Assembly: GCA_963924565.1 (NCBI GenBank) | Contig: OZ004610.1 | Location: 29,450,001 to 29,514,000, forward strand | Length of the DNA stretch: 64,000 nucleotides | Direction of reading: 5' to 3' | From: Ascidiella aspersa | Lineage: Eukaryota | In this document: positions 1 through 64,000 of the stretch, piece after piece | Numbering within the stretch: the first letter of the stretch is position 1 | Layout of the letters: every line of letters begins with the position of its first letter | Notes under the pieces: model-generated | Seen by the model: only the letters and a program-made list of their open reading frames with translations | Database searches by the model: none | Told to the model about the DNA's origin: nothing | Made by a program: the position numbers and the translations under genes

Positions 1-691
1 TACATTGCTTTATAAACATATTCCGCACAAGCGTTTTACATATTTGGGGTGCAGTTCAGATTTTTTCAGGGTTCACTTTTAAAAGGTTAAAAAATCTCGC
101 GGGTGCACTTGCCATACTTTCCACAGTGGCATACATACAGTGCATCATTGAGTAGCATCCTTATAATTTAAGCAAGATTAACACTGACTGCCTAATTGGC
201 AATAAACAGAAGTCAATAAATATACATTCGTAATATTTTTCAACATGTCTAAAACTTCATTGTTTGAGATTTCTATGAAAGGCGAACGTCTTCGAAAATA
301 TCCAAAATAGTATATTAAGCTACAAGGCTGCAATGTAATGTATCGTCTGATATTGCACTCTGATATTAAACGTAAAGCTGAAATGTATGCCAGCATAACC
401 TGCGCTGTGCTGTACCAAGTCGATACTAAAGACGTCACATTTGCGAAAAACGCAAGCATTATGACGTTGCAAAAACCAAAGGTCAATGGCAGTGAAAGTA
501 TAGGCTCGGTCAAAGAACGGTGTCAGTGTCCTGACATGGCAACAGCACATTCACAGCATATTGGCAAAGCTGGCGCGCTGTCTATAAGCAAAACAACCTG
601 GATTTAGAACTGTCCTTAAAATCCTGTACAAGCGTTTACCGTTAACCGGTTTAAATTTGAATATCTCGGAATGATGGTCACTTTTAAGTAG

Positions 692-1432
692 TACACAAAA
701 CTACCCGTTTTCGTCGACTTTTAAACCACGGGATGAACAGGCGACAATAAACCTTGGCTTTGTCGAAACAGCTGATGTTTCTTATCTAAATACGGGCCTT
801 AAGCGAGGCGTTTACCGCCGGCAGCTTAGAACTTATTACTGGGTGTGTCATCGATATGCGCGGTACTTTATAGTACAGGAAGTATATAGCGCTCATAGCC
901 AATCAGAACCAAGTACGGCGAGCGTGGGAATGTTTACACAACTGATGCGTGACGTTTGGGCGTGAATATTCCAGCACGTATTTGCATAACGCCGTACTAT
1001 TTATAGATTACGGCCACATAGATATCACACCAAATAAACTTTTTAGATGATTACTGCATTTGTTGTTGGACTCGCGTAAATCTGTGTACGTAACTAAAAC
1101 GTCACCGCAGAACGTTGTGCTATATTTAGGTACAGCCCAAACCGAAACTCATAGAAATTGCAACACAACAATACAAGCACTTGCACTTCATTGAAACAGG
1201 TTTGCATTCTCCTTTTTAAGTTAATCACTGGATTATTTTTAAGAATAAAAATACCACCAATTTTAGTCAAACAGAATATATTTCTTTCCAAAATTGCAAT
1301 TTATTTCAGATGGTGATCAGTGGCGTTCTGGTCAGAGAGCTAGACAACGAAGAGTCGTCGATGAAATCATACGTCATATATTTTACTTTGGGATCTGTTT
1401 CAAATGGTGAAATCGGCGTTGCAACATGGTAA
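692..1432 (+). CDS. Possible last two coding exons (692-842, 1310-1432) of an unknown gene that begins left of the window
   Basis: Open frame TQNYPFSS...RTYYW ends at TGG|GTGTGT. It joins in phase 0 to ttatttcAG|MVISGVLVREL...GVATW* (TAA 1430-1432). AATAAA at 1571. No family recognised. Confidence 0.3.
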
Positions 1433-1886
1433 TTGGTTAGATCTTAACGATTTGGTCCGCTTGACCATGTTTTTGAACATTATTGAACTTGTATTGAACG
1501 CCGAATTGCACCTATTTTACCACAGTCAATATTTTCTTATCGGTACCAAGGCAAACATTTGAGTAAATTTAATAAACTTGACTTTAATCATTCCGTTGAT
1601 TTTGCTGCGTCGCTTAAGCATAACCACCCCTAGAGTTGATGATTGGAAAACTAACAGAGCGTTTTCTTACAAAAATGCACTAGTTGTCGAGCAGCGATGA
1701 AACTCCTGTTGTTTAATGAATTCACGTGACAAGAACTATACACTTTGTTGTTACACAATAGAGCAAGTAGCAGAAAACGACAGTTTTGCTTTTTGTATAT
1801 TTTAGTCTGGTAAAAGTATTTTACGCGTGTGCCTTCACAGAGTTGTCCTAATAGGCATGGTGGGCATTGGTGGCCCACTTTGAGAA

Positions 1887-2283
1887 CAGTGGCGTAGCCA
1901 GCCGAAAATTTTGGGGGGGGCCAAAAAGTTGGAATTTTTTGTTTAGCTTTTACCATTGCATTAACTTCCGTAACGAACACAAATAACAATGCTAGCAAAC
2001 CGTTTCGAGCAGCAACTGACTGAGTGTTAACGCAATACTCAAAAAACAGTCAATGAGCAAAATCTGTCTGAAAGTAGTAAAAGTACATTAATGTATAGTA
2101 AATGTTATATTAACTACATCGTTTGTGACTTAACAGTGTATGACAATTGAAGGTGTGGCATGCCTGTGAACAAATGTTGTGGTACTGCTCATAAATGCTG
2201 CAAAACAAATTTTTAAGAGTAAAATATTTATAAATTTTGGGGGGGGGGGCATGGCCCCTCAGACCCCCCTGGCTACGCCTATG
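1887..2283. mobile_element. hAT-type MITE (397 bp)
   Basis: Termini CAGTGGCGTAGCCAG ... CTGGCTACGCCTATG; perfect 8-bp TSD TTTGAGAA at 1879-1886 and 2284-2291. Confidence 0.9.
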
Positions 2284-3294
2284 TTTGAGAAACCTGTCTA
2301 ATACATAGGCTACTCGTGTACGAAACAAAACTTTATTAAAACCCGTAAGCAGATAACAACAATATAATTGAAACACTGACACAGATAGAAAAAATGTCAT
2401 TTTAAAAGCTGCCAGTAGAGTTTTAAAACAACCAGTGCTGATGCAAATTTTGTAAGGACAAATATTTGACGTTATGTTCCTTGACTAAAAGTATAATTTA
2501 CAATTAAAAGTGAGTTTAAAATTGTGAAAGACGAACCTCGCTTTAAATACCGGGTTATTTATGTCAAAATCTAAAACATACCACGTTTAACGCCACAAAT
2601 AAAATTGTTATATGGGCCATGAGGTCAGAATGCGGCCGATGTTTTACTAAAGTGTAAAACCTACTTTGAGAACAGTTATAAATAGAGCTTACGTTAGAGC
2701 CAACCAGGCCAAAATCTTATCAAAAATATAGTTTATGTACGTCACGGAAATCGGAATAGCGAAGATCTTTTTGAGTAAAAAAGAGGTAAAAAATATTTGT
2801 TGTGAATAATCTCCAGACTTGTGTGCAGAAACAAACAGCAGCTAAAAATGTCAACACCAGACAAGTTTCACATTGAGACGTTACCAGTTAAACGATTTGC
2901 AAGCAGTACAAAGTAAAGACTACAAGTTTAAAGGTGTCAAACAAAAATTAGCTGATTAAATGCAACCTCAGTTTAAATAAACTGAAAACAGCTTTGTGTT
3001 AAGGGGTGCAAAAGTTGCCATTGTTATGAAATAGTCATATGCCCCTTATACTCAAGGGAACAACGTTTGTAAGTTGCAATTAATTTCATTACTAGACGTA
3101 TATTGAGCAAACAAGTTTGTGTCCTGTGGTAAGCACGTGCATTAAAACGAATAAAAAGCCGGAAACAATCAACAGTGTTGTAGAACTTGCAAAAAATAAA
3201 CCCTTTGTCGACTCTGGCATTGCAAAAGAATGGTGGAGAAAACAAAAAAGGGAGAAACGAAGAGAAGACACGCAAAACAAAAGAAGAAGGAAAA

Positions 3295-6200
3295 TCACGA
3301 GTCCTTGTCTTGGTTCTTTTTTCTCTTCAGTTTCCGGTTTCTCTCATATTTGATGGTCTCCGACTCCAAAACGCTGAGCTCCATAAGGCGCTGCTGAAAT
3401 GATGCGGGCGCAGACTGACACGGATCCGAGTACTGGCATTCGCGAATCGCACTCGACGAGTTGTACGAGTGGCCGATCGAGTCCATCCTGCAGCCATAGC
3501 GACTCGACATTCTGGACCTGCGGCAAGACGCGTAATAACGTTTATACGCCGTCGCTACTCTTTTTTTCAGTTTATAACCGCGAGGTTACCGCACACTTTA
3601 CATTAATAATTCACGACAAACGGCAAAGACCTTTCTTGTGGCTTATCGCAAAACGCAAGGAGAAAAAGTGGTGGACAAAGAGTTTTGTATTTAATATTGC
3701 CAGGGTAACTGTACTTTAAGATAAAGGTAATTTTCAGAGAATTACAAATGATAACAGCTGTGTTTTAATCAACCCAAGCCTTAAAAAAACAACAGGGGGT
3801 TAACATTTGGGTTAAATAACATCGATAAATCAAGTAAAACGAAACGTTCTGTTCTGTTTGCCTTTATTGCGCTTTCATATAACGAATTGGCGAACGGGAA
3901 TTTAAAGTCTGATATATCAACATTAAATTATTTCCTGAATTTGAATTTCAGTTTTCTCATTTGTTTTTGTTTTTTTATTTGTATTAATTGGGATGCTAGC
4001 CAGGGGAGATTAAATCCGTGTGTTGGAACTTATATTAAGTTATAATTAATAATTCGATTCTATAGGGCGGTATCGATGTATCTAACTCGGACTTCCCAAG
4101 AGGTTTACCCAGCATTTCAGTCAAAAGCAAACCTTAACTTACTTTATCGTAATTCCGTTTCGTTCCCTCGCCTGGCTTCCGAGTTTGGGCGAAAGGTTTG
4201 AAGCCGAGTTGATGCTGAGCGATCCAAGTCCAGAAGATTCGATCCGGGCTCCCGGCTGCAGGGGAGATGACCCGTAGTAACCCCCGCCGTTGACCGACAG
4301 GTCTGCGATGAACCCAAAAGGTTAATTTCGGTCAATTGGTGAACGTGGTGTGACCAAAGGAAGTTTATGATTCTATTATAGTATTGGTGGTTTGTTTGTC
4401 AGTGTTATAATCATTCAAATTGTATAATAACAATTTCGTTTTTATTATTTTAAAACATGAAAGTTGACAAATGGCGTCATTGCAGTGTAACGAGTGCTCG
4501 TCGAACCATTGTGCGTCATACTTACGCACGAGTCTAGTATCATGAATTAATGAAACCGGACTGAATTTTACGCTTTCATATGAATATAAAGTGTCTGTCA
4601 CTATATCGATATATGTAAAACTATATAAAGCTACATTTTGTAGAATAACCAAGATAAAAAGTTTAGTCGAAGGTCCACAAGATTCCAACCGACGTAACCT
4701 AAATTTTTACAAGCAACAACTTTTATAAGATTACGCTACATGCATTGTCGGTGTAATATGTTCAGTTGTTCATAGTAAATGTGTTTTTAGTTCGGTACCC
4801 GAGTTTATTTCCACACCTGTATTTAACAACGTTCTACACCGGTATTAAACAACGTCATAGAACAATGTCTGTCCAAAGCAAGCATAAACATGCTGATCAT
4901 TCTTACTGAAAACTAATGGATTAGATCCGATGCTGAAGTCTTTATCAATGTTATTGTTATCATAAAGGCTTACACAAGTGGATTCATATCTTAATTTGTT
5001 TGAGTTACAAAACAATGTTATTGAAACAGAAACAGCATCAGTGTAAGTTGAACATTGTTGCCAAACACTTGTAATTAACAAGGCGAACTCCTACCGCGAC
5101 AAGGTATAACACCAACCGCCGTAAGGACATCTACAATGTCAAGGCACCATGTGCTCAGTGACCTTGAACCATTTGACCACAAGTAATAGAATGCTTACAC
5201 AATTAAATAGGTCATAAAGCACTTACATCAAAATGCGCTTTAGCGAACTCATTGTTAATCTTAACACTTGCCTCCCATTTTGTAATTCCAGTTCTGTCGA
5301 CCCTTATGCAGTCGGAACGTGGTTAGGGTGGGGGCGGGGGGTGTGGCCAGGACGCAGGAGCTCGCCGAGTGGTTCCGGCCTTGCGCCGAGTGGCCCCGCG
5401 AACCCGGGTAATTCGGTGGGTGGCGCCCAAGAGCTGAGTCGAAGTTCACTGAAATCGAACGTGATTTTATTACACGCTGTTTTGAATTATTCATTCAAGG
5501 CAAACCGGACGGCCTGAGATTACACCAACTATAAGGCAATGATCTATTAAGAATTCAAAAGAAAAAATAGAATTCAAACAAAAAATAAATTAAGAATTCA
5601 ACGAAAAATAATGTGATATGCTACTTTTGAATGCTCAATTATAAAAGTATAGTTTCCGCTTGCCGGCGGCTTAATTTCTTTATTGTTTATATCAATGCAA
5701 CTTTTTATTTCATTCTAGTTTTGTTTATTGTAGAAAATAACTTTTTAACAGCAGTAAATAGGGTGTCGTCACTTAAAGGTTACGAACCAACGTCATAGTG
5801 GGGCAATTAGGCAAACACCGTCGGCAAAAATTGGGCACTGTCGGTTATAACGTCCATAGAAGGTAATTTTAAAGGCTGACCCCCAGTTAACAAATCTGTA
5901 CGTCTCCTTGCAAAAGACACAACGTTAATGACCAGGACAATGTTTTTTAAACAGGAATAAAATGTTAATAATGTTCCCAAAATTTAAAGCACTGACGAAC
6001 AGGAAATATCGTCATTCTGCAGTTTATAAGTTTATTAGGTTGACCAAAAAAGCACAACGTCGATGCTCAGCCAATGATTAAAGCAGCTTGTTTTACAAAG
6101 CACAATATTCGAAACGATTTTTGAGGAGTATACTGTCAGTATTCCCATGAATTGTTTCTGTCTATTAATCAAAAGAAACATTAGGTAACTAACCACCAGT

Positions 6201-7170
6201 ATGCTTGAGACTTGTACATTAAAAACATGAAAATCACGTCTGTTAGCCTAAGTATGACGGCTTTCATTTTAACCTCAAAGGGTATTTTTCGAAAATATTG
6301 TTTAGAATTGTCAGCAGATGGTTAAAATATACTCACATCTCTCTTCAATGCGGACCAGTGACATCGGCATTGTCTCCTTATACCCGCTCGAAGTCACGTG
6401 ATTATGTCGGTCACGGCTGGGCGAGTCCGCAGTCTTGTCAAGTCGACCGTGACCGGAGTAAGGTGAACTGCACGGAAAACAAGAATACGTAATTGAGCCT
6501 TTTGTATTCATTTATGCCAATAAAACAACTTTTTTTTGTTTGTTGGTTGTCATACGAGTAAAAATGCATTATTAATACTGTATCTATATTATAAATACAT
6601 ATTTTTCTAACAAAAACTGTTATGGCAAAAAAAGGGTTTGGCATCACATTGCTATATTCTCTTCAGAAAATACAAGAAAACTTTTAAATCGTACGTTTAA
6701 CTTACCAGTCGGTTGGGTTTGTAGCGCTGTGTTTTAGTCGTTGTGAAGTATCTTAACAAAAACAAAGAATTACAGTAATCACTTAATCTATATGTATTTC
6801 TAATTTTAAAGGACGTTGCGTTACATATAATGACTTAAATGTGTAAATTATACACGTAAGATTTATTTCTTTTCTTGAAAGATTAAAGAGAGTGCACATA
6901 CAAAAATGCACTAGGAATCAGTGACGATCACTTGAAATACAAAAAGGCGATTATATATATCCTAGAGAAATAAATGGAACAAATATCTTATCGATTTGTA
7001 TCGCACTCTGTTTGATTTGACTTACAGAAAACAAATCTTTAAAAGTACCTGCGCTTTTACGAATCTCCATTGAGGGATTTCCCCCGCCATGGTAGCGACT
7101 GCCTTCGTCGAATGAAACGTCGTTAGTCATCCGGAACGACGAGTTTGGGTCGGGCAGCATTGAAGCGGCG
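3295..7170 (-). CDS. Shared 3' six-exon module of the C8orf89-like gene
   Basis: Six GC-richer blocks with AG acceptors and GT/GC donors; phases 2-1-2-1-1-2 all match; ends at TGA 3295-3297. Confidence 0.8.
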
Positions 7171-10100
7171 CTGAAATTAGGCAAGGTTAGAATTAGAAGT
7201 GAAACAGTATTGTAGTGTGGTAAACCAGTGCTTGGCAACCTTTTTTCACTTGCGGCACCCCAACAGAGAAAAATCTATTCGGCGGCACACTTACGTGATT
7301 TCTGACGATAGACAACAAAAAAATATCCTATATGCTACCTGGAGAAAATTGATTGATTTATGACTCAATGCGAAGTACCCTTAAAAATACGAAACACCTC
7401 CAGAAACGTCGCGGCACACCTGGTATGGTCTCGCGGCAGGCACACCAGTTGCGGAGCACTGTTGTAAACAATTCATTTTGAAATTACTTAGGTCCCAATT
7501 AATTTAATTGTAAAATGACTTATCCCCTCATTAAGTCTAGTCCCAATCCAAGTCATTGTTACAGTAAGGACAAGTCAAGTATAATGCATCTAAATAAAAT
7601 GCTACATGTTAAATTAACAAGAAAAACATAAGGTTCGCGAGCTCTATTTTACAAGGAAAAATTAGGCTAAAAAACTAACCAAAGTTTACCAAAAATTATG
7701 TAACACTTATTGATTTTACGTCAAGTATTTTGCGTTAATGACTCAAGTACAAGTCAAATTATTTGTCCCACAGCCTTAAGTTAAATCAAGAGTCATTTTG
7801 CCCAAATGACATACGTTAAGTCTGTGATTAAAGTTAATCAAGTCCAGTCTTTAACTTAGGTCATTACAACAGTGCTATGTTGTTATGCGTGTTGCAAATT
7901 GGTGTTCGGAAAACTTTTGGCGTAAATTCGTCATTTTGCTGCGATAGTCAGACAATGGCCTTCGGGTAAACGAACACCTTTGTTCTCCATGGAAAACTAA
8001 ATTATGTTTGATTCAAGCAAAACCACAAAGGTTGTAAAAGAGATCCAAAAACAACTTTTTTTTTACAACTTTATAAAGTTGTTTTTGGATCTCTTTTACA
8101 ACCTTTGTGGTTTTGCTTGAATCTTACGATATGGAGAAGAGATCAACAACTAGCAATGTTGGAGCAGGCTTAGATCCCAAAATTAACAAAAATAGTAATA
8201 ATATTATTATTATTTCATCAATTAAATTATGTTTGTTGCGTAATGTTTATGTCACTTGTAATTTGTAAAATTTAACAAATAAAAGTAGACGTATATAACG
8301 GTCAGCAATTATCGCGAGTTCGTGATGTACGCGTTAGACCCACAATGTACTGCTAAAAGTTTGTGTACAAAACTAATTCAGCTTTGTTAAGTTAGGGTAC
8401 AAATCGCTTCGTAACGTAAACACTAGCAAAGCGCAACCGACCCAAGCTGAGCTTCCTCGAGACAACTTGCTTCTAGAGTATTCCCAGGAGTCAGAACATT
8501 TTCGCCGTATTCCTTGCCGGGCGAGCTGATGCCGTTGTCACCGTGGCGCAGAATATCATCAAAGGTAGTGGCGCGACCCTCGTCTGCATCGCGCGTCACC
8601 TTGACGTCATCACCGTCAGTGACTTCATCTGACGAGCCACGTCTGGACGGGAAAGCGGACAGCTGCTTGGACAAGCCGCCCTGCCTCTGTCGCAGCAGGA
8701 GACTGTAGTGAGCCACGTTGGATCGGAATCCACCGCCGGCCGCGATCTTAACGTGAACTCGGTCGTCCAGCGAGTTCAAACTGACGGCGCCGAGTTGCTT
8801 GCGACGAGTGGCGCGCTTGCCCTCGCGGCTGGCGAGTAGCCGAGTGGCTGCGCGACTCTTGGACATAGCACTTGCGCGAAGTCTCGAGTCGATGAAGTTG
8901 AGCGACTGGGAGTTGCCCTCCTTAAGCAGGAAACAGGGATCGCCCTCCAAACAGAGGCGCTCCACGTTGATTGCTGACGTCACAGCTGTGATGTCGTCAT
9001 CGCTTGCGCCCGACGAGTCGCGAGCGTTTGGTTTCAGGCCTTGCGCAGTCGCCAGACGCAAACGCGGGTTGTTCCTGGCGCGAAAGAGGCTGCTTTGGTT
9101 TTCCTTGCGCGGCATTAGCCCGTTTTCGGCGTCCGAACCGTAGTTGATCTTCCGCAGAAGCTTCTCAGCCGATTTCGAGGCTCGCGGGAAAGTTTTCACC
9201 ACAAGCATCACGTTCTGGTCTTCGGCGTCGGGATTCTTGTCGACAGTCTGAGGCAAATTCTCGGGCGCGTGCTGTTTGATGGTTATTTTGCGCCGTAGAA
9301 GTCTGACGCCTTTCAACGGACTCAGGTATCCCGGAAGGGACTGTTTCCTGCAGGGCAGCGCCTCCGATGCGAACGCGTCCGCAAGTTCGTTCGAAACGAC
9401 AACGATTGGCGATCTGGAGCGGATCGATTGCACGACGAGCGACTGAACCGATGTCAACTTTCCGTTGTCGGACTTTGCTTCGACCCTTGGTTCAACCTTG
9501 GAATCTATGGAGGAGGACTCTTTTGATGATGACTCTTTGGAGGAAGACTCTTCTTCGTTGCTCGACGACGTGACGTCACGATTCACGTCATCATCGATCT
9601 TGAACGTTACCTGAGGCTTCTTTTGTGACGTCACTTTGAACGACGATCCCTGAACGAGCGAGTCCATCTGCTCAGCGGGCTTCCTTTGTTTCCTGTCTCT
9701 TGTCACCAGGATGCGAAATCCTCCGGATGCGTTTTTTCTGCTCCCGAAGGTCTTGGTGTGAGCACGAGAGTCGGAGGACCGGAGAAGAGCCTCCTCTGAC
9801 GTGTCCTCCAGTGTGATCACAGTCGGTTGGTTCTGGGATCCCGAGAAGACGTGGTAGGTGTTGGAGACGGAAGTTGGGAAGATTTGGAAGCGGTTGTCCT
9901 CCAGATGCGGAGTCGGGTTGGGAGCGCGAGGCTGGCTCTTGCAGGAGGAGGACAGGGAGTAGCTGGAGAGAGCGGAGGTCGCTCGCGAAAAAGACGAGGT
10001 AGGCGACTTTGCAATAAAGTCGTTCAACTGAGGTGAGTCATGTTTGTGTGGAATCTCCAACGTTGGAGTAACGAACGATACCTTGTCCTCGATCACATCA

Positions 10101-13100
10101 ACTGTCTGCAGGCTGTTTCTTTCTATCGCCAAATTTGAAGTGCTCTCGTCCTCTGATGACAAATTTTCTTCTAAGACAAAGTCTCTTCTTCCTCTTCTGA
10201 AATTCTTGAGCTCACGAGCCTCGCGATTACGAGCCTTTCTCTTGTTTCGCCTGAAGTAGAACGAAGGCGGAACTCCAGCGCCACCCACCGGGCACATTAC
10301 GTCACCAACAATGACGTCATCGTCATGACAGCCCGACGTCAGTTCTACGATTCCACCGGTGCTGATGTCGACCAGGGTGGCGGTGGGCGGTGCTGTCATA
10401 TGAAAGCCAGTCCGCTGCGAGTTGGCCGCATCACGAGATGAGTACGTGAGCTTGTGAGTTGTATCGCTCACGTTTCGCGCGTGATCATGAGCGCGCTTTC
10501 GTGAAGGCAGGTCACGAACTGAGTGAGGCTGCTGATTTTTACTGTTTTGAGCGACATTTGAGCTTTCATGTGATGCGTGAGATTTATCACGGAGCTTTTC
10601 GTCGGTGAAACGCAGCGTCGGTGAAAATTCAAGACCAATTCCGCTGTCGCTGTTGGGCGTGATGTCGGTCACATCTTCCGTAATGGTATTCTCTCGGGTA
10701 CCGTGAACGCTAAACTGCACAGGCCTGGATAAACTTAACGCCGTTCTTGCCGCTCTGGATTGGCCATATTTGCCCAAGAACGGTTCGATGAGATTCAGCT
10801 GTTTTAAAGAGGAAAGAACGTCGTCGCTTTCTTTTAACACGGGTTTTCCGAAACCCTTTCGACCGAAAACAGAATTTCGCTCGGCAAGATTTTGCCGCTT
10901 GAAAGGGTCGCGTTCGGGATACTTTCTCTTGACGACATGACCCTTTTTCGTGAAGTTGTCCCGCTTTAGGGTAAGTGGTCTCGGGGGCTGTGGTTTGGTG
11001 ACTGCCTGACCCACGCAAATGTCGACAATGTTGTTTGAGGCGGTAGGTTCGTGCAGGTTTGCCTGGGAATGGTGGACGGAGGGCAAACGGAAGATTCTAT
11101 CCATGTTGTGTCGTCTCTTCACATCGCAACAAAATATTGGTAACTTTACTTCACCAAAAACTTTAACTCTAAAGTACTGGTCAGTTACAATAGTCCCTTA
11201 AACGGAAAAAACATTCTTCCTAAACAGTGAAAAAAATCCACATAGCTCAGCATCGACATAACACGGCATGGAAAATTCGTTTAATTCGGATATACGGTTA
11301 AACTAGATCAAGTTATGACATGTCTGGTTCCATATTCTAGCCCCATTACGGTAACCTGGCAAAAATAACTCGATTGACGTAAATTATGCAGATAATATCT
11401 AGCTTGTCAAACTAAATATATGCACCTCGACAAATCAGTATATCACGCATATTCGGTAGTCACAAGTGGTTTAATTTTTCTCAAACTCTTTAGCATTGCT
11501 TATAGCTGCTTTATATCACAAGTACTCTTGTCGTTTACCGTAATAGGCTGACCAAGGGAACTTTACAAATCAATCTACGGCTACTTACGCACACAAGTGT
11601 TTATTCAAACGCAGGTGACACAAGGTACAGCCCAGCACAGTCGGAGAATATTTGCTCTTTTATAGTTCAAAGGTGTTCCCAAAAGCCTACAAATCCCCTG
11701 GCAATGGCAGATGTTGGCCGAAAAGCGTCAACTGAAAAGGGCAGTTTGCTTTGAATGTTAAAACCAATCGGTAGCCTTTATTGCTTTCAAAAACAAGAAA
11801 ACTCAAAGCCGAGTAATTTTAATTCGTTTTAAGTACGGTAGGGGTTGAATGAAGGCACAAAATCGTGGGTTAAACAGCAAAAGAGCCGTTACTTCGCGCA
11901 AGGGCTATGACACAGGCCTGAAGTGGACGTTTGCGCGGAAAACTAACAGTTTCTTCGGGCGAGAAATTCACCGTCTGCAAGACGTAGGATTTCGACCACT
12001 CGGTGGTTTATTCGAGGACCGCAAATCGCACTTCAACCCACGATAAGTTACTGCGATTCCAAGCACATCAAGGCCAAAGCTCGGCTAAAAAATATTGAGG
12101 GATTTCTCAAAGGCTTGGGCGTTAAAAGTTGTAAGTGGCGACCGGCGATCACTGGGCAACGAATAACAATATTACCTTTGCCTAGTTTACGGTTTAAAAG
12201 TATATTTTAAGCATAAATCAGCTTCACTTTTAAAGTATTTTCAAACCCGCTTTATACTTTGCTATGTAAAAAAGATGCGCGAATTTTCCCTTTAAATCGG
12301 CAAATCAAATGAAATGTCAGCTAAATAGAGATATGTAATAAGATTTATTCACAGCGTAACGCACTCTAGCTCTTAGAAAAGCGCGAAAATTAAATTTCAA
12401 CTAAATTTATTCAATTAGTTATATATATATAAACATTCAGCTAAAATAGAGATATGTATAAACATTTATCCACAGATTTTCTATACCTCGGTCGGGACAG
12501 TAAATATTATGATAGCTGCAACCAACTACTTAACGACATTTGATTGAGCAGAATCAGTACAAGTAACAACATGGCTTTGCATTTCGTCGCCGTTTCAACT
12601 AACTAGAAAATTGCACTACTAAAATCCAAAACAATTCACAAATATTTTACCTAACGTAATTTTAAAAATAACCTTGCAAAAACGTTTGTGTGAAATACGC
12701 TGATAGACTCAGACAAAACATTAAACAGAAAGTAGGGATTCTAAAGTTTCTTTTTTGAAACAGTAAGTTAACAACTGGAGGTAACTAAATTTTCTTAAAG
12801 TTAAGCCACTTTTGGCGAATTAATCTGAGAACAATTATTAAATCTTACTCAGCGAATCTAATTAAATGTCAGCTAAATTGGAGATATGTACAAACATTTA
12901 TCCTTAAATCCAAAACCATCCACAAATATTTTACCTAACGCAGTTTTAAAACTAACCTTGCTAGTTTATCACGTTCGATCAAAATACGTTGATAGACCCA
13001 GATATACCAATAAACAGCATTAACACTTTTGGACCACTTGTAGTAACTAAGAAATCCACAAACACTTAGCTGACCAAGGAAACGAACAGGAATGTTAACC

Positions 13101-16100
13101 CACAAGCAATGGGGAATAGTGCTTGACCGCCAATTAACGGTGACTGACAATTAGCGGACAATGGTCAGGGCACTTGCTTCTTCCGGCCATTGGCCCCTTA
13201 TCTTGCTGCAATACAACCCGCCGACAGTTAGTGCTACAACTTTTCTGATACAAAGTGACTGACACAAGATTAAGTAAATACCGCGCCGCCTCGAAAGCAA
13301 ATATCACGCCGAACATTTGATATCAATGGAGGCCTTTCTTTTCTGCCTGATTTATCTTAAACCATAGTTAATAGCCGCGAATCTTAAAATATGCATATAT
13401 ATTTAAAGTAATGTGTCTGTTTACTAATCCTTGCCCTATTGCAGTCATCTGGTTAAACTATACGCAAAATTAAAAATGACCAAACCTTACGTTTTGTGCA
13501 TCTATTTATGAAATGTCATTTTCAACCTCATTTATAACCCTTATTTTACATTAACAATTTTATCCTGTGCTTCTTAACCTTTTGTTTATAGGAACAAAAC
13601 GCGATTTTCAATAAAAGTTGTGACGTTGGCATCTTAAAAAATTCAAAAGCAATTTTCTGTCGATTTGTTTTTATTCAAGGCTTTGTCTGCAGAAACTGTT
13701 CAAAACTCATTATTATCAGCTGCTCGATAAAAACGATCCACAATTTCGCAAATCGGCATCCGAACTACCGCGAGCGTTTGATTGCCAAACGACGAGTAAC
13801 AATAACAGAAAGGGGCATCGCTTTACAAAACAAACAAGACGACCCCCGACCGGCGCTCTGTACAATGGCCGACGCGGACCTTGGGTCATTCCTGAAGTAT
13901 CCGACACTTGTGTAAAGACCAGTTAACAAGGCCAGCCCGTAAAGTTCTTATTCTAATCTTTTGAACAGTTATTTTTTAAATCCCATGGTATAATTTTCGT
14001 AGTTTCTAGTAAAGATTAGTAGGCCGACTCGGCCGCTTTATAAGGCTCAGTTGACTTTTTGTGCTTTCAAAAGGGGAAGTAACAGCGTAAGAATATCCGG
14101 AATAGGCCGATTTTGTTAAGGCCATGTTAATTGGCCGTTTCTGCGCTACAGTATACACGGCTTAAGCACCAAGCTCGATGTTACAATGCCCGCTGTCGAT
14201 CACACTCTAAAAGAGCATGGTGAAGCAAAGCTGGGTAAATAGGCTTTTGGGCCGCGATTTCAGGGGCAATGTGTGGTAAAAAGGGAGGGATAAAGAACCA
14301 CGTTGGGGTCTCGAAGGCTGAATGAAAGATTAAATGTGACACTTTTTTTCACTTTGGAAACATCCGCGTTTAGCTGTATGGAAGAAAAGAGATGCGAAAT
14401 AAATTAAGCATTATAAAGTTCGTATGGCCTTTAAGATGATGACAGCAGGCTACACTTGCAAATATTTATCCTCCAGATTATTAGTGTGATGAGTTGGCTA
14501 AACAAAACAAAAACAACTTTGAAAACAGGTGGACAAAGTATATATCAAGAAAAAAACAGAACCATATTTCTCGCCCTGCATTGTTTATCTGGTGCACTCT
14601 AAGTCTGACGCGAACATACATCGTCACCAGACGCAATTCTACATAACTTTTCGGGCATAAAAGTCCTCAATGCCAGGCGCAACAATAGTAAGCGATTTGT
14701 TATCCCGCTTCTCGAGAGCAATATTGGCTATACAGCGATCCTTATCGTTTTCAAGCGTCAATAAACCGAAACGTAGTTTGAAAATGTCTGAATAATCTTC
14801 CCGACAAGTTTGTCTATTGAAATATAAATGCTACCTCTTGAAAATGAACTTTAATTAATCCCTGTTCTTCAGGGAAGATACTACCACAATATATTCCCCA
14901 TTTTGGAAAAAGTTGGAATCCCTGCTTTGAGAAGCAATGAGCAACACACCACAAGTCATTTCTTCGCATAACGCTATGTACTTTTAATGACTTTTGAGTT
15001 CTACTACAGCCTTAAAAAACTCTAAACTAGTAAAACGTAGCACAAAGGTGCACACAGAGCAAACTTGTACTAATCTTGCTACAGTAGTATACATAAATAT
15101 TAATAAGTAATAAATCGATATGCAGTCGATTTCTATGCTATTGACCTCTTCTTTAAAGAATTACTAACAATGGTTAATAAAGACTAAAAAAATATATGAC
15201 GACATCCTATAAATATTACCCTAGTCCCCTTTACTAAAAAAAAAAAAAAAACGAGAACCGAATAAGCCAAAAGTGCTCTGCCACTACGCTATAAGACCAC
15301 CCAGCAAATAGCTCGTGTGATGTGAACTGTATCGTTCAAACTCCGCGCCGCACTTAAACCGAAAGGCTTTTAATGAGCTCGCAGTCGGCGACGTTCGCTT
15401 TAAAGGCCAAATCCATCAATCGGCTGAATCGGTTGTTAAATATTTACGGTCAGACCGGGGCTTTCAATCGACGCAAAGGCATTGCTGTGGCGTATAAGGG
15501 AGCTGGGCGTGCACAAACGTGAGCGGCAGCGTTTGACTTTGACTTCTGACGGATTTTTACGACCGAATTGGATCGTAAATCGGCAAAGCAATCATAGCGC
15601 CGGGCGATTTTTATTGTTAAAGAAAGCGTGCACTGTTTGCACTCTGCATTGGGAATATGAAAAGTAACTATAACAGGATCCCGAAACCTGGTGATGCTTT
15701 GCTGCCCTGATTCAGAATACATCAAGACTAAGACAGCTTACGTACATTGTATTCTGTAGTTTTACCCGTAAATTAAAACCTGTAGTGTATTTCTAGCACA
15801 TTTTAATTACGCTAATACCAAATTATACTGTATAGTCATCACAGTTTGCCGAACTGACAACATTCAAAAATCTAACACTGAGGCCAAATAATGGATTATA
15901 GCCTTTGTTTATTTGGATTATGAACGCGCCTGTTCTCCTTTCAGCATGTTGATAACGAATAAAAGATATGTTTATCAAGTTCAAACAAGCAGAATTGATT
16001 TTCGCGTGGGCTTCACACTGCTTCAAAGTAAAAGTATAGTCCTTTCACAGCCCCGTGATTTGGAAATCGTTTAAGCTATGCAGACACCGATTGGCTGATG

Positions 16101-19100
16101 TGTAAAGTATATCTACTGTACGTACAACGAGAACAATCAAATATATCTCATGCTTCTACGACCTAGAGCACAAATAACAAGTTTCAAATAAAATCCACGG
16201 AGGGCGATGACTTAACGTTTAATCCCTAAAAGTCTACTGTCTTTCAAACTAAAAGTCTACTGTCTTTCAACTGTCAAAAACCGAAATAAATTTAGATATC
16301 TGTACAAAACGGTTCTTGAACTTTCTGGCGCCTATTCAAGCTTACTTGGCTTTGCTGAAAGTTCTTTTTTAAGTGAAATCAACTCTTTCGAAAACAAACG
16401 AATTTTGTTGATACCAAGTCATGACCGAGTTGTTTTACAGACGGGGTTCTACGTTCGCGTTGCGGTGTGTGTACTTTGTGCTTCGGGTCGGCTCGGACAC
16501 CTTGGAGTACCCGATTGAGTGAACTTGAAAACGCCGCTGGGTGCTTTTAATTGGCCTTGTTCAAGTAGTGGGGAGGGGGGCTGCGGTGGTTATTCAAGGC
16601 CTAAAACAATGCGCCCGGTTCAGGGCACAGGCGGACTGGCTTTTCGTCGATCAGAATCAACACAAGCTCTTTTTATTAAACGTATTGGAGTTTTGAAAGG
16701 CTATCTAACTGGCATAGCAAAGCAAGTCTGAAGTCGCGCGATTTAATCCTTGATATGCTTTTTGTTGAATGACGACTAATTTTGTTATACACCTGGATCT
16801 GTCCTGCGATGAGCACAAATCATTTTAATATTAAATTTTATTGAAGGGACCCCATTAACATGTTTAAAAAGCACTATGAAGCAACTTTTTTTTTCCTTTT
16901 TCCAAGGTATACTTAAGCAAGATATATGGTTTCTATTTTAATTTGAAAGGTAGCGAAAAGCAAACAAACTTCAAAGTCTTAAAAATTATTTACATTAAGG
17001 CCATTTTCAACATGCATTTCACAGATCTCCACCATCACCAACTCTTTTCTAAAACATCTATAAATCAAAAAATAAATATAAAGTCCTTGGTACCACTATA
17101 CAGCATGCAGTTTACCAACACATAAATCTAACTTGTAAAGCTTATTGTTTTTTATACCTTTGCAAACCCACTATATTTCAGATTTCTTGTGTTACCGTTT
17201 TTAAGTGTTCTACCTTAAAAAGTAAACCTCATAGCAAGCAGAAATTACCAATTGAAGTTAATTGAGCTCTTTGAACCTGACTTTGGCTAAAAACCTGGGA
17301 AATATTTTCATTAAACGTTTGAATTTCATAAATATTGTTTCTAGTCATATTAATGACGTCATTTGGTTCGGATCTAGGTACTTATTACCCAAACAATGGG
17401 GTAACGATCTTACAAAAAATAAGTGCATCGAACAGACCTAATCCTAGCTATGCAGGTACACACATGAGGTTATAGAGTTAAAGCTCCTACGGGAAACAAA
17501 TAAAGGGAAACTAAATGTAAAGCACAATGGCTTCGTAGCGCAATTGCGATTAAACGCTAACATGAAAATAAAGTTAGTTTAGATCGAGGGTTCCTGTTAA
17601 CTTAGCAATGTAACAAGTTGTTGGTGGTAAAAGGCTCGAACCAACGACCGAGCAAAAACCGGAATAAGCTCAGCTGACATGCGCATACTGAAAAGCGACG
17701 CACAACTCGTAATGTAGCGTAAATTAAAATCAATAAGCTACTGAAAACAAGACAACAAATGGATTCCAAAACCGATGTAAAACAGTGTCCATTCGATAAA
17801 AAAAAAACGATTTGAGACATACTTTAAACAAGATGCTTGCTTTAGCTCTCAAACAGCACTACCTTATTGCTCAGCAGTTAAAATTTATTTTATTTATTAG
17901 ACAACATGAATATAATTAACACACAAGATTTATTGATTCGAATGATCTTAATTTTAAAATAAAAACAAATTCGAGATATACTTTAAACAAGATGCTATAC
18001 TAAAAACAAAACAACAAATGGATTCCAAAACCAACGTGAAACTACGTCCATTCGATGAAAAAAAACGATTCGAGACAACTTTAAACAAGATGCTTGCTTT
18101 ATCTCTCAAACAGCACTAAGTTAACTGAAATCTCACTTCATACCCATAAACCTTATTGCTCGAGAGGACTATCGCCTGGAATGATTGGGCCCAGAGCCGA
18201 ACAGGCAAATCGTCCTTCACGAAAGCGCCAACGCACATATCGGCGCCGCGCGTTGGAGTGACGTAACAATAGACACGAGCGACTTCACGGTGGTTTTCAC
18301 AACATCGGGGCTAGGTGCCCGGGTACATTGTGGCGCGGCGGGGCCGGCGAGGTGTAAACAGCGTCGAACATGGGACAAGAGGTGCCTCGGTAGGCTTGGG
18401 TTACCTAGTGCCTAGAGTTGGGACGCCTACATGTAGTCGCGGGCCAACATCGATTAGGGAGCGGTTAGGAAAAAATGGGGTGTCGACAAAGTGGCTGAGA
18501 TCAACATTTAAACACGTTAGTATGGAAAGTAAACTGAAACTTGTGAAACTGAATGCAGCACCTTTGAGTCATGGTACAGACCTTATAACTTTCGCACTCT
18601 TAATTTTGTTGTCTACATTTTTTAAACAAAAACGCCAAATAGTTTTTAGCAAATCTAACATTGTATAGCGTTTGTAGAAGAAGAATCTACAGTACGACGG
18701 TTTACACGTCATTGCTTGAATTCCAGATTTAAATATTATTGATATATTTTGTAATGCTTTTAACGGCGTGGATTGCACTATCAGAAGTTTGTGGAGGTCG
18801 GTGTTTAAAATCTACCACAATGTAAATATAATAGGAGTATTCAGGCTATAATAGGGGTACAATATGTACATATATTTTATTGAATTAACCTACAAACATT
18901 TGCAGAGCGCTTTTTTGTTTAAAACCACCAGTGGCTAGCATGAGAACAATATAAATTTTAAAGTGAGTTTTGAAACAACATTTTAAGATCTCTGGCTAAC
19001 GCACGTACACCAGCAAACGCCGTCTAAGTTCTTGGACATTGTGGATAAGTACTTAAGGCTATAGACTCAAGTCGCTTGTGCGGCAAGGTATGTAGTCTTT

Positions 19101-22100
19101 TCTTCCAACTAGCATGAGCGTTATATGTTAGATACGCCAAAACACCCGGTTGCCCAGACGAGACGTTTCTATGACTGTCGTATAGCGGCCTCCAGCGGTA
19201 TAGGCTCGGAAGCCTGTCTTTCGTGGCCGACATAATATGTAGTGTAAAGTACAGTCATTATTTTGCCAAAAAGGAATTGTCAATACAGCAGCATAAGACC
19301 AAAAAGGAACAACAACATGAAACCCAAAGTTTTTAGTGCTTCAGAAGTCCCCAGTCACGAAATTCAGTGTTTTAGAGAAACAAACTGGGTCCTTAGTTGT
19401 GAAGCATGACCTTTTCACTGTGAATATGCAAATCATTGTGAAGTATACTGCTGTCCTTAAAAGCCATTTGTAATATATTGCGTTATGACCCTTGGTATTT
19501 TTTCCAGTTTGGTAACATCCTTCTCAATTGGCAGTTTCGCCCAGCAAAAGTTTATACTAACACACAGTATATGTGTGATTCCACCACACGTTGTACTCTG
19601 TATACTGTTTATGGAAGAAAACAAACTTTGCCATTAGATTAATTTTAATGGAATTCTTCTGCACAAGTCTAAGAAGACAATACCAAATGTTTCCACTACT
19701 TTAATACGCCGCTGTTTGTCCGGTGTCCATGTGCACATACTAACAATTGTACAATGGACACATGTGCAATAACGATTGAATAAACAAAACAAATGGTTCC
19801 AACTTACAACTCTGTATGATTGCCGTCGTTCATCTTCGACAGGCTTCCACTCTTCATAACGCTGAGTGGCTCTGAAAAGAAAAGTTGCAATAAAACCAAA
19901 AATTTCCAACATAGTTGGGCCAAAAATTTCCAGCTGCGAGTTCCCAGTATCTTGGGTCTAATTTTTTTTTTTACAACATGCGCATTGTCCAGATTATTAA
20001 ACTAAAGAATGCACAAATGGACCTTATGGGCAGGGCTGGGCAACGTACGGCCCGCGGGCCAGATCGGACTGCCAAAGCAAATCAACGGACCGCAAACTAT
20101 TTTACAAACTGGTTACGAGGTCATTCCTCATATTTTTGGTCTATTTCAACTTCCCAAAAGCAATTTTTATTTGCGGTTTGCGGTTTTATCCACGATTAAC
20201 AGTCATTGCGGTTGTTGTAATAAGAAAAATTAATTTCTATACAGTGTCTGGTCTATGACTGAGCCTGGTTTGACTGCAACTAGAAAAAGGTTGACAACGA
20301 TAAGACTGTTTTTGCTCTTCTGTTCCTCCTAACGTCAATATGAAGTTCGCGGAAGATCACTTTGCTCCGCCAAAGCTTTCTAACAACAACTTTTAGGCTA
20401 ATAACCGGCTTGACGTGACACATGTATTTTGTTTGACGTCAGTGGAACTCGCCTATCTTGCAAAATCAATAAAATTTACCAGACGCAAAAAACATAGTAA
20501 CGTAGGTAAATAAAAACTACAAACACTTTTTTATTTGATCGCATTCGCAGATAGAATTACGAAGAAACTTGAACCCGTTTTGTTTTAGGTGATGCTGGTT
20601 GGAAAATATTTGGGGCAGCACTTTTAATTGCCGCACGTATAGTAATAAAACCTTCGGCATTTTTTAGTCCGAATAAACAAATTTGGTCACTTTTTTTAAT
20701 CGCACGTGACGTAGCTCGAATAAAACTAATTTGGCTATTTTTTTGTTTCTACGTAGCTCAACGTAGCTTATAGGGGGAAAACTGATCTTAGGTGATATTA
20801 TTGTCGAATATTGATTATAGGTGAAGCATCTAGCTCTAGCAATTGAAGCGATATGTTGCAATATTACCAAAATATCAAATTACAATTCAAAGTATTTGTT
20901 ATTCCTAATTAAAACTGTAGAATAAATAACATAATTAGCAATGTCAAACGCTATGATGTGACGGCAATCGTTTGGTGTTGGTTCCAATAAAAAGTTTAGT
21001 TGTGAAATTTTGTTAATTGAAATTTATGAAGGTGTTTGTTCTCTTAGTACAGTGATTCTTAAAGTTTTGTTAACGCGGACCCCCTAAAAATGATTTTCCT
21101 TTTTGTGGACCAAGGTCAGCGTGGAATTTTGTAGAAATGAAGGATTTAAAAAAAGGCGCCAAAGCGTTTTTTCAGTTAAAACTCCGTTCTTTTACAAAAT
21201 ATTTAGATTTTGGGCTCAATGTACCGCCTAAAAAGGTCCACGTATCCCAAAGGGCCAAGAACCCCTGTCTTATTATATAAAAATATTCTAAAGTAAGGTG
21301 TTTAAAAAAATACTTGTCCAAAAAATTTATGAACTGACTTACTTAACATTTTCATCCTTTGCTTTTCATGCATTTTGCGATGCAGCTGTTGTTGGCGAAG
21401 CGCAACTGTGCTTCCCATGGCTAGATTTCCCTGTTGACTTGTGCTGCCCCCATGTGACCCGATGCCTTCTGTTCCATCACCATGAAAGGATTTCTATAAA
21501 AACACAACCTTTAAAAAAACAAGTGCAAAAACCTCGTTTAAAACACCTTATTAAAAGAAAACAATTTTAACCTTTTGTGACGTGTGTTTAAAGGTCTTTC
21601 AATTAGAAGCTTTAAAAGTTGTTTACAAAACTTATATAATGTATGAAATGCAGTCTTGCAACACAAGGTAACTACTGTGTTTTAGATAACAACAAAATGC
21701 AGTACCAAAAACACAAACAATTCTTTTTAACATGTCCAGGAAAAATAAAGTATTTTAAAATTTACAAAAACTAACTTAAAAAAATGTAATCTTGTTTAAA
21801 GGGTTAATCAAAAATTACAGAGAAAAACTAAAACCAGATATATCATTGTCCCTGTACCACATGCAATTGTTTATATAGTACCGGTACCTGCATCGAATAC
21901 AGATTGACTGGCAGTTCCAGGTGTAAAAGAGGCATGGTGATTTGTGTTTTTACTTTTGACTACATTTAAAGGTTAATCAATTCCGAGTTAGGCATAATAA
22001 ACAATTCCTGTCAAACAATATACCAATATTGGTGTATAGGAGTAATCAAAGGTAATGATAGTAACAACTAGAATGATTTAATTGTTTACCTAACACTAAA

Positions 22101-25100
22101 TTATTTTAAGTAACCTTCAGGTAAATTAAAACTGCTCCAGACCAAGCTACATAAAAACTATCGGTCACTCAGTTTGGTAATAGCGTACTTGCTAAAAAGA
22201 ACCTTGGTTAGACACTTGAGTTGTTATAATCCTAAATACAGCAGACACTAACTAATGGAAAAATAAAAACTAATTCTGCAACTAAGTTTTATCTCATAAT
22301 TCTCTTTTAATAACATACTGAACTTCAAACAAGCACTCCAGCAAACAGCATAATCAAAAAAGCATATAAAATTGCCTTGCGTCCCTGTATACGCCAAACC
22401 AAATACTCACAGTATCCACTTACAAGCATATTAGTTTCCAAGCAGCCGGCGACTTTTTAAATAAAAAGAGTGACCCGGCGACACAACAAACTTTTGTTCA
22501 GCCAAGAAGGCGTAATACGTCTAGGAAAGTCAAACCTCTTTAAAAACACACGGCAAAGGAATTGTTTGTTGTTCCTTTGTGCGATGACGATATCATCTGA
22601 ACTCTTTATCAAATAAGCGAACAAAGCCTGTCAGGCTGTGTGAGCTCAGGGTCTATTATCAGTGGCGAACCAATAATAGCATTAGGACAATTTAATTTCC
22701 TGTTGTTTTCCTACTGGTTTTCAGTGTGAATTAGTAAATCTATACCACTTTGTTTCAGGTTTAAACAACCTCACTGACTACGGAATGTCAGAACTAGTTA
22801 GTGATTGTGCAGATTGTTAACCAACTTCAAATAAATATGTTCTGCTTAGCAGATAATTACCTGACTTATAATACTGTCACATTCCTAAAATTAACAACTA
22901 TATAAAAATACAAAATACCTTACATCACAATGTATTAAGTCTTTTTTTCAATTTTCGGTTGATAGACATAAAATTGACAAAGCTTATAGTGTTTTTCATA
23001 GTTTTTATGAAACCTATACCAGGATTTTAAAGTCCCAATCAATCAGAAAAGATGGTATTTACAAGAACTTTTGTAAAAAAACACATTTCTAGACTTTTTC
23101 TATTTAACATTGAACTTATTCGCGAATGAATGCTCCTTTAACTGTTATTACTAAATATCACCCTAACCTAACCACTGCACACTAAATTATGCAATAAACT
23201 ACTTGCAATCAGATAATGTTTCACTTCGAACTGAAACATAAATACTTTCCATCCAAGGGAGCATTCAACCTTAAAGGACATCTTTCTTGTTTGAACAGCT
23301 ATCCCATGTGCTTTCAGGACAAAGGATTTCAAGTGTTAGGATGTCTATATGGGTCTAACTGCATGTAGGCTGTGTAATGTGTATCTACTCTAGTTAAACC
23401 TTCACAGCAACTCCCATTACTTTTTTAGGTTTGCTAATACAAGAAAACTTTTACAAATCTTTGTTTGGTTAACCATATCTGACTCAGGGTGAACCCAAAA
23501 CAGTTCATACCAGATAGAGGCCGCACTATTTCCTACCTGATGGCAATTTACTGACGCAAATATGTTTTAGTATGCTGGCTAATCTATAAAGAAGTATTAT
23601 TAAGTTGATAACTCAACTTATATCTAAGTCAAACATGTGTAACAACCTGGAAAGTTTTAGCATTGACAACTAACAGAATACAAATGAAGTTGATTGCAAT
23701 AATTTACTTACTGAGTTTCGAAGCCTGATACCCTTTGTCGAACCTGGAACTTTCATGTACCCTAGATTTGCTATAGGGACATTCAAAGAAGAGGGCAGGG
23801 CTACAAACGAATGGTGTTCAGGGATTCCTGACTTAGTTGATTCTGTGATGGAAAGTAAAAGCAATTATATTAAATGGAACATTTCGATAAGATTTAGGTT
23901 TTATTATAGTTTTTAAACGGAAAGTGTCTTTTTTTTATTTTTACCTCGATGCAACCTGCTTGTAGGATTCAAGTAGGACATTGATAACTTGTCTTGGTCA
24001 GAGCCAAAGCTAGATGAAGGGAGACCCAGGATGTCCAATGAACTCGAGTCCAGGGAAGATTTGAAGTGAGAAGGTGAAGAATTTGATCCTATAGATAATA
24101 TACAAAATTTTTGAAGATATATATTCAGGTATTTTTAACAGGACTTATAAATAAAAAATTTTTGGGGGGATTTTACAAACATCATACAAACACTGACCTG
24201 ATACTGAGCTTGTGTGAAATGAAAGACAGGGGGCCGTGTTTAACCCCATTCGTTGGCTCCAATTTAAGGCAGGTGAAAAGTTCCAGTCCTTTTTCTGGTT
24301 TGTTGGTCTTGCTTCCACACTGCATTTTTGCAAAATATAGTCGAAATTAATAGGTTTACATTGCCACAAGCCTAATATTATAAATCCTTAAATTCAAAAC
24401 CTTTGCTTAAATTGAATTAGAAAAAAACAAAAATCACCCGACAAGTATAAATAATAAATCTTATATTCACTTTTCAATATACTGCATTATTCCATTTTTT
24501 TGTTGCCAAATTTAAACAAATATTTGTATTAGTATTATGTATGGTCCAATAAAACCCAAACTGAATCAAAGCACAGATTTAATCCTTTTTTGTTTTATTA
24601 CTCAGGAAAAAAATCAGTTTTGAACCTTTTTATGGCCAAAGTACCTTAAATTGACAATGGTTGGAGTCGAAAGTCTTGCCGGAATCGTGAAGCCTATTTT
24701 TCCACCACAAGAGATTACTGGTGAAAGGTCGCGGAAGGTAAAGTTTTGCTTCAGTGAGAATACATGTGGACTCTGAGGTGGTGGATTGGAAAGAAAGGTT
24801 TGGGCTTTTCGACTTTGATCATTGCAGCTGAAATGACAAAAATAATTTTACTAAGTGTAAAACATGCGTTAGGTGATCGTTTTAAACCAGTAAATGTTCT
24901 ACAAGAATGAATTGTAACTCACGAATCTGATTTAGCTTCTATATTAAGGTCTCCGTCGGGTTGAATAACTTCATTAGATGGAGAATCACTTAGCTTGTTG
25001 CTGCTACCACCACTAGACTTGAATGAAGAAGAGCTGTTGTAACGAAATAAAACAAGAAGTCAAAATAACTAAAAAAAAACAATAAAATGTAAAAATGTGC

Positions 25101-27645
25101 ATGTTTCAAACGTCCATAAAGAGTTTAAAATGTAAGTAACTGTTCACATGTTTTTTGCCAAAACACAATAAGAAGTTATGCTCCAACCAAATAGTTTACT
25201 GGGTTAAAGATTTTTATTTTTTCATTTTTTTTAACGATTATTAAAATACCTGAAAATGGCATGGCTTACTGTTTGAGAAGAGCTAATGTATAAAATATAT
25301 TAAGTTTTTTTAATTTACCTTTCCCTGATTCTTGGAATGAGTTGTGTGGATGAGGCTATTGGTAGCACGAGCGAAAAGTCACTTCTGTTTCTTGATTGAT
25401 GGGTTGAGCAATAAGTTTGTGGCAGCTGAACTGGAAGAATGCGAGGCTGGCTTGTCTTTTCACAAACTACTGGAAAGTTGCACTAGCAAACAAAATCATT
25501 ACCCAGTTAACAACGGTGGAATAAAAACAGCTTTTGGTTAGATTAGAGCAGGGGTTCTATATCTTTTTTTCAAGAATGACATCATTAAATTTTTAAAAAT
25601 GACGTCATAAATTGAAGTCACAATACAAATAGACTTAGAAATCTGCAGTTTTCGATCCACAAAACATAAAAGAAAAATAGAGTCGAAATACATTCAGTGT
25701 AAAAACGTTAATTTTGAGTCAAACTCTTCCCTTCAGAAAAATTGATTACTTCTTAAATATACACTTTTATTTCAATTTGTCCTTCACGGACCCCCTAATA
25801 GTAGTTCACAGATCCTCAAGGGGTCCATAAACCCCAGTTAAAGAACCCCTGGATTAGGGGAATAACTTAAAAAACAGTTAACTCCGTGTTAAGGAACAAA
25901 TAGTGTTAATATGATTACTTTTCCTGTTATTGAATGAAAAACTTTTAGTTATGATTACAACTGTGATTAAACTAAAAATTTAAACACCAAAACTTTCTTT
26001 TGGCTGTATTGCTGTAAAACCTTATTGAGAAGTTATTAAATAATATAATTTATTGACAGTTTACACCCTTACTTACAGATGCCTGTTTTCCTTGTAGATA
26101 ACCGCCATAAGGTAGATTAAGTGAAAGATTTTTCTTTAACAGGGGAAAAATTGCAGCAATTTTGTGACAGAATCTAAAACATGTTTCACAAAGCATTATA
26201 AAAAATAACCTGGTATATTTGTAACAAAAAAATTCTTCTGAAAACTAACACAAAAATTATCTTAGTTGAAAAACATATCTGATTTTCTTTTGGTGATTAT
26301 TGTTTATAAGGTGAATATAAAATATTATTAAATTTAATCACCTAAGATCTAGTTAAAATTTACTACAACACAGTATGCATAACTGTTAAGCAAAGCTGTT
26401 TCGCATCTAATGCTTTAATTTATTCTTTAATTACCCTTAGTGAGGTAATGTTGCTTCAGATTCTAGACCAGCGGTTCTCAACCTTATATGTCTCATGGCC
26501 CCCTTAGAAAGGCTTTTAATCCTCGTGGCCCCCCTAGATTATAAAAAAATTAGCTAGAATTTGTGGCGGCATCATTCTTTCTTCGAGAATGCTTTTTATC
26601 ATGGTGATTTATAAGTTTTGAGGGTCGTAATGACGCATTTAACATCACCAGCGAGCAGTGCAGATTTGCGAATTTTCGACATTTGATAACACGATGCCTT
26701 GTTTAAGCTTTCTGTCTCTACGAGCCAAACTAGTAATATCGTTATTTGACGTTTTGTGAAAAAAATGTTCAACTTGCTTGTATTAGTTTTGCTATCATTC
26801 TAACTTGCTGTTTGCAAGCTTGAGGTCAACGGTTGCAAAACTTCTCATGAACAGCAGGTAGTAACATGTAAGAAAAAATGTGTTACAATAAAAAAGTAGG
26901 TTTAAAACTGCAAGTTTGAGTTCAATTGAAAAAAGTGAAAATAGTGACACAGTTTGGCAATACCACGACATTGCTGCAAACTTATGCTCGTGTCCCCCCG
27001 ATTACAGCTCCATGGCCCCCAAGGGGGGCCGAGGGTCATGGTTGAGAAACCCTGTTCTAGACAGTGGGTAATATTAATCAAAGTTTTAAGAATGACCAAC
27101 CTTTGATCAGTCACTGGCTTTCTTCTTACTGGGTGTTGTGCAACCAGTTGTGCCTTAAACTCACTTGCCGGTTTCCGTATTTTCTTCACGGTCCTCTGCA
27201 AGAACTTATTGTTGTTGGGTGCACTTTCACAATCAGCTGGAATATTTGATAATGATAGCCGAGTGGATCCAACTAATAAAGGATAATTTTCAATGTCAAG
27301 GTCCCTCTTTGGTTACTGTTTTGAAAAATATAGTAGCCAAATGACTATTGATAATTGGTATTAATCAAAATTATATATTTGTAAATGCTTTGGTAAACTC
27401 AAGTATATAGATAAAATGACTCATTTTGTTGCGTTCAAGCCTCCAACATGGATGTAATGTTGTTTGCTTGCAATATTTATAACTTGTTGGTATCGCTATT
27501 TTACCTCTTACTGAGGGCTTTTGCCTTACAGCCCTCTTTTTTGTTTGATGTGATGCAGAAAAGGTTTGTTCTATGTTGTAGGGTTCAGAAGCAGATTTAC
27601 AAATGCTCTAAAAAAATCAGCACTTTATAAATGTAAACCTTGCAT
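3295..27645 (-). CDS. Multi-exon gene for a Ser/Pro-rich, largely disordered protein with a C-terminal C8orf89-like motif (~780 aa without the giant exon)
   Basis: Phase-consistent chain of exons: 27645-27639 (tentative ATG), 27570-27505, 27272-27101, 26173-26077, 25482-25319, 25033-24923, 24827-24645, 24319-24198, 24088-23945, 23842-23712, 21959-21888, 21493-21343, 19871-19808, 7170-7049, 6751-6706, 6467-6337, 5448-5272 (GC donor), 4302-4143, 3517-3295. Total 2343 nt with no internal stop. Ends YSDPCQSAPASFQQRLMELSVLESETIKYERNRKLKRKKNQDKDS*, which resembles the recalled C8orf89 C-terminus. The 5' end and the join across 19808->7170 are inferred. Confidence 0.65.
7226..7461. mobile_element. 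hAT/Charlie-like MITE
   Basis: CAGTGCTTGGCAAC ... GTTGCGGAGCACTG termini, internal GCGGCACAC repeats, TSD TGGTAAAC/TTGTAAAC. Confidence 0.8.
8010..8123. repeat. Perfect 49-bp inverted repeat (hairpin) with 16-nt spacer
   Basis: 8010-8058 is the reverse complement of 8075-8123. It lies inside a segment flanked by the 13-bp direct repeat TAAATTATGTTTG (7998-8010, 8223-8235). Confidence 0.95.
8423..11196 (-). CDS. Giant (~2.75 kb) coding exon for a Ser/Arg/Asp-rich disordered region; alternative first or cassette exon of the C8orf89-like gene
   Basis: 899-codon GC-rich ORF; first true ATG at 11104. The frame is open up to the acceptor tttttccgtttaAG|11196. Donor CTTGG|GTCGGT at 8442 is in phase 2, matching exon 7170. 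No globular, RT or transposase motifs. Confidence 0.8.
12314..13010. repeat. Degenerate local duplications
   Basis: TCAGCTAAA..GAGATATGTA..ATTTAT recurs at ~12317, ~12437 and ~12869; AAATCCAAAAC..CACAAATATTTTACCTAACG..AACCTTGC recurs at ~12622 and ~12906. Confidence 0.75.
16226..16270. repeat. 23-bp tandem duplication
   Basis: CTAAAAGTCTACTGTCTTTCAA(A) x2. Confidence 0.9.
17742..18118. repeat. ~120-bp direct duplication plus a partial third copy
   Basis: ACAACAAATGGATTCCAAAACC...TTTAAACAAGATGCTTGCTTTA.CTCTCAAACAGCACTA at ~17750-17861 and ~18011-18118; partial copy at ~17967-17997. Confidence 0.85.
20031..20095. mobile_element. Left terminus of a Charlie-type hAT element (fragment)
   Basis: CAGGGCTGGGCAACGTACGGCCCGCGGGCCAGATC is the typical Charlie-like terminal/subterminal pattern; the other end was not found. 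Confidence 0.55.
21050..21267. mobile_element. hAT-type MITE
   Basis: CAGTGATTCTT ... AAGAACCCCTG termini; TSD TCTTAGTA/TCTTATTA. Confidence 0.75.
25549..25851. mobile_element. hAT-type MITE
   Basis: CAGGGGTTCT ... AGAACCCCTG termini; TSD GATTAGAG/GATTAGGG. Confidence 0.85.
26469..27054. mobile_element. hAT/Charlie-like non-autonomous element (586 bp)
   Basis: CAGCGGTTCTCAACC ... GGTTGAGAAACCCTG termini, subterminal TGGCCCCC repeats, perfect TSD TTCTAGAC (NNNTANNN, Charlie/Buster-type). Confidence 0.9.
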
Positions 27646-28604
27646 CAGTCAGCTACAATTCTACAAATAAATTATTGAAAAAATTTACAAGCAAAACAAA
27701 ACAACACTAAAAATACATTTGAAAATAATTTACAGTAAAAATAATGAACAAACTGTGATAGAGTTCTGTTCTTTATTCATCCTCTGAAGCTTTAAACGAC
27801 GGATATTTTTCTGACCTCCTCATTCTTTCTTTGATGCCCTACTTTTACATTGTTGTGGAAACCACAATTGATATAGAAACTAGTTTGCTAACAGCTACAC
27901 TGAACAAATTTTAGCAGGTATCTTTAAATCTGCAATCTTCTAACTATATTATTCAAACTGTTTATAAAACCAATAGAGTCCTGTAAAATTTTATAATATT
28001 CATATGGTAGCGGTGCCTATGTAGAACAAACTAAATACTTAGAAATAAAACAAAAATAAAACGTAGCTTTTGCTAAGTAAATTATTAGGTTAATAAAAAA
28101 CATTAAGTGGAAACATATTTGGCTAAATAATATTAATAGATTTTGCATGACAGTAATCATATTAAAACAAATTGGATGAATGACCTAAAGTATTATCACT
28201 GGCCAGTCAAAAAAAATGTCATTCTCACACAACCTTTTATTCAATGGGCAGTTATATGATACACACCGGACAGGACGCATGAAGACTGTGTGATAGTATT
28301 ACACATTTTAAAACGAGAGGTCAAAAAAGTTTAAGACTTAGGCACCATTCTAGTATCATATAACAAGGTATTATGTTGCAAGAAAAATGACAAAAGTGGA
28401 TTTGAAAGTCATAGCTTATAATATAAAGATATTTCCTTTTTTACAATCCTTAATATTTGTGGCACAATACGGAGACTCATGTAAAAAATGAACAAAAAAA
28501 ATTGTTCTTGTTACCAATTATCTGTTTAAATTGTTTTGCATTTACATAAAAAGTAATAGATAAGTCAAGGATAAGCGATATGCCTGTTGAGGACTGCTGT
28601 ATAT

Positions 28605-28618
28605 GATGTCATGGTAAC
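28605..28618. promoter_or_regulatory. X-box (RFX)-like motif upstream of the C8orf89-like gene
   Basis: GATGTCATGGTAAC resembles the X-box consensus GTTGCCATGGCAAC; it lies ~1 kb upstream of the first predicted coding exon. Confidence 0.3.
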
Positions 28619-29381
28619 AAATGATACATTTAGAAAAAAAAATAGTTGTCGTTCGGCCGCTTCATTACGTGAAATATATACATTTTTTAATGTTAATATA
28701 TATGTAATTAGGTCGTTCATTTATCTCAGAAGCGTGTTGTGAACACTTTGCTACCGAATTTTGCAATTCGTTAAAGTCGTAAATTCATAATTATAGACGA
28801 CCAAAAAAGTTACAGTTTAACAGATTTTAGACTTGTTAGTTACCAGGATATTAAAGGTAAGTTGTTGAATAATTTGGCATCCTAGGAGCAAACGCCTAAG
28901 TTCGACGTGTGATTAGGACAAAATGAACCACACAAAAATTAGCGTATCTTTGTTGTTTCTAAGGCGACTCTCTGGCGCCACACAGCAGTTTGTAAACATA
29001 AATTAAATACCAAAGAAATTATCTCTTGGTTTGTGAAAACTCTGTATTATTAGCAATTCGACGAATAGAATTCTTTGCTTAACTACTTGATCATTTTTTC
29101 CAAATATTTTTATGAATGTAAACCAAGCGATAATTAAGAAACGTTTTTTTAGGATTTTTTATGTTCAAAAGTTGGCTACCCAATTTTCGGAAGTTCGTCA
29201 ATGCAAATAGCAAAACAATAGCAGTTTTAAAATAAATAGTAGCCTACATTTATTTATTGGTATAAATAAAGCTTTTAATAATCAAAACATTTTAATTAGA
29301 CACCCTCTTCAAATACTATTGTAACTGAAAATTAGTTTAGGTTGATCATTTTAGCTATAGTGGGTTCAATATATCGTAATG

Positions 29382-30151
29382 CAGTGCTTTTCAACCTTTA
29401 AAAGGACCGTTTGCACTTTTTTATTTCGGAAAATTTTCATCCGCACGAAACAGGAACAGTGAGTTGCGACCTTTAGTTGTCCTATTTGTAAAATAACAAT
29501 GAAAGGGTTTGTGTAATAAAACCGTGAGCCTTAACTGATGTAAAATCAAGTGAAACTCATAGTTAAAAACCTGAGTAAAAACAGCGTTTTGTTTAAAAGG
29601 AAAATATATTGCGCCAAGGGGCATCCTCAGTTCCTGTAAAAGTACAAATAAATAAAATCAGAGCGGAGCCATCAACAAACCCATAAAAGAAAACAATAAA
29701 ATATAAAAAAAAACAAGACAATGGACTAAAAAACTAAAAAACGTAATGAGAAGCACTACAGCCTCGCAGGCAACACGACTGGGACAACCGAGTAGGCGAC
29801 GCAAATAAGTGAAGGAAAGGGAAAGAATATATATGCGCAGTGCGAGATGCTAGACGGTAAAATGCGGCTCGAATGGGTAGCGATAAGATGCCACCGATGG
29901 TTTTGGATTCTATAAAGATACATACACCCTGTTGCTGATATAAAATATATAGTTTAAGCTTTAATGAACCATCACTGAGAGACTATATTACTGTAGGCAA
30001 CCTGCAACGTATAATTGGGCACACAAGCTTATTTGTTTACTGTATTGCACATAATGAAAAATCGTAATATTCACCACTTTCATCCGCACGACGATTGTCA
30101 TCCGCATAACATTTTTGTGTGAACCACAAACCCACGGGTTGAAAAGAACTG
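29382..30151. mobile_element. hAT-type non-autonomous element (770 bp)
   Basis: CAGTGCTTTTCAACC ... GGTTGAAAAGAACTG termini, subterminal CATCCGCA repeats, TSD TCGTAATG/CTGTAATG. A related inverted end occurs at ~58141-58176. Confidence 0.8.
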
Positions 30152-31894
30152 CTGTAATGTAACATCACACTTAAATGTTGGTTAATACGGCTTACTTGCT
30201 AGCAAAAACATTGGTTTTGTCACAAAATAATATATTTAAAATTTATTGAAATGCAGAACAACACTACAGGCTAGGTCAGTGAAAATTTGGTAAGTCGAGA
30301 TTTGTCTACTGCAGTTTTATAGTAATGATACAACTGTCTGTTAATTTCTTCAAAATTCGATTTTTCTACATACATTCCGAATTTTCACATAAGGTACTGT
30401 ACCCTATATCAGTGCTCCGCAGTTTTTTACTTTTTGTGGTGGTAAGCCAACAGTCTGGTGAGGCTCAAAACCGCGTTTCGGTAAAATATTCTGCCTTGTT
30501 TTGATGTAACTTTGTGACGTAATCTCTTAAAATTGTTACGCGTTCCTGTACGAAAATGTTTTTACTGTTGTTTTTATACGCCTGCTTATGGCAACTCAAA
30601 TTTTCGTATGAATTTGCTGTTGAAAAGTAAACCGCATAATATTGAGTTTTAGGGGAAACGTTCCGGGTTTAAAGGTAGCAACTATAAAAGCGGACCGAGA
30701 GAGGTCAGTAGCCAAAGCTTCCTAAAAGTGAATTTTATGTATCGCGGCACTTGGGTTATGGAGCAGTGATGTGGCCAGTTCGTCACGGTGAGGTATTGTC
30801 CCTTCCGTGCTTGACTAATCGACGAAACGGAAAAGTTCTTAATTCAAACGTCGACCCGTTCTGTATAACGAACCTTGTCTCAACCGAACTTTGCACGCTG
30901 GTGGAAAAAAGTAGCTTCCTGAATCGAAACGACCTTGCCGTATATAGCATAACTACCGCGACTGCTTCACAGGAAGTAGGTGTCATACTGCCAAAAATAG
31001 GCCAACTTCGGTACAACGTGCTGGCTAAGTATCGTTGCAAAAAAACGTGTTTTAAATCACACAGGAACCTAACAAAACGCATTGGCTTGTAATCGCGCCT
31101 TTAGCGCTGTTTGGTCATCTCACTTTGTACTTTGGTTCCGGTTTATGTGGTAATGCTTATTGCTGCCCCTTTTCTTATTTGCATAAACCCAGCGATAAAA
31201 ATGATTAATCGACAGCGACAAATTTAGCCGGACATATATAGCCTTGTTCATGCATCAAAAGATCTCGTAATTCGCAAGCATCCAAAACGGTTTAACATTC
31301 TAAATAAAACAATGAACCGTAGCCTATATATTAATAATGAGTAATGCTTTCGAAGCACCGAATAAGATACTTTTCCATCGCAATTAATTTTTGCGAGTTT
31401 AACCACAGTTGTCTCATCGAAATGTGACAATTTGAAGTGTCTTTTCATCATGTTTTGCGGTTTCTTACCAGGTGCACTTTTCACTTGAAACTTTCCCGAA
31501 AGTTTGATTATGTCATCTCTTCAAAGAAACGATTTCAATAGGGATATATGGTCATTTTAAACTACTTCGCTGACAACAAAATCGTTATTTGTAATATGAA
31601 AATAATTTTTATTCTGTTCTGGGTAGATCTTTCACGTTGAAATTATCTTTTCGATTGACACAAAACTTTTTTGAGCTTTTTCTGAACTGAATCTTTTTGC
31701 AATAATTGTTTCGCCACTTTAAAATAACAATATTTCTACGATTAATGCAAAATGATGCAAAATGACCACTAAGTTTCATTGTACGATGAACTATACGTAA
31801 TAAATTATTTCTAAAATTATTTAACAAGAAACATGACCCATCCTTAACCAAGTCACCTTACTCTTTAGATTTTATCAAACAGATATCATCAATT

Positions 31895-33466
31895 TGACGT
31901 CACATGGTTGGAACAAAGTGACAAATAACAACAGTCGATTAATCATTTCGTCTAAAATAAGCAGCGACTGGTAATTTTAGTGAAACTTAGTGGTTTCTTT
32001 GTTAAAAGAAACGCAAGAGTCAAGCGATGACGTCACCACGGTGCTTGTCAATCTCCGAAAGCGGAACTGAAGTTAAAAAAACGCCGAACAAAGATATCGG
32101 CACATTTTGAAACCGATATCCGCAGGCGCGACCCTACGGCTATAAATAAACGCGCAAGCAAAGCGCAGCCGACAATTGAGGGTCAGACCGGAGTAATGAT
32201 CGCGGTTTGGGCAGCGGCTATTACAAATGACTCACACTCTGGTCGGAAGTCTATCACTGCTTGCGCTTGACTTTGGCAGGGTTCCCTGTAATCTTTCGCA
32301 CGCTAAATCGTCCTTTGGTAGAAATTATGCATTTCACGGCGTGAATCACCGTAACTCGCAAAGTACCCGGTTAACTGGACTGAATTGCAGCCCTGAGCAA
32401 ACCGGTGAAATTGTCATCGACAACGTCGTTGTTTATATGAAGTGCCAGGTTGATTATTTGGTCAACATTTTGGCGGCTAATTTTGGCCAGATTTTTCAAT
32501 ATAAAGTGATCGGTTTTAGGCGGCTTTACAGCAGATCAGAACGTCGTCGGGTTTGGAGAGGTTTAGTTAGTGGAAAAAAGAAAATTTAAAATAAATTTGA
32601 AAAACTGTGGCGCGTTAAAACGTCGAAAATTTGTATTTTTTGTGTATTTACTAACTTGTCAATCAAAAGCCTGTTTCGTCATTTTGTTCTGAGTAAGTTG
32701 CAATGGCTTCGTGAAGATCCGTTCAGGTTTTGATAAAGGCATTGATGTTTCGGTGGTATTTAGATGTCAAAAATTTTTTTTTTTAGTCTGTTTCGCTTTG
32801 CGTAAAAAAGCTAAGTTGCAAAGTCAATTTGGACAAAACGAACTACTTTGTTTGGCGAAAGTCGCTAGCTCGGGCATTAGGAATAAGCAAACGCTTAAAA
32901 CCTGGCAGAGCGCCTAAAGCCTTACAAGATTTGCTGCAAAAAAAAACGCTTTGAAGTTCCGGCGTTGATTAGATTCGGGTGTGACAATTAGTCGGGCTTG
33001 TTTGTTTGGAAAAAAAATGTACAGAACTGCAAAGGCAAATTGTACACTTTCTGTGTTATATAAAAATGTATCTTTACCTATCGCAGAATTTCTAAATTTT
33101 TTTGTGACAGGAATTGTTAAATCGGTAAGAGGCAATTGTGAACTTGTTAATTCGCCCCCAAATGTAATTCAACGGAAACGTTTTGTGCATCGGTTAACAA
33201 AACTCTATGTTTTTTTTAATTCATGGAAAGAAAAAAATATTCGATAATTAGAAAGCGCAAATGTTACCTTCTTTTTCATTTAGGCACAAAAATTAAATAA
33301 GCGAATTTTGAAAAAAAAAGTAATTTGCGTTTTATTTGGCTTGTAAACCTGCATCCCTAATTTATGACACAAATAGGAATTTAGTATCAATTATACTTTT
33401 TTAGTTCGCGGCTTTAAAAACACGATAAAAATTAATGTATAAATTATTAGCAAAAATATGACGTCA
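31895..33466. promoter_or_regulatory. Cluster of full CRE sites and a TATA-like box upstream of the LPMO-like gene
   Basis: TGACGTCA at 31895, 32028 and 33459; TATAAATA at 32141. Confidence 0.3.
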
Positions 33467-33871
33467 ACGTGTTGTTCAAACGCGTATCCCCCCTAAACCA
33501 AGTAAAAAAGTTTTTTGGGTGGCCAATGAGTTAGTCACAAATTGTTTTTCTCAATTTCCAGTTCGCAGACTTAAACCCCCCACGTAATATATAAGTTATA
33601 AGCACAAATAAGACGTCATACTTGTTGTTAAAACGCTAGTGTCCGATTCGGAAAATCTAATCTCTATGGGTTTTGCGTCAGAGCAGACGAAGCTCAACTA
33701 CCCGCGGGCGAAAATGGAGGTTTCAAGCCGGAGACAACAAAGCCTTAATTCCCAGAAGCGCCGGCATTAACCGATATAAATCCCACAATTTACCGAAAGC
33801 CGACTCGCGAAATTGTATATTACACAAACCGCTAAACTGCTGTTGTAAAAAGCGCAAGCTACAAGGCTATT

Positions 33872-33963
33872 ACGGTGCTATACGCTGTTGTATAACATAT
33901 GCTTTTTCATCAGTTAACGGTGCTATACGCTGTATAACATATGCTTTTTGATCAGTTAACGGA
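33872..33963. repeat. ~45-bp tandem duplication
   Basis: ACGGTGCTATACGCTG(TTG)TATAACATATGCTTTTT.ATCAGTTA x2. Confidence 0.9.
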
Positions 33964-34803
33964 AAAAATCTGTTTTGGCTAATTATTATTTGTTGATGTC
34001 TAGTAAACGCCTTTGTAAGTGTTGTAGAGAAATTAAAAAATGATTACGTTTTCGCTGACGAAAATAGACCAAAATGCGGGTCACAAGAGTGAATCGACCG
34101 TGTTTTCAGTTTATTTCGGTTTTATGAACACCAAGCTCGTTATCGTTCACAGCTGTCGTGAAATGGCAAGGACGCTTTGAGCGGATGGATTTTTCACGCG
34201 CCAAAACGCGACCCACGAGTCAAAGCAAACCGAGCAGAAAAAATACGCTTCGAATCGGAAGTGCTGCGGTGATTTGCGTGAAAGTGGCCCTACACACGCA
34301 TATATAATTCTGTACGCGAGAGCAAGCGGCAATGTCAGCGCGGTTTTTATAAAGGAAAGGACGGCAACTAAAAAACATACAGAGTTTAAAATTTTTTGGT
34401 TCCATTTCGTGTTTTGATACATGGTTATTGCAGTTTAATAGTCAGTCTAATAACGGAATTATCTGATTTAAAAAAATGTAATTAGTATTTTCGTATTTTA
34501 AATGGTGTACAAAGGCTCAGATTTATTTCGTAATTTAATTTGTAAAATGGAAATAACTTGAAAGTTTAAATTTTAGAAAGATTCACAAAAAGTATTTTTC
34601 TATACTCGTATGTTAAACTTCAATCTTAAGCCATTAATATTTACATACCACTTTACAAAGAAAAAATATTTGAAATATTTTTTCAAGTTGATTGTAATGT
34701 TCAGTACAACCTTATGCGTGTCAACACGAAAAATATAACCGATTTGTTCTCGTAAAAACAGCTCTGTAGAAATACAATTAAGAAACAAAATATCACCCCG
34801 GCT

Positions 34804-37800
34804 ATGGCAATTTGTGGTAAACGTTATCTGGTGGCGGCCTTACTTGTCGTAGTTTGCGGCGTCGGCCTTGTACGAGCTCACAGTTGGATTGCTTGTACCG
34901 ACTACGCTGAGAAAAACGCGGCCACATGGGATCCGAATAAGTGCAGGGGCTTCCCCAGGAACGCCGCGGTGAGCGTACCGAAGACTGGAAAATTCGGCGC
35001 CGACTTGGGTAAGTATGTTACATTTAGGATTTCTAAGTATATAAACTCACTGAAATTTGTTGATTTTCTACCATATTTGGGAACAACATTTTATACTGTT
35101 GCTTTCCCCGCGTATAGTATTAATAAAGATCAGCTTTTCTGGTAAATATTTTTCTAATTCTTTGACGTTTGGACGTCATATTCATTCAGACCAACAGTTT
35201 AAACCCAGCACCAACTTTTACTTTACATTTCCTTTGAAACCCCTCAGTTAATAAAACATCACCCCCAAAAACGTTTAAATAAACGTCTTAATAAAAGCAA
35301 CCGGCAACGTTATACAGATTCTCATAGTATACGTCCACATATTTCTTATTTTAATTTTTTAACTAATATTGACTGTTTTATTTACGCACGGTCTCAGGTT
35401 ACGATCACATTCCCAGCAACACGAATGCCTGCGGTCAGAAGAAAAGGACTTACGCGTCCGACCATCCTATGGCGGTGTACTATCCAGGCCAACAAGTCGT
35501 CATCGTACATCCAATGAAGGTGAGTACGAGTTTAGAAAGCGTACAGTCTATTCAGGTGTATTCCCAATTCGTTATATGACTATTTCTTCTGATTAGGCCA
35601 ACTTTTTTCGATAATAGGCTTTTCAAAGCCACCCGTGTATTATCATGAGAGTACGGGTTCAGAAAGAGAACAGTCTATTCTGATATATCCCCAATGCGTT
35701 ATATAGGCCTATACCTATTTCTTCGGATTAGGCCACTTTATTTCGATAACAAGCGTTTCAAAGACACCCCATGTATGAATATGAGTATATGCCGCAATCG
35801 TTGGTCATTACTATTTCAGCAGGGATAGAAGTATATACCCATGCAAATTCCATGACTTAGTGAATTTTGTTGATTAGATTAACAAAATCTGTGCCGCAAC
35901 TCGCAATCATAGGGATAGAAGGTGTTTTGTGCATAAAAAAACGGTATCCTATATTATTATATCGCCACCGATAGCAAGGCGTATTGTATCAGTCGCTATC
36001 GGTACTCGTTTCAAAACTAAAAAATAGTTAAAATCAGTTCCCAAAAATTGAAAATAACTAAGGTTTCTAAAGATTAGGAAAATTGCTTTTTTTGTTCTCA
36101 CCACGATATCGGTTCAATTCCCCAACTTGATTTTGTCTGACGTAAGGGTCCTTTCGAATTTTCGGCGAACCAATACAGTAATGTTATATGTAGATTAGAT
36201 TTCACGTAACCATATGAGTCATTAGAATTTACACTGAATATTTCCGGATTTGCAGGAAGTAGAGCGGTAGCAATAAAAATGTCGAAATAACTATCGCGTC
36301 ATCGTATGACTAACTGTTGTTAATATCCTTAACCGCTAACCCCTCATGAACTCAAAATATTGAACACATACATGTATATTCAAATTGTGGAATAAATCAA
36401 TAAAGAATATATTTACATGTCAATTAGCTGTTCTATACAAGTAAGGGTTGCTCAAAACTTAAAAAAACGAAGTAGTTTTAACGCTAGCAATAGCAAAATT
36501 ATTTTTATTTAAAAATGTAATATACTTCGTGGTGCGAAATTAATGACTCAAGAGACTCGTTTACCTATTAGGTTGACAAGTGACCATACTTATAGAACGG
36601 AGCGACATAACCATGAAACGGATGTTCTTTATATAGTTGTCCATGTGCAACATTTGTGACACGGTCGCTGTAGCCTACATTTGTGCGCCTTGACCTTCAG
36701 CAGTACTAAAATAGCAAACTAAAGCCTTAGTGTTTTAACAAACTTTGTTCATTAAAGTTTTGTTAAGCTTAAAGTAAACAAAGCAAAATAGATAACAACT
36801 CTAATAAGCTTTATTAGTTTAAAGTTGCAATGTTAATAAAGTGACTTTTGTGTTTGTATTCTTTCTTTTCTTATTTGTAAAATTTGCATGGGGTTAATTT
36901 CAATAAATAAACCATTTGAAAAACTGTAATCGTTGGCCCAAACCTTTTGGCGATCTGAAAAGCATAATCGCGTATTTTTGTTCCCATAGAACCATGGAGC
37001 GGACTCTGCCTGCGGCAACATTTGGATTCCAGACCATGGGTCGTGGATCTATAGGACAGCAGGATCTCCTTCGAACAAAGATCCGACTGTTGAAGAGTTC
37101 AGGAAAAAACTCGTTGCGGATTTGGGTAAGTCGGCAGATGGAAAAAATAGTTTCAGCTCTTGCGGGTATTGGTTTATTTTAAATGTCCGACTAAGCTGTA
37201 ACTGGAAATTTTGAAAAGAGTGATTAGGCAGATAGGTGTCGTATAATACGCAAGTTCGTTTTAAGCCCTTCAAGTAATTAAGCCTATAAAATACTATTAC
37301 CTTTTAACGTTTTCGAATTAAAGCTGCACGGAGCCACATCAGTCTCTTGGATTTGCATACTGCTTGCGAGTGCCTACCTTGTAAGGCATTGCTTGCTTTA
37401 AATGCAGTTGGTTAAACGACGCACGACCAAGCCATAAAACTCTTAGTATATTCTGTTTTTTGCGCCCGTAACTATTGGTGCTTTATTTGAAAGCGACCTC
37501 AAAACGTTTGCCACTTCTATTAGACACCGACAAAAAAGTTAGAAAATGCATTAATTCGAATTAATTAGATACTGATGATGCTTATTATAGCAAAATATAT
37601 TTATCGTATTTTAACATCTAAACAAACTGATTTTCGGTTTACTATAAGTTCTGTACTTAGTTTAGTCTTTTTCATTGATGTGCAGCCACAATCGTTTGTT
37701 TTCACCATTCGGATTCAGGCAGATTCCGTTATTCGAAAAAAAATTCTGATTAAATGTGCAAAGTTAAGAAAAATAAATATACTTCAACTATAGCCTTAAG

Positions 37801-40800
37801 CTTTCAGGGACGATCGTACGTTGATGGTTAAAGTGTATATAAAGGACGATCGATCTCACAATCGGTTTATTTTACTGCAAGTTCCTCATTAAAAACGATT
37901 TTATTTCAGGCCGATCTCCTCGTGGGGCAGACTTCGGTTCGGAACACGGCCTGAGCAGTCGCTACCCCAAACCAGGTTTCCAGAATGCGCCTAAGTTTTG
38001 CGAGAACACCAACACCGCGGTCGCCACCTACAGTTTCAACGTGCCGAGGAACCTTAGGCCAGGTATAACGATTACGATTGCTAAGATACTTATTTAACGC
38101 AAGGCGTGCCGACGTTTTGTCGACAGGTTGTTTTTCATGTGGCAAACAAGGTTTATCTAAGCTTACGACAGTGATTGTTAAACTAGGAACCAGGCCCCAC
38201 ATAGGTTTTCAAAAATGTCCGAAGAACCACTACACGTCATAATTTATTTTTACTCACTGCAAAAGCATAAACAACTCACCAAAATGTTGCCAGGTCACAA
38301 TTTAAAAAATAATAGGTTATGATTAATATAAGCACAATCCAAGATCTATTTTGGCGTTGTTTGTAATGCGATTGGGCGTTTAACATTTTCCGAAATTGAT
38401 GATATTTCTTTCAGGCGTCTATACTTTTATGTGGCTGTGGTCGTTCAACTCGGCAAACAACTTGTACAGCACTTGCTTCGAGGTCCAAATTGTTAGAAAC
38501 AAGGCGGCAAGGGACCGGAGTCTGCGGGTAAGTAGATGAAAAACTCAAAGAGTATTGTTCTTTCAATTAGGTATGCAGATTCTGAAAACTCAGCCGTTTT
38601 CAAATTATTTTTCGTTGCGTTCAGCTGCATTGGAACAGCGTTTAAAAAAATTTAGCCACACACAGACTAATGCAAAATAGAAATAAAACAACATAATAAA
38701 AGTTACTAATCTACAACGAAGTTGGTCTTACTAACAAACTTTTTGTATAGGCCTATATAGTTCACTAAAGATGATTTTGATTAACCAATTTCTATTGTTC
38801 TTTGTATTCAAAAGACCGCTAATATTTGGCTAATAACGAATACGTGGTTCCAAAGGTTTTCCAATGAAATAGAGTCTATCACCGATATCATCGTTTTTCG
38901 AACTGTTTTTCTTGTACGATATTTCTTGTATGTATAATGAGATGTTGTTTTGTCCAGGCAAACGGCTTTACCGACCTAACAGAGCCGTGTGGCGGTTTGA
39001 CCTCCAACCCAGACGTGATGGGCAACAGTAATCCGGGATGCACTAGACAACCAGCTTTCAGCTACGCCGCGGTAGCTGGTGTACGGCCGTCGGAAGTACC
39101 AGAAGCAGCACCAGAGCGAGAAACCACGACCAGCGATGACACCACCTCGACCTACTGGTGGCAGACAACGAACAACCAGAACAGACAGACGAACAACCAG
39201 AACAGGCAGACCACGACACCGTATTATTGGGAACGTCAGACAACCAGAAGGGCCGCTTCGGTCACGACGCCGGCGAGACCATTCTGGTGGCAGTATACCA
39301 GCACAGACCAGGCAAGCGAACCAGAGTCATTGGCACCAGCGGCGACCACGCGCTCCCCGCATCGAAGACCACCAAAACCAACCAGGTGAAACACTAAATA
39401 TTTATAGGCTGCATTTCACAACTGTATATAGCCGCAATAAAGTCAGTCCCCAAGTTTGGTTTTGATCTTCTCGATTTTTCCCCGCTGAAAGAAGCTACAT
39501 TTGAATATTACTAAGAACTTCAGGACAATATACGCTTTAGTTGATTTAAAAAAGTTTAAAGAATCACGTCTTCTTTTAACTATCACCTTTTATGAATCAC
39601 TATATATAGGCTACCGTTTTTTCTTTTATTTTACGTCGAGCTATACAAAAGAGGCATTTATCTCACATTGATATATTTTCAATCTGTCATAAAAATGACT
39701 TGACGTTAGATAGATAATAAGAACAGTGGATTGTTGCAATAGGTCAGCATTGCTCATTACACAAATCATTGCCACGATATAGAGTTTATCTTTTAACATA
39801 AATGGAAAATCAACTCTTAAATGCCATTGGTACCGTTATAGGAAAATTCTACTTGGTATCAGTCAAAAATTACGTTATATCTAACAGTAAAGTAAAAATT
39901 TGGCATTAAAAATGCTCATTTAAAATATATTTTATAAACTTGTTTATTGTAAAATTAGGATTTCTTATAGGGTAAAGCAGTTGTTCGAAAAACATTCTAT
40001 TTGCCCCGATAAACCTCTCTAACTTAGCATATTATGTATACGCAGCATTTTCATGAGCATCGACGTGCACATGATGTCCAGCCAGTTTTCCGGCGAGATG
40101 AGGCTTCCAGTCGCCCGTGGCAACGCAATTCGTCGTTACGTTAGCGCAGACTTCACCTGTGACCTCACAAGCGCGAGCGTAAGTACATGACTACGTCATA
40201 CTTTTAGTATTTTCGCCGATTTTTTTATTGAAAACGCACCTGGTTCTTGTATACAACATTTAATGCGTATTGATCTTGGTGTGATTTCGGCAAATTGCTC
40301 AAGTAGGGCGATTATTCTATGACTTGAAATAAAATAAATAATTTGTCAAAATTTACACGAGGTCAAAGTTACAGCAGTAGCCTAAGCAGCATATGCATTT
40401 CACTATTAGACAAGTTTTAGATGAGATAAATAGCTTAGGCCTACTTGACTAGCCATAACTCCTTTGTTACATTATTTGTGCCATTGTTATTCCATATTAT
40501 TCGATTTTAAATCCGTTTTCAGTCTGACTTTATGAACCTGGGACCAATTCACTTGGTACGACACTTTATTTCATGTACCTTAACTAAAAAAATATTAACA
40601 CCAAACGTTTTTTTTAATTTTCAGTTTTGGAACGCGATGACGATTTCCGACATGGAAGAGTCGCTTCGCTCCAATCACTTCGAGCTGGTACAGCAAGGCT
40701 CCAAGGAGCTGAGAACCAACCGTATATTTTATCACGTGACCTTTTCCTCGTCGTGCGACCTCTCGCAGCACGCGCCTGTTGTGAGGCTACTTCGCGAAGA

Positions 40801-40810
40801 TTTGAACTAA
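34804..40810 (+). CDS. Secreted N-terminal-His (LPMO-like / histidine-brace) protein with Thr/Pro linker and C-terminal CBM2-like domain, 491 aa, 8 exons
   Basis: Exons 34804-35008, 35398-35519, 36990-37125, 37910-38062, 38415-38527, 38958-39385, 40046-40178, 40625-40810. All introns are GT-AG and phases are consistent; total 1476 nt. Signal peptide ends VRA|HSWIACTDY. Internal motifs: YPGQQVVIVHPMKNH, and FNVPRNLRPGVYTFMWLWSFNSANNLYSTCFEVQI. The gene model is solid; the function is inferred. Confidence 0.8.
35522..35788. repeat. ~127-bp diverged tandem duplication in intron 2 of the LPMO-like gene
   Basis: GAGTACG.GTT.AGAAAG.G.ACAGTCTATTC...GATTAGGCCA...TTCGATAA...TTTCAAAG occurs twice (35522, 35649). 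Confidence 0.85.
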
Positions 40811-41649
40811 AAAGTGTATTTTTCCTCTGTTTTCTGTGTATAGCGGAATCGCTTAGTTTTTTATTTCATGGAAGACAACGTACTTTGCCTCCATTTAAAA
40901 AAACAAATACCTTCGAGATATTCTTATAATTAATCTCATTTAGTCTAAAATTTAGATGCTTGAGTGGTAGAATCGATTAATTATGCGATACTGCCTTAAA
41001 GGGCACCAAAACCAAACGATTTTTTGCTTCACAGCTTTGTTTGCGACGCGTAAACTAATAATTAAAAATCTAAATCTGGTTGTAAATACAGTACTATGCT
41101 GATCACTTTCCTGCTATGCCAAAAACTTTTTTCTTATTTTTTTTTCCAAAATGAGCCAATGCTGCTTTTTTGTACATGTTCCAATGTTTTATTAATTTTG
41201 TTTTTGTATTGTGCCTGACACTAACTCGCACCAGTGTCTATATATTGACAATTTTTAGGCACTTCTCGCAATATTACTGTAGTGTATTGCTACACAAAAA
41301 CTTTGTCACACAATACTTTATCTGTTCAGTGAACATTTCCCGGCATATTTATTACACTTTGCTGCCTTTTGATTTCCTAATTTTCCTTTGCGTCGGAATA
41401 AATTTTGCTTGCATTTGTTAATGTTTTAGTTTAGTTGTTTATTGCCAAAGACTTCATAATTTGTTTCCAAAAACATGTAACCCAAAATTTTAACATGTTT
41501 TTTCGAAATGATTTCTACTAATGGGAAACCCCTAATTGAAAACTACCGTAAAATTGAAAACTACCGTAAACAAAGCAATTGTTGTTCAACCTGGCAGCCA
41601 AAAGCTAGCAAAAAAGTCAGCAGTGGCCAGGTTGGAAAGAAAGGCCTGG

Positions 41650-41783
41650 GTGTGACGTGCCTGTGATCGAATGCTGTTGTACTCCTCATAAATGCTACAA
41701 AACAAATTATCAAGAGTACAATAATATGTTTAAATTTTTATTGGGGGGACATGGCCCCTGTCCCCCCCTGGCTACCCCAATGT
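41650..41783. mobile_element. Partial copy (right end) of the 1887-2283 MITE family
   Basis: Aligns by eye to 2153-2283 (CTCATAAATGCT.CAAAACAAATT...CATGGCCCCT...CCCCCTGGCTAC.CC.ATG). Confidence 0.8.
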
Positions 41784-41975
41784 CTGGCAGATTAGTATTC
41801 GTTGTGTAATTTTGGAGGGTTTCTAAAATTAAAGATGTGATGTGAGTCGTGAGTTTGACTGTCAAGGAAGATAGAGTTTCAAACACTCGTTATTTTTAAC
41901 CAGTTGATCAGTTAGTAATTTCTGATTTATACCTTCATGCGGTAATATGTTTTATTTTCGAAGACTGGTTTTAAA

Positions 41976-44750
41976 ATGCAACACAGCAACAGCTGCATGG
42001 GTTATAGAGAGAACATTGATGATTGTGTGTCTAAAAATTTAAAGAAACCAAAATCGTGTGGAGACATATCTTTGGAATTATACTTGCAAGAAAAAATATC
42101 ACCCGGAATTTTGGCTGATTTGCTGCCTTGTTTATCTACTCGTAGTGGAACTATAGCTAAAGTAAGTAAAGTTGGATTATGAACACACATATAAAAAAAA
42201 TATAATTAACATTAAAAAAGTCTATTGACCTATCTGGAAAGTATGGCACATATTGAAGACAAACTTGCAGGTGCACTTGCCATACCTTCCATGGTAGCCT
42301 ATTAAGGCATATGGGTTTTAATCAGTTATCCTAGTAACCAATAATAATAAAGGGTTGCAACAAAATCTTCGGATCTTATAAGTTATTAAATGTTTTTGAA
42401 TTGGTTTATGTAGCTAAATGCTTAAAATCCTATGTTTTTCCAAGTGTCTGTAAAGTTTAAATAGTCTTTTAATTTATTTTATGTCCAGCTAATTTATGTG
42501 TTTGGAGTGATGCGGCAAAAATAATATTTTTTTTGACTTGTTTAGTTATTGTGTTAACCATTGTATTTATAGAGTTTTGTTTTTGAATCTTATTCTAAAA
42601 TGTTAAACAATCCGATTTTAGTTCTTTAAAAACGTATAAATTTTTTTCTTAAATAGTCTTTAAATGTAGTTAATTTTTTTACGAATGTTATGTGACACAG
42701 TGACAATTCTTTAACTTTCACAAGTCATTACTAAAGGCAATCATTTTAACATACTTTGGCTTTATCAATTTTAAATCAGAATCACTTGTTACCTCGTTAA
42801 AACACAAGATACCACAAACTTACAAAAAATGCATCATGTTGTCATTTAATCTAGTTCTAAATACTAATACTGTTTCATTCCATTAAGCAAAAAATCAAAG
42901 CAGAAGAAGAAAGATATGGAACCATAAGGTCAGCTTTCTCTTTTTTTAGACAAATTGAAAGATTTTCTGGATTTGGGGCACAATTGCTGGATGCCTTGCA
43001 TTATGAGAATCAACATGACTTGGCTGATATGATTTATAAAGGTATTGAATAAACCAGAGGTCCCCAAACTGTGAGTCACGGCACCCTGGTGTGTTTATTT
43101 CATTTTTCAAAAACGTTGCATAGGGATTCTGTTTCATACCATACATGGATTATGATTTTCTTCAACAAACAAAAAATAAATTGGCTTTTGTGTTGAATTT
43201 TTGTAAAAGTCAGTAAAATTTATATTGCTTGGTGCATCGCAAGTCCAACAAACTTCAAAAGGTGTTGCAGGAAAAAGAGTTTGAAAACCGCTGGATTATT
43301 TTGAGACATGAAACAAAGAGTGCAGTACACTACTTTTCCTATGAAATTTATTTAGCATCTAGTCTTTCTAACTATATAAATCTAAACCCCTTTTTAACTA
43401 AAAAATATGTTTTCCATTTATGATTAATAGGACCGAAGTATACACCTCCAACTGTGGATCATAATTTTCAGTGTGCAATACAACAAGACAACTAAGGGAA
43501 AAGCAATTTCCAGTTTTGCCACCACCATATGAGGTTAGTTTTGCATAAGGATCAATAACTTATTTTTTTAAAGCGATTGGCAATGTGCAATTTTTACAGA
43601 AAAAAATTTTCAACCAAGTTTATGATTTATCATCACCTATCAGTTTAAGGTTAATGATTCATTTTTGTGAGTAGTATTAAATGACATTTTTACTCCCAAC
43701 TTATACCTTACAAAATAGGCTGTACTAAACAACTTACTTTTTCCATTTAAACAATGCTTCACAGTTCGTTGAGAACATGACATAAGATAACTTTATATTA
43801 TTTTTGTTTATTTTAAATAGCGAAAATATGTTTATTTGTCTGGTTGTCTGTTCTACAGTTATGTCATCATGCATAGATTCCACCTTGGTAATGTCATGTG
43901 GTTCACTGATATATTTTTGTTGATTTGATGACAATGTTTTACTAATTTATGTGGCCAAAAGTTATATTCAGAGTTCAGACCATATTCTATTGTTGCAGTT
44001 ATTTCCTTTCTAGAACAAAATAAAGTCTATTTTATTTCTCAATAACATTAACCTTTTCAGCAAGTTGACGCGCTCAGCACCACACAACCGAAAACATTGC
44101 CCGTCCCCAGACCATCATCATCTGACACGGCAGAACAGTCGGAGGACAACTACACCCACCAATCAACGCCCCTTGCGCAAACTAAAAGTCCGCTCAACAT
44201 GGATAAGATCCTGCAGGATGCACAATCGCCAGGCGTCTTACAATCGGTGGCCTTGGAGCCTAATATTGTAGAAATAACCCCTCCATCGAGTATAATGGAA
44301 TCCAGTGGCCCTGTCATGTTTTCAGCGCTGTCTGATGTAGTACATCAAGATCAAAGTAAAGTCAACTTGGCAGGTTTACAAGTCGATGTTGGCGTTAGCA
44401 AAGGCTCGGAAGCTGGGTTAGACCACTCGCTTCTGTTACCATCTGACACTGGACAACAGCCCGAGTGTAACAGTGATCAAACACCACCAGCACGTTTTCA
44501 CCCTAACGCTTCACAGTCACTCTTTTCTGAGATTCAACCCTGCCCGAAAACTACTTTAAAACCTACAGAAATGTCTAAGGCTTTTGAAGTAGTCCCTTCT
44601 AAGCTCACTGTAGGGAAAACATCACCATACCTCAGCTCACATAAGCCTATTGATGCCGATTTACCTTCACATGATAAAGGGAACGATTTTTTTGCGAGTA
44701 TTGCTCGAGGGGCGTTGTTATTTTTAACCTTAGATGATTACTTTAGCTGA
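41976..44750 (+). CDS. MAVS: MAVS-like CARD adaptor (RLR/MAVS-type CARD, Pro/Ser-rich region, hydrophobic C-terminus), ~363 aa, 4 exons
   Basis: Exons 41976-42161, 42888-43041, 43472-43533, 44061-44750 (1092 nt, phases 0/1/0). ILADLLPCLS...KQKIKAEEERYGTIRSAFSFFRQIERFSGFGAQLLDALHYENQHDLADMIYK parallels the MAVS CARD (ILPYLPCL...G...QRRPGW..F..AL.....DLAD). Orthology not proven. Confidence 0.6.
43055..43293. mobile_element. hAT/Charlie-like MITE in intron 2 of the CARD gene
   Basis: CAGAGGTCCCCAAACT ... AGTTTGAAAACCGCTG termini; TSD degenerate. Confidence 0.65.
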
Positions 44751-46102
44751 TATGCAAAATGTTTTATTTTGTTTTTATTTTATTTTTAAATTATGCAAAG
44801 TACTTTAAATGAAGATTTATTAACGCGTGTGGCAATTTTAAAATCGTACTATATTACACTTTTTCACGTTTTTAATTAGCATACCTTTCTACAGCTGTCT
44901 TTTATTTATAGTTTTTAACAACAATAAAATGTTTTTGTGTCTTGTGGTTCTGCATTTGATAAAAGTGAGCCTGCCTAACTGTTTTTTTTTACTTTGCATT
45001 TCATTTTACCACCTTTTTAAAAAAATACAAAATCTTTTTAAACACAAACAGTATTCAACATCATTTAGGGGTTTGCCAACTAAATTATTATGCCTACACT
45101 AAATTGCAAATATAACCAATTGTATGTTTGTATTCCTTATGTCTATTTTGCAACTTCAATGAAAACTACTGAATAAATGTATGAGCGTAAGACCAGCTTA
45201 TGTGACAAGTAAAACTAGACTTTCAACGATTTTAGTGCCGTTTAGAGAGCTCTGTCGCTTACTTTACAATTTTCTGTCGGCATGGTTAAGAAACTTTTTC
45301 AGTGGCCAATTCGTTGCTGGCAATCAATGACAAATGAGCAGACAGCATGCTGCAAAAATTGTACCATTTACAAAAATACAAAAATAATGAACAACCACAG
45401 TTAGATGTAAAAAGTCGTGGCTAGTCGCAAATGTTTTCAAAGAGATTCTATAAAAAAATGAGCCTCGAAACTTTTTTAATTAATTCAGACGCTTCGAGGT
45501 GACATATAGAGATTAATTATTTTGCATTTCGTCTCTAAAAATACATGAAATCGCGTTGAACGCCCTAAAATACTCTTCCACCTTCGTTTCTACATAAAAT
45601 AGAAACAGAAAATGGAAAAATAGAAATGAAATATTCAGCAGACTATGACATCACAAAGCTGACCAATATGCATTGTTATTTGTTTATTGTTGTCTAAAAA
45701 GTAGTTCGTTTTAAACAGTTTTGCAGTCTACTTAGAAACTATACTGGAAAAGATTTCGAGTGGATTAAAAAAAATCGAAAGGTAAGAATTCATTAATTGA
45801 TTAATAGCATACCATAGGACATTTACCTGTCTGTTTACTGCTTTAAACTGGCTAAAGTTTTATGCATTTGTCCTGTGTCAAACATACCTTTTTGTAGAAT
45901 TCCCTAATTGGAAATTTATTTTAGTTTTTGGTCATGTGATGTTACTTCAGTTTGTGTTGGGTTAGCCAACAAGGCAGTTTCAGTTGTTAGAATTCTCTTT
46001 GTTGGTTTGGTTCACTATGTTTATGCTCAATATTAAATTAACTACTGTGCTAGTAGAATTTTGGGTGTATGTGAAAATCGATAAAAAAAAAAACTTTCTT
46101 CA

Positions 46103-46265
46103 AATACTGCATACCACAACGCATATTGTTTAAGTTAGGGTGCGGGTTAGCGTTTGGTTGAGGGTGGGTCAAGTTATTATTAATAATGAACATAATATTA
46201 CTTGACCCACCCTCACCCAAACGCTAACCCTAACCCAAACAATATGCGTTGTGGTATGCGGTATT
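46103..46265. repeat. Imperfect foldback element (~65-bp arms) containing TTAGGG/CCCTAA motifs
   Basis: AATACTGCATACCACAACGCATATTGTTT...GGGTGGGTCAAGT pairs with ACTTGACCCACCC...AAACAATATGCGTTGTGGTATGCGGTATT. Confidence 0.9.
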
Positions 46266-46580
46266 ATTTTGTTTTGTTTTTTGCATAACTTTTAACGTAC
46301 ATAAGTAAAAGAGCGCCGAATTTTTGTATGTTTGGAACTGATTAAACTTACATTAACTAGAGTTTGCCAGTTTGAACAGGATGAATATGTTTGGTTTTCA
46401 AATTTTATTAATTGTGAATTTGACTAGCTTGCCTGCCAAAATTTGTTTGGGTCATACTGTATACCTAGGTTTTTATCCTGTATTCTCACTCACTAATTCT
46501 GTCTGTAACTCAATCTTATTGCCTTTACACGTGTTTTCAACCAAACTCATATTTTTTACTGCCAAGCAGACAGATCAGAT

Positions 46581-46586
46581 TTTATT
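46581..46586 (-). terminator. Poly(A) signal of myosin copy 1
   Basis: AATAAA ~80 nt after the stop; conserved in copy 2 at 60563-60568. Confidence 0.75.
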
Positions 46587-46667
46587 GGATTAATTGTTTT
46601 AAATGATCGGTTTGTGGAAATAAATAAAGAGTTGAACGTCTGATCCAGTTCTGTCGTGAAGCGCAGT

Positions 46668-56593
<9,926 letters not shown>

Positions 56594-56756
56594 GGTGAAG
56601 TGTCTAGCAGATTCTGATAATAAAAAGTTTGTTTCGCTAGTGGCAAATATGTTTATAACAATGTCTGCATTGATTAGCTGGCTCATTTGTTACATTAATT
56701 AGAGGTCATTCATTTCTACAGCTCTAAAAGCAAACAATTAAGTACAAGTTACTTAC

Positions 56757-57010
56757 CCTGTATGAGAGCAAAGTCAGATTTATCAAAGTTAGATGACTGG
56801 GATGTCGAGCCAACTGATGATCTAGAACCGTTAGCATCTCTCTTTTATACGCGCTCGTCAATTATCGCCAAACGCTTTTTTTGCACTGCTTAAAACAGTT
56901 GCGCTATTAGCACCTTATTAGATCTGCGGCGGCTGTTTATGTCGTCACCTTAAATCACAATAGCCCGCAATTACAACGCTTGACATATATTGTTGCAAAA
57001 CCTACACCTT
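56757..57010 (-). promoter_or_regulatory. Myosin core promoter, non-coding exon 1 and muscle-type cis-elements
   Basis: TATAAAA 56849-56843; Inr-like TCATCAGTT from 56820; donor CAGG|GTAAGT at 56757; TGACG half-sites at 56856 and 56943; E-box at 56896; T-box-like AGGTG sites at ~56915, ~56950 and ~57009. Confidence 0.7.
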
Positions 57011-58703
57011 TTGCGTATGAGACATTATGCTACACAGTTTTTATTATGATTGTTTAAATTCGTCTGATTACGGTAATATTTATGGTTTTCATGTACATAA
57101 AGCAAGTTATTGTTTAACAAGTTGTAAATGTTGAAAAGCTTATAGTCATTTTCTAACAATGTTGTTAACAATAGAATTATGCGTTGTGTGGCTAAAACAT
57201 ATAACTTGCAAACATTTTACAGTAAATTACTTCTAGATTCGTTCTATTTTCATTTTTATATATATTGGCATCTTATTGTGGCTTTTGGGCAAATAAAATT
57301 TGGTCGCGAACTAAAAAGGTTAAGAAGCACTTAATTACCTCACTTTGTAGCTATACGTATTTTATTATTGTAACCCTAATTATGCATATATTACTTATTT
57401 GTTAAATCAAACTATGTTTTTTGCCATTATTAGCTAATGTAATTTTTTGCAGTTTGTGCAAACTTTTTGTTTTAGTATATGTTTTTCCTGTTTTAAGGGT
57501 CTATGTAGCCACCATCGCGCATACTTCTAAATTAAAAGTTTTGCCAATTTAAACCCAATAAACTTACTTTCTTGACGCGATTAAACTGGATTTCAGCTGC
57601 ATAGTTGCGCACGAGTTCGTTAGAAAATAACAGTGTGTGATTTCAGATGTTTTATGACTCCACGTTAAGACGTCTTTGCAAAAATATTGATTTTATTTGG
57701 TTTAAACCGCTTTTGGGAGATTTTCTAAGAACGGCCACAAACATATTGAAGCATGATAGTAGTTAGATAAATGGAATTTACCAAAGTTTAGCAAAAAAAG
57801 TATAGTGTAGCGTGTGGACATGGCCTGGTTGCCGTTGGATCTACCCCTGTTTGTGTCTTGTCAAAATTTCCCACATGTTAATCCACTTAATGCGACTATT
57901 TATATTCAAGGTATGAATTTAAAACGGATTCACGAGCTAAAAGCGTTTGCCGCCCAATAATAGGTCTGACACTAGATTGTTGTAGTCTACGCTATCGTAC
58001 ACTGAAATTATTATACACTAATGACTAAACTATGCGCTTTGTTTTTTTGCCAATCATTTTAGCACTTGCGTTGTCGCGCATACACAAATAAGTCCTCACT
58101 TATTTGAAATGGAACACCAAAAAAATTTCCTAAATAAAAACGTGCGGATGGAAATTTTTAAGGTTGAAAAGCACTGGGTTGGATGAATGATATTTAGTAT
58201 TAGAGTGTTAACAGTTTCGATGAAAATTTGCAACCTTTGTCCTCAGTTTTTCCTCCATGAGCTTCTTGCTTTAAGTTAGTTTCTTGTATATCCATCTTGC
58301 TGGTTACAACCTAGCAAACCTTTATTTGTTTGTAAAACATTATGAGTTTAGTGGTATAAAGCGTTTGCTGCAGGTAAATTATTATGAACATTTAATATCA
58401 TTGCTGTTATCACATGTGTATGTGTTTTGTTATTTGCGTCTATTGCATTCTTACCACAAAGTTAAAATCCATGGAAAATTAAAACGTAAGTTTTGCCAAA
58501 TCGTGGTTTCCCGTGGTCTGCATGTAGGGGACCATGGCCTCCTAACTAATAGTCAGTCAAATTTAACAACATACCGGTACATTCCAAAACGCGCATTTTG
58601 TGAATCTCATTTAAATTTAAAAATGTTAAATAATTCTTTTTGATTAACATTAAATCTTTTTTGCCCTTTCTTTGTTTCCCAAACGCCCTGACACTTTGTA
58701 ACA

Positions 58704-59318
58704 CAGTGGTTCCCAAACTGTGGTACGCCTACCACCGATGGTACGCGAGAGTATTTTAGGTGGTACGCGACTAACTGCAGCATACGTATAAATTTGCGAA
58801 AACTGAAACTTTCGGGATTGGGTAATTTCTAATGTCGTTTAAGTTCCCTGTGGTTTCGCACGTTTATGATGTAACACTTATCTTGTTCAAGATAATAAAA
58901 CGCTAATTGTTAGCTGGTTTAATATGTATTTAATAATAATGCACTGATAGCAGCAGTGTAGTATTGTCGTATGTATATTGATATTTCAATGATATTGAGC
59001 TTCTGTAATTTCTTCTAAAATAGAGGAATAATGAGAGGACTAAATTTTGTTGAGAATTTAGGAACATGTCTAAACGAAAGTACAGTCAGGCTTACATAAA
59101 GTACGGGTTTGTAGCTATTGATAACAAAGGAGAAGCTCTTCCGCAATGTTTAGTTTGTGTGAAATATGTTATCATCATGCTTGAACCGAGTGACCGAACT
59201 AGTAAATTTCGTCAAATCTTCTGCCTTTAATACTCGGTTGTTTAAACGTCTTTGTGAGAATCTCAGTTCAAATTACACCTGTTTTCTCTATTACACAGAG
59301 GTGCGCTGGCTCTCACGT
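58704..59318 (+). mobile_element. Deleted hAT (Buster/Charlie, ZBED5-like) transposon relic
   Basis: Left TIR CAGTGGTTCCCAAACT with GGTACGC repeats. 59066-59163 encodes MSKRKYSQAYIKYGFVAIDNKGEALPQCLVC (BED-finger start). 59202-59318 encodes VNFVKSSAFNTRLFKRLC...YTEVRWLSR (hAT RW motif). Confidence 0.9.
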
Positions 59319-60646
59319 CCATCGCATTAAAACAATTGCTGCGTTTTGTATAATGTATGGCTTTTATGTCTTCCTGGAATGACATTTGTGAAACTTGATT
59401 ACACCTACGCCATAACGTAGGCATATGGTTTTTACAAAAGTTATATAAAATTGCAGTTTTTCCTAGGCTTGAATTAAAATGAATATAGTTAGACTCTTTT
59501 TCTGAACATTAGTAACAAAGTGTCTGTTTAGTGACGTATTTTTGAAATATATTTTAGCACTAATACTGGCTAATTTGGCTGAATTGACTATTTTATTTTA
59601 TCAAGAGAGACTAAAAAGTTTTCATGTGGAACTATTTAAGATCTATATGGCCTATTTTTTATTTGGTATCAATACACTATTCATAAAATATGACGTTTGA
59701 TCGGCATCCATTTGGTTTTACATAATTTTTGTTAGGACAAATGTTTTAAGAAGGCCAATTCCCACGTCATAACTTGGCCTGGCCGACTTGGTCCAATTAA
59801 GTTTTATGTTATCCTAATAATGTTCTTTAAAGTGAGATCAATCTCTAGTACTTATAAGCATTTTAAAATTTTGAATCAAGAAGAAATCAAAATGATATTT
59901 TTTACGAGATTTGTTTTAGTTACTGGCATTTTTTTCTTTATGTTTCAAGAAAAAATATTTTTTGTAATTAATTATTTTTTCATCAAGGATGAGACTCCTA
60001 TGTCTGTTTACAGATTTATGTTGGCTTAAGTTGTCTACAATGCTAGGGTATTTATTATTCGTATTATAATAAAAATAACTCAAAGAAGAGTCGGCTAATA
60101 TATAAATTTTTATTTCAGTTTATTCTCATTTGCTTCGGCTTTGTTTAATGTTAGCTAAAAGGCCAGATTTAGTTTGGTTGAATAGTCCCATTTTGCTTCT
60201 TTTACTATGAAGATGCTCACTCTATTACTGATATTATACAAGAATTGGGAAAATGGTATATAAGACGACGTATGTATTGAACGAAGTGTGTTTTTTTGGA
60301 CAATAATGGTGATCTAATTTTTGTTTGATTCAACTTACATCGTAGAGTATTGTAGTTGGTATTTCATGGATCTGTTTCGTGTACACATTTTATTAATCGT
60401 TTTCGAATAACTCGAGAGTCTCATATCGTTTGGTTTTTATAGTAAGCATCCTCCCGTCTTGTCTAAACTTCACCCACTATTTTTTCTAGATGCTGTGCTA
60501 AATTCTCTACATGCTTTTTAACCAAAATCATATTTTGTAACTGCCAAGCAGACAGATCAGATTTTATTGAATATTTTTTTTAAATGGTCGAATTTGAAAT
60601 AAATAAAAAGTAGGACGTCTGATCCAGTTCTGTAGTGAAGAGCAGT

Positions 60647-63600
60647 TTACTCCTGAAACAAATAAAAAAGTAATTAATATTTGTTGATCAAACGAAATGT
60701 AAAGTATCGTGTGATTATTATAGCAAACGTCAGATTTTCTTTTCTTCGGCGAAAAATTTACCTTATGGTCTCTAGCCTTGGATCTCAACTTGCTAAGAGC
60801 AGACTCAGCCATATCAGCTCTCTCCTCTGCATCATCAAGCTCGTGTTGCAGTTTTCTGTATTTGCTCAGATTCGTGTTGGCTTGTTCCTCCTGCAAATTT
60901 AATACAATTAATAAATCTTTTTCAACCATGATAGTAGTCTGTTATGACTTGCATCAGTTGTTATAACTATTTATACACCTTTTCCCTGTGCTATTTTTAA
61001 CTTCCAATTTCATTTAAATGATGAAATATATGACTGTGGTACGTAAATTAATTTACAAGTTAAAGCTTCACTTACGGCTTCCTCAGCTTGTCTCTTGTAT
61101 GTCTTAACTTTGATCTGGAGTTTGTCGACGAGATCCTGGATTCTGGTCAAGTTCTTCTTGTCCTCCTCTCCCTGGTAAGTGATCTCCTTCAACTTGCGTT
61201 CCATCTTGCGCTGTCCCTTAACGGAGTCGCTATTGCGCCTTTGCTCAGAGTCAAGTTCGTTCTCAAGTTCACGAATCTAGAAATAGACGAGTTGATTGAA
61301 TTGTATGGAGACATTTTTTATCGAAATGTTTTTTTGCAGTAAAGCGTTTTCGACCAACTTACTCTAGTTTCCAGTTTCTGGACTTGTTTCTTTCCTCCTT
61401 TCATTGCAATGTTTTCAGCCTCGTCCAATCGTTGCTGCAAGTCTTTCACCGTCTGCTCCATATTCTTCTTCATTCTTTCCAAGTGAGAAGAAAGATCTTG
61501 TTCCTTCTTAAGTTCTTCAGCCATGGTAGCAGCCTGAATAAAACACAAATGGTTATGGTTTGCAATGTGTCTCAAATAAGCGTTATGGGTCAACGAGACT
61601 CACATCAACAATAGCCTTCTTGGCCTTGTCTTCGGCGTTTCTTTGTTCCTGAACGGACTCTTCGACCTCGGATTGCATGGTTTGGAGTTCACCCTCAAGC
61701 TTACGTTTCTGGTTGATGAGGGCCGTATTTTGCGTGTGGAGAAGGTTGGAGCGTTCGCTGTAAACAAATATCATAATAGTTTTTGATTGCCTCATTCATC
61801 ATTGCACGAACAATGCAATACTGACGGAAACATCAGTGATAACTATTAAAAGAGCAAATTAAACATTTTATAAATACAAACCTGCTTTCAAGGAGCTCAG
61901 TCTCAGCCAACTTGCGTCCACGTTCAGCTTGCTCAAGAGCAGATCTTAACTCTTCGATCTCAGCATTGAGGAGGTTGCTACGACGCTCGATCACGGCCGA
62001 TTGTTCCTGGAAGTCCTCGGATTGTCTCTGAGCCTCATCCACTTGCATTTCAAGATCCTACGTGTAGGTAATAAAAAGCTTAATGTACGTTTCCAAACGA
62101 CATATTTCTACTTTTAAATCACTGTAAATACCTTGATATGAGATACAACGGACTTGGCTTGCTTCTGGGCTTCAGACGCTTGTCGGTTGGCGTGTCCAAG
62201 TTGGATTTCAAGGTCATTGAGATCACCTTCCATCTTCTTCTTGATCCTGACAGCTTCTTGACGAGCTTTGCTCTCTGAGTCGAGGGTTGTTTGCATTGAT
62301 TCAATGGCACGTTGTTGGTTGCGTCTGTTTTACAGGGTTAGCGTTAAAAAAGCCCGAACTAGAACAATGTGGAATATGTACAAACAAATTTTGTTCTTCA
62401 ATTACCTTTGATTGTCGAGTTCTTCATCCTTCTCTGAAACTCTTCGCTCAAACTCTTGCTTGACTTGAGCAAGTTCAACCTGCAATCGCAGGACCTTTGA
62501 TTCCTCTCCCTCGATTGCTCCTTCAGCTTCTTCAAGAGCGGCTTGCATCTCGTTGCGCTCGTGCTCCAAAGTTCTCTTGGCTTTTTCCAGTTCGTGTATG
62601 CTCTTACCTCCCTCTCCAAGTTGATCGGTAAGATCAGCAATTTCCTCTGTGGGAAGAAGGAATTTAATATTACTTGATGAATAAATCTAATTATGTTTGT
62701 ATTAGCAAAATTTACCTTGAAGATTCTTATTTTCGCGCTTTACAGTTTCTAGAGCATCAAGTGACTCTTCGTAAGCATTCTTCATCTTGAAGAGCTCAGT
62801 TGAAAGGCTTCTTGCTTCTTTCTGGGATTGTTCCAATTCTACCTGAACCTCTTCTTGCTTCTGCTTGTGTTCAGCAAGAACCTGTTATACACATTTTAAT
62901 GTAAAGTTAGGGTTGCAAACGGAATACAATCAAATTATTGCAGGTTTGGCTTCAACTTTTCACGTCAACATTCTGCTTATTGCACACAATATAATAAAGT
63001 TTTCGATTTGTTATGTAGCGTTGAACGCTAATTTACCTTGTCGAAGTTTCGCTGCTTTTTGTCCAATGAAGCTGCGGCAGAGTTGGATCGTTCTAAGTCG
63101 ATAGTAAGATCCTCGATTTCTCCCTGAAGACGGTTCTTTGTCTTCTCGAGACTCGATGCCTTCGCTTGCATGGCTTCAACCTGCTCCTCGGCGTCTTGGA
63201 GGCGAGCGGCAAGCTTTTTCCTGTTATAATATATTGTTGTCATTTAAATTATTCTTTTTTACGTGCTCGAATAATATCACTTTCACAAAACAACTAATAG
63301 TTGATCAAAGTTAGAATTTGAGTTGGAACTTTTCGATACGAATAAGATTTCGTAAGCTTAAGAAAAAAAAACTCACTTCGCATCTTCGAGTTCCTCTGTA
63401 CGCTGGATTGCGTCAGTCTCGTATTTGTTCCTCCATTGAGCAACTTCAGCGTTTGCTTTGGAAAGAGCTCGTTGGAGTTCGGCCTTTGCTTCTTGCTCTT
63501 CTTCGTATTGCTCCCGCAAGAGGTCGTTGTCGTGGCGAGCAGCCTGGACAGCGTGAGCAAGAGCAGCCTTAGCCTTGGTCTCCTCTTCAACAACTCGCTT

Positions 63601-64000
63601 AAGTTCGTCGATTTGCTGCGAGGAGCTGTTTTTGCTGCGGGTCAGTTGCGCCATAAGGTGTTCGCGTTCCTCCAACTGGCGGCTGAATTCACCTACAGAA
63701 CATGTTATTTAGTATTAAATATTAAACCTAATGCGACAAGTCGTGCTATTTTACTTACCATTCTCAGATGAGAGTCTTGCTTTGGCCGCGTTGAGCTCGT
63801 TGACTTCTTTAGTAAAGTTGTCGTTCTTCATCTTAGACTCGTTAAGCTGCTCCTCCAAGTTGCGTGACATCTTTTCGTAGTTGAGCTTGGCCTTGGTGAC
63901 GCTCTCAACGTTGGTGGCGAGATCATCGATCTCCATCTTCATTTCACTTTTCTCCTTCTCCAACTTTTGCTTAACCCGTTGCAAATTGTCAATCTGAGAA
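60647..64000 (-). CDS. MYH: Second tandem myosin heavy chain gene, 3' part (light meromyosin exons; continues beyond the window)
   Basis: Same exon series as copy 1 at an offset of ~13.97 kb with essentially identical translation; TAA at 60647-60649. Confidence 0.97.

Follow-up and report, generated by a model that had tools for sequence, protein, structure and literature searches.

The window analysed here, a 64,000-nucleotide stretch of the Ascidiella aspersa genome (GCA_963924565.1 OZ004610.1:29450001-29514000), contains on its + strand a gene that extends from 34804 to 40810 and is split into eight exons, all of its introns being of the GT-AG type. The joined coding sequence measures 1476 nt (491 codons followed by TAA) and its reading frame is open across the eight exons, without any internal stop. 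From its N-terminus, the encoded protein comprises a signal peptide, a mature chain predicted to start at His26, then a linker rich in Thr and, C-terminally, a beta-sandwich module. The original prediction had proposed such an eight-exon split gene, which was borne out, and had placed correctly the ATG, the signal peptide and the codons of His26, His106, His111 and Tyr223. However, its range (34804-38527) stops at the end of exon 5, and thus covers exons 1-5 and the putative catalytic domain only, whereas the whole gene reaches 40810.

Exon structure of the gene

Exon 1 (34804..35008) opens with the ATG (34804) and encodes the signal peptide over 34804-34878, then the mature N-terminus from His26; it ends in phase 1, and its peptide is 65% identical to residues 18-60 of the Ciona intestinalis orthologue XP_004225509.2. 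The 3' end of exon 2 (35398..35519; 62% identity to residues 63-104) encodes a strand and then the motif HPMK with His106, while exon 3 (36990..37125), whose peptide was aligned to residues 105-149, begins with N-H (His111) and includes Asp124 within an IPD motif. A loop and the conserved motifs YPKPGFQNAPKFC and FNVP are encoded by exon 4 (37910..38062; 72% identity to residues 151-200), and the final two sandwich strands, YTFMWLWSFN...YSTCFEV, with Asn221 and Tyr223, by exon 5 (38415..38527). Exon 6 (38958..39385) adds a short Cys-containing extension, followed by a Thr/Gln/Asn-rich linker with aromatic doublets; this low-complexity exon is 34% identical to residues 239-348 of the orthologue. 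Its donor site reads CAG/GTGA, so that an unspliced transcript would terminate at the TGA at 39387-39389. The two halves of the C-terminal beta-sandwich module, which is weakly CBM2-like, are provided by exon 7 (40046..40178; 48% identity to residues 353-396) and exon 8 (40625..40810; 59% identity to residues 397-454), the latter ending with the stop codon TAA (40808-40810).

A chance succession of open reading frames does not account for this gene model. Indeed, all eight exon peptides are colinear with the Ciona orthologue and abut at the exon boundaries, with 48-72% identity for the structured exons, and the same motifs are kept by two paralogues in the same genome, in both of which exons 3 and 4 are fused into one. 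Moreover, the 18 reads obtained from one RNA run fall only in bins with predicted exons (1, 4, 5, 6, 7 and 8), and, of the five exonic polymorphisms detected in two other DNA runs, four are synonymous and one is non-synonymous. Expression was very low in the single RNA run sampled, in which all splice junctions stayed below the reporting threshold.

Secretion signal, candidate copper ligands and fold

The signal peptide comprises 25 residues, with Lys6/Arg7 preceding a 15-residue hydrophobic core (Kyte-Doolittle 11-mer means up to 3.1) and V-R-A at positions -3 to -1. The next codon, CAC at 34879-34881, encodes His26, which is followed by SWIACTDY. Cleavage before His26 is predicted from the -3/-1 rule and from conservation in the family, as the residue just before the N-terminal His is A, G or S in 51 of 56 homologues; the secreted mature protein would accordingly begin with this His.

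Conservation was assessed in 67 homologues, of which 56 include the N-terminus and 64 cover the Tyr column. The His, Ser, Trp, Cys and Tyr of the HSWIACTDY motif were each found in 56/56 homologues having an N-terminus, these coming from animals, amoebae and one oomycete. Two candidates had been put forward for the second His of the brace. His111 (CAT, 36993-36995), in the motif KNH, is invariant (67/67) and lies, in the model of the Ciona orthologue, four residues past a beta-strand. His106 (CAT, 35508-35510), in the motif HPMK on the other side of the exon 2/3 junction, is not conserved, its column holding Trp in 33 sequences, His in 22 and Tyr in 9. The expected conservation of the first His and of the Tyr was also recovered: Tyr223 (TAC, 38465-38467), in a motif that spans the exon 4/5 junction, is present in 61 of the 64 homologues, and its equivalent stands at the start of a strand in the orthologue model. 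Based on alignment and topology, His26, His111 and Tyr223 would meet at one copper site. Two residues ahead of Tyr223, the second-sphere position, which is Glu or Gln in known LPMOs, is Asn in the Ascidiella protein (Asn221, 38459-38461) and Asp in most relatives. Asp124 (37032-37034) is likewise present in 67/67 homologues and, by analogy with X325, could act as an extra copper ligand; Labourel et al. reportedly described, in 2020, an Asp as additional copper ligand in X325.

The fold was modelled (AlphaFold2) on the Ciona orthologue XP_004225509.2 rather than on the joined Ascidiella protein, model residue 19 being the N-terminal His. Confidence is high over residues 19-270 (pLDDT >90) and 360-458 (approx. 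90), and residues 276-357 are disordered. The Cys-containing extension of exon 6 packs on the catalytic domain, pLDDT staying >90 up to model residue ~270. With this model, the top Foldseek matches were all LPMOs (from E 2.5e-5), as had been anticipated for an LPMO-type beta-sandwich, and a VIA structural comparison gave Z 10.3-8 over 136-160 aligned residues (3.0-4.8 A). An unbiased search of 48,161 PDB chains placed LPMOs or LPMO-like proteins in all of the top 23 rows (Z 10.1-6.9), namely AA15, AA10, AA11, AA13, X325, AA9, fusolin, AA14 and AA16, followed by unrelated folds at Z <=6.7. All but one of these 23 alignments begin at model residue 19 and at residue 1 (mature numbering) of the matched chain, and the N-terminal His of the model superposes on His1 of solved LPMOs. 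The Ciona orthologue is thus predicted to adopt an immunoglobulin-like beta-sandwich of LPMO topology with its N-terminus at the active face.

The linker encoded by exon 6 is long, Thr-rich and mucin-like, and is probably O-glycosylated. As for the C-terminal module, neither exons 7 and 8 nor the Ciona orthologue matched CBM_2 (PF00553), and the module itself drew no Pfam match at all, whereas amphioxus relatives pass the 24-bit CBM_2 cut-off with 27.7 and 26.4 bits, and an HMM of the tunicate module matched the CBM_2 region of these amphioxus relatives with E 5e-5 to 2e-4 (search space 1000). Model residues 360-458 gave Z 6.7 with cohesins, slightly above the CBM2 chains (CBM2b 2xbd, Z 6.0; 3ndy, Z 5.5), so that the likeness to CBM2 is weak. 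Since the chain ends in this folded module, a GPI-type tail is absent.

Family membership and distribution of relatives

DUF7492 (PF24320) was the sole Pfam family matched. Exon 5 alone reached 18 bits (E 0.0017; cut-off 27 bits) and the orthologues 22.5-30.4 bits, some of them above the 27-bit gathering cut-off; the own-genome search with the DUF7492 HMM gave scores under the cut-off. In a Lingula relative the match begins at the mature N-terminus, many relatives carry a precomputed PF24320.2 match, and the nearest language-model clusters are all named ‘DUF7492 domain-containing protein’. DUF7492 is mostly ascomycete and uncharacterised, and our full-text literature search retrieved no paper naming it. 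The animal proteins score around or below its gathering threshold, and therefore form a divergent branch.

Matches to LPMO_10 (PF03067, 23-bit cut-off) were lacking for exons 1-5 (E up to 10), for ten orthologues (E up to 1) and for eight more orthologues (E up to 0.1), the own-genome PF03067 search yielding matches at other loci only. AA9 (PF03443, 27.8-bit cut-off) gave nothing for exons 1-5, and 13 bits (E 0.096) for one relative. The suggestion that the protein stands outside AA15 was therefore upheld by the lack of any LPMO_10 match; the further suggestion that its family might be unnamed was upheld only in part, as DUF7492 is a named, if divergent, relation and an automatic UniProt name, ‘Chitin-binding type-4 domain-containing protein’, is already attached to one Ciona fragment. 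The Ascidiella protein appears to be part of an uncharacterised family with kinship to DUF7492, and to lie outside every CAZy LPMO family with a solved structure.

At the sequence level, the family profile matched three AA11 structures (E 8.5e-5 to 1.5e-3) over the final ~70 residues only, no AA11 similarity being detected over the N-terminal two thirds, and the PDB profile search revealed no similarity to X325 (E up to 10). In the AA11 alignment, the family Tyr falls on Tyr141 of AfAA11B and the residue two before on Glu139, which are, respectively, the axial and the second-sphere residues of that enzyme (PMC12186267). Its E139Q/D/N variants showed increased reduction potentials and decreased oxidase activity (PMC12186267).

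Members of the family also occur in amphioxus, brachiopods, bryozoans, annelids and some protists. Some relatives bear domain fusions, with CBM_2 (in Branchiostoma), with CBM_1 or with a GH5 cellulase domain, which fits an enzyme acting on insoluble glycan. The protein had originally been linked to the cellulose of the tunic. This remains one among several possible roles; however, the family is not tunicate-specific, being found in protists and in animals that make no cellulose, and a tunic-only role is thus unsupported.

Proposed activity, alternatives and comparison with known LPMOs

The product of this gene appears to be an LPMO-type copper protein that is secreted and modular, a reading to which we assign a probability of about 0.7. 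The original prediction of a secreted LPMO-fold protein with histidine-brace residues was backed by every computational test run. Four results computed here underlie the reading: how the gene is built, that three residues are conserved, that the orthologue has an LPMO fold in its model, and that the sequence is remotely linked to AA11. Beyond these, we infer where the chain is cleaved, that it binds copper and is catalytic, and on which substrate and in which tissue it acts. Cleavage by signal peptidase after Ala25 would make His26 the first residue of the mature chain. One copper ion would sit in a histidine brace formed by His26, through its amino group and its side chain, and by His111; Tyr223 would lie beneath the metal in the axial position, and Asn221 would take the second-sphere position. 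The catalytic beta-sandwich would consist of exons 1-5 and the beginning of exon 6, and the Thr-rich linker would tether it to the CBM2-like sandwich of exons 7-8, which may anchor the protein on an insoluble polysaccharide. There, with H2O2 or O2, the reduced copper would break the chains of a crystalline beta-1,4-glycan, either cellulose or chitin, by oxidizing them at C1 or C4.

Other explanations deserve to be weighed against this one. That the locus holds a decaying or mis-modelled gene, whether ORFs strung together by chance or a family member turned pseudogene, is hardly credible: the scarcity of reads and the lack of junctions above the reporting threshold in the one RNA run would suit it, but not eight in-frame exons, free of internal stops and bounded by canonical splice sites, nor the colinearity with Ciona (34% identity even in the linker exon), nor reads confined to exon bins and mostly synonymous polymorphisms. 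It is also quite improbable that the product works without metal as a matrix protein, structural or carbohydrate-binding, for instance of the tunic or of gut mucus, in which His, His and Tyr would serve folding or binding. Immunoglobulin-like sandwiches are common scaffolds, and a mucin-like linker with a C-terminal binding-type sandwich would not be out of place in such a protein; yet a His at the predicted cleavage site in all 56 homologues is hard to explain without N-terminal chelation, and the invariant second His and the near-invariant Tyr, aligned with the axial Tyr of AA11, likewise argue against it.

A less remote alternative, although still an unlikely one, is a non-catalytic LPMO-fold copper protein comparable to X325/Bim1, in which the same brace would capture, store or redox-buffer copper at the cell surface or in the matrix. 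X325 is itself a non-catalytic copper protein. The structure of LaX325 (6ibh), an LPMO-like sandwich starting from His1, aligned with the model at Z 8.5 (132 residues, 3.1 A), the invariant Asp recalls the Asp ligand reported for X325, and the second-sphere residue is Asp/Asn instead of Glu/Gln. Moreover, a histidine brace by itself is insufficient for activity (PMC12186267). Against this, catalytic families score above X325 (AA10/AA15 Z ~10, AA11 9.3), the sole sequence-level link is to the catalytic AA11, fusions with CBM2, CBM1 or a GH5 cellulase domain occur among relatives, and the chain ends in a folded module rather than in a GPI-anchor-like tail.

Within the reading as an LPMO-type copper protein, a more specific proposal can be made, which we hold tentatively and at slightly less than even odds. 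On this view, the gene would represent, among animals, a new LPMO family that is catalytically active, related to AA11 and sister to the fungal DUF7492, and whose own active-site signature reads HSW..C.DY / KNH / D-x-Y..C. The family would have passed by vertical descent through the bilaterians (tunicates, amphioxus, brachiopods, bryozoans and annelids) and been lost in vertebrates. The gene could mark a new family of enzymes cutting sugar polymers. If this is true, suspension feeders would possess an endogenous oxidative attack on crystalline cellulose or chitin, and in tunicates, where the family has multiplied, it may also remodel their own cellulose tunic.

Among known systems, AA11 (fungal and chitin-active; AoAA11 4mah/4mai, AfAA11A 7p3u, AfAA11B 9exj/9hdg) is the sole LPMO family with a sequence-level match. 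Both families share the motif P..(I/L).PG.Y(T)..W.W.FN....Y..C, then K(A/R)(E/R)D, as well as an axial Tyr, and the AA11 structural match (Z 9.1-9.4) reaches into the C-terminal extension (model residues 19-257), unlike those of AA10/AA15. Conversely, only the family of the Ascidiella gene has the N-terminal motif HSW.xC.DY and the KNH motif of the second His; its residue two before the Tyr is Asp/Asn where AA11 has Glu, and the family is spread over animals and protists where AA11 is found in fungi. The best structural scores were those of AA15 (TdAA15A 5msz, Z 10.1, 147 residues, 3.4 A) and of AA10 chains (Z 9.5-10.3), which are similarly secreted, start with an N-terminal His and include animal members. 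However, the axial residue of AA10/AA15 is Phe (PMC13353379), whereas it is predicted to be Tyr in the Ascidiella family, and the N-terminal motif differs. X325, for its part, may share a histidine brace with Tyr, but its Z lies below those of the catalytic families, and the Ascidiella protein carries a CBM-like module where X325 has a GPI anchor.

Gene structure, expression and copies

Reading of positions 34600-43000 of the window, followed by a check by script, delimited a gene of eight exons on the + strand (34804-35008, 35398-35519, 36990-37125, 37910-38062, 38415-38527, 38958-39385, 40046-40178 and 40625-40810), in which all seven introns are GT-AG and the exons total 1476 nt, i.e. 491 codons plus TAA. 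The split over eight exons proposed in the original prediction is thus borne out, and the residue coordinates it gave are exact: His26 (CAC, 34879-34881), His106 (CAT, 35508-35510), His111 (CAT, 36993-36995) and Tyr223 (TAC, 38465-38467). Its span (34804-38527) stops with exon 5 and contains the catalytic domain only, the linker and the C-terminal module lying outside. The exon 6 donor reads CAG/GTGA, with an in-frame TGA directly 3' of the exon (39386-39389), so that retention of intron 6 would yield the catalytic domain and linker without the C-terminal module. A small candidate exon at approximately 40523-40555 was rejected, as in-frame reading after exon 7 meets a stop codon.

The exon peptides were searched singly rather than joined, and the Ciona intestinalis orthologue P0008 (XP_004225509.2, ‘uncharacterized protein LOC101242977’) stood in for the whole protein. 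Exons 1 to 8 are colinear with this orthologue and abut at their boundaries, matching its residues 18-60, 63-104, 105-149, 151-200, 202-238, 239-348, 353-396 and 397-454, respectively, with 59-72% identity for the catalytic exons and 48-59% for exons 7 and 8; this colinearity confirms the splice from exon 6 to exon 7 that bypasses the TGA. The closest protein matches come from Clavelina and Ciona (approx. 60-75% identity), none being identical. RNA from one same-species run, of which approximately 6% was read, provided just 18 reads, all within bins holding exons 1, 4, 5, 6, 7 or 8 and all from pairs whose first mate maps to the minus strand; among them, no splice junction attained the reporting threshold. 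Polymorphism was taken from two other runs of unrecorded library type, whose contigs span introns as well as exons and which are therefore probably genomic DNA. Five exonic differences were found there, four synonymous and one Arg350Thr in the linker, against approximately 35 non-coding differences in the compared stretch. Taken together, colinearity, RNA reads and polymorphism pattern indicate that the gene is intact, evolves under constraint and has at least weak expression.

Across the genome (308 Mb, 75 contigs), three copies of the family were retrieved, and contig 4 carries every one of them. Besides the window gene, these are two paralogues, at 9.0277-9.0324 Mb (+ strand; locus L009, 2677-7392) and at 30.7362-30.7387 Mb (- strand; locus L012, 4688-7243). 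Both paralogues keep the family motifs HSW..C.DY, HPMKNHGAD and YSTCF, and both lack intron 3, their counterparts of exons 3 and 4 being fused. The paralogue at 9.0277-9.0324 Mb also displays a C-terminal piece similar to exon 8. A weak exon 1 match on contig 7 (L005/L011; C7:28508478-28508579, L011 5482-5668) was rejected as a fourth copy, since it is a low-complexity tandem repeat encoding a RVHFWVAKNNYFEKNAS-like peptide several times.

Two further features of the window were noted. Within intron 3, the 200-base bin at 37590-37789 reaches a summed contig depth of approximately 23 000 and 14 700 in two runs, the neighbouring bins reaching only approximately 112 and 48 in the same runs, and many contigs break there; such a profile suggests a short element present in very many copies, probably a MITE or SINE. 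At 8423-11122 on the - strand, an uninterrupted ORF of 899 codons, far longer than any other in the window, matched no Pfam family at E <= 0.01; it may represent a gene without introns or what is left of a mobile element.

Family distribution and conserved residues

A profile (A2), in which window exons 3 and 4 were entered as two rows alongside the fused exon of each paralogue, detected 113 proteins at E <= 1e-3 among 1.84 billion cluster representatives. The tunicate members come from Ciona, Clavelina, Styela (several genes, four of them on one contig) and Oikopleura, and the other animal members from Branchiostoma, the brachiopod Lingula, the bryozoan Watersipora and the annelid Owenia; among protists, the oomycete Globisporangium and the amoebae Gocevia and Willaertia are represented. 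A maximum-likelihood tree built from 59 catalytic domains places every named animal in one clade (support 100/99), within which the tunicates are grouped (support 92/89). This topology fits a family inherited vertically within bilaterians, and not one that tunicates acquired recently by transfer.

Conservation was counted in A3, an alignment of 67 family sequences, 56 of which include the N-terminus. The N-terminal histidine (His26) is present in all 56, as is each of the Ser, Trp, Cys and Tyr of HSW.xC.DY. It is preceded by Ala (21 sequences), Gly (19) or Ser (11 of the 56), in keeping with position -1 of a site cut by signal peptidase, and cleavage before His26 would make it residue 1 of the mature protein. 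As to the second histidine of the brace, the original prediction had hesitated between two candidates: His111, the histidine of KNH, is found in 67/67 sequences, whereas His106, that of HPMK, was rejected because its column is not conserved (Trp 33, His 22, Tyr 9). Tyr223 is shared by 61 of 64 sequences and Asp124, the aspartate of IPD, by all 67. Two residues before Tyr223, Asp occurs in 32 sequences, Asn in four (including the window gene and its Ciona orthologue) and Glu in three.

Predicted fold and relation to known families

The fold was modelled with AlphaFold2 on the Ciona orthologue, using A3. The model is confident at residues 19-270 (pLDDT > 90) and 360-458 (approx. 90), and its linker (276-357) is disordered. 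The top matches listed by Foldseek against the PDB were all LPMOs or LPMO-like proteins (AA10, AA9 and AA16, from E 2.5e-5), and a second look with VIA-align yielded Z-scores of 10.3-8.1, with 136-160 residues aligned at 3.0-4.8 Å. An unbiased VIA search of 48 161 chains likewise placed LPMOs or LPMO-like proteins in all of its top 23 rows: AA15 (5msz, Z 10.1), AA10 (10.1-8.2), AA11 (9.3-9.1), AA13 (9.1), X325 (6ibh, 8.5), AA9 (8.4-7.5), fusolin (8.1), AA14 (7.4) and AA16 (6.9), the first unrelated folds appearing at Z 6.7 and below. All but one of the top LPMO alignments begin at model residue 19, the N-terminal histidine, and pair it with residue 1 of the matched chain in entries that follow mature numbering. 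The LPMO-type fold anticipated in the original prediction was thus recovered on the orthologue model.

Compared with all PDB sequences, the A3 profile matched AA11 LPMOs only (9exj, E 8.5e-5; 4mah, E 9.4e-5; 7p3u, E 1.5e-3), the match being confined to the last strands of the fold; exons 4 and 5, searched singly against the same sequences, returned nothing meaningful. The family tyrosine aligns with residue 141 of AfAA11B and the position two earlier with residue 139. In that enzyme, Tyr141 is axial, Glu139 belongs to the second sphere and His1 and His61 form the brace; Asp and Asn substitutions of Glu139 were made in a mutational study of that residue (PMC12186267). AA11 enzymes are also the sole structures whose alignment, in the VIA-align second look, reaches the short C-terminal extension of the family (model residues 19-257).

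Membership of AA10/AA15 or AA9 was rejected for want of a profile match: neither the window exons nor the orthologues gave an above-threshold Pfam match to LPMO_10 or AA9, the AA9 trace amounting to 13 bits in one relative. Genome-wide, PF03067 (LPMO_10) matched only loci elsewhere, which lie on contigs 6, 2 and 8, so that AA10/AA15-type genes are separate from the family studied here. These exon-sized matches near the cut-off (C6:21986965-21988590, C2:25648596-25649391 and C8:23674284-23674412; L014-L017) are probably the AA15-type LPMO genes of the animal.

The family resembles DUF7492 (PF24320) as a divergent relative; this was the only match of the single-exon Pfam search (exon 5, 18 bits, below threshold). 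Orthologues score 22-30 bits around its 27-bit cut-off, the match in the Lingula protein begins at the mature N-terminus, many relatives carry a precomputed PF24320.2 match, and the nearest language-model clusters are named ‘DUF7492 domain-containing protein’, mostly from Ascomycota. A full-text literature search that included the accessions and identifiers of ten orthologues found no paper on the family and none naming DUF7492. A 248-residue Ciona fragment from the same 90% cluster has been named automatically in UniProt as ‘Chitin-binding type-4 domain-containing protein’; the match behind this name was not reproduced with current Pfam. The Didemnum genome paper annotates a tunicate-wide eggNOG group, ENOG5028N9R, as LPMO, which could mean either this family or AA15-type genes. 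AA18, a further LPMO-class family, appears in two 2026 papers.

Probable substrate, rival reading and proposed place among LPMOs

Exons 6-8 matched no Pfam family and the C-terminal module gave no usable match in the Protein Atlas. An HMM built from eight tunicate C-terminal modules hit the CBM_2 region of amphioxus proteins (E 5e-5 to 2e-4, search space 1000), and model residues 360-458 resemble CBM2 chains (2xbd, Z 6.0; 3ndy, Z 5.5), although cohesins score higher (6.7); a CBM2-like nature of the exon 7-8 module is therefore plausible. Among relatives, amphioxus proteins exhibit Pfam CBM_2 above threshold, one metagenomic protein has a CBM_1, and in P0071 the fusion partner is a GH5 cellulase domain (171 bits). 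These fusions point to an insoluble beta-1,4-glycan, cellulose or chitin, as the substrate. The exon 6 linker (39150-39300) is rich in Thr, Gln and Asn, with spaced aromatic clusters (YWW, YYW, FWW), and the linkers of the Ciona and Clavelina orthologues are likewise Tyr-rich, but with other repeats; it may be more than a passive spacer.

As the original prediction stated, tunicates are the only animals known to make cellulose; bryozoans, brachiopods, annelids and amphioxus are not known to do so. As the family is present in such animals, a role restricted to the tunic was rejected. The protein may equally well help suspension feeders to digest algal or microbial walls, or serve to remodel chitin; the substrate and the tissue that the protein would serve we infer rather than observe.

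To the extent that computation allows, the orthologue fold, residue conservation and the alignment to AA11 active-site residues support the LPMO-like reading; the protein would then bind copper through His26 and His111 and act as an oxidative enzyme. Its main rival, a non-catalytic copper protein of the X325 type, stays alive: X325 is a good structural match, Asp124 is invariant, and the second-sphere position is occupied by Asp or Asn.

As far as is known, each earlier LPMO family brought new substrates, active-site arrangements and biological roles. Were the LPMO-like reading true, the spread of the family and its CBM2, CBM1 and GH5 fusions would point to an unrecognized oxidative step in the digestion of algal or microbial walls or, alternatively, in the building or remodelling of extracellular cellulose or chitin, and for tunicates the gene would be a concrete candidate for functional study in Ciona. 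The family would pair, at the proposed positions, an axial Tyr with a second-sphere Asp or Asn, an unusual arrangement; it would be only the second animal LPMO family after AA15, and the first whose nearest characterized relatives are the fungal AA11 enzymes.

Follow-up and report, generated by a model that had tools for sequence, protein, structure and literature searches.

A tryptophan-poor, probably CBM2-derived tail module on a predicted secreted LPMO-fold protein of the ascidian Ascidiella aspersa

What is the tail module of this ascidian protein, and what might it still do after losing tryptophans that its relatives keep? The window (the whole 64,000-nucleotide stretch of DNA analysed here) contains a gene whose last two exons had been read, in a preliminary description, as a degenerate CBM2 behind an enzyme and a linker. 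The reading favored here, to which we give a probability of roughly 0.55, is that exons 7 and 8 encode a conserved CBM2-descended module that has lost two triad tryptophans and would tether a predicted secreted copper enzyme of LPMO fold to glycan, either weakly or at a changed target.

The gene has eight exons, all on the forward strand (34804-40810); every intron is GT-AG, and the single open frame encodes 491 amino acids laid out, from N to C, as signal peptide, His1 domain, Thr-rich linker and tail module. Exon 1 (34804-35008) carries a signal-peptide-like leader (aa 1-25) and then His26 (codon 34879-34881), which, as the N-terminal residue, would be a copper ligand; the hydrophobic leader and the structural alignment of this residue to LPMO residue 1 suggest cleavage immediately before it. 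The LPMO-fold domain continues through exon 2 (35398-35519), exon 3 (36990-37125), which carries His111 (codon 36993-36995), the likely second His of the brace, and exon 4 (37910-38062), all of these, like exon 1, given by both the open frame and the transcript contig described below. Its final strands are in exon 5 (38415-38527), along with Asn221-x-Tyr223 (Tyr223 codon 38465-38467). Intron 3 contains a high-copy repeat element (37612-37752), where contig depth is in the tens of thousands. Exon 6 (38958-39385) encodes a Cys-Cys loop and then a Thr/Pro/Arg-rich linker, with three aromatic-Trp motifs that could be binding or cross-linking sites. Exon 7 (40046-40178) and the coding part of exon 8 (40625-40810, ending in a TAA stop at 40808-40810) together make up aa 386-491, the module that closes the protein, and their translation is exactly the peptide quoted earlier. 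The first half (aa 386-430) includes Gln399, Gly402, Arg416 and Cys424 (codon 40158-40160) and is missing a W17-type site; the second (aa 431-491) includes Trp432 (codon 40628-40630), the equivalent of W54, with Gln453 and Cys474 (codon 40754-40756), and is missing a W72-type site. GC3 is 0.71 in exon 7 and 0.68 in exon 8, and intron GC 0.30-0.36.

All seven GT-AG junctions are found on one 2076-nt contig from run X3, which spans 34762 to 41366, skipping 660 nt at junction 6-7 and 446 nt at junction 7-8; X3 is taken to be RNA, as its contig is spliced. Raw RNA reads from a separate study (run X4, about 6% of the run) cross junction 6-7 twice and junction 4-5 three times; none is listed across junction 7-8, which is seen on the X3 contig only. 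The contig end, together with X4 read depth extending to about 41375, gives a 3' untranslated region at 40811-41366. Splicing of exons 7 and 8 to exon 6 thus passes the RNA check, by the contig and two X4 reads at junction 6-7, and the proposed enzyme-linker-module layout is borne out by the 491-aa open frame and by homologues of equal layout.

The nature of the His1 domain is indicated by several kinds of comparison. All 47 aligned rows share its His-Ser-Trp and its second His, and the first His superposes, by structural alignment, on residue 1 of solved LPMOs. Against PDB sequences, a His1-domain profile finds AA11 LPMOs only (E 1.5e-6), with Asn221-x-Tyr223 aligned to AA11 Glu138-x-Tyr140. 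The predicted folds discussed here and below are those of homologues (the P0049 domain and the P0025 module), not of the window's own spliced protein. The P0049 model (pLDDT 89; Foldseek E 1.3e-5) resembles AA10, AA11, AA9, AA15, AA13 and X325 structures at Z 11.0-8.4: the 21 chains at Z >= 8 are all LPMO or X325, with a best Z of 11.0 and rmsd 3.0-3.5 over 145-154 residues. The Atlas neighbours of the domain are DUF7492 clusters and one named LPMO. None of 35 homologues matches LPMO_10 (PF03067) at E 1. Some pass the cut-off of 27 for DUF7492 (PF24320), scoring up to 35.6 bits over a short C-terminal stretch only; the nearest orthologues, at 22.5 and 24.9 bits, fall under it, and a weak DUF7492 hit on exon 5 is the sole match when the window gene is searched against Pfam exon by exon.

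DUF7492 is the nearest Pfam family as well as an Atlas neighbour, and fungal DUF7492 proteins, AA11 and X325 share with the His1 domain the N-terminal His, the second His and an x-x-Tyr before a Cys. X325 proteins, which share the domain's fold at Z 8.7, bind copper and are not known to cut polysaccharide. Compared with AA11, structural identity is about 15%, and two positions ahead of the Tyr there is Asp (37 of 54 parsed members) or Asn (9 of 54, and the window), shorter than the AA11 Glu. The window's Asn221-Leu-Tyr223 does fit the axial-site motif N/Q/E-x-F/Y that PMC5320794 gives for LPMOs; with Asp in most members and Asn in the window at this position, LPMO activity is not assured. The preliminary description took the module as independent support for a polysaccharide-directed role of the His1 domain. 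A module that has lost the triad gives that support by ancestry only, and the predicted LPMO fold of the domain itself is the stronger argument for such a role.

The LPMO-linker-CBM2 layout is known from bacteria, and animal LPMOs are known as AA15. The bacterial AA10 protein ScLPMO10C has the same three parts as the window protein (Z 10.4 for the His1 domain against 4OY7, Z 5.2 for the module against 6F7E), whereas the window gene is animal and intron-containing, its domain is nearer AA11 by sequence and has Tyr instead of Phe, and its module has neither the triad nor the MMH copper motif, no M-x-H being present in aa 386-491. AA15, an animal LPMO family with tunicate members fused to GH18 according to PMC5823890, is likewise secreted, similar in fold (5MSZ, Z 10.1) and often followed by a C-terminal CBM; the homologues of the window protein differ from it in having no LPMO_10 match, and the partners named for AA15 in the accessible part of the literature are CBM1, CBM14, GH18 and GH19, not CBM2.

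Is the tail module a CBM2? Window exons 7 and 8 give no match to Pfam CBM_2 (PF00553), nor does any of 22 tunicate-type proteins; an Atlas search with the module of homologue P0002 gave no usable match, and Foldseek with the module model found none at E 0.001. Because the direct PF00553 and Foldseek tests fail, the link to CBM2 needs intermediate sequences. These come from amphioxus and annelid members of the same protein family: a profile of the window module and 23 close relatives finds the C-termini of amphioxus P0051 (32 bits) and P0052, of Owenia P0047 and P0046 and, weakly, of P0050, and P0051 is the one of these five outgroup proteins that passes the CBM_2 gathering cut-off (27.7 bits against 24). 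Aligned by hhalign, the tunicate-type and outgroup profiles match with a probability of 97.8% (E 7.9e-13). In turn, the three PDB sequences that match the outgroup profile are CBM2s without exception (E about 0.04), and W17, W38 and W54 of Cex fall in register; the alignment covers Cex 14-63 only, the W72 register being inferred. The tunicate-type profile matched no CBM2 among PDB sequences.

Searched against 1.84 billion proteins, a profile of 31 Trp-poor modules gave 38 matches. Of these, 34 are modules of tunicate type, whole or in fragments; three are repeat proteins with no relation to the module, matched over 20-30 positions; and one is P0084, a P0051-like protein of amphioxus type, at E 1.4e-5 over positions 15-101 of 103. 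One of the unrelated repeat proteins ranks ahead of P0084, which itself matches CBM_2 at E 2.6e-4, below the Pfam cut-off, and the search reached no bacterial CBM2 directly. The window module scores 100 bits on a tunicate-type profile that includes two of its close orthologues and 21 bits on the amphioxus/annelid profile; among 500 shuffled modules (470 and 439 reported, respectively) the maxima are 5.3 and 4.5 bits. From this chain of sequence matches and the common position in one protein family, the module very probably descends from CBM2. The earlier label of degenerate CBM2 thus holds as to origin, by way of intermediate profiles, hhalign and the structural re-alignment described next, and fails as to a direct PF00553 match. 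Modules of this type escape Pfam and are therefore missed in annotation.

Folded from the Trp-poor alignment alone, the module of Clavelina P0025 is predicted with high confidence (pLDDT 94.8) as a two-sheet beta-sandwich of about 100 aa; homology and the predicted folds relate it to the three-Trp CBM2-like modules at the same place in the amphioxus and annelid homologues. When the 998 chains from Foldseek were re-aligned, the top five were all CBM2-type (Z 7.1-5.7, rmsd 2.6-3.1), in a comparison that reuses Foldseek's own list and is not an independent search. A wide structural search placed five CBM2-bearing chains within the first 31 and cohesins (Z 6.3, 6.2) in a tie with CBM2b (Z 6.2), all below 8. 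As a check of the expected CBM2 beta-sandwich, the outcome is mixed: the sandwich and the re-aligned top chains agree with it, and the missing Foldseek match and the cohesin tie do not. Structure alone is compatible with CBM2, not decisive.

Another possibility is that the module is unrelated to CBM2, being either a beta-sandwich of no special kind, like those of cohesins or pilins, or a functionless relic. The lack of Pfam and Foldseek matches, the cohesin tie at the top of the wide search and a mean identity to the outgroup modules of just 19.5% would be expected if this were so. It is nonetheless quite improbable: in sequence the module matches, over its full length, homologues within the family that carry CBM2 at the corresponding place, and Gly, Phe-x-Cys, Trp, Gln and the second Cys are shared by tunicate-type and outgroup modules; sequence identity in the structural matches is 2-4% for the cohesins as against 12-15% for several CBM2s. 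Conservation speaks against a relic in particular: the module is 57% and 54% identical to those of the closest relatives, Clavelina P0025 and Ciona P0028, compared with 71% and 66%, respectively, for the His1 domain, which suggests that it is under constraint. Proteins of equal layout in Ciona, Clavelina, Styela and Oikopleura conserve it.

Which tryptophans are gone? The five outgroup modules have 4-5 Trp each. In 32 tunicate-type modules (the window and 31 others), the W17 site has no Trp, nor is there one within the 14 residues before the invariant Gly; the five-residue turn that would carry it is either deleted, by sequence alignment, or replaced near Met396, by structural register. The W38 column, a buried position in CBM2, is Arg in 30/32 (Arg416 in the window), the W54 column keeps its Trp in 30/32 (W432), and at the W72 site, whose register is itself deduced, a Trp is nearby in 2/32. 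Fixed or nearly so are Gly402, Cys424 and Cys474 (32/32), Gln453 (30/32) and Gln399 (29/32), and the aromatic columns 449, 466 and 470 are conserved. The preliminary description counted two of the usual Trp as lost: three of four are in fact missing relative to intact relatives, two of them from the binding triad. Trp432 is presumably exposed at the surface.

According to PMC5935602, W17, W54 and W72 form a flat cellulose-binding strip, and a role of the aromatic triad in CBM2 binding is also described in 10.64898/2026.10.13.758739. The planar triad that marks type A CBM2a modules is absent here. C. fimi Cex (1EXG) and Pyrococcus ChBD2 (2CWR) resemble the window module in being beta-sandwiches of about 100 aa, the fold predicted for it (Z 5.1-7.1), with a central Trp at the W54 position and a C-terminal place behind a Thr-rich linker; they differ from it in that the window module has no W17 or W72 site, has Arg for W38 and an internal Cys424-Cys474 pair, and lies below Pfam detection. 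The xylan-binding CBM2b modules of C. fimi (2XBD, 1E5B) are near-best structural matches (Z 6.0-6.2, rmsd 2.6) and also have no full triad, but they keep the first Trp (chain residue 259, at the alignment start), where the window module has none; the pair of surface Trp typical of CBM2b, which includes this first-turn residue, is therefore absent too. By its sequence, the module is probably CBM2-derived yet would not be a type A binder of crystalline cellulose, because two of the three triad Trp are gone and only W432 is kept. The shift in ligand preference first proposed from the missing Trp is accordingly counted as likely, as a putative consequence of a triad reduced to one residue.

In addition, 13 of the 43 modules of tunicate type have a convertase-like site, R-x-K/R-R (those of P0007, P0011, P0017, P0031, P0034, P0035, P0038, P0040, P0044, P0048, P0059, P0065 and P0069), in the loop after the kept Trp; the roughly 11,200 residues outside this loop include three such sites, the rows being related rather than independent. 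The loop corresponds to aa 433-448 of the window protein (40631-40678), where the site is absent. An invariant Cys lies on either side of it, and the pieces of a cleaved module would therefore hold together.

The Trp loss seems to be old and to have happened in one lineage. In a midpoint-rooted tree built from 63 His1 domains, a single branch (94/96, just below the starred level) sets apart the 40 proteins whose module is Trp-poor. The module tree shows this split too (100/99, on a long branch) and leaves the window protein in an unchanged orthologue group. All named members of the Trp-poor clade are tunicates, both ascidian and larvacean, and the unnamed rows are assumed to be so. Since one clade holds both, the loss likely predates the ascidian-larvacean split.

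Is it confined to this family? A general loss of CBM2 triads in tunicates, which live in cellulose, was considered and rejected, since CBM2-like exons adjacent to GH9 genes keep their Trp. Across 20 stretches, each of 10 kb, flanking GH9 matches in the A. aspersa genome (6611 frames), a three-Trp profile finds Trp-bearing CBM2-like exons at E 3.9e-6, 8.1e-6 (L025) and 0.004 (L026), and the Trp-poor profile finds none in the same flanks (best E 0.9). Place and strand suggest that these exons are spliced to GH9; none of the seven passes Pfam CBM_2. The Trp loss is thus likely specific to this His1-domain family, in one tunicate clade, on the sequences compared. The Trp-retaining exons lie by GH9 cellulase genes at L025:1691-5644 (reverse strand; a tandem pair), L026, L012, L023 and L030, and exon-level GH9 matches in this genome number 75, grouped into about a dozen clusters. 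That animal GH9s can carry a CBM2 is already known (described in PMC5977491). Genome-wide searches with PF00553 and PF03067, profiles poorly suited to split exons, gave no match in A. aspersa.

How might such a module work? Alignments and trees show that the Trp-poor clade keeps Trp432, Gln399, Gly402, Gln453 and the Cys424-Cys474 pair and has Arg fixed at the core-Trp site. Lacking the flat triad, such a module would not attach firmly to crystalline cellulose in the manner of type A CBM2s. Its remaining Trp and the Gln residues could instead form a small site for single chains or a non-crystalline glycan, holding the enzyme near, yet mobile on, a chitin/cellulose matrix such as the tunic, house, feeding net or gut envelope, where the His1 domain, with its His26, His111 and Tyr223, would bind copper and putatively cleave polysaccharide oxidatively. 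The gut envelope of Ciona is chitin with cellulose fibres, as PMC6109156 describes it; it and the others are candidate matrices, the ligand, copper and activity all being predicted.

A less probable but serious alternative is that the CBM2-derived module no longer binds sugar and has a protein-docking or regulatory role, capping the copper site or tying the enzyme to a matrix protein. Loss of the triad while Trp432, Arg416, two Gln and a Cys pair stay fixed would suit such a role, as would the joining of every full-length true match among the 38 to one catalytic domain; the convertase-like site in 13/43 modules hints at regulation, and there is a precedent, reported in PMC12703677, in the CBM2 of ScLPMO10C, which docks on its LPMO and guards the copper. 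The window module, as noted above, has no M-x-H copper motif, and some family members carry a hydrophobic tail in place of the module, as expected of an exchangeable anchor. One is paralogue B, among the three family members in the A. aspersa genome (G000:C4:30735000-30738800, reverse strand; L008-L009), in which Pro-rich tandem repeats are followed by a hydrophobic, GPI-signal-like tail, with no module in the 8 kb downstream; several other homologues likewise end in a hydrophobic tail with no module. Paralogue A (C4, 9.03 Mb), by comparison, has both module exons and the same phase-0 intron ahead of Phe-Trp.

It is also conceivable, if unlikely, that binding to crystalline cellulose or chitin persists in the module, by way of a rebuilt surface of Trp432 and nearby Tyr, Phe and His, helped by the aromatic motifs of the linker in this orthologue group. 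Polymer binding is retained by some CBM2s whose third triad position is not aromatic, according to 10.64898/2026.10.13.758739, and columns 449, 466 and 470 are conserved as aromatic; the first two of these are aromatic in the outgroup too, as core residues would be. Linkers in the window's four-member orthologue group have 6-17 aromatic residues, compared with 0-2 in the other 39 rows, so that the aromatic linker is a feature of only 4/43, and two of the three triad sites are empty. Both of these readings rank below that of a weak or re-targeted glycan anchor.

The family itself extends beyond tunicates. Exon 8 alone found no homologue as a query; exon 4 found the full-length homologue P0002, which in turn found 66 proteins, the named ones from Ciona, Clavelina, Phallusia, Styela, Oikopleura, Branchiostoma, Owenia, Watersipora and Naegleria, with the others unnamed; the orthologue in Ciona is LOC101242977. 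The His1 domain-linker-module layout is common to nine named tunicate proteins from four genera and about 30 unnamed ones. Elsewhere the partners vary (among P0050, P0046, P0047, P0061 and P0063): amphioxus P0050 apparently has two tandem CBM2-like modules, the first degenerate by eye, Owenia P0046 and P0047 have TSP1 as well as a CBM2-like module, and the Naegleria homologue has a different partner domain.

Literature searches, with most subscription journals outside their coverage, found no paper on the His1-domain family or its module, and none for DUF7492 or for six gene identifiers of the family; the main text of two papers on HGT in tunicates and amphioxus (PMC13390645, PMC13350694) mentions neither monooxygenase nor chitin. 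A tunicate-wide LPMO orthologue group, ENOG5028N9R, is named in PMC8704543 and may be the same family, in which case the family may have been recognized automatically before. AA15 is the only animal LPMO family found in the literature searched; the His1-domain family would be a second of LPMO fold. Its members, from tunicates, amphioxus, an annelid, a bryozoan and Naegleria, are to this day annotated as uncharacterised. Its three-Trp modules outside tunicates and one-Trp modules inside are a natural experiment on how a CBM changes target, and the comparison bears on whether the only animals known to make cellulose apply oxidative enzymes to the tunic they produce. A tentative scenario, which we hold to be speculative, is that an active, so far undescribed LPMO family of chordates and other marine animals ancestrally carried a three-Trp CBM2, and that the tunicate stem, which gained cellulose synthase, rebuilt this as a one-Trp module, convertase-cut in some members. 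What the enzyme remodels would then be not food but a cellulose/chitin matrix made by the animal itself, such as the tunic, house, feeding net or gut envelope.

Elsewhere in the window are a 924-aa Ser-rich open frame (8423-11197, reverse strand), a 232-aa Ser/Pro-rich open frame (44052-44750, forward strand) and, at about 46000-64000 on the reverse strand, two tandem, nearly identical genes with duplicated exon translations, which we take to be myosin heavy chain-like.
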